Shown: positions 1 to 64,000 of the stretch, in pieces | How positions within the stretch are numbered: position 1 is the first letter of the stretch | Layout of the letters: every line of letters begins with the position of its first letter | Translations under genes and position numbers: made by a program | The notes under the pieces: generated by a model | Told to the model about the DNA's origin: nothing | The model's input: the letters and a program-made list of their open reading frames with translations, nothing else | Database searches by the model: none | NCBI GenBank assembly: GCA_030141605.1 | Contig: JAQGDQ010000060.1 | Coordinates: forward strand, 558,001-622,000 | DNA: 64,000 bases | Reading direction: 5' to 3' | Source of the DNA: Tubiluchus corallicola | Lineage: Eukaryota > Animalia > Priapulida

Positions 1-250
1 GCCCCATTATAATCCGAAGTAGATGTCACTGCCTTTACAAACAGTCATGTGCTCTACTGCGTCTCGAGGCAAAGGCTTTTAACTTATCAGTCAACATCGT
101 ACAAAAAGCCACAAAAACAAAGTCTGACATTCGCAAAAACACAGCAGTGTGTTAAAAATTCTATATGTATCAGTTTCTGAAAATCCTCTCAAAAAAAGGA
201 CTTGGCTTTTATTGCTTATAGTCAGCACTAAACAAGGCAGACGACACCAA

Positions 251-520
251 GATCAAGACTAGGATGCTACTTTTAAGACCATGATTAAGACCAACATGAA
301 AATTTTCTGATCATCACAATACCAAAATCAAGACCTACTAGATCAAGACTAGGATGCTACTTTTAAGACCATGATTAAGACCAACATGAAAATTTTCTGA
401 TCAACACAATACCAAAATCAAGACCTACTAGATCAAGACTAGGATGCTACTTTTAAGACCATGATTAAGACCAACATGAAAATTTTCTGATCAACACAAT
501 ACCAAAATCAAGACCTACTA
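251..520. repeat. 90-bp tandem repeat x3
   Basis: Unit gatcaagactaggatgctac...caagacctacta starts at 251, 341 and 431; copies are near identical. Confidence 0.95.
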
Positions 521-2915
521 ATTCAATACAACATTATTCCAGACCGAGTTCGACAGCAAAAATTATGCTTTCACAAAAAACAGCGTTAGGCATGACAAGC
601 CTGCCTTTAAAATACTTTTCTATATATGTTGTAGTCATTATAACGCATTATATGGTAAATATAACATAAAAATTTAACAAAACAAGATTCCCCAAATAAA
701 GAATTCTCAAAAGGACAGAAAACAGTCAAATTCAGCAACATAAAAGTACTGATACTGTTGTCTGAACTTGAAATTTGAATCCATAAATTTGTTACGTCTT
801 TTGCAAATTGATATTTCGGTTGAACAATGGGACGCCATCATATCATGACTGGACTTTTTTAACCGTACTTATCAAGCCTTCACTGCAAATAGAAACTTAT
901 TAAATTAAAATAATGCAGAATTGAAGATACCTAGTTCAGTCTTCTCGTTCTCATGTATTTATTCAAGTCTGTCTATCTGTACTCCGGGCACACGAAATTT
1001 CGAGAAACTACCCAAGCACTTAGTCAGTCTTCTCACAATTTGCTACTACCTAACTCTGTCTAATGGATGGGATAATTAACTGCACTTTGTGAAATTAATA
1101 CTAAAGTGAAATAAATTTCAAGGCCTGGCTTCGATACCCGGACCAAGGCCAGCACGTACAAACGAAAATCAATCCCAAATCAGTAAAAACTAAAACTTAC
1201 GAGACCGGGAACAAAACTTACAAAAATTGGTCACGATTAAATGCATCACAAACAGGTGTGGATAAAACACTTTATGACAAAATTTAACACATGTACCTCA
1301 CAACTATATATGCATACTGTATCAAACTTCTCACCAAAGTGTGTTGAACTTTATTTGCAAAGGGGGCTTTCACATGCAATGCACATAAAATACAGAAAGA
1401 CATCACAAAGGCACATCAGGACAACTTTGTCTCAGATTAGAAGTCCCACTAAGAGTTAAGCTAACGAACAACATGCGCATAATTAAGAGTTCTCCCGTTA
1501 GTATGAAATCTACTACAGGGGCAAAAAAAAACATTTCTCAGTTTCATTATTAACGACCTGGAATATGTGAAGTCCTCATCAACATCATCATCATATGACA
1601 GTGATATAGATCTGAAACAAATTGTGCAACATGACGGTAAAAAAAACAAAGTGAAAAAACTTCTTACCTCCTTAACTTCACCTCTTAAATTGTCAATAAA
1701 ACCAAGCCACACAGTTTAGAAACAAAGTGACAAAATTTTTCACCGGAAAAGTACTTCAAAGGTCACACGGAAGAAGATTTTCAAAATTAAATTACATTGG
1801 ACATACAAAAGCATATGGAAAACAACAATTAATGTTTATGGTTGAAGTAGAAGAAAACCCTTCATAAACATAAAGCTTAAAAAAATTTGTCTTCAAATTT
1901 TATATCACTTATGTACTGCCTTTTTACATACAGGAGCTCAATCAGCAGTCACGCTGTATAAAACAAATTTAAACTCATGCGATGACCGTTAGACGCAGTC
2001 CTTTTGACAACAGGTCATTTGAAACAAGTTTAGATAGCACTTAGTAAAGTTTGAAAAAATAATCAGAGCATTCGTAGCGCACAAGTCACTAAGTAAAATT
2101 TTAAATTACTGTATCTTGTCAATAAAATCAAAAATACGTTTTTGGTAGTGAATGGTGCACCCTGGAGGGTGAGTCAGCGACATTTTACCAATTGGTGAAA
2201 ACATTTTACAAGTGCTTCAAGCAGGTAAGCGAAATGCTAAGTAATATAATTTTGCATAGAGTTTTTTTGAGACATAACTTGACATGTACTTTTCTTCCCC
2301 TGATTTACGTTGTGCATAAGTGATATCATTTTTCTAAAAGCTACTTCAGGTATCCCTTTTGCATAAATTATATAAAGAAATTAATAGTCTCTAATCAGTG
2401 TCTCTTCGTGCCAGAAAAAAACAAATGCTTGTTTTACAGTACTAGACCAATGCTTCTAGTTTAATACAAGTCGACATGTTGCTCCATCTGGCATGTAACC
2501 ATCTATTGGAACATAAAAAATCACTCTATGAGCAATGTCATCGCTTGTGTTTTTATTGAGGATATTTTGTAGGAGGCTTCCATACCTGAAAGTCCCCAAG
2601 AAATCTATTTCAGTCCATAGCTAGTCTATTAATTATACTTTCTACTTTACATACAAAACTATAGAAACATTTAAAAGATTTGTGATTATTTTAAATCCAT
2701 GCAAGTATTGCACCTTTGAAAATTTTAACTGTTTGCCCCACGGATAATAACTACACAATTTAAAAAATGTAGTCACCTCAGCAAGAACCTCCCAAAACTT
2801 AGTCTTTCTTTCAAATGACAATAAAAAGGTTTATACAGAAACTGCTGCAGCCGCCTATTCCTCCAGAAACATTACGCAGATTTCAAACACATAAATGTAA
2901 AATAAGCATCCTCAC

Positions 2916-3957
2916 CTGGATTTTGAATAAGACCTGCTGCGTGAGCGAGAATAAGATTTTTTGTGGTTGTTAGTAGTCGGAGACTCGTTACCACGTTTCC
3001 GTTTAGTTGACGTCTTCTGTAAAAAAAATAAACACAGATCCAAACTAAGTTGTAAATGAGGCAACAAAGGCTGGTTAGAAAGATCTGTCATAGTCACAGA
3101 CATCTGCGAGGTTGTAATTTACAAGGAAGACAGTACTTCTAATCACCAGTTGCCAGCTTTATACAACATTGCATGGCTTACATATCATTTTGAGAAGTTC
3201 CCATTGTTCTTTGTGATCCTCATACAGTTACAGCTACAGGCATACTTTCCCGCTGTAAATTGCTCCATGTTATTTCAAATGGCATTGTTTATACATAATG
3301 CAGGAAACAGCGAGGCCAAATAATTGCATGATCAAAAAAGGCGCTGCTTTAACAGAAGCAAAGAGATTTCTACTCGTTTATGAAGTGCTCTTTGTACAAT
3401 TGCTGATAAAAACAAAACAATAACATTAGAAGTGGAAGAGAATCCAATATTACGTGATAAAAGCCTAACCGGGTACAAAGATAATACAAGAAACTTTTCA
3501 AAGATAATTTTTCTGTCTATCTGTAGGGAGATTTTGTCGGTCTGACTTCCTTCTGCTTGTATGTTCGTTTTTGTCTTTACTCTTTCTGTCTTTTGCACAC
3601 TCTCTCTCTTTCTGCCACACCTGTGACTGTGTATTTTACTTTTAGCAATTTTACGATTTCGTCTATATAAATACAGTGGCAACATTCCATCTACAACGAA
3701 CAACGTCATTTAAGAAAATAGCGTGGAATTTATGTAGAAACCGCTTTATAGAAAACGAGGAGCCGCGCGGCAAAAACCGCACGAGTTTCTTTCGCGGGAA
3801 ACCGCCCTCTGTATAAACGGGCCATTACACTTACTGACTGGTATAAACCCTGCATATAATTTGGAAATGTATAACGTGTATATATTGTAATTTGATACTA
3901 AATAAATTAATTTTTCCCTTTTTAAAAAAACAAAAACCTTACCTCTTCGTCACTCAT
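2916..3957 (-). CDS. tra2: 5' coding exons of an SR-rich splicing regulator, probably transformer-2-like (rest of the gene lies left of the window)
   Basis: Exon 3957-3943 encodes MSDEE followed by gtaagg (phase 0). Exon 3016-2916 follows ttttttacag, encodes KTSTKRKRGNESPTTNNHKKSYSRSRSRSYSKS and ends AG|gtgag (phase 2). A short MSD.. first exon plus an RS exon ending SKS-R in phase 2 resembles TRA2A/B. No RRM is visible in the window. Confidence 0.55.
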
Positions 3958-4019
3958 GCTATTTCAAATAATTTTCTAAGTCCTACTGGTAATTCAGAAC
4001 TGAATACAAGCACAAAACA

Positions 4020-4140
4020 TCAAACAAAACCTTGCAAATGGCTGAAGCCGCGCTGAGGCTGAGCTGCTGAATTATGCGCCACCTGCCATTCACAATCGCA
4101 CACGTGATAACCCGCGGTACTTTCCTCCTTTCACTACGCC
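4020..4140 (-). promoter_or_regulatory. Putative promoter/5'UTR of the Tra2-like gene
   Basis: Local GC/CpG-rich patch just upstream of the ATG, with a YY1-like caaatggc motif and a CACGTG E-box. Confidence 0.4.
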
Positions 4141-4168
4141 TTCTTCCTCCACGAGTAACAGTTATAGA

Positions 4169-5465
4169 CAGGGCACTTTATTTATGACTTTTCTTGCAAA
4201 ATAGTCATAAATAGTCATAAATAAGATTTCAAATTTGTCATAAATAACGAAAGAAAAATAATCACTTCCCGAAGAATGGAACAAAAAATTCAGTACAGAA
4301 AACTGTTTCCCTCTCCCACACACACAGGCAGTCCATAAGAAGCTTGCGCGTGACTGTTTGGTGGACTAACACAGTAACTGAGACTGTCTAACTGATGCGT
4401 TTATCTGTCATTAACTCGTCTAGAAGCAACCTAAATAATAAAAAGTAAATGAGCGCGTTACCGCGAAAAAATAAATAGGCACCGACAGAATCGTTGTCGT
4501 TCCATCGAAAATTTGAATTAAAGACAGCTTACCTATTTTAATGTCCTAAAGTTCTACCGCCTCAAACCTACGCTCTGCACAATAACAGAAATCTACACTT
4601 CTAATTCTTTTCTTTGCACGTTCATTTCAGTGCCTTTCTCATCCTAACGGCGTTAGGGGTGAGCATTCTCTACCAGAAAGCGAATTCGAATCGAACCGAA
4701 TTTGTGACTTTCGAATTCGAATCGAACCGAACTTCGATGCTCACCCCTAAGCGGCGTAAGTCAATGGCTTGGGTGTAGGTTTTAGCTCGAGTTTGCCGCA
4801 AGCGTTTCCCGTGCCTTACTGCCTCATCCTCAAGAAATAAGAATAATGCCGTCTGCTAGAATTTGAGCATATTTTATCTTTGGGAGAATTTGCTGCTTCA
4901 TTGTCATTAAAATTTAACTGTTTTTCTTGTTTAGTTATTTTGCTTAATGCAATTTTAATTAGAAAACATACGTGACGGTTCCCTAGAAAGATGTAATAGC
5001 CAATAGTATTTTCCAACATTAAATTTAAAATCGATATTTAAAAAAATACATTATTTACTTGTACTAATTGTGGCTACGAATTGTGACTGTACGAATTAAT
5101 TAATAGATTGATTTTTATGAGCAGTAATTTTATAGGTCATCCTAAACAAATTAAAACCGATACTATAATTATTATAAACACGATCACGGATTTCAGTCTG
5201 GAGGGATGCCTGCATGCAAAACAATACGAGAAACTTCAGGCCTTGGAATGATGAAAGTAGACATTTTTATTACATTTTAATGTAATGAAGAACGAAGAAA
5301 GGCAAAATACAAGATTCTGATTAAAAATATGTATTTCTTTTAGCTCAGGATGGCATTTTTGGTCAAAATTTGACACGTCATAAATAGTCATAAATAAAAT
5401 CTGAAATTAGTATTAAATAAGCTATTTATGCAATTTATGACTAAAGTCATAAATAAAGTGCCCTG
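4169..5465. mobile_element. Non-autonomous hAT-type DNA transposon
   Basis: 22-bp TIRs CAGGGCACTTTATTTATGACTT / AAGTCATAAATAAAGTGCCCTG; perfect 8-bp TSD gttataga at 4161-4168 and 5466-5473; subterminal gtcataaata repeats. Confidence 0.92.
4654..4749. mobile_element. Internally deleted 96-bp copy of the TAGGGGTGAGCAT hAT MITE family, nested in the element above
   Basis: TIRs taggggtgagcat / atgctcacccct(a); 8-bp TSD aacggcgt / agcggcgt. Confidence 0.88.
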
Positions 5466-7341
5466 GTTATAGACATCAGATAATGTAATATCCGCTGGCA
5501 GATACTCTAACTACATAATTCTCTGTAGACGTTTAATGCTGACAAGCATATTCTGTCAGTACACCAGAAAAATATCTACTTACTTTGAATATCGGTTTGA
5601 TTTTGCTCATTTAACTCTTATACACATACATGAAAATAAACCATACAACTGATCTTGAAAAATTTTAACAGATGCAGTAATAATTATCACCAACAATCAA
5701 AAATTACATTATGAGATCAGAACAACTTTACTCACCTTAACAAGATTATTAGGTAATAGGTTTGTATTAGTTTTTTATATGTGATTCTAAATTAAGAGGT
5801 ACGAATTTTGCTAAGAATTCATGTATTCAATCAGCACTGTGATATATATGTAGATGTGTTTGTTATAAATTATGGTATTTTTTTTAATGAACTATACTTA
5901 AAAAGAGCCCTGTACTTGTTGGGACGTGTTCCTGTATGTGTTGTTTATTTAAGTGTGGTTTGCTAATTGTACTTGTGTTTGTGAAATAATGCGTTTATTA
6001 TTTTTTTTGGATTTTCAGGATATTTTTACTATTTCATATACGTACAGCTGCTATCCAAACGTATTAAGACATCACTACAAAAAATTTCTGGAAGCCCTTT
6101 TGGCACTACACGAGGCGAAAAGCAAACAAATGATTTTTCCAAATTGGTTTACACTAACAGAAACATGCGGTAATATTTTATTTACATGTTCTGCAGCAGA
6201 TTACTGCAAGAACGCAACTAACATGCAACAAAGGTGAAACACAAAGACTATGTGGGATAATTATGTGCAAGATTATGCCTTTCAGCAGATATTTTCGATT
6301 TGTAGCTGTATACTAAAAAAAACACAAAAGAAAAATAATCGTTCCAGGACTATTTTGAACAAAGCCAGATAACAAAAAAACATAGTATTCAAATACACAA
6401 ACTGTAAAGTAAAACACAGAAATGTTTAGGAGTCCTTAGCGACAAAAACAAGGAAAAGTAACTATTTATAGCATTTTAATAAATCTCTTATTTGACATAT
6501 TTATAAAACATGCTGGTCTTTACTTTTACATTAAATTCTATATATTTATGATTAGAAAAAGGATCAAAGTAATTAGATATTTTTATTTTACAGAGGCTTC
6601 AAAATTTATTGTAGATCAACAATGCAAGCTCAACTTAATGGCGACAACAGATTTTCTGGCTTACACGTCCAGCTGCAGAATAATTAATTAGTTAATCGTG
6701 TTGAAAATTTACTTAATATTTGTGCTCAAATCCAAACTTAACTCGTTATTATTTTAAAATTTATTTCATTTTCGTCTTACACTCTGTTAACTATGTGTGC
6801 ACAGCACTGTTAGGTCACCATTGTGAAAATATAACTCAGTGTTAATCAACTACTTTGGAGTAATAAGCTTGGAAGAACTAGACAAACTTCTACTAGACTT
6901 CTTGTTATATGAGAAGCATAGCGAATAATACCATAAAACATTACTTTAAAAAACCTAATAGTATGCGGAGCTCCCAAGCAAACATTGTTATGGTGCTGTG
7001 TGACCCTGAGCATCTGTGACCTTAAATAACTCCGTGAAGCATATTTCGTTTATGAAAATGAATTGTCCTTAGTGAAGGAGATAACACACCAACTACTGTC
7101 CAAGTAGTTAATGTTTTGCAGTTACATTGAAGGCACTAACACATGCCTGTGCTCTCAGTTTTGTCAATGTCATGCTAGCAGGAACGTCATCCAATGCAAA
7201 AAACCTATTTACAGTAAATAAAAAGATACAAGCAACACAGGCCATAAGTTTCTGGAAATAACATACAATAACTAGCAATGTCTACAACTCATTTGAACTA
7301 TCAAAATGCGCATATAGAAAAGGACAAAAGGACAAGTACAT

Positions 7342-9069
7342 TTACACTAGTTGTTCATACATTGCAGGAGTGGCTGATCGATTAGGACATGAGTAACCAG
7401 CGTGATACTTCAAACTGCTTAACCATTTAAAGGTGACACCGCAAAGATCACACTTGTATACTTTATTTGCATTGTGGGTAACGTTGTGCTTCCTAAGGCA
7501 ACTGACGCTGGAAAATTCTGAGTTACAAATATTGCACTTATGTTTCTTTTGGTGGGTGGACATGTGATATTTAAGGCTGCTAAGCCACTTATAAGCCACC
7601 CCGCAAACGGCACACACGTGACCTTTAGCGTCAGAGTGCAAAGCAGCATGTCGTTTTAAAATTCCCGCATCTCCGAAAGCCAGGCCACACTGGGTGCAAA
7701 CGTGGTCTCGCTCAGTCGGATGATGTATTTTCATGTGGTACCTCAGGCTGCTCTGCCACTTATATTTCACGCCGCACTGCTCGCATGTGTGCGGTTTGGC
7801 GTCGGTATGCATACGCAGGTGAGTTTCCAACCTGTAAGCTTTTGAAAACGAAACCCCACAATGGCTGCACAAATGAGGCTTTGGGTTGCTATTTGTCTCT
7901 ATCGTTGAAACACCGGAGTGGACTTTCTGCACGTGTCGTTTCCAGTTGCCAGAAAGCGCAAACGTAGAGCCGCAGTGCTCACACTTATAAGGCTTTTCTC
8001 CTGTGTGAATCCTCTGGTGCAGGATGAGCTTGCTGTTGCTGGTGAATAATCCACCACAGACGTCGCAATAGAATGTCTTACCGCCAGTGTGATAGCGCAT
8101 GTGTAGAACATAACGGACCTCCTTCTCAAAAACCAAATTGCACTCCTCGCACTTGAAAGGACGCTTCTTTGTGTTGTGTACTTTTTGCTTATGAATCGTC
8201 AGCCGCATTTGAGACGTAAATGCAGCTTCGCACACGTCACAAACGTACGGTTTTACTTTTTCGTGCGTGCGCAGGTGCCGAGTGAGGTGACCGGCTTCAG
8301 TGAATGTCCTGCCGCATAGATAGCACATGTAGTTTTTCTCGCCCGTGTGAATCCGCTTGTGCCTGTTAAGATTTCCTAAAGTTCTAAAGGCACGTCCACA
8401 GTAATCACAGCCATACGGTTTCTCACCTGTATGTGACCGTATATGGACAATCAGCTCATTCTGAGCCCGGAATGCGGCGCTACATTGCTCACATTTGTGA
8501 ATCCTGGGCTTTTCTTTTAGGTGTAGCCTAACAATGTGCTTATCAAACTTCTGTTTTGTTTTGTAAATTTTATTACACAGCAGGCACTGGCTGCCAGGTC
8601 CTGTGTGTTCTTTCATATGCTCTGCCAGTATTTCCACTGTAAGGTAAGCAGCTTCGCAGTGCTCACACTTAAATGGTTTTTGATCGGTGTGAGCATCGAC
8701 GACATGATCTTCCAAATCTTCAGGAGTAAAAAAAGAATCTGCACACTCTTCACATTGATAGATCTGGTAAATTACGAACCCGTCCTCGGTTAGCGACAGA
8801 AATTCTGGCGCTTCTATTTCAAGTGTCTGCTCTTCTCCGGTAATATGAATCACCTCTTGAATATCTTCACCTTTTATGGTTTCCATTACAACAGAATCTG
8901 TTTGTTCTATCTGATTTCCTTGAGCTCTTATCTCGACTTTTTCTCCATCATCATGCTCCAAGTTTTCACTCTTAATGTTATTTTCAACAATATCGTCATT
9001 CTGTTCTGACAGAGCCACCTCTTCTGCCTCTACAGCAGAACTTATAGTATGATTAGTATCACCCTCCAT
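7342..9069 (-). CDS. Multi-C2H2 zinc-finger protein (about 16 fingers, last one C2HC; acidic N-terminus)
   Basis: Intact ORF with TGEKP linkers; acceptor ttgtttttttcag before 9094; first in-exon ATG at 9069 (MEGDTN). Confidence 0.93.
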   Translation of the reverse strand: MEGDTNHTISSAVEAEEVALSEQNDDIVENNIKSENLEHDDGEKVEIRAQGNQIEQTDSVVMETIKGEDIQEVIHITGEEQTLEIEAPEFLSLTEDGFVIYQIYQCEECADSFFTPEDLEDHVVDAHTDQKPFKCEHCEAAYLTVEILAEHMKEHTGPGSQCLLCNKIYKTKQKFDKHIVRLHLKEKPRIHKCEQCSAAFRAQNELIVHIRSHTGEKPYGCDYCGRAFRTLGNLNRHKRIHTGEKNYMCYLCGRTFTEAGHLTRHLRTHEKVKPYVCDVCEAAFTSQMRLTIHKQKVHNTKKRPFKCEECNLVFEKEVRYVLHMRYHTGGKTFYCDVCGGLFTSNSKLILHQRIHTGEKPYKCEHCGSTFALSGNWKRHVQKVHSGVSTIETNSNPKPHLCSHCGVSFSKAYRLETHLRMHTDAKPHTCEQCGVKYKWQSSLRYHMKIHHPTERDHVCTQCGLAFGDAGILKRHAALHSDAKGHVCAVCGVAYKWLSSLKYHMSTHQKKHKCNICNSEFSSVSCLRKHNVTHNANKVYKCDLCGVTFKWLSSLKYHAGYSCPNRSATPAMYEQLV

Positions 9070-10169
9070 GAAAACTACTGTTACATTTACTTTCCTGAAA
9101 AAAACAATTAAAGGTGTTATTATATTTTCTTGACAACACAAATTACTATAATAATAATAATGACGATATAATAATCCTTTATTTTACACGCATTGACAGG
9201 ATATGATGCCAGAATAATTAAAGTACAATGTAGATCATTATGAGTAGTAGGCAAAGCATGTAGCATCTGCAAATGCAAGGTTATTAAAAGCTTTTGCAAA
9301 TCAAATTGCTAACAAAAATCCACCTCATTTTACAAGAAGTTCTGCTAACTTTAGCTGTTTTAGCCATGCGAAGGATTTTGTATAACTGACAGAACTAGAA
9401 AGCAAATAGTCCAGATCTTTGTCCTGTAGGATGTCTCTAAGTCTTTGAGCTACAGATCTTTGTCCTGTAGGATGTCTTTGAGCTACAGTCTTCACTATTG
9501 ATTTGGGGCCTTTGACCCAGTTTCCAATTACACCGGATTTGGCAGAAAACGGGGTATTTTAAATTTCTGGCAGGTCTGTAAACTATTTGTAAATTTTATA
9601 CTATAATTTATACCTCACGTTCATTTTAACGTTTACAGAAGTCGGCAAATTTAGATCAAATAAATGTGTGAAAATCTATTCATTTTCCCAAAGAAAAGTA
9701 AAATGCCTGGAACTCACTAAGGAAACTTGAACCTGTAGAGACTGCTACATTTGTAAACAAATTTGAATTTGGTCAGAATAAATTCTGGACAAGCAAGATT
9801 ATAATATAAATATATGTAAAATATAAAAATATATAAAATAAAATGTAAATGTATATATATTATATAGGTGAATGAGTGCAGTATGAATGCAAGTTATTGA
9901 GTCAGCCACCCTACTACAAGTTGGAACTTCACTAATGAACTTGGCAAGAAGACAGAGGTTTTGTACCACTCTAAGTTACTCTAAGAATCTATCCTAACAT
10001 AGTAATCCATTGCTAGAATGACGCCTATGTAATAAAGATTATGCTTGAATACTTCAACACTTACTACATACGTTTAAAATGGCTGATAATCAGTGCTAAT
10101 TATCTGTGATTTCTGTGAGATGGCATTATAATCAGTGCAATTTTAATACTGCAACCTGACATTAAAATG

Positions 10170-13100
10170 GAAATGGAAAAATTTCCATGTGTATCCTGTT
10201 GTAAACGCTGTAAAAAAATCAAAAATGTATCTCTTGTGACGTTTGTAACATGTGGGTACACCTCAAGTATACCATGTTGAGTTTGAATGAATATAATCAT
10301 TATGCTCTATCTTCTGATAATTACTTTTGTTTAAAATGTATAAATGAATCTTTGCCGTTTCAGTGTATTGATGATGCTGATTTATGCAAATTGTTTTCAA
10401 ATCTAACAAATGTATACTGTCTGTCTTCTTTACTTGATTTTCCTTCACTCGCAAAACCAAAATGGGATCATGCTGATGCTGATGCACATCTTACCAGGTT
10501 TGATATTAAATACTATAATTTGCATGCACTAGAGACAAATTCTAATTTAAAAAAGTCAAATAATGATTTATTAATAGTACATTTTAATCTCAATAGTATT
10601 CAGAAGAGATTTTCTAATATGCTAGATGTACGCATGCATTTTACTGTTCCACCCGATATTATTGGAATATCGGAAACAAGATTGAACGAACTTAATCAAT
10701 CTTTTATAACGAGTTTACCTAACTATACTTTCTTGCATGGTGATTCTAAAACTTGCGCAGGTGGCGTAGCTATATAGCTTAAATCGCGTTTGCGGTATAC
10801 AGTAAAAGATGAGTACAAAATTAATTGTAATACAGAAATAGTAATTACAAGTAAGAATGGTAATAGCATTACCCAAAAATCACATATACAAGTCGAGGAT
10901 ATGTGGCTTGATGTACCTGGTACAAAGAAACCAATCACATTTGGTGTGATCTATCGACACCCAAATACCAATGTCCATCATTTTCACAGCAAGATGGACT
11001 CTATATTATCAGTCATTAACAAGTCAGAAAAGACTTGTTATATCTGTGGCAATATTAATCTTATATATATTAATATTAATATGGCAAATAGAAGAGAAAA
11101 CATTTATTGCAGATTATTTGAATTTACTTTACTCTAATCAGTTTTTTTCCATTAGTAACACGACCGACTCGAATAACCAACCATTTTCAGACACTTATTT
11201 ACCATATATATACAAATAATCTATCTAATCCAATTATATCTGGTATTATACTCTATGAAGTGCCGGATCATCTACCAGTGTTGGCCATCATTAAAAATAT
11301 TGGTAACTTGATAGTTAAAATGAGGAATAACCAGAATTTTAACATGATTTCATTTCTGGAGGATTTGCAAAATAAGATCGATGATGTTGACTTTTCCGAG
11401 GTGCCAACTAATTCTGCCTTCTCTACTTTTTTCCAAATATATGAAGAAGTTCTTAATAAACATGCCCCACTTAAGACATTGTCAAGAACTGAAAAAGTAA
11501 CTTTCTCTAAGCCATGGATAACTAAAGGTATTCTTACATCAATGAAAACAAAAAGTAGATTATATAAGGACTGTAAGACTATAACTAGTATCTTAAAAAT
11601 TAATCAATATAAACAATTTTATAATAAACTTTATAATTATCTCATAAATTTAGCCAAAAGAAATTATTATACAACTTTACTACATGATAATAAAACTAAT
11701 AATAGAAAGACTTGGGCAAAATTGAATGATTTGATCAATAGACAATACAAGCAGCGCATAACTCCAACCAAACTAGTAATAAATCATGCTGAGATTACGG
11801 AAACACCTGCTATCTGTGAATTCATGAATAATTACTTTGCATCAGTTGGTTCTGATATGGCAAAAAAAGTACCACCAACTCCAATAATGTTTGATTCTTT
11901 CCTTAGAATGCCAAATTTGAACTTTTTTGCGCCAATTATCGAGTACGAAGTTTCTTCTGCTATTGCTGCATTAAAAACCAATAAATCAGCAGGACCTGAA
12001 AACATCTCGAATCAATTTTTTTAAAATTTCACGGTCCATTATTAACTATGCTGTACAATAAATGTGTAGAAGAAGGTATCTATCCTGACGTGTTGAAAAT
12101 TGCAAAAATAATCCGGATTTACAAATCTGACTCTCCCATTAATCCCACTAATTATAGGCCAATATCTCTCTTATCTCCCATATCGAAGATTTTTGAAAAA
12201 TTAATTTACTCTAGGCTAGCTAAATTTCTTTTAAAAGAACAAATTTTAACTAAATTCCAATTTGGATTCAGAAAAAAACCATTCTACATCTTTAGCTGTG
12301 TCAGAAATAATTGAAAACTTTCTAGCGAATATTGATAAGGGAAAACTACTTGTGCTATATTTTTAGATTTATCGAAAGCATTCGACACGGTACAACATGA
12401 CATTTTGTTATATAAGTTATCATACTATGGTATCAGGGGACGTCCTCTTGCACTTTTCACGTCTTATCTTACTAACAGGAAACAGTTTACGTCTATTGAC
12501 GCATCAGAGTCTACACTTGCTGATATAACCTGTGGTGTCCCACAGGATTCTACATTGGGTCCATTGTTATCTCTTTTATATATTAACGATCAGCCATATT
12601 GTTCTCAATTTAACAATAGACTGTTTGCAGACGATATAAACCTATTTTTATCACACAAAAATATCAAAACATTAGAACATTCAGTAAATGTGGAACTGTA
12701 CAAAATTAATAAATGGATGCTAACAAATAAGCTATCAATAAATTATAAAAAAAAGCAACATAACAATAGTTTAAACATAAATATGGGAGGTTGTAATATT
12801 CAATCTACCTAAGAAATCAAACATCTCGGTATATTTATAGATAGTAGAATTACTTGGAAAACACATGTACAGCATATAGTCAACAAAATTAGCAAAATAA
12901 GTGGTGTATTAGCTGGAATACAACACTACATAAATGTAGAGGCACTACGGCTCTTATATTCTTCTCTTGTCATGCCATATTTGAGTTATGGCATTCTTGC
13001 CTTGGGTACTGCTTCAGCATTGGTCTTAAAATCATTGGTCTCTAAACAAAACAAGATTCTGAAACTGATAATATTTACCAGTGAAAGAGAACATGCATTT

Positions 13101-13923
13101 GCAATTAAATCTACTAAAAGTATATGATCTGTATAAATTAGAACTATAAATTGAAAAATAATTCACTCCCGGATCTCTTCACTTTAGCACTTTACATGCA
13201 TCACCATTCTACTAGGTTTGCTGAGATATTTTACTTATGTACTTGGAGTACACCTATACATTTTTTTCATTGTTACGACGCCTTTAGTTTTTGTTTTAGT
13301 TTTTGCTATATTTCGATTTCATTTTGTCTTATTTACAGTTGACTTAGTTTTCAATGGTTTAATTTCTCTTTCTCGACAACTTCAGTCATTGGTGTTATTA
13401 ATACAACATTTCAGTTTTGCTTTTTCTTATTTGCTCCTGTTCTTTTGTTTTAGTATGATTTATATTTAGCTTATCTTTCTTTGGTTTAACTTAGTATATT
13501 CTTTTTCTTAACATCTTTGGTTGATCATTCTACTGTTTTTTGTTTTTTGTCTGATTATGAAGTTAATGTTCAAATTATGCATTTTCTGTCATGTTAAAAT
13601 TTTCACTTATTTTTATTTTGTTTGCTTCGCATGATTCGCAGTAGTTTAGAACTGTAAATTTTTGTTTATTTAAATTAGTGTTCTACAGTATTACACTTCC
13701 CATCATTTAATTGCCAATTACACGCATTAACCGAATACAAATTTAAATTGAGAACAGTGCCAAAATTAATTTTATTTAATCCTAGCTATTTAAGGGTGAC
13801 TGACTAGATAACCTACGGGTTCTTAGCTGCCCTTCTCCTTTCCTTCAAACATATTGCATGTATTCCTAATACTGTATTTTGATAATTCTTGCGAAATTAA
13901 TAAATAAATTGAATTGAAGTGAA
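10170..13923 (+). mobile_element. Degenerate CR1/L2-group LINE (PHD finger, APE endonuclease, reverse transcriptase, 3'UTR)
   Basis: Frameshifted ORFs contain CVSC..CDVCNMWVH..CLKC (PHD), DIIGISETRL, GGVAIY, GVIYRHP, PDHLPV, NYRPISLL, QFGFR, GVPQ(D)STLGPLL and LFADD. The element ends in an aataaataaattgaattgaa tail. Confidence 0.93.
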
Positions 13924-14279
13924 CATTGATAAAAATAATGGAACGATATCCGACCTCTCCTACAGCACGTTTTATTTATGTCGGTTTACTCTTCGTTGTC
14001 GATAAAAAGGATCCAACGTATTCATGGTAATGTCTGCTCAAACAGTCTATTAAAGTATTATAGACATTGCAACTTTTGAAGTCAGTTACCCTACCTGACA
14101 GTCAATCACCTAAAAACTCACTGAACTACTATACTGTACTGTTTTACTGTTAAATCAAATTCGGTAAAATGAGTGCGCCAACCACTAAATGACAGTACAT
14201 GGGAATGATAACGGAACCTTAATTTAACAAATTACACTTCGACGTTGCGAATTAGAATACAGAGCCCTCAGTTTCTCGC

Positions 14280-14430
14280 TCTCGTACCTGTAAAATCTCA
14301 ACAATTCTGATTATTTTAACGGAACACTTCAACAATCAACGGTTTTTCAATCCACAATCAGGCAAATGCGCCAACAAAATGGCAGAATTGGGGATGATGC
14401 CTACAGTCAGTGTGGCGGGCAGGTGCCCTT
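14280..14430 (-). promoter_or_regulatory. Putative promoter and non-coding first exon of the 7342-9069 ZNF gene
   Basis: Donor-like CAG|gtacga at about 14287; GC patch with caaaatggc (YY1-like) and gtggcgggc. Confidence 0.35.
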
Positions 14431-15563
14431 ATCGAGCATATCCTGTTACTCGTACAGTTCCGAGTTAGAACATTGGTCTGCAGCGTAGTCAGAGATTTTC
14501 CTATTTGCACGAGTGTTCAAAGTGCTATGTCCAAGTGTCCAAAATGTCATGCAATATCAAAATCACTAAACCCAAAATAATAGTTTGGCAACCCAGAACC
14601 ACTGTAATGTTCCTTTTCTTTAAAATGTACAAAAACAATAACCGAGTACAGAACATTTTTTGCACAAAATCATTGCTGAATCAGTGAGAATCTATCATGC
14701 TCTTATTAGGTGTAGAAGTCTTGCTCTTTTACAGCTGCGGTTTTGATGGACATAATCGAAGACTCAGAAACATCTAGGTCAAACGCAAACTCCCCCAGCA
14801 CATCTTACAGGTGTTTCATAAGTTTTTCTTTTGAATATTGATCAACTGTGACAATGATGTAAATGGTATGTTCTCGGATCACATTAGACTCCGCTCATGT
14901 CTTTCAGGATAGGTCTAATGTGTTTGTCGAAGTTGAGATTCAGCGAATTTCCAGGTCATTCAGTTTCATTTTCCTCGGACAATTATTGCAAAGAACTTTA
15001 TGTTTCCAAATTAAATACCACTATCAGCGTTACACAAGTGTAAAAATTGTAGAAAGCACTATCACACATCTCTTATTTTAGTTGAAGAGCCGCAAACCAA
15101 GTAATTCTTGTTGTAAATTTCTCCAAATTTTGGCTCGTGTATATTGCCAACAGCGGCGCTTAAAAAACAATGCTGACCAAACACATAGTTTTTCCCAAGT
15201 GCTTAAGAATCTGATTACACAGATTGTTATGCAAGTTGTATCTGTGGTTTTATACTGACTGACAAAGTGCAATGTATTATTATAATGTAATGTTGTAATT
15301 ATGAACTATTTCAACAGAAATGGAAAACTAACCTGCAAATTATTTTTGTTTGTACAGAATCCATAACTTTCAATTTCTTAACCGAAATATCCTTTCAGAA
15401 TATAAAACTACACAATGAAGTCTCAATTGGTTGTTTATAATTTTACTTTTTTTAATAAATAAACAGGTTTACTAATGACAATAATCACTTAATCATAAGG
15501 AACCAACCGATTAACAAACATCAAATATTAATTATATTATTACAATATTATTATTATTACAAT

Positions 15564-15675
15564 GGGTGAGGGGTGGTTGTGTGGTGTGGTATGGATGGTG
15601 TGGTGTGTTGTGAGTGGGGTGGTGGGTGTTTGTGTGGTCTTGTGTGCGTGGTGTTTGTGGGTTGTTGTTGAGTTT
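15564..15675. repeat. GT-rich low-complexity tract
   Basis: Irregular gtg/gtgg/gtt repeats. Confidence 0.8.
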
Positions 15676-16499
15676 ATGCGCAAAATTCTTTTTGCGGGGT
15701 TTGGCTAATCAAATATTAATCATGTAAAAAATATACCAGTTACAAAGCACCTATTTACATACTAATAAACAAGTAACAACACTGAATTAACTTTACTCTA
15801 CTATTGTTAACTTTACAATAATAGTTACCTGACATGATTCATACCTATTAGACTGCTTTAGCTAAAAACTCACGAAAATGTATGACATATAGTTTGTATA
15901 ATTATGTTATAATTATGCTGTTAGGACTGCAAAACAGTATCTAGCACTTAACACAGGGCTTGCTAATGTTGATGCTTCTGGCAAAATCAGACTGGTCTCA
16001 TTAAGACCAATCTCTTAACACAGTGAACTGGTAAAGGCGTCTTAGCCATATTTGCGTGTATATATCCTTGCAATAAAAGAAATAGCTGTGGCAGTTCGAC
16101 TGATAACTACCCAGAAATAGTTAGTTTCCCTAGTAATAAACTACTAATGTTTGCCTAATTTTGTTACTGAGAAGTGGTCACTCACTTATTCCTCTCACTC
16201 AGTAAGAGACTCTTAATTTGTGAGTTGGTTACAATAAAGTAAAAATTTAAAACAAGTATTTCATTAACAACTTTCTACTTCCTGTAATTCTCAAAAACTT
16301 CAAGTACAGATTATTTTTCAGATGGATATTGCTCAGAAAAAGTTATGAAAAACAAAGAGCAATGTGAGAAATTAAAAGAAAAGAAGGCAGTCGAAAACAT
16401 CTTTACCGTATGAGTGCCAAACCGAGTTATCCTCACTATATGAATTTTCAACAAGTGAACGTCAATGCGCATTTCTAGATGCAACTAGTAATCAATGGG

Positions 16500-18296
16500 C
16501 TATGCTTTAGTTCGATGCGGACATGTCTTCATGTGTCCAGCTAACAAATCTGTCCTTGTAAAAGCCTTGCCACAAAACTCACACTTGTGAGGTTTCTCTC
16601 CCGTATGAGTCAGTCTGTGTCGGGCTAGATTACTCCGCGTCGTATACGATGCAAAGCAAAAGTCGCAGAAAAATGAAGCCTTTTTCTTCTTCGCTCGTGG
16701 AAATGAAGATGATGCACGGTGTCTGGAATTGGCTTCATCGTGGGAATGACAGTTTTTCATCAAACTAGCATTTAATTGCAGATTGTAGGAATGACTGTTT
16801 TCAACTAATTCCACGTTTGTTTCTGGGTCATTGGAAAATGTCCTTTGACAGGCTTCCTGATGCTCATTTAAATCCTCATCAGTTGCAAACACTTCGTTAC
16901 ATTTATAGCATGACTTTCTGAAATTTTCAACACATGGTACAACTTCAGCTTCTTCTTTCACTGAATCACTAATGTCATTGTCAACATCTTCGAGAGTCGA
17001 ATTTAGGAACGGAACCGCTTGCGGTTCGGGAACACTTCGTTGCGTAGGCATCAGTTCATTCTCCATCGTAATAATTCCACTTTGAAAGCTCGAGTTTGGC
17101 ACATCTTTGACAAAATTCTCGCAGTCAGCAATCTTGTTATTTGGTGTCTCCTTTCCAGTATCATTAAGCAGAGTAAACTCATCAGCATAATGTGGTTGTA
17201 AACATTCCTGCTCTAAATGAACATCTTTGGCAGTCGTATGTATTCGGCTGTGTTGCATATAAGAGCCCTTGCTTCTAAAATGTCTTCCACAGATTGTGCA
17301 CGAATAGTAAGCTCGACTAACATCAACAGAATGTGAATCATGAACTAATTTGTGTCGCTTCAGCGCAAACAATGTATAAAACGCAGCTTCACACTGGTCA
17401 CACTTGTGAGGTCGCAATTGCCCAGAACTTCGCAAAATCGACACAGAAGGCAGGTTTCTCACACTTTTCTTTAGGGTATCTTCACCCGACTCTGTTGAAC
17501 ACTCACCAGTCATTTCTACGCCCGAAAGATCTTGCAGGGCCGAATTGTTTGTCTCTAAATTATCTAAGCCATGCGTGCGCAAGTGCTTCTTCAGTGTACT
17601 TCGTGCACGGAATCGTTTACTACACACATGGCACAAATGAGATTTTACATTCGTGTGTATTGCCATGTGAGTTTTAAGTACGTCTATGCGACAAAACCTT
17701 TTTTGGCACACAGAGCAACGATATGGTTTTTCCCCTGTATGAACACGTAAATGGCGTCTCAGTCCTTCTCGACTCGAATATTTAAAAGCACATATCTGGC
17801 ACTTGTACATTCCGCCTTGCATCCTATGCAAAGGTATACTTCTTGATAAAATATTTTGCCTGCCATTACTTGATAAGTTAACAGGATGTTCATCAAGCTC
17901 AGGTGCTTCCGAGCTATTATAATACGAAAACGCGTTATTACTTCCGATATCAGGTGCATTGACTTCTGCACTAATATTTGGATGTAGTTCTTCTGAATAC
18001 TGGGAATAGTCACTTGGTTCTATTTTAACTTCTAAAAATGATTCTTCAACACGATCAGCAGGTTTTACGATTTCATCACAGTTCTCACTGTCACCAAGCT
18101 CTATCCATTGCGTGTCAAAAAGTTTTGCAACAGCATTTTCACCTTCCAGTTCAGAATGATCGGAAAAGTCTGGATTGTTCCCTTCGTTAACCAAAATTCT
18201 GCAGTGCATATACTTGCTGTGTTCAAGGAATGAAGTTTCATTGTGTAGATATATCGAGCAGGCTGTGCATTTGTAGAACAGAGATACCTTTGCCAT
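16500..18296 (-). CDS. Multi-C2H2 zinc-finger protein (about 9 fingers in dispersed clusters)
   Basis: Intact ORF with HTGEKPY/H linkers; acceptor tttttcattttcag before 18318; in-exon ATG at 18296 (MAKVSL). Confidence 0.92.
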   Translation of the reverse strand: MAKVSLFYKCTACSIYLHNETSFLEHSKYMHCRILVNEGNNPDFSDHSELEGENAVAKLFDTQWIELGDSENCDEIVKPADRVEESFLEVKIEPSDYSQYSEELHPNISAEVNAPDIGSNNAFSYYNSSEAPELDEHPVNLSSNGRQNILSRSIPLHRMQGGMYKCQICAFKYSSREGLRRHLRVHTGEKPYRCSVCQKRFCRIDVLKTHMAIHTNVKSHLCHVCSKRFRARSTLKKHLRTHGLDNLETNNSALQDLSGVEMTGECSTESGEDTLKKSVRNLPSVSILRSSGQLRPHKCDQCEAAFYTLFALKRHKLVHDSHSVDVSRAYYSCTICGRHFRSKGSYMQHSRIHTTAKDVHLEQECLQPHYADEFTLLNDTGKETPNNKIADCENFVKDVPNSSFQSGIITMENELMPTQRSVPEPQAVPFLNSTLEDVDNDISDSVKEEAEVVPCVENFRKSCYKCNEVFATDEDLNEHQEACQRTFSNDPETNVELVENSHSYNLQLNASLMKNCHSHDEANSRHRASSSFPRAKKKKASFFCDFCFASYTTRSNLARHRLTHTGEKPHKCEFCGKAFTRTDLLAGHMKTCPHRTKA

Positions 18297-18667
18297 ATTC
18301 AACGTGCGAAATAAAAACCTGAAAATGAAAAACTGGATAAAATTCATGCAATCCAAATTTCAAGATTTTATTTTTCCTAATCACTGACAACTGTGCACTG
18401 GTGATAATAAAATACAATTGTAACTTTTCCAATTTATGTATTTCACATAAAATTAAAACTTCACAGTAAATTTAACCTAATAATTATAAGGGCATTGCAG
18501 GTGATATTGAACGTTTTCATTGACATGAGACATCACGTATTTTCTTTTGATCTTATCTGTCAAGCTACAACGTTCAATACAATACATCAGGGACCCAATT
18601 TTGGTAAAGTAGACTTTGACACTGTGAAATGTGATTTAAGTGCCGCTGCCAGGAGATTGCTGCTTAG

Positions 18668-19035
18668 TAGGGGTAAGCATTAAACGAATTCGAGTTCTTT
18701 TAGTTCAAATTCGATTCAAACCTAAAATCATAGATTCGAATAATTCAGCACTTCAACCACATACGTTAATTATCATCAAAACGCTTAAAACATCATGCAG
18801 CTAGCACAGTATAGCTATGATTTCTCTGTGCAATTTTCAAACAAATTATTAGTAGTTTTACTGCAGAGCAAAAATCGAGTAATATCATGATCTTCGTAAG
18901 ATCACTTTTTACTGGTGGTTGGAAAATCTTTCAAACTCAATTTGAATTCGAAATACTGAAATTCAGTTCGACAGAAATTCAGAAGTCACAAATTCGATTC
19001 GATTTCGCTTTTGAGCTAGATAATGCTCACCCCTA
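18668..19035. mobile_element. hAT MITE, TAGGGGTGAGCAT family
   Basis: TIRs taggggtaagcat / atgctcacccct(a); TSD ctgcttag / ctgctcag; internal sequence similar to the 33595-34015 copy. Confidence 0.9.
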
Positions 19036-20140
19036 CTGCTCAGCAAAGTAATGGTAGATCAAGCCTGACAATCTTTTGTACATAAGTTTCATGAGATTCA
19101 GCAGAAACACTGCGTCACATTACCATGAAAGTGGTGGAAGGTAAAAACCACCCGCATAAGAAGCAGATAAATGATTATATTTTTACTAAAGTTAGGGCCA
19201 AGCACGGATCTTATCAAAAATATGTTGCTACTATACAGGGAACTGCACTGAATACGCTCGAGCACGTAACGAGGCCAAGATCGCTTCGAGAAACGCTATT
19301 AGAAATTTTTCTGACAGAAAGCTAACACCTGAAAAAACAAACCCGAACCCATTTTATTAGAAAGATTTCCAAGTTGTCATACTGATGTTTTTGGTGTGAA
19401 ACAATCACCATAGAGTTCTAAGTACTGACAGTTCCACTGCAAAGATGGTAAATGGTAGAACCTGTTTCACACTGTATGCTAAGCATGAATAAAGAGATGA
19501 GTAAAAAACACTTTGCTCCTCTTGCACAAACTTATACATTCGTCATAAAACAGATCAACTCATGTGAATATGTCATGAGTTGGACCTACGTGGGGACTTC
19601 TTCCTGCAGTCTCAATTACTTGGAAATCTCAATGCATCGAACTAAAAACATGCGAACGTTTGATTACATAAATGCTTTCTGCTAACTTAGATTGTGTTTT
19701 AAAAACGTTTTGTATCCCAGAATAATAGTAAACCTTCTTAATTCATGATTATCGTAATTATTTCAATAAAGAAAACTAAACCTGCTAAACTGAACTGAAC
19801 CAACTCAACAATGGCTTTATGCTCGGTTAGGGCCCAGCACCTACCAGACGCACGCGATGGATAAAGATAAATTAAACGATGATGCTAATTCCTAATGACT
19901 TGGGCGATAATCCAAGGATATTACAAATGTAATGACGTGCAAAACGTGTGAAAATGTTGGCAAAACCTCTAAACCTAGCGATAAAAACTAAACTGTAACT
20001 AGAAATAAATTTGCATACAGGCTTAAGTTAACATGACTACACAAGGACATGTCATTGGCCTCTTGCATTGATGGACAGAAATGCACAAGCACTACAGCTA
20101 GGATAATGCTAATTTAAGTTTAATTGATATAATTAGAAAA

Positions 20141-20336
20141 ATAACATAATGATACTAATAATAACAATGGTTATGCCTATGGCTATGGTAACGATAATGA
20201 TGATGATGAATATTATTGTCATTATTATTATTATTATTATTATTGATGTTGTTGTTGTTATTATTATTATTGTTGTTGTTGTTGTTATCATTACTATTAT
20301 TATTATATTCATTAAATTAAGTTTTAATAATGATGA
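20141..20336. repeat. Compound ATT/GTT/GAT microsatellite
   Basis: Visible trinucleotide runs. Confidence 0.9.
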
Positions 20337-20564
20337 GTGACAAAGACACATGTTGCAATTACAACAGCGAAAGCAGTAGTAACACGAGAGCCACAAGCCA
20401 AACTTTGTGTTGCACGCACGCGTGGATGGTACACATTAATCCATCACAGAAGTGTCCTCTAAAACCATCTAATTTTCACAGTATTCACATGACAAGTGAA
20501 ATAAATGAGGAAATCCCATGATCCCATAGGAGTAGTGATGTAGAAAAACCTCACAGAATACTTC

Positions 20565-20567
<3 letters not shown>

Positions 20568-20610
<43 letters not shown>

Positions 20611-20645
20611 CCTCTCTCTCTCTCTCTCTCTCTCCTTCTCTCTCC
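20568..20645. repeat. (CT)n microsatellite
   Basis: Visible run. Confidence 0.95.
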
Positions 20646-22719
20646 TTAGGTCGTCCTTAGAAACTATATTATGAGCTCTTTATAGTTGCCTCAGATCAAC
20701 TTGCCTTCCGCAACTGAAAAGATCCTATGCACGACTGCAATGTGCGTGATACACGTCACATAGCATAGGCTTATATTAACCTGATAATTGTAAAATCTCA
20801 TTAGACAGAATTATTACTGTACGCACTGTACGGATACCCAAGTTCTATGCAAGCAGGTCGATTTCTTAAGTCAAATTTTACAGTTGCACACTACAGTTTG
20901 AATTTGTCATGTTTAGAAACCATCGATTGCACCTATAGTACGCCAATAATTTATAAGGCTTTCTGTTCAGCCGTATTATGCTGCGCTCACGTGAAATGCG
21001 ATTGAGCTTGAGCCATGGCAATATTATTGACAAATCAATACATGACATAATGAAACCGTTACCTGCTGGTGCCACGAAGTCGCCTCGACAATTATTATTA
21101 CCTGCGAGGCTGTCATTGTGTCAGCATAGTAATCTAGAGGTGAATTTTGCATGGCTTCACAACTGGTTTCATTAATAAGTAGCCGTAGCCAACTTGATGG
21201 AAACGTAAGTATGATGTAAGTATGTTAATACCTTTGACTTAATAAAATGGTCAGAGAAAAACTTTCAAGTTGTTTCAAACTTTTTAATGTGTTCTGGAAA
21301 AAAAACTGCGCGTTTGGCATTTTATGCTTAAGTTCATGAGTCTGTCAAGACCTGTTAATATTGTTACGAAGGCCCATTTTGACCAAACCTCTAAAGTTCG
21401 TAATGGCTATGGTTGAGCGCACTTGTATAATGCATGTGGTAATTCGGTGAGTTCAACCATGTTTTTTTGTATGTAAAGGTGAATGCTGTAGGCTTGCTAA
21501 CAAAAGTCTGTTCACATGTCCTTTTTTTGAAGATTCGAAGCTACTGGTTTATCTTGCACTCGTATTCTCGATCTTTTAACTTTTCTTATCTGCTTAGAAA
21601 CTTCATCACTTGTATGCAGCTCTAAACACCTTGAGACGGATTCGGGCTGGACACCGGTTTCATTGCGATTATTATGTAAATTGGATTGCAGCCAACTTGT
21701 TTATTGACGTGAACTTGTCTAGTCATGACAAATATTTTGAACAAGTGCATTCTTGGTTTCTGGCCTTCTGTTTTCCGCTTTGACATCAAAAGCTGCTATA
21801 GTCTACGTGTTACCATCGTAGGGAGAAGTTTTCCAGTCCATGTCTGATGTTTCTCGTTTAGAATAGTCAACTTCATGTCTGTATATGTATATGCATATAT
21901 ACGAATATGTAGAATAATTGCACCAGAACGACACTCCTTGTACACTAGCACAAAATGCTAGGTAAATGGATTCTTATTTCATCATTACATTTAGACAAAA
22001 TCCCAATTAAAATGTTAGCTCTATAGTACCTAATAAACATTTGCCTTTTCACGTCTTCATTAACAACACCTGCTCCAGATGTAATAATTATGACCAAGAT
22101 ATTTTTCACGAGAAGTAAAAAGCAATTTACACGAAGAATAGTAAATTCTGTCAAACATATAGTACCCCCACCAGACAACTATGGTTAATGTAAAACTGAG
22201 CCAGATTTTTTGGAATATTTGTTTCTGTATAAATATTGTGAAACAACTTATGCTAGTTGACACCGTAGAATGCTTAAGAGGCATCAGCAAAGCAGGCATG
22301 AAGTAGACTATTGCAACGAGAAACATCAGACAGACTGGACAACTTCTCCCTACGATTGTAACATATGTAGGTATGCATAATAGATATAGGCAAATGTAGA
22401 CTACATACAATAACTGTTTTAGATACTCAAACTGTTTAAGTTACCGTTTGATTCTAGTGCTTGACAATTGTTAGATCGAAATTTTCCTTATTTTCACGTT
22501 GTATTACGAAAATGTGACTACTCACTTATGTTACAATTGATTAATTCTGATAATAATATTTACTGCTTAACGGATTCATATATTTAGGTTTCATACAGAA
22601 TTGCGTAGCTTTTAGTGATTAACATTAAACAGTCGATTCGCTGCATTTTAACCAAAATTATAATCTGTAAACATTTATTTTGTTAATTTAGTCTTATAAT
22701 TTTAATTTTTTTCTGTGTA

Positions 22720-22820
22720 CAGTCAAACCTCGCTATAGCGCCACATTTTGGCAAAACAAAAAGTCCATATTTGCATAGATATGTCTGTATCAACGCAGCT
22801 CGTTATAATGCAGCATATGT
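22720..22820 (+). mobile_element. Terminus of a Tc1/pogo(Tigger)-like MITE
   Basis: TA followed by CAGTCAAACCTCGCTATAGCG, a pogo-type TIR; related sequence (gttatagcgccac...tatttgcat) at about 26902-27015. Confidence 0.5.
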
Positions 22821-25800
22821 GTCACAGTGAAATAACGTGAAGTTTTTATGAGTTTTTTTGTAATGAAGGACTAAGTCTTACGTTTACTTCGTATAGAAGT
22901 CATCAAATTAGTTTTTATTTCTCTACTGTCTGTAACGTTACTTATTTCAATTTTTTCTTTACCTTTTCGTTTACAATGGCAATTGGTGGATAAACTTTGA
23001 CAAACCCAGATAGCTAGAGACTGAAATGAAAAAACAACGAAACAGTTAGAATCACTGCAGGCAACAAGCTAAATAGCTCATAATGATTTTGATTTCTTTC
23101 GTGGTTCGTGATGGAAATTAAGTAACGCCAAACCTGGCGAGTAAATGGGTGAGTTACTGGCAGCCATCAGCCACACTGACTTTGGCAGTTTACTTTGTTG
23201 AAGGAGGATATATAGAAATTCACTGTCTCAACCTAAAGAATTTCTTTTGATAATTTTATAGATTCAGGTCGACCCACAATAATGATCAACATAGTGAATA
23301 GGCTTGACGATGAATTCGCATTGTAAGGTATGGGGACCTACAGTATAAGTGACAGGTCAGTGTAAACAATAACAAGCTAGACATGCAGATATTTGTTCTT
23401 ATTAGCAGTGTCAATATAATTGAAAAATAGTCCTACTCTAAAAACTGCTAGTTAACGTTTATTTGGTCCAAAGAATAACATTCCTACAGTACGCAGAAAT
23501 TTGAGCACCGGAAAGGGCATTATGACGTTAAAAAAGATGGCCGCCATTTGACCAAAATGAATGGGTATTTACTATTAATTTTAATCTGCCAGAATAATGA
23601 ATGGGTATTTACTATTAATTTTAGTCTGCCAGAATACTGAAAAAATGCTCATTTTAACTCGAAAGCGTGAAACTTTGCACAGTGTTACAGTTCACTAAGG
23701 TGGATAATTTTAGTTATGGAGACAGTCGAAGTTCACCCAATATGGTGGCAATTTTCTAGATGATCGACAATATTGCTGTTGGTAGTTTATAAGGGCTATA
23801 TAATAGCTATCAGAGTAGACAGGATAGTGATTTTTGTGTCTAAATATAGGTTTTCAAGGTCAAAGAATCCATGTCTGATTCTTAAATGCCCCTGCCGTAT
23901 CACCCCATTTACATATCAAACAAGACTACTAGTATTCGCACTTTCATTTTTTGAAATCGTTGCAGGTCTTGCCATCACGATAGTGTTGCGTGTTGCGCTT
24001 AATTTCTGAGCACAAAATTTTGCAGAGTTTGCGTGGTTAATTAAATTGCAACTTGGCTCGTTATACAGACCTGATAGATTTAGTACGTACCTACCTGCAC
24101 GTAAACGTCAGAATATTTTTAGTACTTTGAAGATCTAATCACTGCTACAGATATTCCTCATAAAAAGAAGCAAGCCTAATTGAGTATTGATACAACGGTA
24201 ATTTTCTTTACAATTGTCATCAATAGCTTTTTCGATGGCTAACATTACAGTATAATAATTTATACTGTATTACGTAGTATTGCACTGAGATGCGAGAAGC
24301 AGTCTATGTTTCTATTCTTTTCATAGATTATCATTTTAAAAACTGCAGTAGTCATTTTTTGAAAGCCCTTTATTCATGTTAGATGAAAGCCCACGTGAAA
24401 TACAGGTCCGCTTTGCCCGTGCTGTTTATGCCACGTGTGAGGGCATGCTGCTCTAGAATATGGAACGCAAACCTCATTCACCTATTACCGTATGCTGTTA
24501 CTTAGAGTGTTTTTAAGATACTTGCTGAATCTTTCTGGAAATCAGATTTGTTTTCCAATTTGTCAAACTTAACAGTTCCAAAACTAAAACAGCTAGAGTT
24601 GCGAAAAACTTGCAGGAATGAGACTTGGCATAGCGATGCTCACAGTAGCGTAGTGAAGGGGACCTTGAGTGAAAGACTCAAGGTTATTTTTTCTTTGTCG
24701 ACTCAACTTCTCTTAGGAATTGAATTAAATTCAATTTTTTACTGTTATTTATGTCTTGTAGTATGCACTGTAGTGTGCATTAAGTATTTTTCAGAAATTG
24801 CGGCCTGGTAAAGTGCTGTGAAAATTTGGACTAACGGCTTTGTTACTCAACTCGTCGTACAGTATTGCAGTAGGAGTCGCTGTTTATGTATGTGTGGGTA
24901 GCGTGTAGCATAGATGAGTAGGTGATGTAAGCGTGAGTGAGTGTAGATGTGCAATAAGCATTGTTTTTCGAACAATGAGTGTGACACAGGCGAACGTGTT
25001 ACAATGTGGTCGCTTCGACAACTCCATAAGTACAATTGCCAGAATCACAAAAGTCGCAGGGTAGGCACCTGACATGAAATAGGAGTGGGAACCCCTGGGT
25101 CAAAGTTCACAGTGGCAGCAAGAAAATGCGAAGTTAGGGCAAATGGCTTAGTCACCCAACTAAGCCTGCAGTATTCGATTAGGAATTTATCTTTTGCATG
25201 TATGGGTACAGACATTTTTCCAGTGTTGAGCAACAATAGCTTGTACTGTACTAAATAAAAGCCCTGGACGTGACATATTGAATGTTATAGGTTGACACGA
25301 GATTCATTTACCTTGAATCAAGGTCACGGGTCAAGATGTCACTAGTTGCGATTTCATTGAAATGAAATGCAATTCTTAGGTAAGTGAGTATGACAAATTC
25401 ATTGAAGACAATATTGAGACCAAGACACAAGGGACTGCGGTCACTTGCGGGCCCAAAAGTGACAAGTTCTTATTATTTTCATCAAAGCGAATTCCAATCA
25501 ACAGGTAATCGAGTATTCGGCAGTCATGTTTTCCACAGTCAGTAGTTGCAGTTTTAGTCATAATTTAAGACTTAGTCATAAATAGCAGTCCAGTTTTTAG
25601 CACTCCAAACCACCAATACACCTGCAACTCAATGACCGCGTTCATTAGGTGACGGTTAAGTGTAAATTCAGGTTTCTGGTTAATTCGTGTAATCAACTTC
25701 AATAAACACACACGCAGACAAAAATTCGAAACACAAAGCGAGGGGATGCAGCCACCAATGCGGAAAGAGTCCATATTGTTGTGATTATATCAGGGCAAAC

Positions 25801-26461
25801 ACTGATCGAATTCGAAAGCGCCACTGTCAGTTATTGTTTGCCTCCCCCCAATCCCACATTTTTATAATCTAATTGTTCCTCCTGCCTATAATGTATAGGT
25901 TTGGTTTTACAATTTCAAAAACGGGGTTTTCCGGCCCGCCCATATATATATATATACATTAAATAATTAAAGCATTGTTGTTGTTATTGTTGCTACCGCT
26001 GCTGTCGACTTGGGTATTGTAGGCTGTCGCTGTAACTATTGTCGGTACTGGTGCTGACGATGCTGTTGGCACCTCTGTTGCTATTAAGCTACTGTATTTG
26101 TTGTTTTTTATTATTGCCATGTTACTACTATTGAAGTTGCGAATTGTTCTTCCGGCAAAAAAAGTTTGTTCCCTCAGCGCATTTGCTTTTTGGCATACTT
26201 ACTGTCTAACCCCGAACCCTGACATGACCTGAATGGCTCCGTGATAGCAAGCAAAATCCTTCACTAAGCAAAGACGTTTTGAATATGATCTTTACTAAAA
26301 TTACCTTGAATAGGCTTCTACTAGGTGGCAGCAAAGGTCTCAAGTAGCGCTTCAAGAAAAACTATTTCGTTCTAGAAAACTGCGTGACTGTACATATTCT
26401 ACAATGCCCTTATCAGCAAATAAACAAATAGATGTATAGTATACAGTCACATGTTACAGTC

Positions 26462-26901
26462 CGGTGGCGGATACAGACTTCAGAAAAGGGTGGGCCCAAC
26501 GAAAAAGCAGCTAGGGAGTCTGGGGAACCCCGGCTAGCAATACACTTTACTGCATTTTAGACCATTTTTCTTACTATTTCCTCAAGTAAATTCAATAGTT
26601 TAAAACTCATTATGTCACCTCAAACTTTTGACTCTTAATTACACACCAGTATACTAGTATACACACTGGTACAGCATATAATTGCGCACAGCGACATCTT
26701 TGCCAAAAACTTCAATTATCACTTAAAGGGCACAAACGTTTTTACACTGAAATCATTAATGCAGAACTTTTTTACTCCATATAAGTCATTAAAAGCTACC
26801 ACTAAACGTTCTAAAGCTTATAATCCAGAGAAAGTATTCACTTGGTATGCTGTAACTGCTACTATGAAAGGGTGGGCCCAAGCCCCTTAAATCCGCCACT
26901 G
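26462..26901. mobile_element. MITE with C(A/G)GTGGCGGAT termini
   Basis: cggtggcggat ... atccgccactg; subterminal aagggtgggccca at both ends; flanked by a cagtc direct repeat. Confidence 0.75.
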
Positions 26902-27586
26902 CAGTCTGTACTAATTCGTTATAGCGCCACCTCGCTTAAAAGCTGATATTTTTTCATAAACAAAATGTCTATATTTGCATGAACATATAGGGAAAGTATA
27001 CCTCGTTGTAATGTCAAACTCACTTAATGCCAGCTATTTGTGCAGTCCCAAAGTACGCAGTATAAAGAAGTTAGACTTGTTGTGCAAACGAGCCTTAAGC
27101 TTGACTGATTACATGGGGAGTAAGACAGGTGTCGAAAAAGCGTATTGCAGGTGTATAATTTTTGCAATACACTTTGGAGAGGACGATAAACGCTAGCAGG
27201 ACGCAGGAATGGTTGTGTCATTAGATGCAGTAGCAACAAAAGCACTGAACTGCAAAGATAATCAACTGGTTTATAGAAATTGGGGAGGGAGGGGGTTCAT
27301 TTCTAGCAGCAAGAATATCACAATGTCCCGTTAATTTGGTGCAGTATGTTTTGTTTGCAATGCCAAAAAAGACACAGCATTATAAACTTTACTTTTAAAT
27401 ACGTCTTCTATTGCAGTATGTAGTGACTGTGTATTGTGAATTAATTGTGTTCTGAGGTTTGCGTAACGCGATCTGCCTACTCGTTTGTCTACATTGCGCA
27501 ATTTGTCTAAATTAAACCTACATTGCGCAAGATTTACAGGTAGTACTGTGTACACTGCGTTATTGTGATGAAATGACAGCTAGGTA

Positions 27587-27792
27587 ACCGGTAATAAAGT
27601 CACAGGAAAAAAGTCACGGCAAGATTCACAATTTTGGTTAAGAAACAAAATCGTAGCTAGAAAGTCACAATTAATTTTAGCTAGAGTTAGGATTAGGATT
27701 ATTTCTTTTTTCCTGTGCCTTTTTCCTCCGTGACTTTTTTCCTATAACTTTTTTGTGACTTATTTTACTTGCAACTTTTTTACTTGGATTCG
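27587..27792. mobile_element. Small palindromic MITE-like element with aaagtcac/gtgacttt subterminal repeats
   Basis: Left arm has aaagtcaca repeats, right arm has tgactttt repeats, centre is gttaggattagg. Confidence 0.55.
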
Positions 27793-28552
27793 ATGTACTA
27801 GAGAAACAGTGAAGAACACATCGACGAAAGGTGGAAAATGGTTTTATTCGTTATTATAATTATACTATCTGAGGTTTTGAATCTAACAGGGGCGAATGTT
27901 TTCAAAATAGTAGTTTCAGAGATAAAATTGCCCTTCTTTTTTTCCTTCACCAAGTATTTAATTCATGTATAGTAACACATACATAGCAATATGTTTAATC
28001 ACCAAAGAACCATTTCAGTGCACTTTTTATATAATGTCATCTTACAATCCTGTATAATACTATTAACTCGTTGACTTGGAGTTTAGTCACGAAATGTTCA
28101 TTCTAAATTTATAGGTTGGTTTAAACCTTTTATTACAACTTATCAGCCCACCTGTATTGTACGCATCTATTCCCGAGAATCGAATGCAAAACCATAATTT
28201 TCATGTTAAATAGTTAGTTTCCATGACAACAAATTGGCAGAGCAGGTGCAATGACTAACAATCTTGAGTCATCATAGAGATTTGAAGACGTTATTCATTT
28301 GTATCAATAAGTATAGACATGGTAAAAGGTGTTAATTACGTTAGTAATCTTCTTAACTTGTCATTGGAGAACTATTCCAAGAAAGGGGCCTAACTGGTCA
28401 GTGAGGTCACGTGTAGTCGCCATTGTTGTCGTGGAACGTGACAACAGTCAAAAACTGCTACAGGTGCTGTCTATCTCGCTGAACGAAGCGCCGGATTGGG
28501 TCAAAGCTGGGTGGTAGATCCTTGTTTAAGTTGGACCAGTCAGAATCATGAG

Positions 28553-28925
28553 TAGGGGTGAGAATTTGCGACTTTCAAATTCGAATCGAACCGAATTTCA
28601 GTATTTCGAACCCGAATTTCGGATTCCAATTGAGTTTGAAAGATTTTCGAACCACTAGTAAAAAGTGGTCTTACAAAGATCATGCATATGTAGTACTTGA
28701 TTTTGCTATACAGTAACACCACTATTCGTTTATTTAAAAATTTTGCACAGAAACTACAGCTAAATTGTGCTATTTGCACGCTGTGTCAAACATTTTAATG
28801 ATAAAGAATGTATGTGGCTGAAGTGCTGAATTATTCGAATCTATAATTTTAGGTCCGAATCGAATTCAAACTAAAAATCTCTCGATTCGAACGTTAGAAC
28901 TCGAATGTTCGATGCTCACCTCCTA
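28553..28925. mobile_element. hAT MITE, TAGGGGTGAGCAT family (opposite orientation to the 33595 copy)
   Basis: TIRs taggggtgagaat / atgctcacctccta; TSD atcatgag / atcaggag. Confidence 0.9.
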
Positions 28926-29320
28926 ATCAGGAGTAGTATAGTCTTGAAATCTGATATGTCGAGCTTTAATATGTACAGGAATAAATTACTATCAAAAATG
29001 ACCATGGAGGGGCATTGCTTTCCAGTCTTTCCTCATTTAATACCAGTTAGCTAAGGAAATAACTTGCCTATTCGTATACAAAGCTAATATAATTAGCCTA
29101 ACGGAGTAACATTCGCTAGACTATCCAATGTCTGTAGTAGCTATATCCCACCAAGCGACTCGTGATGATGTAGCACACGTTAATTTTCTAATATGCACAA
29201 TCTAATTACGGAAGCCGAAGAGACAGGAGATAATGCATGTTTTAGATGATTGATACGTGCCATTACGTTAGAGTCTGATGTGTATTATGTTCCAAACACA
29301 GATGAAAGACGCAATTCATA

Positions 29321-29717
29321 TGGCACCAAAATAGTTACAACTGTTGTATTAGACAGTGAATGGCACCAAATTAGTTACAACTGTTGTATTAGACAGTGAA
29401 TGGCACCAAATTAGTTACAACTGTTGTATTAGACAGTGAATGGCAACAAATTAGTTACAACTGTTGTATTAGACAGTGAATGGCAGCAAATTAGTTACAA
29501 CTGTTGTATTAGACAGTGAATGGCAGCAAATTAGTTACAACTGTTGTATTAGACAGTGAATGGCACCAAATTAGTTACAACTGTTGTATTAGACAGTGAA
29601 TGGCACCAAATTAGTTACAACTGTTGTATTAGACAGTGAATGGCACCAAATTAGTTACAACTGTTGTATTAGACAGTGAATGGCACCAAATTAGTTACAA
29701 CTGTTGTATTAGACAGT
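29321..29717. repeat. 40-bp minisatellite, about 10 copies
   Basis: Unit tggcaccaaattagttacaactgttgtattagacagtgaa repeated head to tail, near identical. Confidence 0.97.
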
Positions 29718-31951
29718 TTATATATATATATAAGAAGCCAGTACTCGTCCTTCGCACATGGTAACACATATAAGATATTCACTTATTTTTATATCATTCA
29801 ACATTCTGCAAGTTGGTATCTAACCAGCATCAGTGTAGGTGGTTGCTCTGTCTAACTCATTATTAAAGAAATTCCTTAAAGGACAAAACATCTTAATAAA
29901 TAATGTTTAAAAAATTAGTACACGACAATGATGACCTATGTATGTGTAGTTCTGAATGGCTCAGTGGTGTTACAGGTCGCGCGTGGCCAGCTATGGTAAT
30001 GTTTGGACAGACATACGTGATTAAATGCCCTTACCCACGTTACTGCCACTCTCAGCGTGGAAAATAACAATTTCCATATTAAGAATAACACCGCAAAAAT
30101 TGCAGACGTAATTGCATAGCTTATAACGTGCGAGAAGACCGGTTAACTAATTAGGCCTTTGGCTATTTAATGCGTGCATGAGCTTCAGCATAATATTCTG
30201 TCTTTTTTCAGATTAAATGATGGAATAAACGGACGGAAGTAACAGCAAAAGTACTGCACACATTTCTTGTTTTCTACCCGCTGCAGCAAACACTCGCATC
30301 GTTGACCATGATGACGCCAACTGTCTGTCAGTGATCTTCCCTGTGGCTTCTTATGGCACTAATAGAATTCACGGTTGCTACAAAAATTCCGTGTTTTCTA
30401 TAGTGTTCCGGGAAGACCATAGATGCATCAACGTACGACCTTACAGTTTGAAGCGGCCTGTCTTGGCATCCCGGTAAACACGATTTTTATCTGACAGTGC
30501 ATGGGTGTTCTTGGGCATGGCGGGGCATTATAATGAGATGCGACCCTGTCCCACTGGAAGCCAGTTACGAAAATGATTGGTCTGCAAAGACGTCACACAT
30601 TACTATAGTCATAATAATTAGGAGGTTTCTCTAGCCTTATACACACCATAATGAATATAGTACTTGGTAATTAGTACTTAGAAGCACTGTGGTGCCATCT
30701 ACTGTGGTCTTTAAAAACTTCTTCATGCGGAGTATCCAATTAAAAATATTGATGATTTTTAAACTTTTGAGGAATAGTTGGTTACCCGGATTTATTACTG
30801 CATGTCTGTAAACTCCTTTGCAATTTTCGAAGTATTTTATACTTATAATAAACAAGTAGACAGGTCAGTATAGCAAGGTTGTTCAACAATACCGTAATTA
30901 GTAAGAATTTTAAGTGCTCTTACTGTTGATTGAACTCGATTCCAGGTCTGATGTAACATTATGACTCTTGCTGAGAAAAACTTGCAACATTTTACAATGA
31001 CTATTGAAACAGGACCGAAATGAATTGTGACGTTAAGATTCATTTCATTTAAATCTTGGGCTAATATAGTGTCCATAATGGCCATAGTGAGTTCATTATA
31101 ACTTCCTTCTGCATGCAACGTACAAACCAGCATCTAATAACATGATAATTGTTGGTTTAGCTGGTTAAATTATACATCATACGTCATCACGCAAACGTCA
31201 GACGTCATTCTTGGCACTGGTAGAATTCACAGCTCATGCTTAACTGTGGCTTCTCTGGTGTCTCCAATGATGTGACAAATATTTCTACGCAAAGTTGTGA
31301 CACGGAGAAGCAGACAAGATTGTTCAACTCTCTTCCATACGATGAGAAAAGCTCCATTTTGTTTTTCTAAGATGGCCGAATAGCAATTTTGCGGGATTCA
31401 GGACAATCAGGATTCCATTCGACACAGCTGAATTTCGTGAAAATTACCAAATTTGAGGCAAGCAAATGATTTCTGAACTCGAATTTCTAAAACTTCAATT
31501 GGCAAAACCCGGTTCTCCATGACGGGAATACAAGTACCGTACCAAGATCTGGCTCCAAACTCATCTCCAGTTACTCCACTAATTACCACAAGACTATTTT
31601 GCAGAATCCCATGATGTTTCTGTACTCGTTGTAGTGACAAATCAGAAAATTAAGTAAATTTCTGCAATGGCCAAAAAAGACTTTGAGAAGCATCCGTTTA
31701 CAGTTTACATGATTACAACATACATCCAGAATTTCAGTAGCCGAAAAATTTACTGTAACTGTAAGAAAATCAGAAAAGTTTCTAACTTGTGGTGCATCAG
31801 TTGAGATACTAGTATTTAGTGACAACATTTTATCAAGGTGTAACAGAAATATTATCTGTTAATGTGAGTCCATTTGGATTAACTTAATTGTGTATCCACT
31901 GCAAGAGAACTTTGATTATGGCTTTTGATGTAGCATAACAAGTCTCCAGAG

Positions 31952-32366
31952 CAGGGGGCGTATTAACCAATACGTTAACAAAGGTTATAGTTCAGGGCGC
32001 CAAAGTTTGAGGGGCGTCAGATTTAAGAAAAATTTCTTATTTTCCTCAGAAAATGTGTATACATGTAAAGGGCGCATTTTATAACACCCCACAGGCACTT
32101 ACTGATAGCAGATTTTATATAGTTGCCACATAACGAACAAGTGCAAGGTGTTACACAACAAGCAGTTGCGCAGCCTGCTTATTATAAGCTCTATGCAAAT
32201 TCATGTAATTAATAATGACCACGTAGAAACCAGGTTAATAGTGTTTCTAATACACCACAAGTAATTGTTTAATATGTTCATTGCATGAACAACCATAAAT
32301 TCATGATAGTGATAGACGGAACAGAACTATGTGCCTAGGGTGTCGTAAGACGTTGATACACATCTG
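31952..32366. mobile_element. Degraded hAT-like MITE
   Basis: cagggggcgtattaac ... gttgatacacatctg termini; imperfect 8-bp TSD ctccagag / ctcaggag. Confidence 0.5.
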
Positions 32367-32789
32367 CTCAGGAGTTATAAGCCTTGCTACCCTGTGCCTT
32401 GATCATGAGAAGTTTGTACTGCTGTGATAGCTGCCATCTATACATAGTGAAACACATGCAAATATACGCAGAGCTTGGACACACGTAAAACTCATGCAAA
32501 TGTACTCAGAGCTTGCACACACGTGAAACATTCAAAGGGGAAGACAAGAGAGTTTTCTTAAAGTATATGCCAAAGAACTATCCATGCAAAGTTATGTTAA
32601 TTAGCAATATACTTACACAATGTTTGAAAGACTAATGTAATTGAAAAAGAAAATTCTTGATAATTTAAACTGTTCGCACCACTAGGTATAACGTCACTGC
32701 ATCGTCGTCCCAATGTGCATCAGTGATTCACCAAAAACACATTATTGATCTCTGGGATATCATCAACTACTACGCTGAGGAAAATATAA

Positions 32790-33540
32790 ATTCGGACAGC
32801 GTTTTAAACATTTCTAAAACAAAATGCATGACATTTCGTACTAAAATGAAACTGATCTAATGGATTAATACTAAAATAAATGATACCCGAACTGAACAAG
32901 TAAACGCAACTTTAATTTTCCAGGTTTTGTAATTGATCTACTGTTAACATGCTCTAAATATACAGACATAATATGTAAGAAAGTTCTAAAAGCGACAAGA
33001 ATTTTGACTAGGCTTAAATATTCTCTTCCAATAGATGCTAAAACGAACATCTACAATTCATTGATCATGATCCGTATAATCTATTGTTTACTTTTTGGAA
33101 GCAAAAATATTCTAAAGTTGGAATATTATAAAAAACACTTTAGGATGTTCTAAATTTAATGTTCACACTGAACCAGTGTTTAAAAATGTTAAAATTGTTA
33201 AAATTCAAGAGACATTATAATTTATTGCATTAGTTCAGGTCTTCCATAAGCATTCAAATTAGAAATTACCGGTTTATCACAAAAAATACAACGTTAATTC
33301 GGAATGTCGAAAAATATTCGTACCTCACCTGGTGCAACATTCCATTTACTACACTAAAACTCCAAAACATGCTGAACAATCTACACGTACGCTGTGCCTA
33401 AATGTTTAAATGAACTTCTGACTAATATCCAAGCTAAATTATTCGTGCTGGCGAATATAGATTGCATCGTATTATTCAACGAAGAAAAATCATTATATGG
33501 ACACGTACTCATATCTGTACAATTAGAGATTGCTATGTGT
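32790..33540 (+). mobile_element. Highly degraded CR1/L2-group RT C-terminal fragment
   Basis: Translatable pieces LNISKTKCMTF and KATRILTRLKYSLPIDAKTNIYNSLI resemble the thumb/C-terminus of the 10-14 kb LINE. Confidence 0.7.
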
Positions 33541-33594
33541 GTCGAAAAACGATATACAGTATCGACCGCAGACGAGGTTGTGATTGTTATACAT

Positions 33595-34015
33595 TAGGGT
33601 GAGCATCGAACGTTCGAATCGAATTCGAACGCTCGAATTCGATTCGAACGAGTTTTTTTTAGTTCGAACTCGATTCGAATCCAAAACTATAGATTCGAAT
33701 AGTTCAGCACTTCAATCACATATGTTCCTGACCACTAAAACGATTGAAAAAACATGCAATTAGCGTAATTTAGCTGTGATTTCTGTGCACAATTTTAAAC
33801 AAATTACTAGTCGTTTTATTGCAGAACAAAATCTAGTGATACACATGATCTTTGTAAGACTAATTTTTACTGGTGGTTCGAAAACTTGTTCGAAAATCGT
33901 TCAATCTCAATTCGGTTCGAATTCGAAACACTGAAGTTCGGTTCGATTCGAATTCGAAAGTCACAAATTCGGTTCGATTCGAATTCGCTTTCTGGTAGAG
34001 AATGCTCACCCCCTA
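33595..34015. mobile_element. hAT MITE, TAGGGGTGAGCAT family (most intact copy)
   Basis: TIRs tagggtgagcat / atgctcaccccct(a); perfect TSD ttatacat; many TTCGAA/GAATTC subterminal motifs. Confidence 0.93.
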
Positions 34016-34939
34016 TTATACATTCATGTTAGAAAGTTACCTGCAATCATTCCAATGTTACTGTGAAACCAAATGGAATTTACACCCTGTCGATACCTTA
34101 TAGCTACCGTTTGTAAAAAAAGAAGGTCTAGAAAACGGTTGTACATCCAACTTGGTTTACGCTTCAAAATAAAAAGATCAGAAAACAGCAAACTGATTTC
34201 AAACAGTTTTATTATTATTTAATGTACAATTATCTACATTGTGAATATGCGTATATCTATAAACAATCAACGACTAGTAAAATGACGCAAATGCAATTTC
34301 CTAACATGATTATACAATGGCTATACTACAACTTACAAACTGATAAAAAGTCACATACGTACAGCACTGTCAAAATAGTTTCAACAGAATTATCTACGAT
34401 CCATCTACAACAGAATTGTCTATAAGTTAACCAAGAAGTGAGTGATGCTTAATTATTGCCTGCATCAGTATTTACTCGATACTCAACTTAACTCAATGAA
34501 TCAGATGCTGGGGGGAAAAAGCTGAAAAATCTGGCAACATTTAACATTTATGTCAAATTCTTGCACACAGCAAAAACTTAAAAATTATATATTTTGCTTC
34601 ACCAGTTTCCAAAGCCTAAGTTCTATCGCACTTAAATAATTTAAGAAATAACAACTATAATTACGCCTAATTGTAAAGCTTTTGTACTCGTATATTAATT
34701 GGGTAAGCGTTTGTCAAGCCTGAAATGACCAACAAACATAAATTATACTATTATTACAAGATGAAGGACTTTTGATTTCATATTAATCAAAAGTTCTCAC
34801 TAAATCATACTATGTTTATACCGAATTTAAATAATCCAAAAAATTTTTATGGACTAAAAATCTCTTCTTTACTGTGTTACATTAGGTATACTGTAGTGAA
34901 GTTGGCTGATGCGTAATTCGCGTAAGCGAAGATTCCCCA

Positions 34940-36257
34940 TATACGTAAAATGTCATAAAGTTGAAATCGGTGCGTTTCAAAGGCGTGTTGGGAGCCGTTT
35001 GGGCCACTGCGCCAAGTAGACCACTTGATGCGCTAAAAGTAGTGTCCTACATGGGCAGCCCAAGTAGGACACTAGCGATTTTTGTCGAGAAACTTGCTCT
35101 GGCAAAACTTGCTTCCAGTTTATATTACCATTGTTTATAAGTATTGTTATGACATAATAAAGCATAAAACAAAATTTCTTTTAGAAATGGATATTCCTTG
35201 GCAATTGACAAATGCATTTCTTACAATAATTTCATCATTATGATTAACTCCATTAATATATCATAACATTAAAACTAGTATCTAATGCTTTAAAGAGAGA
35301 AATTCTGCACACAGTTATTACAGAAATAATTGCAAATTTAACAGACAGACAGATGCTGCTAAGCCTTCACAACACCAAAAAGTAATTTTTAACATTTAAG
35401 AAAAGCAAGGATAATTAGTTTTAATATTATCAGTAGTATTGTAACATGTAGGGCACTGTCCTACATGGCTCGCTAGCCCATGTAGGACACATAGATCGCT
35501 AGAACGTTTACTTATAAGAAAACAATTATTTGCCCAAGAGGTAGTGAAACGGATCACCTGTTTGTGAAGTGAGACAAAATCAAAAATGATATACCTTAAA
35601 CAAATGTTGAATTCGCAAAAAAGTGGGGTTTTTTCACTTCAACAACATTAATATCGAAACCAAATTTAATATTGTCCGTTCTACCAGCTCAGAATAAAAT
35701 TCTTTTATTTTATTAGATGTATAATAAATTATTCAACGTGTATTAACGTTTTTAATTATTATTATTACATAAACAAGCACAACGGACGGTGTCAGTACAC
35801 TTAACGACTGAATTCACGACCTGTCTCTAGTGTCCTACTTGGGCTAGCCCAAGTAGACTTGGCGCAGTGGTCCAAACGGCTCCCAACAGGCGAAACTACA
35901 GAAACATTTTGGGTATTAGATGGCCAAAGAAAATTTCAAACAAAGATCTATATGAAAAAATAAAAGAAGAACCTTGGACAATAAAAATATGCCGTTTAAG
36001 ATGGATTGGGCATATGCTTAGACTACCTGATGATATTCCAGTGAAGATAGCTCTTCAACAAGCCATAGAACCAGCTAAAAAACCTGCAGGAGGACAAATG
36101 TTAACATATTTTGATTTTGCACAGAAAGATTTAAACACTTCAGCATTGATCCTTAGAAATAAATGTACTTGGGGCATTGCGGCGAGCAGGGAGTCCTGGC
36201 ATAGGGAGGTGAGCAGAATCATGTCACTGGACGTGTGATTCATTGGATGATGATGAT
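34940..36257 (+). mobile_element. 5'-truncated RTE-clade LINE 3' end (interrupted by the 34986-35888 insertion)
   Basis: Removing the insertion restores VEIGAFQRRNYRNILGIRWP...RLRWIGHMLRLPD; ends in a (GAT)n tail. Confidence 0.85.
34986..35888. mobile_element. Non-autonomous TIR element with TGT...ACA ends and 4-bp TSD (Ginger-like)
   Basis: About 32-bp TIRs tgttgggagccgtttgggccactgcgccaagt / acttggcgcagtggtccaaacggctcccaaca; TSD ggcg at 34982-34985 and 35889-35892. Confidence 0.85.
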
Positions 36258-36865
36258 TTTAAGTACTTAGGCAGTCTTCTAGTAACAGATGAAGATATAT
36301 CAAGACGAAAAATCCTAGCACTAGCTACATATTCCAAATTAACAAAAAATTTTGAAAGTAAGAGGATCAGTTTCGATACAAAATTAAGAATCTTTGCTGT
36401 ACTCGTGGGAACTGTGTTTCTCTATAACTTAGAATTATGGACAATTAAAGCACAACACGAATCAGAAATTAATGCATTTCAAAGAAGAAACTACAGGAAC
36501 ATTCTATGAATAAAATGGCCAAACAAAATATCAAACCAAGATCTGTACAATAAAGTCAAAGCAGAGGAATGAACAATTAAAATCAAAAGGAGAAGATTAA
36601 GATGGATAGGGCATGTTATGACTACCAGATGACAGTCCATTAAAGTTAGCTTTCAAAGAAGCAGTGCAGAAAGAAAAGAAACTGCAAGGAGGACACCTGC
36701 TGACTTATATCAATTTCATGCAAAAAAATCTTATCAACACACCATTAGATATCAAAAATACAGAGTCATGGGAGGTTGCAGGTGACAGGGCAGCATGGAG
36801 TAAAGTGATCAGGAGAGTCATGTCAAATGACATGTGACTCCAAAGATGATGAGATGATTTTAAGT
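36252..36865 (+). mobile_element. Second 5'-truncated RTE-clade LINE 3' end
   Basis: DDFKYLGS...EINAFQRRNYRNIL*IKWP...RRRLRWIGHV; GAT-repeat tail; flanked by a gatgattttaagt direct repeat. Confidence 0.88.
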
Positions 36866-37409
36866 TGTTTAAAGCCAATAAAGTTTTGCTACCACTTAAA
36901 TTTTGGTTTTATATCCCAGTAACTCTGCAAAAATTTAAAAACCACTCTATGACATTTTAAATGTATGGGAAACCTTCGCTTACACAAATGATACATCAAC
37001 TAACTTCACCACACATACAACTTACACTTTGTTAATTTTCAAAAACGTGAACCCTGGCAGGTCGTAAAATAACAAGATTTTTATAAACCTAAAACACCTT
37101 TATTGAATATCATAAACGCTTGCACAACCTAGCCTACAAATAGCACCTGTTTACAGCAAGCAGAATAATAATATTACTTGTTCACTAATTACATGCTTAT
37201 TAGCTATAGCTCATACACAAATATCAAACACTTGTCCCTATTCTATAATCAATGGAATGGTTTTGGCAAGAGAAAATTAACGACACTGGAAATACTGGAT
37301 GACGAAATTTACCAAAAAATATAAAAGACAGGCACATGATTTTCCAACTAAAAAGACCTTAGGGTAATTGGAAAATTCAATCCAAACTGACAAGATTAGT
37401 GTAAGTTCA

Positions 37410-37843
37410 CCATCTATTTGCTTTAGCATAGACCTGGATGTTCAATATTTCATCACACAGCAGCAGACTTGTGCAGACTGGCACTTATTGTCAACAGGTT
37501 GCTTAATCTAAGCCATTAAGTCAATGTTAGCCATGAATCAGAAAAAATACCGTCTGGTACAGAGAAATATCTCTGTTTATTTTTCACACATCTTGTGACT
37601 TCTTGCTCAATTCTTTGTTACATTGCAAAAAATGTTTTATGATCTTTCGTTGCTATGTATAATTCTTTTCGGGTACGACATCATATCCTTTCTTTTTAGG
37701 TACGACACCATAGAAACAATGGCTTCATCTTGATAAGGTAACTGTTACCCAACAATATCCAGTTTATAAATTTCACTTTGATAACTGAGCTTAGATAATG
37801 AATCCTCGACACAAAGTAACTGAAACAAGAAGCTGTCCAAGAC
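37410..37843 (-). pseudogene. Decayed, internally deleted copy of the 39255-40399 BEN exon
   Basis: The acceptor (ttttatcacttag|GTCTTGGACAG) and about 100 bp of upstream intron are paralogous to 40390-40490. Remnants MVSYLKR and FMANIDLMA*IKQPVDNKC match VLSYLKR and FMDNIELMAQIKKAADAKC. Contains stops and frameshifts. Confidence 0.85.
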
Positions 37844-38429
37844 CTAAGTGATAAAACCATTGATACTTTTAAAACTACAGATATTTACATAATGTACATT
37901 TGATTACATGCTCAGGAATAAAAATAATGGTTGTTGTAGCAAGTGTATATATCATATCTAATGTTTAGATAAACATTTTTACATTATTATATTTCATTTT
38001 AGTAATAGTTTACAGTTCATTTAATGCTTGAGAACGGATTATTTGCTTTTACTTTATTTTTTATGGGAATAAGTGATTCGGCACTCAACCAAATAGGTTT
38101 TCAGACACTTTTTAGGAACGAATTATGGTCGAAAACAGAGGTATTACTGTACACCAATCCAATTCCAATGTGTGCCTGCCTATTTTCAAATTAAAACAGA
38201 ATGCATGTTCTACTACTACAAATACCAAGTGAGTTCATAAATTATTAAACTTCTGGCTTTACCACATGATTTCAATGAATGGTTTAGTGTTCTAAACTGT
38301 TTTAGATTCAATGAGTCAATACTGTATTTTCAAACTGATGTTCCTAATTTATCACCAACTTGACAAGGAGAAGTTTTAACGCTGTTTGAAATTTAACAAA
38401 GCCAGTGAACAAACGTGTAATTTTCCATT

Positions 38430-39120
38430 TGCGCGAACAGTGTAAACTGTCAAACTAAAATTGACAAACAAAAACTCTCAGCCTATAAACTGACGCACGT
38501 TCAGATGACGTAAAATGTTACTCCGTCAAACTCTGGTAATAACTATACAGGAAGGGGTGTCAGTCAAATTATGGTGCCAACATGAAGACGTGCTTTGTCG
38601 TCTATAGGTCCAGCTTGCAAGATTGAAAAGAGAAATTGGAAAAGAAAGAGTTAGAAAAGTTTGGATGAAAAAATAACTACAGTGAAGAATTGAAAGAGGC
38701 AGTTACAGCCTGATTTACAAAAATTTAAACATTGGGGTGTCGCGTGACTTTCTGAATTATATGCGTATGCCACACTTACAATATTTGACTGTTTATTGCA
38801 AGAAGTTGAATTTAACTAATCAACGTCTGCATAACACATCTACAGTACTGTAGCAAAATGTTTAGTCAAGTGGAAGAAAACAGTATAGCAAAATCAAAAT
38901 CTCCTTTGTACTACCATTGTTCGCGAAAATGATCACTACCATTGGGCCCCTGCGCGAAAATGATCAATCGGCATATGATGTTCGAACAAGGGGATGCTAT
39001 TACTGCTGAGTCTGAGTTTGTCAGTTTCGCTGTTTACACGATCAAACTAGTTTGCCAAACTAAAACTGACAAAGAAGTTTGATGAAAAAACTGATTATTT
39101 AAATGAGTTTAAACTGCTTT
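38430..39120 (+). mobile_element. PIF/Harbinger-derived remnant with transposase N-terminus
   Basis: 38641-38790 translates RKVWMKK*LQ*RIERGSYSLIYKNL...DFLNYMRM, resembling the Harbinger transposase N-terminal W..WL.RR..RG.Y..L...F.N..RM pattern. Flanks carry imperfect inverted gtgtaaac/gtttacac and tgacaaac/gtttgtca motifs. Confidence 0.6.
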
Positions 39121-39254
39121 ACCGATACACGAATATTAATATTATGTAAGTCATAAATAAAAGTGAAAAAGAGTAAAAACATCCTAGGTTAAATCTCAAA
39201 TAGAAGACTCGTCCTGATCTAAGCTGGATTAATAATTCACCACCCTAATTTGTT

Positions 39255-40399
39255 TTAAAGGAAAATCCGCTTCTGGACACTTGGAGACCGTGTTTTATCG
39301 CGCAGCCATGTGCAATATCGACACTTTGCGTCAGCTGCTTTCTTAATCTGAGCCATCAGTTCAATGTTATCCATGAATCCTGGAAAATACTGTCCGGTGT
39401 AATGAAATATCTTGTTCATTTTTCCCATGTCCAGCGACCTCTTGTTGGATTCTCTGTTCCGCTGCGAAAAAATGTTCAAGCGAAGGCACGAATCAGCGAG
39501 AACATCTCGCGTGAAGAAAACGTCTAACAGCTTCACGACAAAATGCTGCGGGTTCGTAACAATTGTGCTGACCTTGTACACCTCCTCGGCGATTGTTGCG
39601 TCGTCGTCCACTTCCAGTTTAATTTCATCTTTTTGCAAAAGCGAACACGCCACAGGAAGAGGATGCTGATCTGAGTTGATGGAAATGTTATTTAATAAGT
39701 CACTAGGTGACATACCCGGTTGATGACTGAAAGTAGCTCCGGGAAATAAATTACGCTGAAATGTTTCTTTAGGAAATGGTATTTGAATGGGCACTAATGA
39801 GTAATCTTTCTGTGTATGTTGCTCTGGAGTATCACTATTAAAGGCAGTACTATATGGAGGTGCCAGAAATTGTTCCGACTCTTCAGTCAATACAATGCAG
39901 TTGTCGTCGTCGTCAGTTTCTTGTTCAGCACGAATTTCACTTCCACTCGGTTGGCTTGTCACAGGACCGTCATCTGCAAACTTTTGACTATGAATCACAT
40001 CAAGGATCTGATCCAGCTTGTTCGACATTTCCGCGCGCTCTTTTCCGGCGATTTTCTGATTGTTCATTATTTTCCTATGATTCTTAAGAAGAATTTGTTG
40101 TTCATTGATCATCCCGGCTGATAAATTCATTACCGATGTCAAAGTTTGTTGTTGCTGGCTCATCATCTTGCCTTGTTCATGTACAATTCTTTTTAGGTAC
40201 GACAACACAGAAACAAGAGACTCTTCGTCTGGTGAATCTTTTAAATGATAGAGTTCTTTAACTTCTTTTCCTTGGCGAGACGATTGTTCTTCAACAATAT
40301 CCACATTATCAGTTTGATCTTCACCAATGGACTTTGATAGAGAATCTACGGCCTCTTGACTCTGACGCATCGTGACTGGAGAGCGGAACTGTCCAAGAC
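39255..40399 (-). CDS. Coiled-coil plus BEN-domain terminal exon B (alternative last exon of the NAP gene and/or stand-alone gene from the ATG at 40370)
   Basis: Acceptor ttttatcacaaag|GT, open in phase 1; C-terminal BEN signature PQHFVVKLLDVFFTRDVLADSC...KRSLD...YFP...IKKAADAKCR. Confidence 0.88.
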
Positions 40400-40809
40400 C
40401 TTTGTGATAAAATCAACAATACTTTTAAAACTACAGATTTGAATATCATACGTTTGGTTACACAGTTAAAAATATAATTAGTTGTTGTCGTTACAAAGAA
40501 GACTCAATAAAAACAGTATTTCCGGTTACAATAATCAAATTATCACATGGCTCTCTTTAAATTAAGAACAGTTCTACAGTAGCGCAAAAGTACGTAAATC
40601 CAAAATAATAACAATGTAAAGTTCAGTAAACAGTTCCAAGTTCTAACAAGCTTTAAAGAGGAAGAAAAGGCAATTCTAAAGTATATCTCAAAAAACTTTC
40701 CACACAAATTGTAATTACCTAATGGTTGCCTGCTTGAAAGACTTATGCATCTAGAAAAGAAAATTCTTAGTAATTTAAAATGTTCCCGCCAACTGGTAAA
40801 ATGCCTCAC

Positions 40810-41000
40810 CTTCCCAGCGTGCACCAAAAAATGTATTTTGATCTTATTGCCAAGATAAAGTAACTTGTACTTTTGCCTAATTAGTGAATCTATGCTACGA
40901 ATGTCTCGATTGTTTTTTTAAACTTGATGCAAAATTGTCTAAACTTGTTTCAAATGACTTATCGTCAAAATGGCTGCGCCTAATGGTTATCGCGGGAGTT
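40810..41000 (-). promoter_or_regulatory. Possible internal promoter and first exon for BEN exon B
   Basis: caaaatggctgcgcc (YY1-like) and tcgcggga at about 40966-40998; strong donor AAG|gtgagg at 40810. Confidence 0.35.
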
Positions 41001-42036
41001 AAACTTTTCAAGTTTTTACAGAGTTCCTATTAGTACTAGGTTTGGGTGCAAGTGATACAAAATTTCAAGATTAATTTTTTAGCTCTATGTAAGTAAAGGC
41101 TTTTCTTGTGCTTTAAAAGCAAACGAAAAATATTTTCTTTCTGTTGTTTTCATCAAACTTTAAAAAGTACAGGGCCAACAATCAACTGTAGACAGTAAAA
41201 CACATTGCAAGGTAATATAAACTAAAACTGTAAATGCCAAGCATGTAGAAAATTACCTACATTACCTTCAAGTGAACACTTAATATGCTATGCAAAAATG
41301 CATTTGTCTGTGAGCCAAGTGTAGGCTTACTAACTTCACAGGCGTACTTAATACCCAAGCTAAAAATGACAGGTTTGGATAATAATGTCTGAAATAAACT
41401 TCTTTGAAACAAAACTGGAGTCACCCGTGTAATAAAGAAACACAGTCCCAGTACGTCAATTCAAAATTATCAAGTCAAACTATCAATATGACCTCATATC
41501 ACACTCAATTTTAAAAATAGTGAGACGTATTTATAAGACAGCTAATCCGAATGCATGATTCATTGGCTAATTGCCTTGCTTCTGATTTATTCTAAAATAC
41601 TATTCTTATTTGCATTGTTGCACAAAAGCAACATTGCCAGTTTAAATAATAAAAACATATAAGTTAATTAAATCTGACACAAATTAAAACAGAGTTTAAT
41701 GCTGACTGATATAATTAATTTGGCAAAAAGTTCTTGAGTCAAACTTATTATGTTTAGATCACCATAAAGAGTGATCTAATTAAGGTGCAATGTTCTAAGA
41801 CAAATGGGCATTTTTTAAAAAGTTTTGACAACATAACTGGCTCACAGCAATTATACTGTACAAAACAAACTCACTTAAGCCGAGAACACGCTCATTTATC
41901 GAACTACCTTTCTTGATAAAATTCAGTTATTACTGTACAAGACTAGACAAGAATATTACCATCCTCTTAAATATTTACTAATGCAGGCGCATTGTCCTGA
42001 AAATATTTCATTACTAAGACTAGACAGGAAATTAAC

Positions 42037-43127
42037 CTAAACGTTAACTAATGCGGATGCATTGTCCCGAAAGTATTTTGCAGCATGTCTGCATTTGTTA
42101 TTGATTCCATCCCTGATGTCAATCCACTGAGTGGACATACAACCGGGAAAGAAGTACTCCAACAATCCGTAAATTTTCCTCATCCTGTTGGTATCCAGCT
42201 TCCGTTTTGGCAGCCGGGCGCTTCCAGCTCCCTCCGACGGCAATCCGGAAGTAGTGCCGCTATACCCCGCTATGTTCGATTCCGCCATTTCCTCTTTAGA
42301 GAAGAAGTATGGTAACAGCTTAAGAGCAAACAGCCTAGGTGTCCTTGTCACATCCACAAGAGTATGCAGCGTAGAGATGTCGGAAAGTGATGCAGGCAGA
42401 TCTTCCGTCGGATTTGGATCAATGGTTGGTACAAACTTAGTGGAGTTGCAGGAATTGTCATCAACTGTCCCTTCGACTGCGCAGACTCCTTCACAATCTT
42501 CTCCATCGTCGAGCTGAATGCAGTCCACCGCTTCTACCTTCACCGGTTCGACAGTCAGAGCTGTCTGACTAGATTCGTGCGTGTTCTTGCACAGGTTTGT
42601 TACCACAGAGCACGATTCTGCTGGCAAATTCTCTATAAATGATGAAGGTAGAATAGAAGAGGAATTTGAAACTGCTTCTTTTTCAACTAACGAATATGAC
42701 GACGGCAAAGACGGCTTTCTCTGCCGGTGCTTTCGACTCACGTCCTTCACACCTTCACGCAAACAAACTGCCATATCTGGTTTATTTGCTATATTTACAT
42801 TTGCAGGTAGCAAACTGTCAAATGGATTTTCGCTCACTGAAACATATTCTGGTTGTCTGTGCATCAATAACAAACTACAAAGTTGATCTAACTTGTGTGA
42901 CAAACCGAGGACCTCAGAACTGCTCTGAATTTGCGAGTTTTTCACAGTTTTCAGCTGTTCTAAAATAGCCGATCGCTCCTCTTTTGCCTCCACTTGGTTC
43001 TGGAGTATTTTATTCAGTTTCAGATCGGCTACTTTTTCAGTTTTGGCAGAAGGTCTTCTTGCATGCGCATGTTCGAGAACCTTGCATTCACCTTCTCTTT
43101 TGGTGGCGTGTTTTCCAAATCCCGAGC
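42037..43127 (-). CDS. Coiled-coil plus BEN-domain terminal exon A (BANP-like BEN)
   Basis: Acceptor tttatttcctttcctcaaag|GC, open in phase 1 with no early in-frame ATG; BEN signature PRLFALKLLPYFFSKEEMAESNIAG...KRKLD...FFP...WIDIRDGINNKCR. Confidence 0.9.
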
Positions 43128-46100
43128 CTTTGAGGAAAGGAAATAAAAATCACTATGAAACAGAAACCGAAGAAGAATGATAACTCGTTTTTTAAGTGAG
43201 ATTAAAAACACTACTAGAGTACAAATACATATTAAAGTTAACTCAAAGTACCGAAAAGCCTAAAAACGGTAGAGTTTAGAATACGCTATATACAAAATTT
43301 CGAAGTAAAACGGTTAAAACAGAGGTATGTAAAATACAAAGAAAACTTATTAATACCCGCGAAAATGTACAAATATAAAGTATCACACAGTAATAAATAC
43401 AATAATGGTTCTCAGCTGTTAAAATCGTGTACATGTTGCTATGATAAGTAAAAATACTATTAAAAAACCGAAAATTTGTGAAGCTGTCACAAGTGCTTTT
43501 AATTGTCCTACTTAGTGGGAATTCTACACATGCACAGCATTAACGATGTGAAATAAACAGACATTGAAAACATAATATTAAAACTTCACATCTGCAAAGC
43601 CTGCTTTAAGACAAAAATCTTTATGAAATAATGTGAGTGTTGCAACACATGAATGGTTTTATAGTGTGCCTATACAATATTCACAAATTACATTGCTGCA
43701 CTTAATTGATTTATTACAATAAAACCATGAAGTTTTTGGATTAACATCTGCAAACTTTGCAAAATTGGCTATGAACCTGACTTAATAACCATATTTAAAA
43801 ATGCAAGAAACTGAAAAATGATATGTGTGCTTGCATAGTAAAAACGTCCATAAGTTGGCCTAGCTATTTACGTATCCTGAATCTCTGTTTCATGCGGACC
43901 ATTTTGATACCAAGCTCATCGCTCTGTGTTCTTTCTAAGCTGAGATAATTCACATTGAAGTTGAAGTGCAGGTTAAGCAATGAAAAAACACAATCTTGCG
44001 AAAATCACTTTTAAAGTTTGTCATTGTTTTGTGTCGAGTCTTTGCAAAATATTTAGCAAATGTACAAAAGGTTGGGTTAATTGTTATAGACTTTGCAAGA
44101 ACACATTAAAGTTAGGTTTAAATCCAGTTGATGGCCCTTCCACACTACGACGTGGGCTTGGCAACAGAAAAACCACAAGCAAAATGAATGCTTCCATGAG
44201 CTACTAGCGGAGTTTAAAAATAGAAGTTTTTCACAATTGCTGTTCTAGTCTTTAGCCAGAAAAGTGAGTACTTTTTGAACATTTTCTCGATGATTTGATT
44301 CTAGGATATAAAACTTCAAAAAAGTTAGCATTTGTTTTTATAAAAAACAAAAAAATCGACATTTGACCAAATTTTCGTGCACACTACTTTGAAGCATCAT
44401 AATGTAGTTTTAGCTATGCCGACTTATGGATGGTTTTGGTTTGAAAGCACACATAAATGATAAATTAACAATGATAAAACTGAAAATAAAACTGGTACAT
44501 CAGGTATCAAAACTCACTGAAGTACCTAATAACAGCATTTTCATCCTATTGTAAGTAAAAGAGTTCCCCACAATTTTTGCATATAAACATTTTTTATGTT
44601 AGCTAATAAGTTTACAAATTTATTTACAGCATACGTGGTGCTAAGTACATCTAATTAAACTAATATTGTGCACATTTGTAATGCTTATTACTGACAATTG
44701 AAAACTGTGGGTTAATTACTTTCATTCCCAAGTTGGCTTGTTGTCGGGCCTATACAATAACTCTGTCATTCATAACACTTGAGTACATTTTTACAGGCAA
44801 ACCAGAAGGCATTCACTCGATTCCCTGTTATTTACCAGGTTAGCTAAACTCTACCTTGTGCCAATCTTATACCCGTATTTCTATGCACTAAGACAGTTAA
44901 GTCTGTTTGAAAATATCACATAATGTCCAACTTGAGATTGAAAGCTACAAATCTGACGTGACAGCAGACGAATTCTTTTAGATAAAGGGCCGCAGACAAG
45001 AAGGCAAAATGTGAGTAAAGGCAGTACTAAGAACAACAGATGTTGTTTGCATGATTCCCTAACAAAGACCGATGATTTCCTAACAAAGAAAAATCTAGTT
45101 CCGCCTCAAGTTATCGACTGAATGCACGAATTTGAAATAATCTTAAAAAGAGGCTAATCGTACTTCGAGAAAATTCGCAATTTTAAAACCTATGAATTGT
45201 CTGTTGGTAAGACCAGGGAGGTTCTACTATGGAAATGAGTAGCAAAAATTAAACATACGGAACAGCATATCTGATTTTTATTTTTATTCAGAATGCTGAT
45301 AAGATTAATCTTTGTTATTAAAACTATCTGCAACCTATAATCTAATTTGGATTGGTCATACATTTTACCATCATGTCATCTCTTTTCATTGCACATCTTT
45401 TTTATCCTGCCCCCAACACCTAACAACACACCATGCAGTTGGGCTGTCCAAGTTCTATCTTTTCGCTCAGAGTTACATCATTTGTTCACTAATTCATTGC
45501 TCACTTGAAAAGTAATTGCGGTAATTTTGTTTTCAGTTTGTGTAATTGTATGTAGTATATCTGATTATGTACTTGTAATGGTGTTTTTGTCTGATAAACA
45601 ATAAACAAAAACATTTTTACTCCTCAGAGGCTAAAAATTTACTCACATTCACTTACGTTTTTCATAAAAACTTGAACTCTTTGCTTGGCTACAGACAGTT
45701 ACTTGACACGAATCAAAACTCGAGAAATACATAATTTAATAAATTTGTACTTAAAAAGTAAAGAGCCTTAAGAATTGCCTAATAACCTTCCAATAACCTA
45801 ACCAATTTCTATTCTTTGTCATCTATCACACAGCTTTTATATTGTGCCTTGATACTTAATTCACTACACAAATATCTCAAAGATTTTTATTTTGCATCTC
45901 GTACATGATGTTTTGTTAACAAGTGTGTACATGTTAACAAGGGTGCTTGACTCCAGGTGAACTAAGTGAGTCATTTGTAAAGGTACTAATTTCTAGGTGA
46001 ACCAAATGAGTCATTTGTAAAGGTATTCATGTCTAGATGAATCAACTGTATCATTCGTAAAAGTGCTTGACTCCAGGTGAACAAAGTGAGTCATTTGTAA

Positions 46101-49100
46101 AGGTGTTTACAACTTCTTAGAATAAAAAACAAAAAGTGGACATGATTGGGAAGACAAGCTAATTATTGCATTAACTAAACCAATGTCACATTTTCAGAAG
46201 AACATCAGCAGCTGATTCTAAACATAAAACAGCTCACTATGCAAGTAATTATTATTCCTAGTTAAAATTCTAATAGCTGAAATTTAGCAAAACAGAAACT
46301 GTTTGCAGAAGAGAAAGCAGAAGTAGTAAAGGACCCTAACAAACATCAAACAGATACAAGTGTCAACCTACCAGATGAATTGTGCTTTTCTTGGCAGTTA
46401 GCATCACTTTGGTCTACAGTAGCACCGCGGCTGCTTTCATAATCATCAGCACCTCCGCCTTCATCCTCGACTCGACTGAGATCACTGATATTATCACCTG
46501 TTATGATGGTCACACCATCACTGTAATGCAAAAGAATATAAATTTACATTACACTATGAATGTTTACGAGAGTACATTGATGACAATTAATTTGATTGTT
46601 TCAATTTTCTAACGCAAATCATGTAGTTCATTAAAATCCAAGTGAAGTCATTTGTAAAGGTTAATAACTCCAGGTGAACCTAGTGAGTCATTTGTAAAGG
46701 TGCTTGACTCCAGATGTACCAACCGAGTCATTTGTAAAGGTGCTTGACTCCAGGTGAACCAAGTGAGTCATTTGTAAAGGTACTCATTTCTAGGTGAACC
46801 AAGTTCATTTGTAAAGGTATTCATGTCTAGATGAATCAACTGTATCATTTGTAAAGGTGCTTGACTCCAGGTGAACCAAGTGAGTCATTTGTAAATGTGC
46901 TTGACTCCAGGTGAACCAAGTGAGTCATTTGTAAAGGTGTTTGGCTCTATGAGTCATTTGTAAAGATACTTATCTCTAGATGAATCAAATGAATCATTCG
47001 TAAAGGTGCTTGACTCCAGGTGAAGCAAGTGAGTCATTCGTAAAGGTGCTTGACTCCAGGTGAACCAAGGGAGTCATTCGTAAAGGTGCTTGACTCCAGG
47101 TGAACCAAGGGAGTCATTCGTAAAGGTGCTTGACTGCAGGTGAAGCAAGGGAGTCATTCGTAAAGGTGCTTGATTTCAGGTGAAGCAAGGGAGTCATTCG
47201 TAAAGGTGCTTGACTCCAGGTGAACCAAGGGAGTCATTCGTAAAGGTTCTTGACTCCAGGTGAACCAAGGGAGTCATTCGTAAAGGTGCTTGACTCCAGG
47301 TGAAGCAAGGGAGTCATTCGTAAAGGTGAGTCACTCCATGCGAATCAAATAAGCCATTTGCAAAGGATTATCCAACTTTTGATACACTAAACTGCAAGCC
47401 AATATTCAGCATTCATTGACAGTCTGTTTGACAAAGCAATGTCTTTTAAGAACTGATCTACTGAACCCGTAGAACATTCGCATGCACATACAAAGTAATG
47501 ACTTCTAAGAACAGATCTACTGAACCAGTAGAAGATTCGCATGCACATACAAAGCAATTTCTTCTAAGAACAGATCTACTGAACCAGTAGAAGATTCGCA
47601 TGCACATACAAATACCATTTTCTTAATGTGGCAAACAACTGGGGGACAATAGGATAAACGAAACTGCCTCTTTATTGATCAGGCTCAACAATGCCTAACT
47701 TTAGTCATTAAAAAACAAACATGAAACCACGACTATTTTCCTCCTCCCAATACAATATGAACAATATCACGAAGATCAGTGTGTAAATATAAAAAAAACA
47801 CGTGTTAAACATTTCAGTAGACAACAGCCTCATTTCTAGAGCTCAAAACAACGTCAACAACACTAACTTTAATCAAATCCGTATAGTTAAGCATACTTTA
47901 AAATTCAAGTGTAAAAAACTTTCATGTACAAAGACTTAAATAATACAAAATTAAATCTACCTATATTGATATTAAATTAAACACTCATGAAGTTATCTAA
48001 GATTTCTAGGCAATAAAGATCAAGTATGTTTTACACTGAAATGTTTGAAGTAAAAATAAGGATACAGAATTGTTAACATTTTAAATATTTGGTTTAGCAG
48101 CCCTAGAAACACAGAGAATTGGCTTCCTACTAATATACAGCTAAAATCATAAATACATAGAATTAAAAATATGGCTTCATATATAAAATTAAGAATATGA
48201 TTTCATATTTACATGATTGATTCTTTCTTCTCATCAGGCAGAGACTGCGGAGGTATACAGGTATGAGGTAGTTCAGCATCATCAGGAGAATCGTCATTTG
48301 TTTGCGACGAGAGTGCGTTGACAGAATATTGCGCAGGTTCATCTATTGCAGTTTTAGTTCCTGAGATGTCCATCATAAAATACTGTAAAGGGTCTAACCA
48401 AATGTCATTGCAGATAGCCTAGAAATTAGACAGTGTTTTACTACTTAGACATGTTATGAGTTATGACAACAAACTGGTAAAAAGTAGTGGACATGTCTAA
48501 TTGTCTATCACCCTTTTTTCATCCAATTTCACACTTGATAAAGTTTAATAAGACACCCAAGAGCTGGATCATCCTAATAAAAATGTTGTGGAAGGACCAG
48601 AACGTAGTTTGCTGTCAAGGATAACCCTTTAATTAGACAGTGAACAGTCAATGGTGTCTCAGCCATGTACAGCATCCCCCAAGTACGTAAAAGGCAACCA
48701 AGCCAGGGCAGTATGCTACGTAAGACATGCCTGAAGTTTTTCTACAGTCACTCATCTATTTAGTGGCCAAGTTAGGTGTTGCTTGGCTTTGGTCACGCTT
48801 GACCTGGGTATTAAGTGAAAGGGTTAATTTACTGGCCAGGTTAAGTGTTGTTTAGCTTTGGTCACACTTGACCAGAGTATTAAGTGAACGAGTTAATTTA
48901 CTGGTCAGGTTAGGTGCTACTTAGCTTTGTTCTTGCATTACCTGGGTATTAAGTGAACGAGTTAATTTACTGGCCAGGTTAGGTGCTACTTAGCTTTGGT
49001 CACGCTTGACCTACGTATTAAGTGAACGGGTTAAAAGTACTTGCGGGCAGTTAACTGTCTCCTGATGATGTAAACATCCAAACTTAACTTAGGCACCTCT

Positions 49101-52100
49101 CCTAGTTTATTGCTAATCACAACCATCTCCATCAGGTACATCTTGGCACTGAGCATCTGACTCCAGTTTGAAAATTGCCAATCCACAAAAAGAACTGACT
49201 GGTGTCAGAGGAACCTACCTGCGCCACAACATCTTTTGACAAATCACAGCAACTATCACTTAGCAACCACGATATAAAACTTGTTGGCAGGTGAGCACGT
49301 TTCTTGCCACCTTTAACATCCGTTGATTTCATCTCGTCCCACTGGATGTCACTGTGTGAAATGCTGGAATAACCTAAACAAAACAAAATGTGTCTAAAGG
49401 AAAACCGGACGATTGTTTAGACTCAATCTCATTTTAATTTAGTGTCCAAACTACATTTTCTTGCCTATAAAAGTTAGCAATTGTTTCTTATAATTGAATA
49501 ATTAGCTTAGAAAGTTAATTAATGACAACTGAACACAGCTATCGTCAGAAACTAACGACAGTTTGTGCAATGGCAGGCATCTTCCCTTGCATGCCAAGCA
49601 CGTTTGCGCAAGTGCTACAGTACTGTTTAAATGCATGATGTCACGAAAATGGGCTTTAGGTCAGAAACTAACACAGCAGTTCATGATCATGGTTATCACG
49701 GTACCGCCTTCTATTTGTCGGCCATGCAAATGTGACAAAGAGCCTACGTTGCCTAAATTTGAGTACCCGAGGTAATTATTATTTAATCTAAGCTTTGATT
49801 TAAAAAAAGCCACTGTAGTTTTCAATATTTTAAAGCATTCTTTATTCTGAACTAATATTTACACAATCGACCGGTTTTCCTTTAAATGCTTTACTAATTT
49901 AATAACAAAACATTAATAGCTAAAAAATAACTGTCTTCACGCACTAAACACAAATTTCAAGTTCTAAAAACAGCAAAAATTAGTTCACCGTAAACAGTTA
50001 TATATGTAACAGGTTCATAAACACGTCAGTGGTAGATTCTACATGCATGAATACAAGTTAACAGAAAGACAATTGCTCCTGTGTGATGCTCCAATAAAGC
50101 AGAACATGTGAAATGCTGGGGTAATACTTATATGAATAGAAATCAAAAGCCTTTTGTAAACTGGCAAAGTATTCCTGGCTGTATCTGTGGATCACGATTC
50201 CTACGAATTAAATCCCTCATCGCTAAAAAACAAACCACTTGAAACATTCTAATTCGATTACAATCTTGTTCTTGTAATTCGATATCATGATTATTCTTTT
50301 GCAGGAATTTTTTTTAGTGTTTTAGAAATATTTTTCAAACATTGCAGCATTGAAATATAGCCTATAAACTTTTTCAAGGCTTTCATCGCTGTCTGCCATT
50401 GTCGTACTTGCCAAACTATTTTTATAGACACGTACATTCATTAACTACTCTATCACTATGTCAACTCATACGTCACACGAAAACAACTAAGCCCTAGTTT
50501 GCAACGCTGTGGTTTGCAATTGTGCGCATTGTGTAAGGTGAGAAAAATGAAAAAAATGCAAGAATTCGATTTATTTGTGCTAAAACACTGTCTTTTAATC
50601 AGTGTGCAACAAGTATATTTTGCTCTCGATTAACTGAATTACTGTTCAATAGCCGATTATATGGATTTATGGTTGTAATCTCGATTAATTTGATTAATCT
50701 ATTAATTGCCCATCACAAACATCTTAATAAAACTAAGACTAATGCAATACACTTTTATAGCGTGTGCGATAAAAAGCAATTTATACACAAAAAAAGTGTA
50801 ACTAATTTTATCAAAACAACTCAGATTCGTCAAGGCCACACAACCTATCCAAAACCATACACCTCAGCTACCTGACCAGGATTTGGATTTCGGCCGCTAC
50901 TCCTTAATCCTCATGCTCCTCTAGCCAGGCGCACAGACAAACATACAGCTTCGCTAGAGCGACAACAAAGAGAAAACTGAACATCTCTCTTAACACAGCC
51001 CATTCAAACAAACTCACTGCATACAAAAAGGAAGGAAAAAGAAAAGGAGAAGAAAGAAGAAAAGGAGAAGTTAAACAAGAAAGTTCCGAGAAAGAAATAC
51101 CTTTTTGTCTGCTAAATTACTTAATACAAACATCCTAACAAACTTCATTAACTCCCTTTCGGTGCACAATATAAAAAATACTCCATCTATGTGTTACCTA
51201 TGGAAGATGCACAATCTATAAAATCCTTTGAGATAGTTTCTCTCTCCAAATAAGGATTCTTGCTGAAGTGAAAAACCAGCCGCATCTTTTTGTTGTCCTC
51301 TAGCCTCTTTACATCTATCTAAAATGAAAACGGTTGTGGTTGACTGACAAAAATCTCTGTACAAAAACAAGTATCAAAAATTTCCTACGAATTATATGCA
51401 GACTACATAATCATAGACACTACAAAGACACTGAGCTTAAAAAAAATTCACTAAATGGAGTGCAAAAATTCGCTGCCCATCTTGGAACGTTTCGCTGTTT
51501 GCTGGTTCATCTACTAATTATCTGAGAAGTTCAAACCATCCCCGTAGGTCAGCTTTAGCCGTTTCACACTCGAGTAGGGCTGTAATGATACACCTAAGTC
51601 ACGATACAATACATATCGCGATACTAACCTCACGATACGATACGTATCACGATACACATTGAGTTAACGTTTACAGGCTTCAATTAAAAAAAAAACAGAT
51701 TAAGGTGTTGGCATATTATATGCATATATTAGATTTTTCAAACAATTTTAAAATCTGTAAGTGCTAAAATAATTCAGCAAACTGTTTGATTTCAGTTTAT
51801 ACTCTTGTATTATTTGCATTGTAAGCCACCGGAAATGCAAAACATTTCAATACTTTTTCATTTAAAATATGTTGGTGCATTTTCTAGTTCACATTTGCTG
51901 CAAGCCATTTCAGAAACGTATAAGTAAAAACTTAATTAGTCTACTATGCACATTATTATAAACACATTGCGCTTTCAACGGCTTCGCTTCTGGCTGGCTT
52001 CTAGCAGCAGGTCTCATTATGTCAAGGTCAAGCTGCCTATATATACTGCGCTCACTACACTACTTGTTAGGTATCTACAACACATGCTACAGCTGTACCT

Positions 52101-54358
52101 GGAATTATTTAACACTGTTTTTATCAACAGACAGTCGAGCTTGTGCTAAATATCAGTGATTCACATTATTACGATACTGGTGCATTTTACGATACATGTA
52201 TCATTACAAAAGGTATCACGATACATTGTTACATCGAGTGCCAAATTTTTCAATATCCGCAACTTGCATTAACTAATATAGCAGAGTAGCACCATCTCAA
52301 ATGAGTTATCATGGCGTCAGTTAGTTATTCATTGTACTTACATGATCTAGGAACGTGATGCACTCCATATCGGCTTTGTCACCTACTGAAGATATTAACC
52401 GATGATTTGACAACTGATCGAGTAACATTAAGGAAAATATGTACAAATAAGAACAAAGAACAATACTGGAAACAAGAAAGATTCTCCATTTTGTCAAATG
52501 AGTACCTACATATCTTGTTAAGAACATTTTGAACAAGTTTGTATTTAGAATCGTGATAGCATAATGAAGTCTGGAAAACGGCTCTTCCAAATAAATGAAT
52601 AGATATAGAGAAAATGACATTCACAAAAATATAACTAAAAAAATCAATAAACTAAACGGATGAAATAAAAAAATGCTAAGAAATATTGGGTAGAAGTCTA
52701 CCCAGAAGTGAAAGTGCTGAAAATTTTTTAATGTATAACTATTTTCTTAACATGTTAGTATGTGAAGAAAATAACATGTTTGTTACCATTACTACGTACT
52801 ATTACTATACAAGACTTAGAAATGAGTCTCCTTATTTGGTAGCATTTGGAGCTTAAATTAAAAAAACATCGTGGAGATCTCATTGAAGTTTATAAAATAT
52901 AAATTAGAAAAGACATTTTGCCGGAAAAAATTTAGCTGTTGATGCTAAAACTAGAGGACATAGTTTAAAACTGTTTAAAGAGCGGTCATGTCTTGACATT
53001 GTAAATATTCATTTTCTGTGAGAGTAGTGAATGAATGGAATAATTTGCTTGTCATGATGATTCAAACACTAACCGTAGTAGAGTTTAGATCCTTAATCGA
53101 CAATTATTTTGCGGAAAAATATAGGATTTCTATGAGGTACATGCTTAACCTCTAATCATGACAGTGTAAGAGTTTTTGGCTTAGTAGCTAGCAAAATGAT
53201 TTAGACTTAAACAGATCAGAGCTCAAAAATGCACCCTGCAAAATCACCAAGCTTGCAGGACTTGTGATTAAATTTTCCATCTGTTCAACTTTGTTTATCC
53301 TTGCTTGAATTCATGTATAATTATCATAGGTTTTAATTATAGATTTCAGTTTGGCCTGTAGGTATTAGATTGCATGTCTTTAATATGTTTAGTTAAGAAG
53401 CCTAAAATGTGTTGTGTAAAGAAAGTTGTGGCTACATTTACCTGCTTGTTTTGATCTTGTCGACCATTCTGCCTCTTGTTAAATAACATGTGATTCAACA
53501 ATCATTACAGTACTGATGTCTAGCTCACCTGATGACTTTTTAGTCCATTTGCTACCTTATCTTGCTGACTTTATATTTACTTAATTAACACGTTTACTAC
53601 TCTATTTATGTTTACATATTTCTATAGATGTTTCTGAAATGCTACAGAGAAAAATAAACTTCATTTGATTTGAATTTGAGCACATTTTTCAAGATGTCAT
53701 TGCAGGCCTTATAAGTTTGTTAGTCACTCACAAGTGGTCACTGTATGAAAAGTGTGTAAGTTGCAAAATGCATTAGAATTGACGAAGCAAAAGGAAACAA
53801 AAGTGGACTTGAGTGTAGAAAATGCCTACCCAGTACAGTTACAGGCAATGTCTAAGTACATTACTTTGGATAAATATAAATTGATTAATGCTACATGGGT
53901 ATAGTCAGCTGTTACTGAATACAATATAGTTGTTGTCTTGCTGGCAGGTAGTCCACTTTTTATCCAAAATCCAGATCTGTGTATGAGAGCCAATCAGGCC
54001 GATCAGTTTTGTATTTTGTTCATTAATGGTGACTATCTTTGATTGTTGCACGGGTTACATACTATAAGGATACAGCTTTTGCCCAAAAATGAGGTATCTT
54101 TTTGATAACAAGGCTTCTCTTCTCTAAAAACGGTTTTCGTTGTTTGTCGAATTTCCGCTTTATAGAAGCAATTTCTTCTTTACATTTAATGTCTATTAAC
54201 TGCAGATCAGTTTGACAAGCCGCTATTTCATTGATTTCACTGCTAAATTTCTCTTTTTCACAGTTACCATTAACCGGTGACAACATCCTAAAACCACACT
54301 TTCTGTGCCTTTCGCCGAATTTAGGAATCTTTCTTGGAGGCTCTAGTACCAACGCCAT
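42037..54358 (-). CDS. SET/TAF-I-like (NAP family) histone chaperone fused to a C-terminal BEN domain; exons 54358-54074, 52413-52342, 51318-51198, 49373-49219, 48418-48213, 46520-46372, 43127-42037 (about 692 aa)
   Basis: NAP motifs RKPFLEKRSLVIKKIPHFWAKA | LSNHRLIS | FHFSKNPYL...SKDF | IQW...SFISWL | ICNDIWLDPLQYF. All introns are GT-AG with consistent phases 0,0,1,0,2,1. Total 2079 nt open to the stop at 42037. The NAP exons are very well supported; the join to BEN is inferred from phase. Confidence 0.8.
43825..44452. mobile_element. About 630-bp TIR element (GTGTGC...GCACAC), copy 1
   Basis: About 42-bp imperfect TIRs; colinear with 60153-60777. Confidence 0.85.
45943..46108. repeat. 40-bp minisatellite (gtgcttgactccaggtgaaccaagtgagtcatttgtaaag), about 4 copies
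   Basis: Same unit as 46640-47365. Confidence 0.9.
46640..47365. repeat. 40-bp minisatellite, about 18 copies
   Basis: Unit gtgcttgactccaggtgaaccaag(t/g)gagtcatt(t/c)gtaaag; more homogeneous towards the right. Confidence 0.95.
47432..47612. repeat. About 59-bp tandem repeat x3
   Basis: aagaacagatctactgaaccagtagaagattcgcatgcacatacaaa recurs three times. Confidence 0.9.
48760..49035. repeat. About 69-bp tandem repeat x4
   Basis: tactggccaggttaggtg...gtattaagtgaacgagttaatt recurs with a 69-bp period. Confidence 0.9.
49398..49881. mobile_element. Kolobok-like MITE
   Basis: TIRs AGGAAAACCGGACGATTGT / ACAATCGACCGGTTTTCCT flanked by ctaa / ttaa (TTAA-type TSD). Confidence 0.8.
51575..52236. mobile_element. 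hAT-like MITE (TAGGGCTGTAATGATAC end, cgatac subterminal repeats)
   Basis: Left TAGGG terminus with cgatac repeats; degraded right end with the same motifs. Confidence 0.65.
52414..54073 (-). other. U12-type (minor spliceosome) GT-AG intron
   Basis: 5' site GTATCCTTAT; branch-like TTTTCCTTAAT about 13 nt before the AG; no long polypyrimidine tract. Confidence 0.85.
52862..53130 (+). mobile_element. CR1 LINE 3' fragment
   Basis: RGDLIEVYKI...TRGHSLKLFKERSCLDI...FSVRVVNEWNNL, the canonical CR1 ORF2 C-terminus. Confidence 0.85.
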
Positions 54359-54809
54359 TCTGGGGTCTTTATTTAAAAAGAATATCGCTCTGAGATAACG
54401 ACGGTCTTCAGATACGATAGCAGCTGGCCAATTACACAAATGTTTGATAAAGGAAAGAAACAAATAAGGTAACAAGGACACAATTTGAATTAGAAGTCAA
54501 AATCATAATCAAACTCAATCAAATCACTCATTCCGTAAAGAAGCCCAAATTTAGTCAATTTGGAAATTCCGGATTATGAAACAAACCGGAAAGCATCTTC
54601 TGGAAATTTACGCTTGTTTCTACGACTTGTCTTCACGACTTAGAATTACACAAAGGAAAGTAACCATTTCAAGAGGGTACAAACATAAAAACCAATAACA
54701 AAGAATAACCTATAACATCAAACTATTGTGGAATTAATAAATAACCTATCATGACCTCGATATTTTAATGTGTAACCCCATGGGGGAGGGGGGGAGTAGG
54801 AGGAGGAGG

Positions 54810-55176
54810 AACGAACATTCGAATTCGATTTGAAGCTAAAACTGCAGATACTAATAATTCAGCACTTCAACCACATACGTTCTTTATCATTAAAACATTT
54901 GAAACTTCATGAAATTAGTGTAATTTAGCTATGATTTCTGTGCACAGTTTTTAAACAAATTATTAGTAGTTTTACTCCAGAACAAAATCTTTTAATATGC
55001 ATGATCTTTGTAAGACTAATTTTCGTTGGTGGTTCGAAAACTTGTTCCAAAATCTTCAAATCTCAATCCGAATTCGATTAGAATTCGAAATACTGAAGCT
55101 CGGTTCGATTTGAATTCAAAAGTGACAAATTCGATTCGAATTGAATTCACTTTCTGGTAGAGAATGCTTAGCCGTA
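54810..55176. mobile_element. Degraded hAT MITE, TAGGGGTGAGCAT family
   Basis: Internal sequence colinear with 33595-34015; termini eroded. Confidence 0.85.
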
Positions 55177-57506
55177 AACCCCACGCATCTTTTACACTTA
55201 CAGTCTGCAGTGACTGTAATTGCTTATAGCTGACACAAGATGATTAGGTGTACAAATTAAGGACATTTCTGATAAACTTTTAAAAGCCAACGTCCCAATT
55301 AATTCAGCATTTAATCTATTATTTAATTATCAGAAGTGGGTTTTGCAGTATTAATTATATTAAAATGTATATTTTTATTGTATTAGAAAATGGAAGAGTA
55401 TTTGATATGGAGAATCATCCTGTCTTGTTGTTGTCTTTAGTGTTGATATTTCACTAATTATAATGTTTTGTAAAACAACAATCTCTTCCGTTCTGAACTA
55501 GCATAATGTGGCTTTTTTCATATGTTTGCTAACTGGCTTAAGATTGAGAAAGACCACGAAAATGTATTAAGCTCGTTGGTAGGTATAAATAGCATCTGAC
55601 TAATTACCATACTGTTCTGTGTAATAAAATGTTACTGAAGATGCTAAAGAAAATTATGGCTGGTACATCATCCTCTACATGAAGAATTTAAATTTCTCTC
55701 ACACGAAGCAAGATTAAATTTACCCTTTCAAGAATTTTCACTTTAAATTCTCAGTTGTGAAAAGCAGCCATTTCAATAAAAACATTCAATGGTAGCTAAA
55801 ACTCTAAACAATTTTTAATTTTTTAAGCTTTATTTAAATTGTACCATTTAGATTTATTTTATGTATTATTATATATATAGATTATTTGTTTGTAAAATTG
55901 AATTTATTTTACAGTTGAAAATCTATTGCTCTAATTGCTTTTCACTAATCTGAGCAAAGTTGAAACAACAAATTTCATATATCTCATGTGTACTATATAT
56001 CGCCAATAAAGATGTCCATGTATATATTTATGTTTGTAGATAATCTAGCATTATGTCATAACCTGCGCATGCGCAAGTACTCCGGTCACTGCATTTTTGA
56101 GAGTGAAAAAAGGTTGTTACAAAATTATAGCTAACTTACCGGCTAGCAGCCCATTCAGTAGTGATAAAACAACACAGCAAGATAAAACAACTTCTAAACA
56201 CCACATATCTACAGTAGTTTAGCTTTGATACATGTAAAGCTTTTATATGTGAAGTTGAAGACATTCCACGTGTCTGGAATACCGACCATAAACAGTGAAA
56301 ACTAATGTGGTTGCTGTTCAGGTTACATGCTGGCATTTTGTCATGTAAATCACATGGGGTAAACGAAGTTAGGTGCAATGACACATTTTGCCCAGGGCCT
56401 ATTTCGGGGGCTTATTTTTGCTAGCATCACTCGCCGATGTATTAGCAAACTTGTGACAGTGATGAAGAACATTGAGAAAAAAGAGGAAGAGAAGCAGAAA
56501 AGGAGAAAAAAATAAAAGCAAAATTTCTGATACGCAAAACATTGTTGTGTTGTTACAGAATAAACTTCTATTATGTACTGTAACTGTAATTTTTTCTGAA
56601 AGTATTAGTGTCGATGTCATTGTCGTCATCATCATCGTCATCAGTATCACCACCGTCATCATCTCTACACTTGAATTGGCACTTTGTGATTCTATAAAAA
56701 ACAATGCACATTCAAGCATAAATACATGAGCAAATATTGTCTAATTTTTATGCATTATGCACATCACACAAGCATCCACACATACAGTTTTTGCAAATTT
56801 TTGGCCCTCCTTCACTGTATCAGTACAATTTGAAAGTTGTATAATGTACAAAATTTTTTGTAAAACATGTATGAGCATTGCTGTCAAATGGTGTCATTTG
56901 ATGTCATTTGAGAAACCATTACCAGTATTTAAAACATGGCAACTAAGAACATATGTACATTTACGCAAAATGGATTTAGAAAGGCTAATATCATTTTCTA
57001 CGCAGATTGCAGAAGATCGCGTACCATATGTATAATTGAAGAATTTTACCATAGCTCTGTAGTGCCCAGATTTCAGGTCATTAAAGATATACAAGTTATA
57101 TTTCACAGAAAAAACGTAATGCCCATTATAGCCTCATAGATCAAAATATTTATTTAGTAGATTTTGCCTTAGCAGACTTCATCAGCCGAATGTAGTAGAT
57201 AAAATAACAGTATGTATCAAAGAAAGAAAATTGTGTCTAAACATCACTGGTTTGAAGTACAATAAGTTAAAGAAAGAGTATAATTGACTGCATAAGAAGT
57301 TTTACCAGCACATGCTATTCAGGTATGTCAATTTTTCTTTTTGTCAATCTTCTTTAATTAATTTTATTCAATTTTATTAAAATAAAAACAGAATGTTTTT
57401 ATAATTCTATTATTGCTACGCTGTATTTGTTTGTAAATGCAATTTTTGTTTACAAAGTTCTTCCAGCACAAGCCAGCCTAAAAAAAAGAAAAATTAAAAG
57501 ATGTCA

Positions 57507-57529
57507 TAATAATAATAATGATAGTGATG

Positions 57530-57622
<93 letters not shown>

Positions 57623-57662
57623 TAATAATAACAATGATAATAATAATAATAACAACAACAAC
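57507..57662. repeat. (AAT)n microsatellite
   Basis: Visible run. Confidence 0.97.
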
Positions 57663-57697
57663 ATTAAAATTGAATGAATGTTTAACACAAATGTTAC

Positions 57698-63743
<6,046 letters not shown>

Positions 63744-64000
63744 CTGAAACATTGTAATTAAGCACATAGAATCACATTACACTAATCTTCTTACTACGGA
63801 GCATCGTAAGTACTTCGTTTACTATAATTTCACTTAAAGGAATATCTACTGATATAACAAAACAGTGAACTTCGTGTTAATAATTAATAAATCTAATCAA
63901 ATCTGTAGCAGACATAGCTATTTTTTGTTAATCTTGCTTACAAATTCGTCTACGAGGCGCCATCTGTGGCGGTAATGTAAAGCTTTTAGTTTTGGCCAGC

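Follow-up and report, generated by a model that had tools for sequence, protein, structure and literature searches.

A predicted NAP-BEN fusion gene in the priapulid Tubiluchus corallicola with a collinear counterpart in Priapulus caudatus

Chaperones of the NAP family are thought to reach given loci via partner transcription factors or complexes. SET/TAF-I beta dimerises through antiparallel backbone helices and ends in a short acidic tail, with no DNA-binding domain; this tail is dispensable for H3 binding according to the available part of PMC2676315. TSPX (TSPYL2, also CDA1, CINAP or DENTT) has seven exons, with the NAP domain encoded up to exon 5 and the tail by exons 6 and 7 (available part of PMC6498724). 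The TSPX C-terminus is an acidic domain of about 290 aa without a BEN domain, and the available parts of the sources describe the protein as working inside complexes, e.g., REST/NRSF, where TSPYL2 was found, and with CBP.

BEN domains are known with a different set of partners. The available part of PMC8887127, which cites Abhiman 2008, names BTB, C2H2, MCAFN, SCLM1 and RNase T2, and NAP is not named there. In NACC1 and NACC2 (BTB-BEN) and in BANP (coiled coil and BEN), an N-terminal oligomerisation module is combined with a C-terminal BEN domain, and BANP requires oligomerisation to reject methylated CGCG (available part of PMC11472053). The mod(mdg4) and lola loci splice shared 5' exons to alternative 3' exons, and one product of mod(mdg4), its C isoform, belongs to the BEN proteins. 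The two loci produce 20-31 variants, partly trans-spliced, with a BTB N-terminus.

The stretch of DNA analysed here (the window) comprises 64,000 nucleotides of the T. corallicola genome (contig JAQGDQ010000060.1, positions 558,001 to 622,000). Seven minus-strand exons were joined into an open frame of 692 aa with a single terminal stop, and the predicted domain order is NAP, acidic linker, coiled coil and BEN. We consider it reasonably likely that this is a single gene, with conservation reaching at least to Priapulus caudatus, and that it encodes a predicted dimeric, DNA-binding NAP-BEN chromatin factor. Its parts are as follows.

54074..54358, minus strand: exon 1, with the ATG, a basic N-terminal motif and the NAP backbone (dimerisation) helix; Pfam NAP E 8.5e-4
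52414..54073, minus strand: intron 1, of the U12 (minor) type, with 5' site GTATCCTT and branch point TTCCTTAAT at 52435
52342..52413, minus strand: exon 2, 72 nt, start of the NAP earmuff
51198..51318, minus strand: exon 3, 121 nt, NAP beta-sheet; Pfam NAP E 9e-5
49219..49373, minus strand: exon 4, 155 nt, NAP earmuff, aligning inside the joined model
48213..48418, minus strand: exon 5, 206 nt, end of the NAP domain and start of the acidic linker, with a phase-2 donor
46372..46520, minus strand: exon 6, 149 nt of acidic linker, entered in phase 2 and left in phase 1
42037..43127, minus strand: exon 7, the terminal exon BEN1, with a long helix (coiled coil), a disordered linker, the BEN domain and the stop

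Twenty-four open exon combinations were listed, with differences confined to the borders of exons 3 and 4, and the chosen model is the one retaining the NAP alignment. Pfam NAP was detected on exons 1 and 3, each time below the whole-domain cut-off. Exon 1 matched P. falciparum NapS (2e-9) and SET (4e-8) in the PDB, the best PDB match of exon 3 was SET (E 0.017), and exon 4 gave no match when searched alone. In the joined model, an HMM of three NAP domains from the databases aligned in one unbroken stretch (residues 42-228, 130 bits), as expected from the proposal of an earlier note that five exons rebuild a complete but divergent NAP domain. An antiparallel homodimer of residues 36-95, like that of SET, was predicted with a score of 0.64 versus 0.00 for the best control; the runs agreed in 100% of contacts, with pLDDT of at least 88. 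The mark for this score was passed by 21 of 30 microbial dimers and by 0 of 23 monomers. It was also passed by 17 of 29 eukaryotic dimers, but by only 1 of 7 where no solved relative existed, so the pass may reflect memory of SET. With this proviso, the dimeric character suggested earlier was borne out by the prediction for the exon-1 helix.

The window NAP domain is charge-neutral (28 D/E versus 29 K/R), compared with 38 versus 27 in the Priapulus NAP domain, to which it is 34% identical. Because of this neutrality, its chaperone activity is uncertain. Residues 227-329 of the model form an acidic linker of 103 aa with 23 D/E and 6 K/R. Where SET has its acidic tail, coiled coil and BEN had been placed instead; these do come after the NAP domain, but the acidic stretch persists in front of them. 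Thus the model does not end, as SET/TAF-I does, in a poly-acidic segment without a further domain. Nor does it carry the acidic C-terminal domain of TSPX, since exon 7 encodes the coiled coil and BEN.

BEN1 scored 25.0 bits with Pfam BEN (PF10523), above the cut-off of 23.2. AlphaFold placed a helix at residues 27-88 of the exon and the BEN domain at 250-360, with pLDDT mostly near 90. The top Foldseek match was the BEN domain of BANP (7yug, E 4.3e-4) and the top 10 ranks were all BEN structures, so the BEN fold with its C-terminal recognition helix was recovered and the description as BANP-like holds. DNA-contact residues of BANP in the available part of PMC10206803 include N269, K278, S313, K314, R316 and R320. 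When aligned to BEN1, N269, K278, K314 and R316 were identical, R320 was replaced by K and S313 by N. Given these residues, BEN1 may bind DNA sequence-specifically; some BEN domains, e.g., BD1 of BEND3, lack DNA binding according to sources available in part. In the coiled coil, Q65 and L79 (BEN exon numbering) were invariant in 6/6 aligned sequences, and both precede the first in-frame ATG. Of 319 difference rows, 40 were listed, and among these the 7/7 differences of run X2 on BEN1 were synonymous (p about 6e-5, given an expectation of 25%).

The BEN exon alone as a query gave four matches (E<=0.001) among 1,835,955,588 protein representatives. One was the predicted, uncharacterised 665-aa protein XP_014664401.1 of Priapulus caudatus (LOC106806813, UniProt A0ABM1DWT0), with 83 bits for Pfam NAP and 32.6 bits for BEN. 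The 692-aa model aligned with it in a single HSP (45-685 versus 48-660, 26% identity, E 1e-53), and the two proteins share the domain order (NAP, acidic linker, coiled coil, BEN). In contrast to the window protein, the Priapulus NAP domain is more SET-like and more acidic: human SET was its top PDB match (E 3e-63), and 30/69 residues of the linker that follows are D/E. In the full-length structure model of XP_014664401.1 the NAP part was poor (mean pLDDT 50.8), and its Foldseek matches to SET, with rmsd near 20 Å, rest on sequence. This collinear protein supports the NAP-BEN fusion well, and the exons are taken to be spliced as one gene because of it, the matching phases and the lack of an early ATG in the BEN exon. 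The Priapulus record is a computational prediction and is possibly a merged annotation.

A search with XP_014664401.1, in which 7996 candidates were scored, found three proteins. The remaining two, TSPYL proteins of birds, have NAP only, which leaves the Priapulus protein as the one full NAP-BEN relative found; the window NAP domain was 25-28% identical to bird TSPYL2-like proteins, lower than to the Priapulus protein. In the Atlas (clusters of at least 50 only), the BEN domain led to BEN clusters, and the Priapulus protein to NAP clusters only. Supports in the BEN tree were low (22-43), except 92 for P0001 with P0003, two of the BEN-exon relatives, and one-to-one orthology between BEN1 and the Priapulus BEN domain is not supported by such trees. 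Word-based searches for relatives of greater length gave none for the BEN exon among 4702 candidates and none for exon 1 among 30; the first missed the 665-aa Priapulus protein, so both blanks are uninformative. No relative was confirmed in scans of metagenomes (596 and 598 pattern matches) or viruses (24 pattern matches), and hence there is no sign that this BEN type is viral in origin. An exact-sequence look-up of four window ORFs in a protein collection gave no match. We found no literature on XP_014664401.1 or on BEN domains in priapulids, and no NAP-BEN fusion in the literature searched, with most subscription papers outside the search. The architecture, which the earlier note did not recognise, is therefore undescribed in that literature and built from known domains, but it is not confined to the window, since it is also annotated in Priapulus.

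If the NAP and BEN exons are spliced together, the exon-1 backbone helices would pair as in SET and present two BEN domains together. The C-terminal helix of BEN may then read a short DNA motif, with oligomerisation sharpening the selection as in BANP. At the motif sites, the NAP earmuff and the acidic linker might deposit histones, take them off or bring in partners, which is the least certain step. We infer both the DNA binding and the histone handling of the protein. In the window species, drift may have brought the NAP domain closer to a scaffold for dimerisation and partners, as BTB serves in NACC1/2.

The rival that survives best takes the fusion as real and the NAP domain as a dimerisation and interaction module only, comparable to the BTB domain of NACC1/2 and mod(mdg4)-C, so that the protein would be a transcription factor or insulator without chaperone activity. 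It is consistent with a dimer helix that was kept while acidity was lost and identity to the Priapulus NAP domain fell, and with BANP, which needs oligomerisation and for which an artificial GST dimer is already enough. The available part of a review (PMC13023821) also states that TSPYL proteins have not been fully shown to assemble nucleosomes. However, the entire earmuff, beyond the helix, is present in both species, and the Priapulus NAP domain remains near human SET, acidic and followed by an acidic linker. Moreover, the BEN exon has its own coiled coil, so the NAP domain is unnecessary for oligomerisation. We regard this explanation as unlikely, and the preferred reading remains a NAP-BEN chromatin factor.

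A second rival, which we judge improbable, assumes two adjoining genes, one TSPX/SET-like and ending at exon 5 or soon after exon 6, followed by one or two BEN-solo genes that have 5' exons of their own, with the Priapulus model as an annotation merge of such a pair, itself conserved. Exit phases of exons 1-6 are 0,0,1,0,2,1, which agrees with the earlier claims of a phase-2 exit from exon 5 and a 149-nt exon entered in phase 2 and left in phase 1. Scored with a splice matrix (training set of 11 acceptors and 10 donors), the exon 5 donor was in the top 2.4% of GT sites; phase-1 and phase-2 donors within exon 5 (48259, 48246) were rejected as weak. Read-through of the exon 5 donor meets a TAA one codon on, giving a 280-aa NAP-only product, and AATAAA/ATTAAA hexamers at 47873 and 47676 would suit a gene end there, but such hexamers are frequent in the AT-rich DNA of this region (7 within intron 6 alone). 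Exon 6 codes in the very frame that connects NAP with BEN1, which argues against separate genes. By the same matrix it ranked 1/160 among open phase-2-to-1 candidate exons in 48150-43250, but only sixth when all 7381 AG..GT pairs were taken regardless of phase; its GC is 0.46 versus 0.33-0.36 in the adjoining introns, and a held-out codon model favoured its model frame (-191.6 versus -208.8 and -235.4).

The acceptor at 43127, previously called strong, has the strongest pyrimidine tract (17/18, top 0.06% of AGs), but its matrix score is average because it ends in AAG, an ending found in 0/11 training acceptors. A rival TAG acceptor at 43152, 25 nt upstream, leads to a stop after 21 codons, again as two genes would have it. 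Over the first 99 nt of the BEN1 exon the codon model tied the model frame with one alternative (-129.3). NAP-only products would be easy to make because of the immediate stop after the exon 5 donor, the AAG acceptor at 43127 and the competing TAG. A BEN1-solo gene, however, would have no in-frame ATG ahead of the conserved coiled coil: the first lies at 42864, downstream of it, in line with the earlier remark that this exon has no early ATG.

No NAP domain is present in the records of the other three BEN relatives, which favours separate genes, but these records come from contigs of only 1.9-5.0 kb and two of them (P0001 and P0004) resemble single-exon read-throughs. Their N-termini are aromatic-rich, then K/E, then G, which after the fact may be read as read-through of an AAG/G-type acceptor. 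The Priapulus protein, in addition, has the domain order of the model and a matching length (665 versus 692 aa). That the window copy is a decaying duplicate from which functional protein is no longer made is highly improbable. The NAP part has diverged fast and a neighbouring BEN copy has decayed, but the 692-codon frame is unbroken across seven exons, the U12 donor and branch point are intact, and the BEN1 differences are all synonymous among those listed.

Sequence contigs from two runs were placed on 39000-50900, and no exon-border joint was found among the 15/95 joints listed. In run X2, whose RNA nature is a guess, contigs on the BEN1 exon were 88-93% identical, and contigs on exon 4 ended at the acceptor with 30 unaligned letters beyond; neither is taken here as a sign of expression or splicing.

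Intron 1 contains the sole TTCCTTAAY in the window, and its GTATCCTT is one of two on either strand. Human TSPYL2/TSPX and TSPY1 are listed as minor-intron genes with the GTATCCTT 5' site, while SET had 0 whole-word matches in the 8 files of minor-intron gene tables searched. The letters before GTATCCTT are GCA in TSPYL2 and GCT in the window. We take the minor intron of TSPYL2/TSPY to be intron 1, at the same codon as intron 1 of the window, and the window phases 0,0,1,0 presumably match those of TSPY. Because intron 1 is of the U12 type, inside the NAP-coding region as in TSPX/TSPYL2, and SET is not among the listed genes, the gene structure looks like that of the TSPX/TSPYL2 branch and not SET proper. 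The model shares with TSPX/TSPYL2 and TSPY seven exons, a NAP domain extending through exon 5 and the minor intron. Alternatively, the whole SET/TSPY branch may have inherited this intron from its ancestor, with a later loss in vertebrate SET.

Two further BEN features, both missed by the earlier note, were observed downstream, with BEN2 1.6 kb from BEN1.

39255..40399, minus strand: second coiled-coil and BEN exon (BEN2), with a phase-1 AAG/G acceptor and an in-frame ATG at 40370
37460..37937, minus strand: a third copy of the BEN2 exon, now decayed, matched by blastn as four pieces of 74-93% identity

BEN2 scored 21.7 bits with Pfam BEN, just below the cut-off of 23.2, and is 22% identical to BEN1 (E 6e-8). 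Joined to exon 6, it is in frame and open, with a 710-aa product. BEN1 and BEN2 both begin at the first AG of their own open frame, in phase 1 and with AAG/G, and GC at both starts climbs from 0.25-0.33 to 0.48-0.55. In run X1, 6/12 differences in BEN2 were synonymous among those listed. The third copy keeps the acceptor (37842) and about 90 nt of upstream intron, with stops in all three frames. Two zinc-finger exons downstream were considered as extra alternative exons and are unlikely, each having its own ATG 7-8 codons in.

Like mod(mdg4) and lola, the window thus has at least two same-phase 3' exons (BEN1 and BEN2) that can be joined to common 5' exons, as predicted here; in contrast to them, it has two intact BEN exons and one decayed one, a NAP N-terminus and a putative alternative use. 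By analogy, BEN1 and BEN2, with the decayed third copy after them, possibly represent alternative last exons as in mod(mdg4). BEN2 may be an alternative terminal exon or a separate gene, the latter favoured by its ATG 10 codons in; there is about an even chance that it is used as an alternative last exon and adds a second DNA specificity. A more elaborate proposal, somewhat unlikely as a whole, is a sequence-specific histone chaperone from an invertebrate gene of the TSPX lineage, in which duplicated, mutually exclusive BEN last exons would direct one NAP dimer to different motifs in the window species and isoform heterodimers would read composite sites.

Compared with NACC1/NACC2 and BANP, the BEN partner module in the window is NAP, which would be a partner domain beyond those named in the available parts of the reviews searched. 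A natural NAP-BEN fusion in two distant genomes would hard-wire targeting into a single chain, giving a chaperone with its own DNA address, and it makes testable whether a motif-directed NAP dimer suffices to open or close chromatin locally. The minor intron in common with TSPX/TSPY is a hint that this gene structure, which is known from vertebrates, may predate them. The duplicated BEN exon may represent a variable-3'-exon locus at an early stage, and if true, BEN-exon switching would be a mod(mdg4)-like switchboard on a histone chaperone.

The AT-rich window (GC ~0.35) holds seven minus-strand exons that join into an open frame of 692 aa, encoding a NAP domain, an acidic linker, a coiled coil and a BEN domain. 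The exit phases of exons 1 to 6 are 0, 0, 1, 0, 2 and 1.

Exons of the gene model and further BEN copies
54358-54074, minus strand, exon 1, matches Pfam NAP and SET by itself
52413-52342, minus strand, exon 2, part of the open 692-aa frame
51318-51198, minus strand, exon 3, matches Pfam NAP and SET by itself
49373-49219, minus strand, exon 4, part of the 692-aa frame
48418-48213, minus strand, exon 5, phase-2 donor
46520-46372, minus strand, exon 6, phase 2 in and phase 1 out
43127-42037, minus strand, exon 7 (BEN1), Pfam BEN 25.0 against a cut-off of 23.2
40399-39255, minus strand, BEN2, coiled-coil and BEN exon 1.6 kb downstream of BEN1
~37937-37460, minus strand, decayed third BEN copy

An HMM built from three database NAP domains spans model residues 42-228 with 130 bits, confirming that the first five exons rebuild a NAP domain, as the earlier note had claimed; exon 4 searched by itself gave no match. 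The coiled coil and BANP-like BEN domain assigned to the last exon were also recovered, since BEN1 scores above the Pfam cut-off, its predicted fold is a 60-residue helix followed by a disordered region and a BEN domain modelled with confidence, and the BANP BEN domain is its top Foldseek match. A tubulin-tyrosine-ligase-family gene (Pfam TTL) has its 3' exons at 57420-63743 (minus strand), and they end ~3 kb upstream of the ATG that opens the NAP frame; we take this gene to resemble TTLL4.

The 149-nt exon 6, proposed to lead from phase 2 to phase 1, ranked first among the 160 open phase-2-to-1 candidates of the interval and 6th among 7381 pairs regardless of phase. Its GC content is high compared with the flanking introns, and a held-out codon model favoured its frame by 17 log units. 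A 40-bp minisatellite flanks it on both sides (46638-47366, 18.5 copies; 45951-46104, 3.8 copies), and the neighbouring introns also carry arrays with repeat units of 59 bp (47431-47612) and 69 bp (48758-49034). The acceptor at 43127 had been called strong, which is only half right: it has the best pyrimidine tract (17/18) plus a GC step, yet its last three bases are the rarer AAG, and a rival TAG acceptor lies 25 nt upstream, whose use would lead to a stop after 21 codons. As proposed, BEN1 has no early ATG, the first in-frame one being located downstream of the conserved coiled coil. Over the first 99 nt of this exon (43029-43127, minus strand) the model frame ties with an alternative in the codon model; the alternative frame is open for 33 codons, with two out-of-frame ATGs at 43070 and 43064. 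A 70-nt tandem duplication (41939-42078, 73% identity) covers the stop codon of BEN1 together with its 3' flank, and because a contig of sequencing run X2 crosses it with a different join, the C-terminal BEN1 residues may vary.

HMMER with the BEN1 exon as the sole query (no NAP sequence) retrieved 4 proteins among 1.84 billion representatives. One is a predicted, uncharacterised Priapulus caudatus protein of 665 aa (XP_014664401.1) that scores 83 bits for Pfam NAP and 32.6 bits for Pfam BEN and whose residues 48-660 match model residues 45-685 in one continuous alignment (26% identity, E 1e-53). Since a NAP protein was among the four matches to a NAP-free query, this predicted record is strong evidence that BEN of this type accompanies NAP in a second genome. 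No third full-length NAP+BEN case was found among 7996 scored candidates, which gave three matches, the other two being NAP-only bird proteins. The remaining BEN relatives (P0001, P0002 and P0004) come from short contigs, are of the same coiled-coil and BEN type without NAP, and in two of three cases start with a stretch resembling read-through of a phase-1 AAG acceptor, as noticed post hoc. P0001 shares 75% identity with the Priapulus BEN domain and likely represents the final exon of a further NAP-BEN gene. Against a diverged contig set, 7 of 7 BEN1 changes were synonymous among the differences listed (40 of 319), and the frame thus appears to be under selection. The collinear Priapulus protein upholds the proposed fusion of two known domains, which we regard as real and probably conserved; their residence in one predicted gene is highly probable, and separate genes for NAP and BEN are very unlikely.

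The Priapulus NAP domain matches human SET with E 3e-63, and by sequence the NAP domain is SET-like. The window NAP is 34% identical to that of Priapulus and 25-28% to bird TSPYL2-like proteins. Intron 1 carries a U12 donor and branch point, presumably at the same codon as the TSPX/TSPY minor intron, and we assume that the phases of the three introns after it agree with those of TSPY. Both TSPYL2 and TSPY1 count as minor-intron genes, and their donor is GTATCCTT (excerpts of the PMC6717393 supplements); a term search over the 8 supplement files gave no match for SET. The gene structure resembles that of TSPX, a gene of seven exons in which exons 2-5 encode NAP and exons 6-7 the tail (excerpts of PMC6498724). 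It is also conceivable that the minor intron is ancestral and was later lost in vertebrate SET. The acidic tail was shortened rather than replaced, as an acidic stretch persists in the linker (23 D/E in 103 aa, versus 30 in 69 in Priapulus); the window NAP is without net negative charge. The tail differs from those of both SET proper and TSPX as defined, and the window protein therefore belongs to neither.

BEN2 shares 22% identity with BEN1 and scores slightly below the Pfam BEN cut-off. It starts at a phase-1 AAG/G acceptor and, joined to exon 6, gives an open 710-aa frame; we see about an even chance that BEN1 and BEN2 are alternatively spliced. BEN2 could also be a separate gene, as an in-frame ATG lies 10 codons into the exon. 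The evidence for selection on BEN2 is weak (6 of 12 differences synonymous, p 0.054). Its K-C-R motif is kept and the neighbouring base-reading positions and loop differ, so that BEN2 would probably favour a different motif or show weak binding. The decayed third copy brings along only ~90 nt of the intron before the exon, which points to an exon having been duplicated, not a gene. Two single-exon C2H2 zinc-finger ORFs of ~600 aa each (16500-18318 and 7342-9094, both minus strand) each have a TTTTCAG/G acceptor in phase 2, which matches the exon-5 donor, followed by an ATG after 7-8 codons. They would join exon 5 in frame, but each is probably a gene of its own whose first exon is non-coding. 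A broken LINE-like element extends over several ORFs at 10214-12812 (plus strand), with a PHD-like piece (under the cut-off) and a reverse-transcriptase piece (Pfam RVT_1); the ORF at 35831-36238 had no Pfam match and presumably resembles a LINE C-terminus. A variable-last-exon twist in the NAP-BEN gene is possible, and the gene may in this respect be similar to mod(mdg4), which uses variable 3' exons and has a BEN protein as its C isoform (excerpts of PMC4281564 and PMC6237743).

The architecture had seemed unfamiliar from characterised proteins, and no description of a NAP+BEN fusion was found in the titles and abstract openings of the literature searched; NAP is not among the BEN partner domains named in excerpts of PMC8887127. 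Because databases already contain it as an uncharacterised prediction, the architecture is undescribed rather than unseen. The design is similar to that of the BTB-BEN factors NACC1/2 and to that of BANP, with NAP here as the N-terminal module.

In the proposed mechanism, the exon-1 helices would pair antiparallel into a dimer. This pairing was predicted with runs in full agreement (pLDDT at least 88) and a score of 0.64 versus 0.00 for the best control, a score that shows likeness to SET, since passes among eukaryotic calibration dimers (17/29 overall, 1/7 without solved relatives) mostly have solved relatives; the dimerisation claimed earlier stands to that extent. The C-terminal helix of BEN1 would recognise DNA, since the BANP contacts N269, K278, K314 and R316 (excerpts of PMC10206803) are identical in the alignment and R320 is conservatively changed. 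Oligomerisation would sharpen DNA selection by analogy with BANP (excerpts of PMC11472053). Histone handling at bound sites is the least certain step. The acidic surfaces on which NAP-histone contacts depend (excerpts of PMC9128123) are reduced in the window NAP, and handling may still occur because the SET central region binds H3 without the acidic tail (excerpts of PMC2676315). A NAP domain serving as scaffold only is unlikely, and we rather favour a fusion that would retain a chaperone or chromatin-assembly role.
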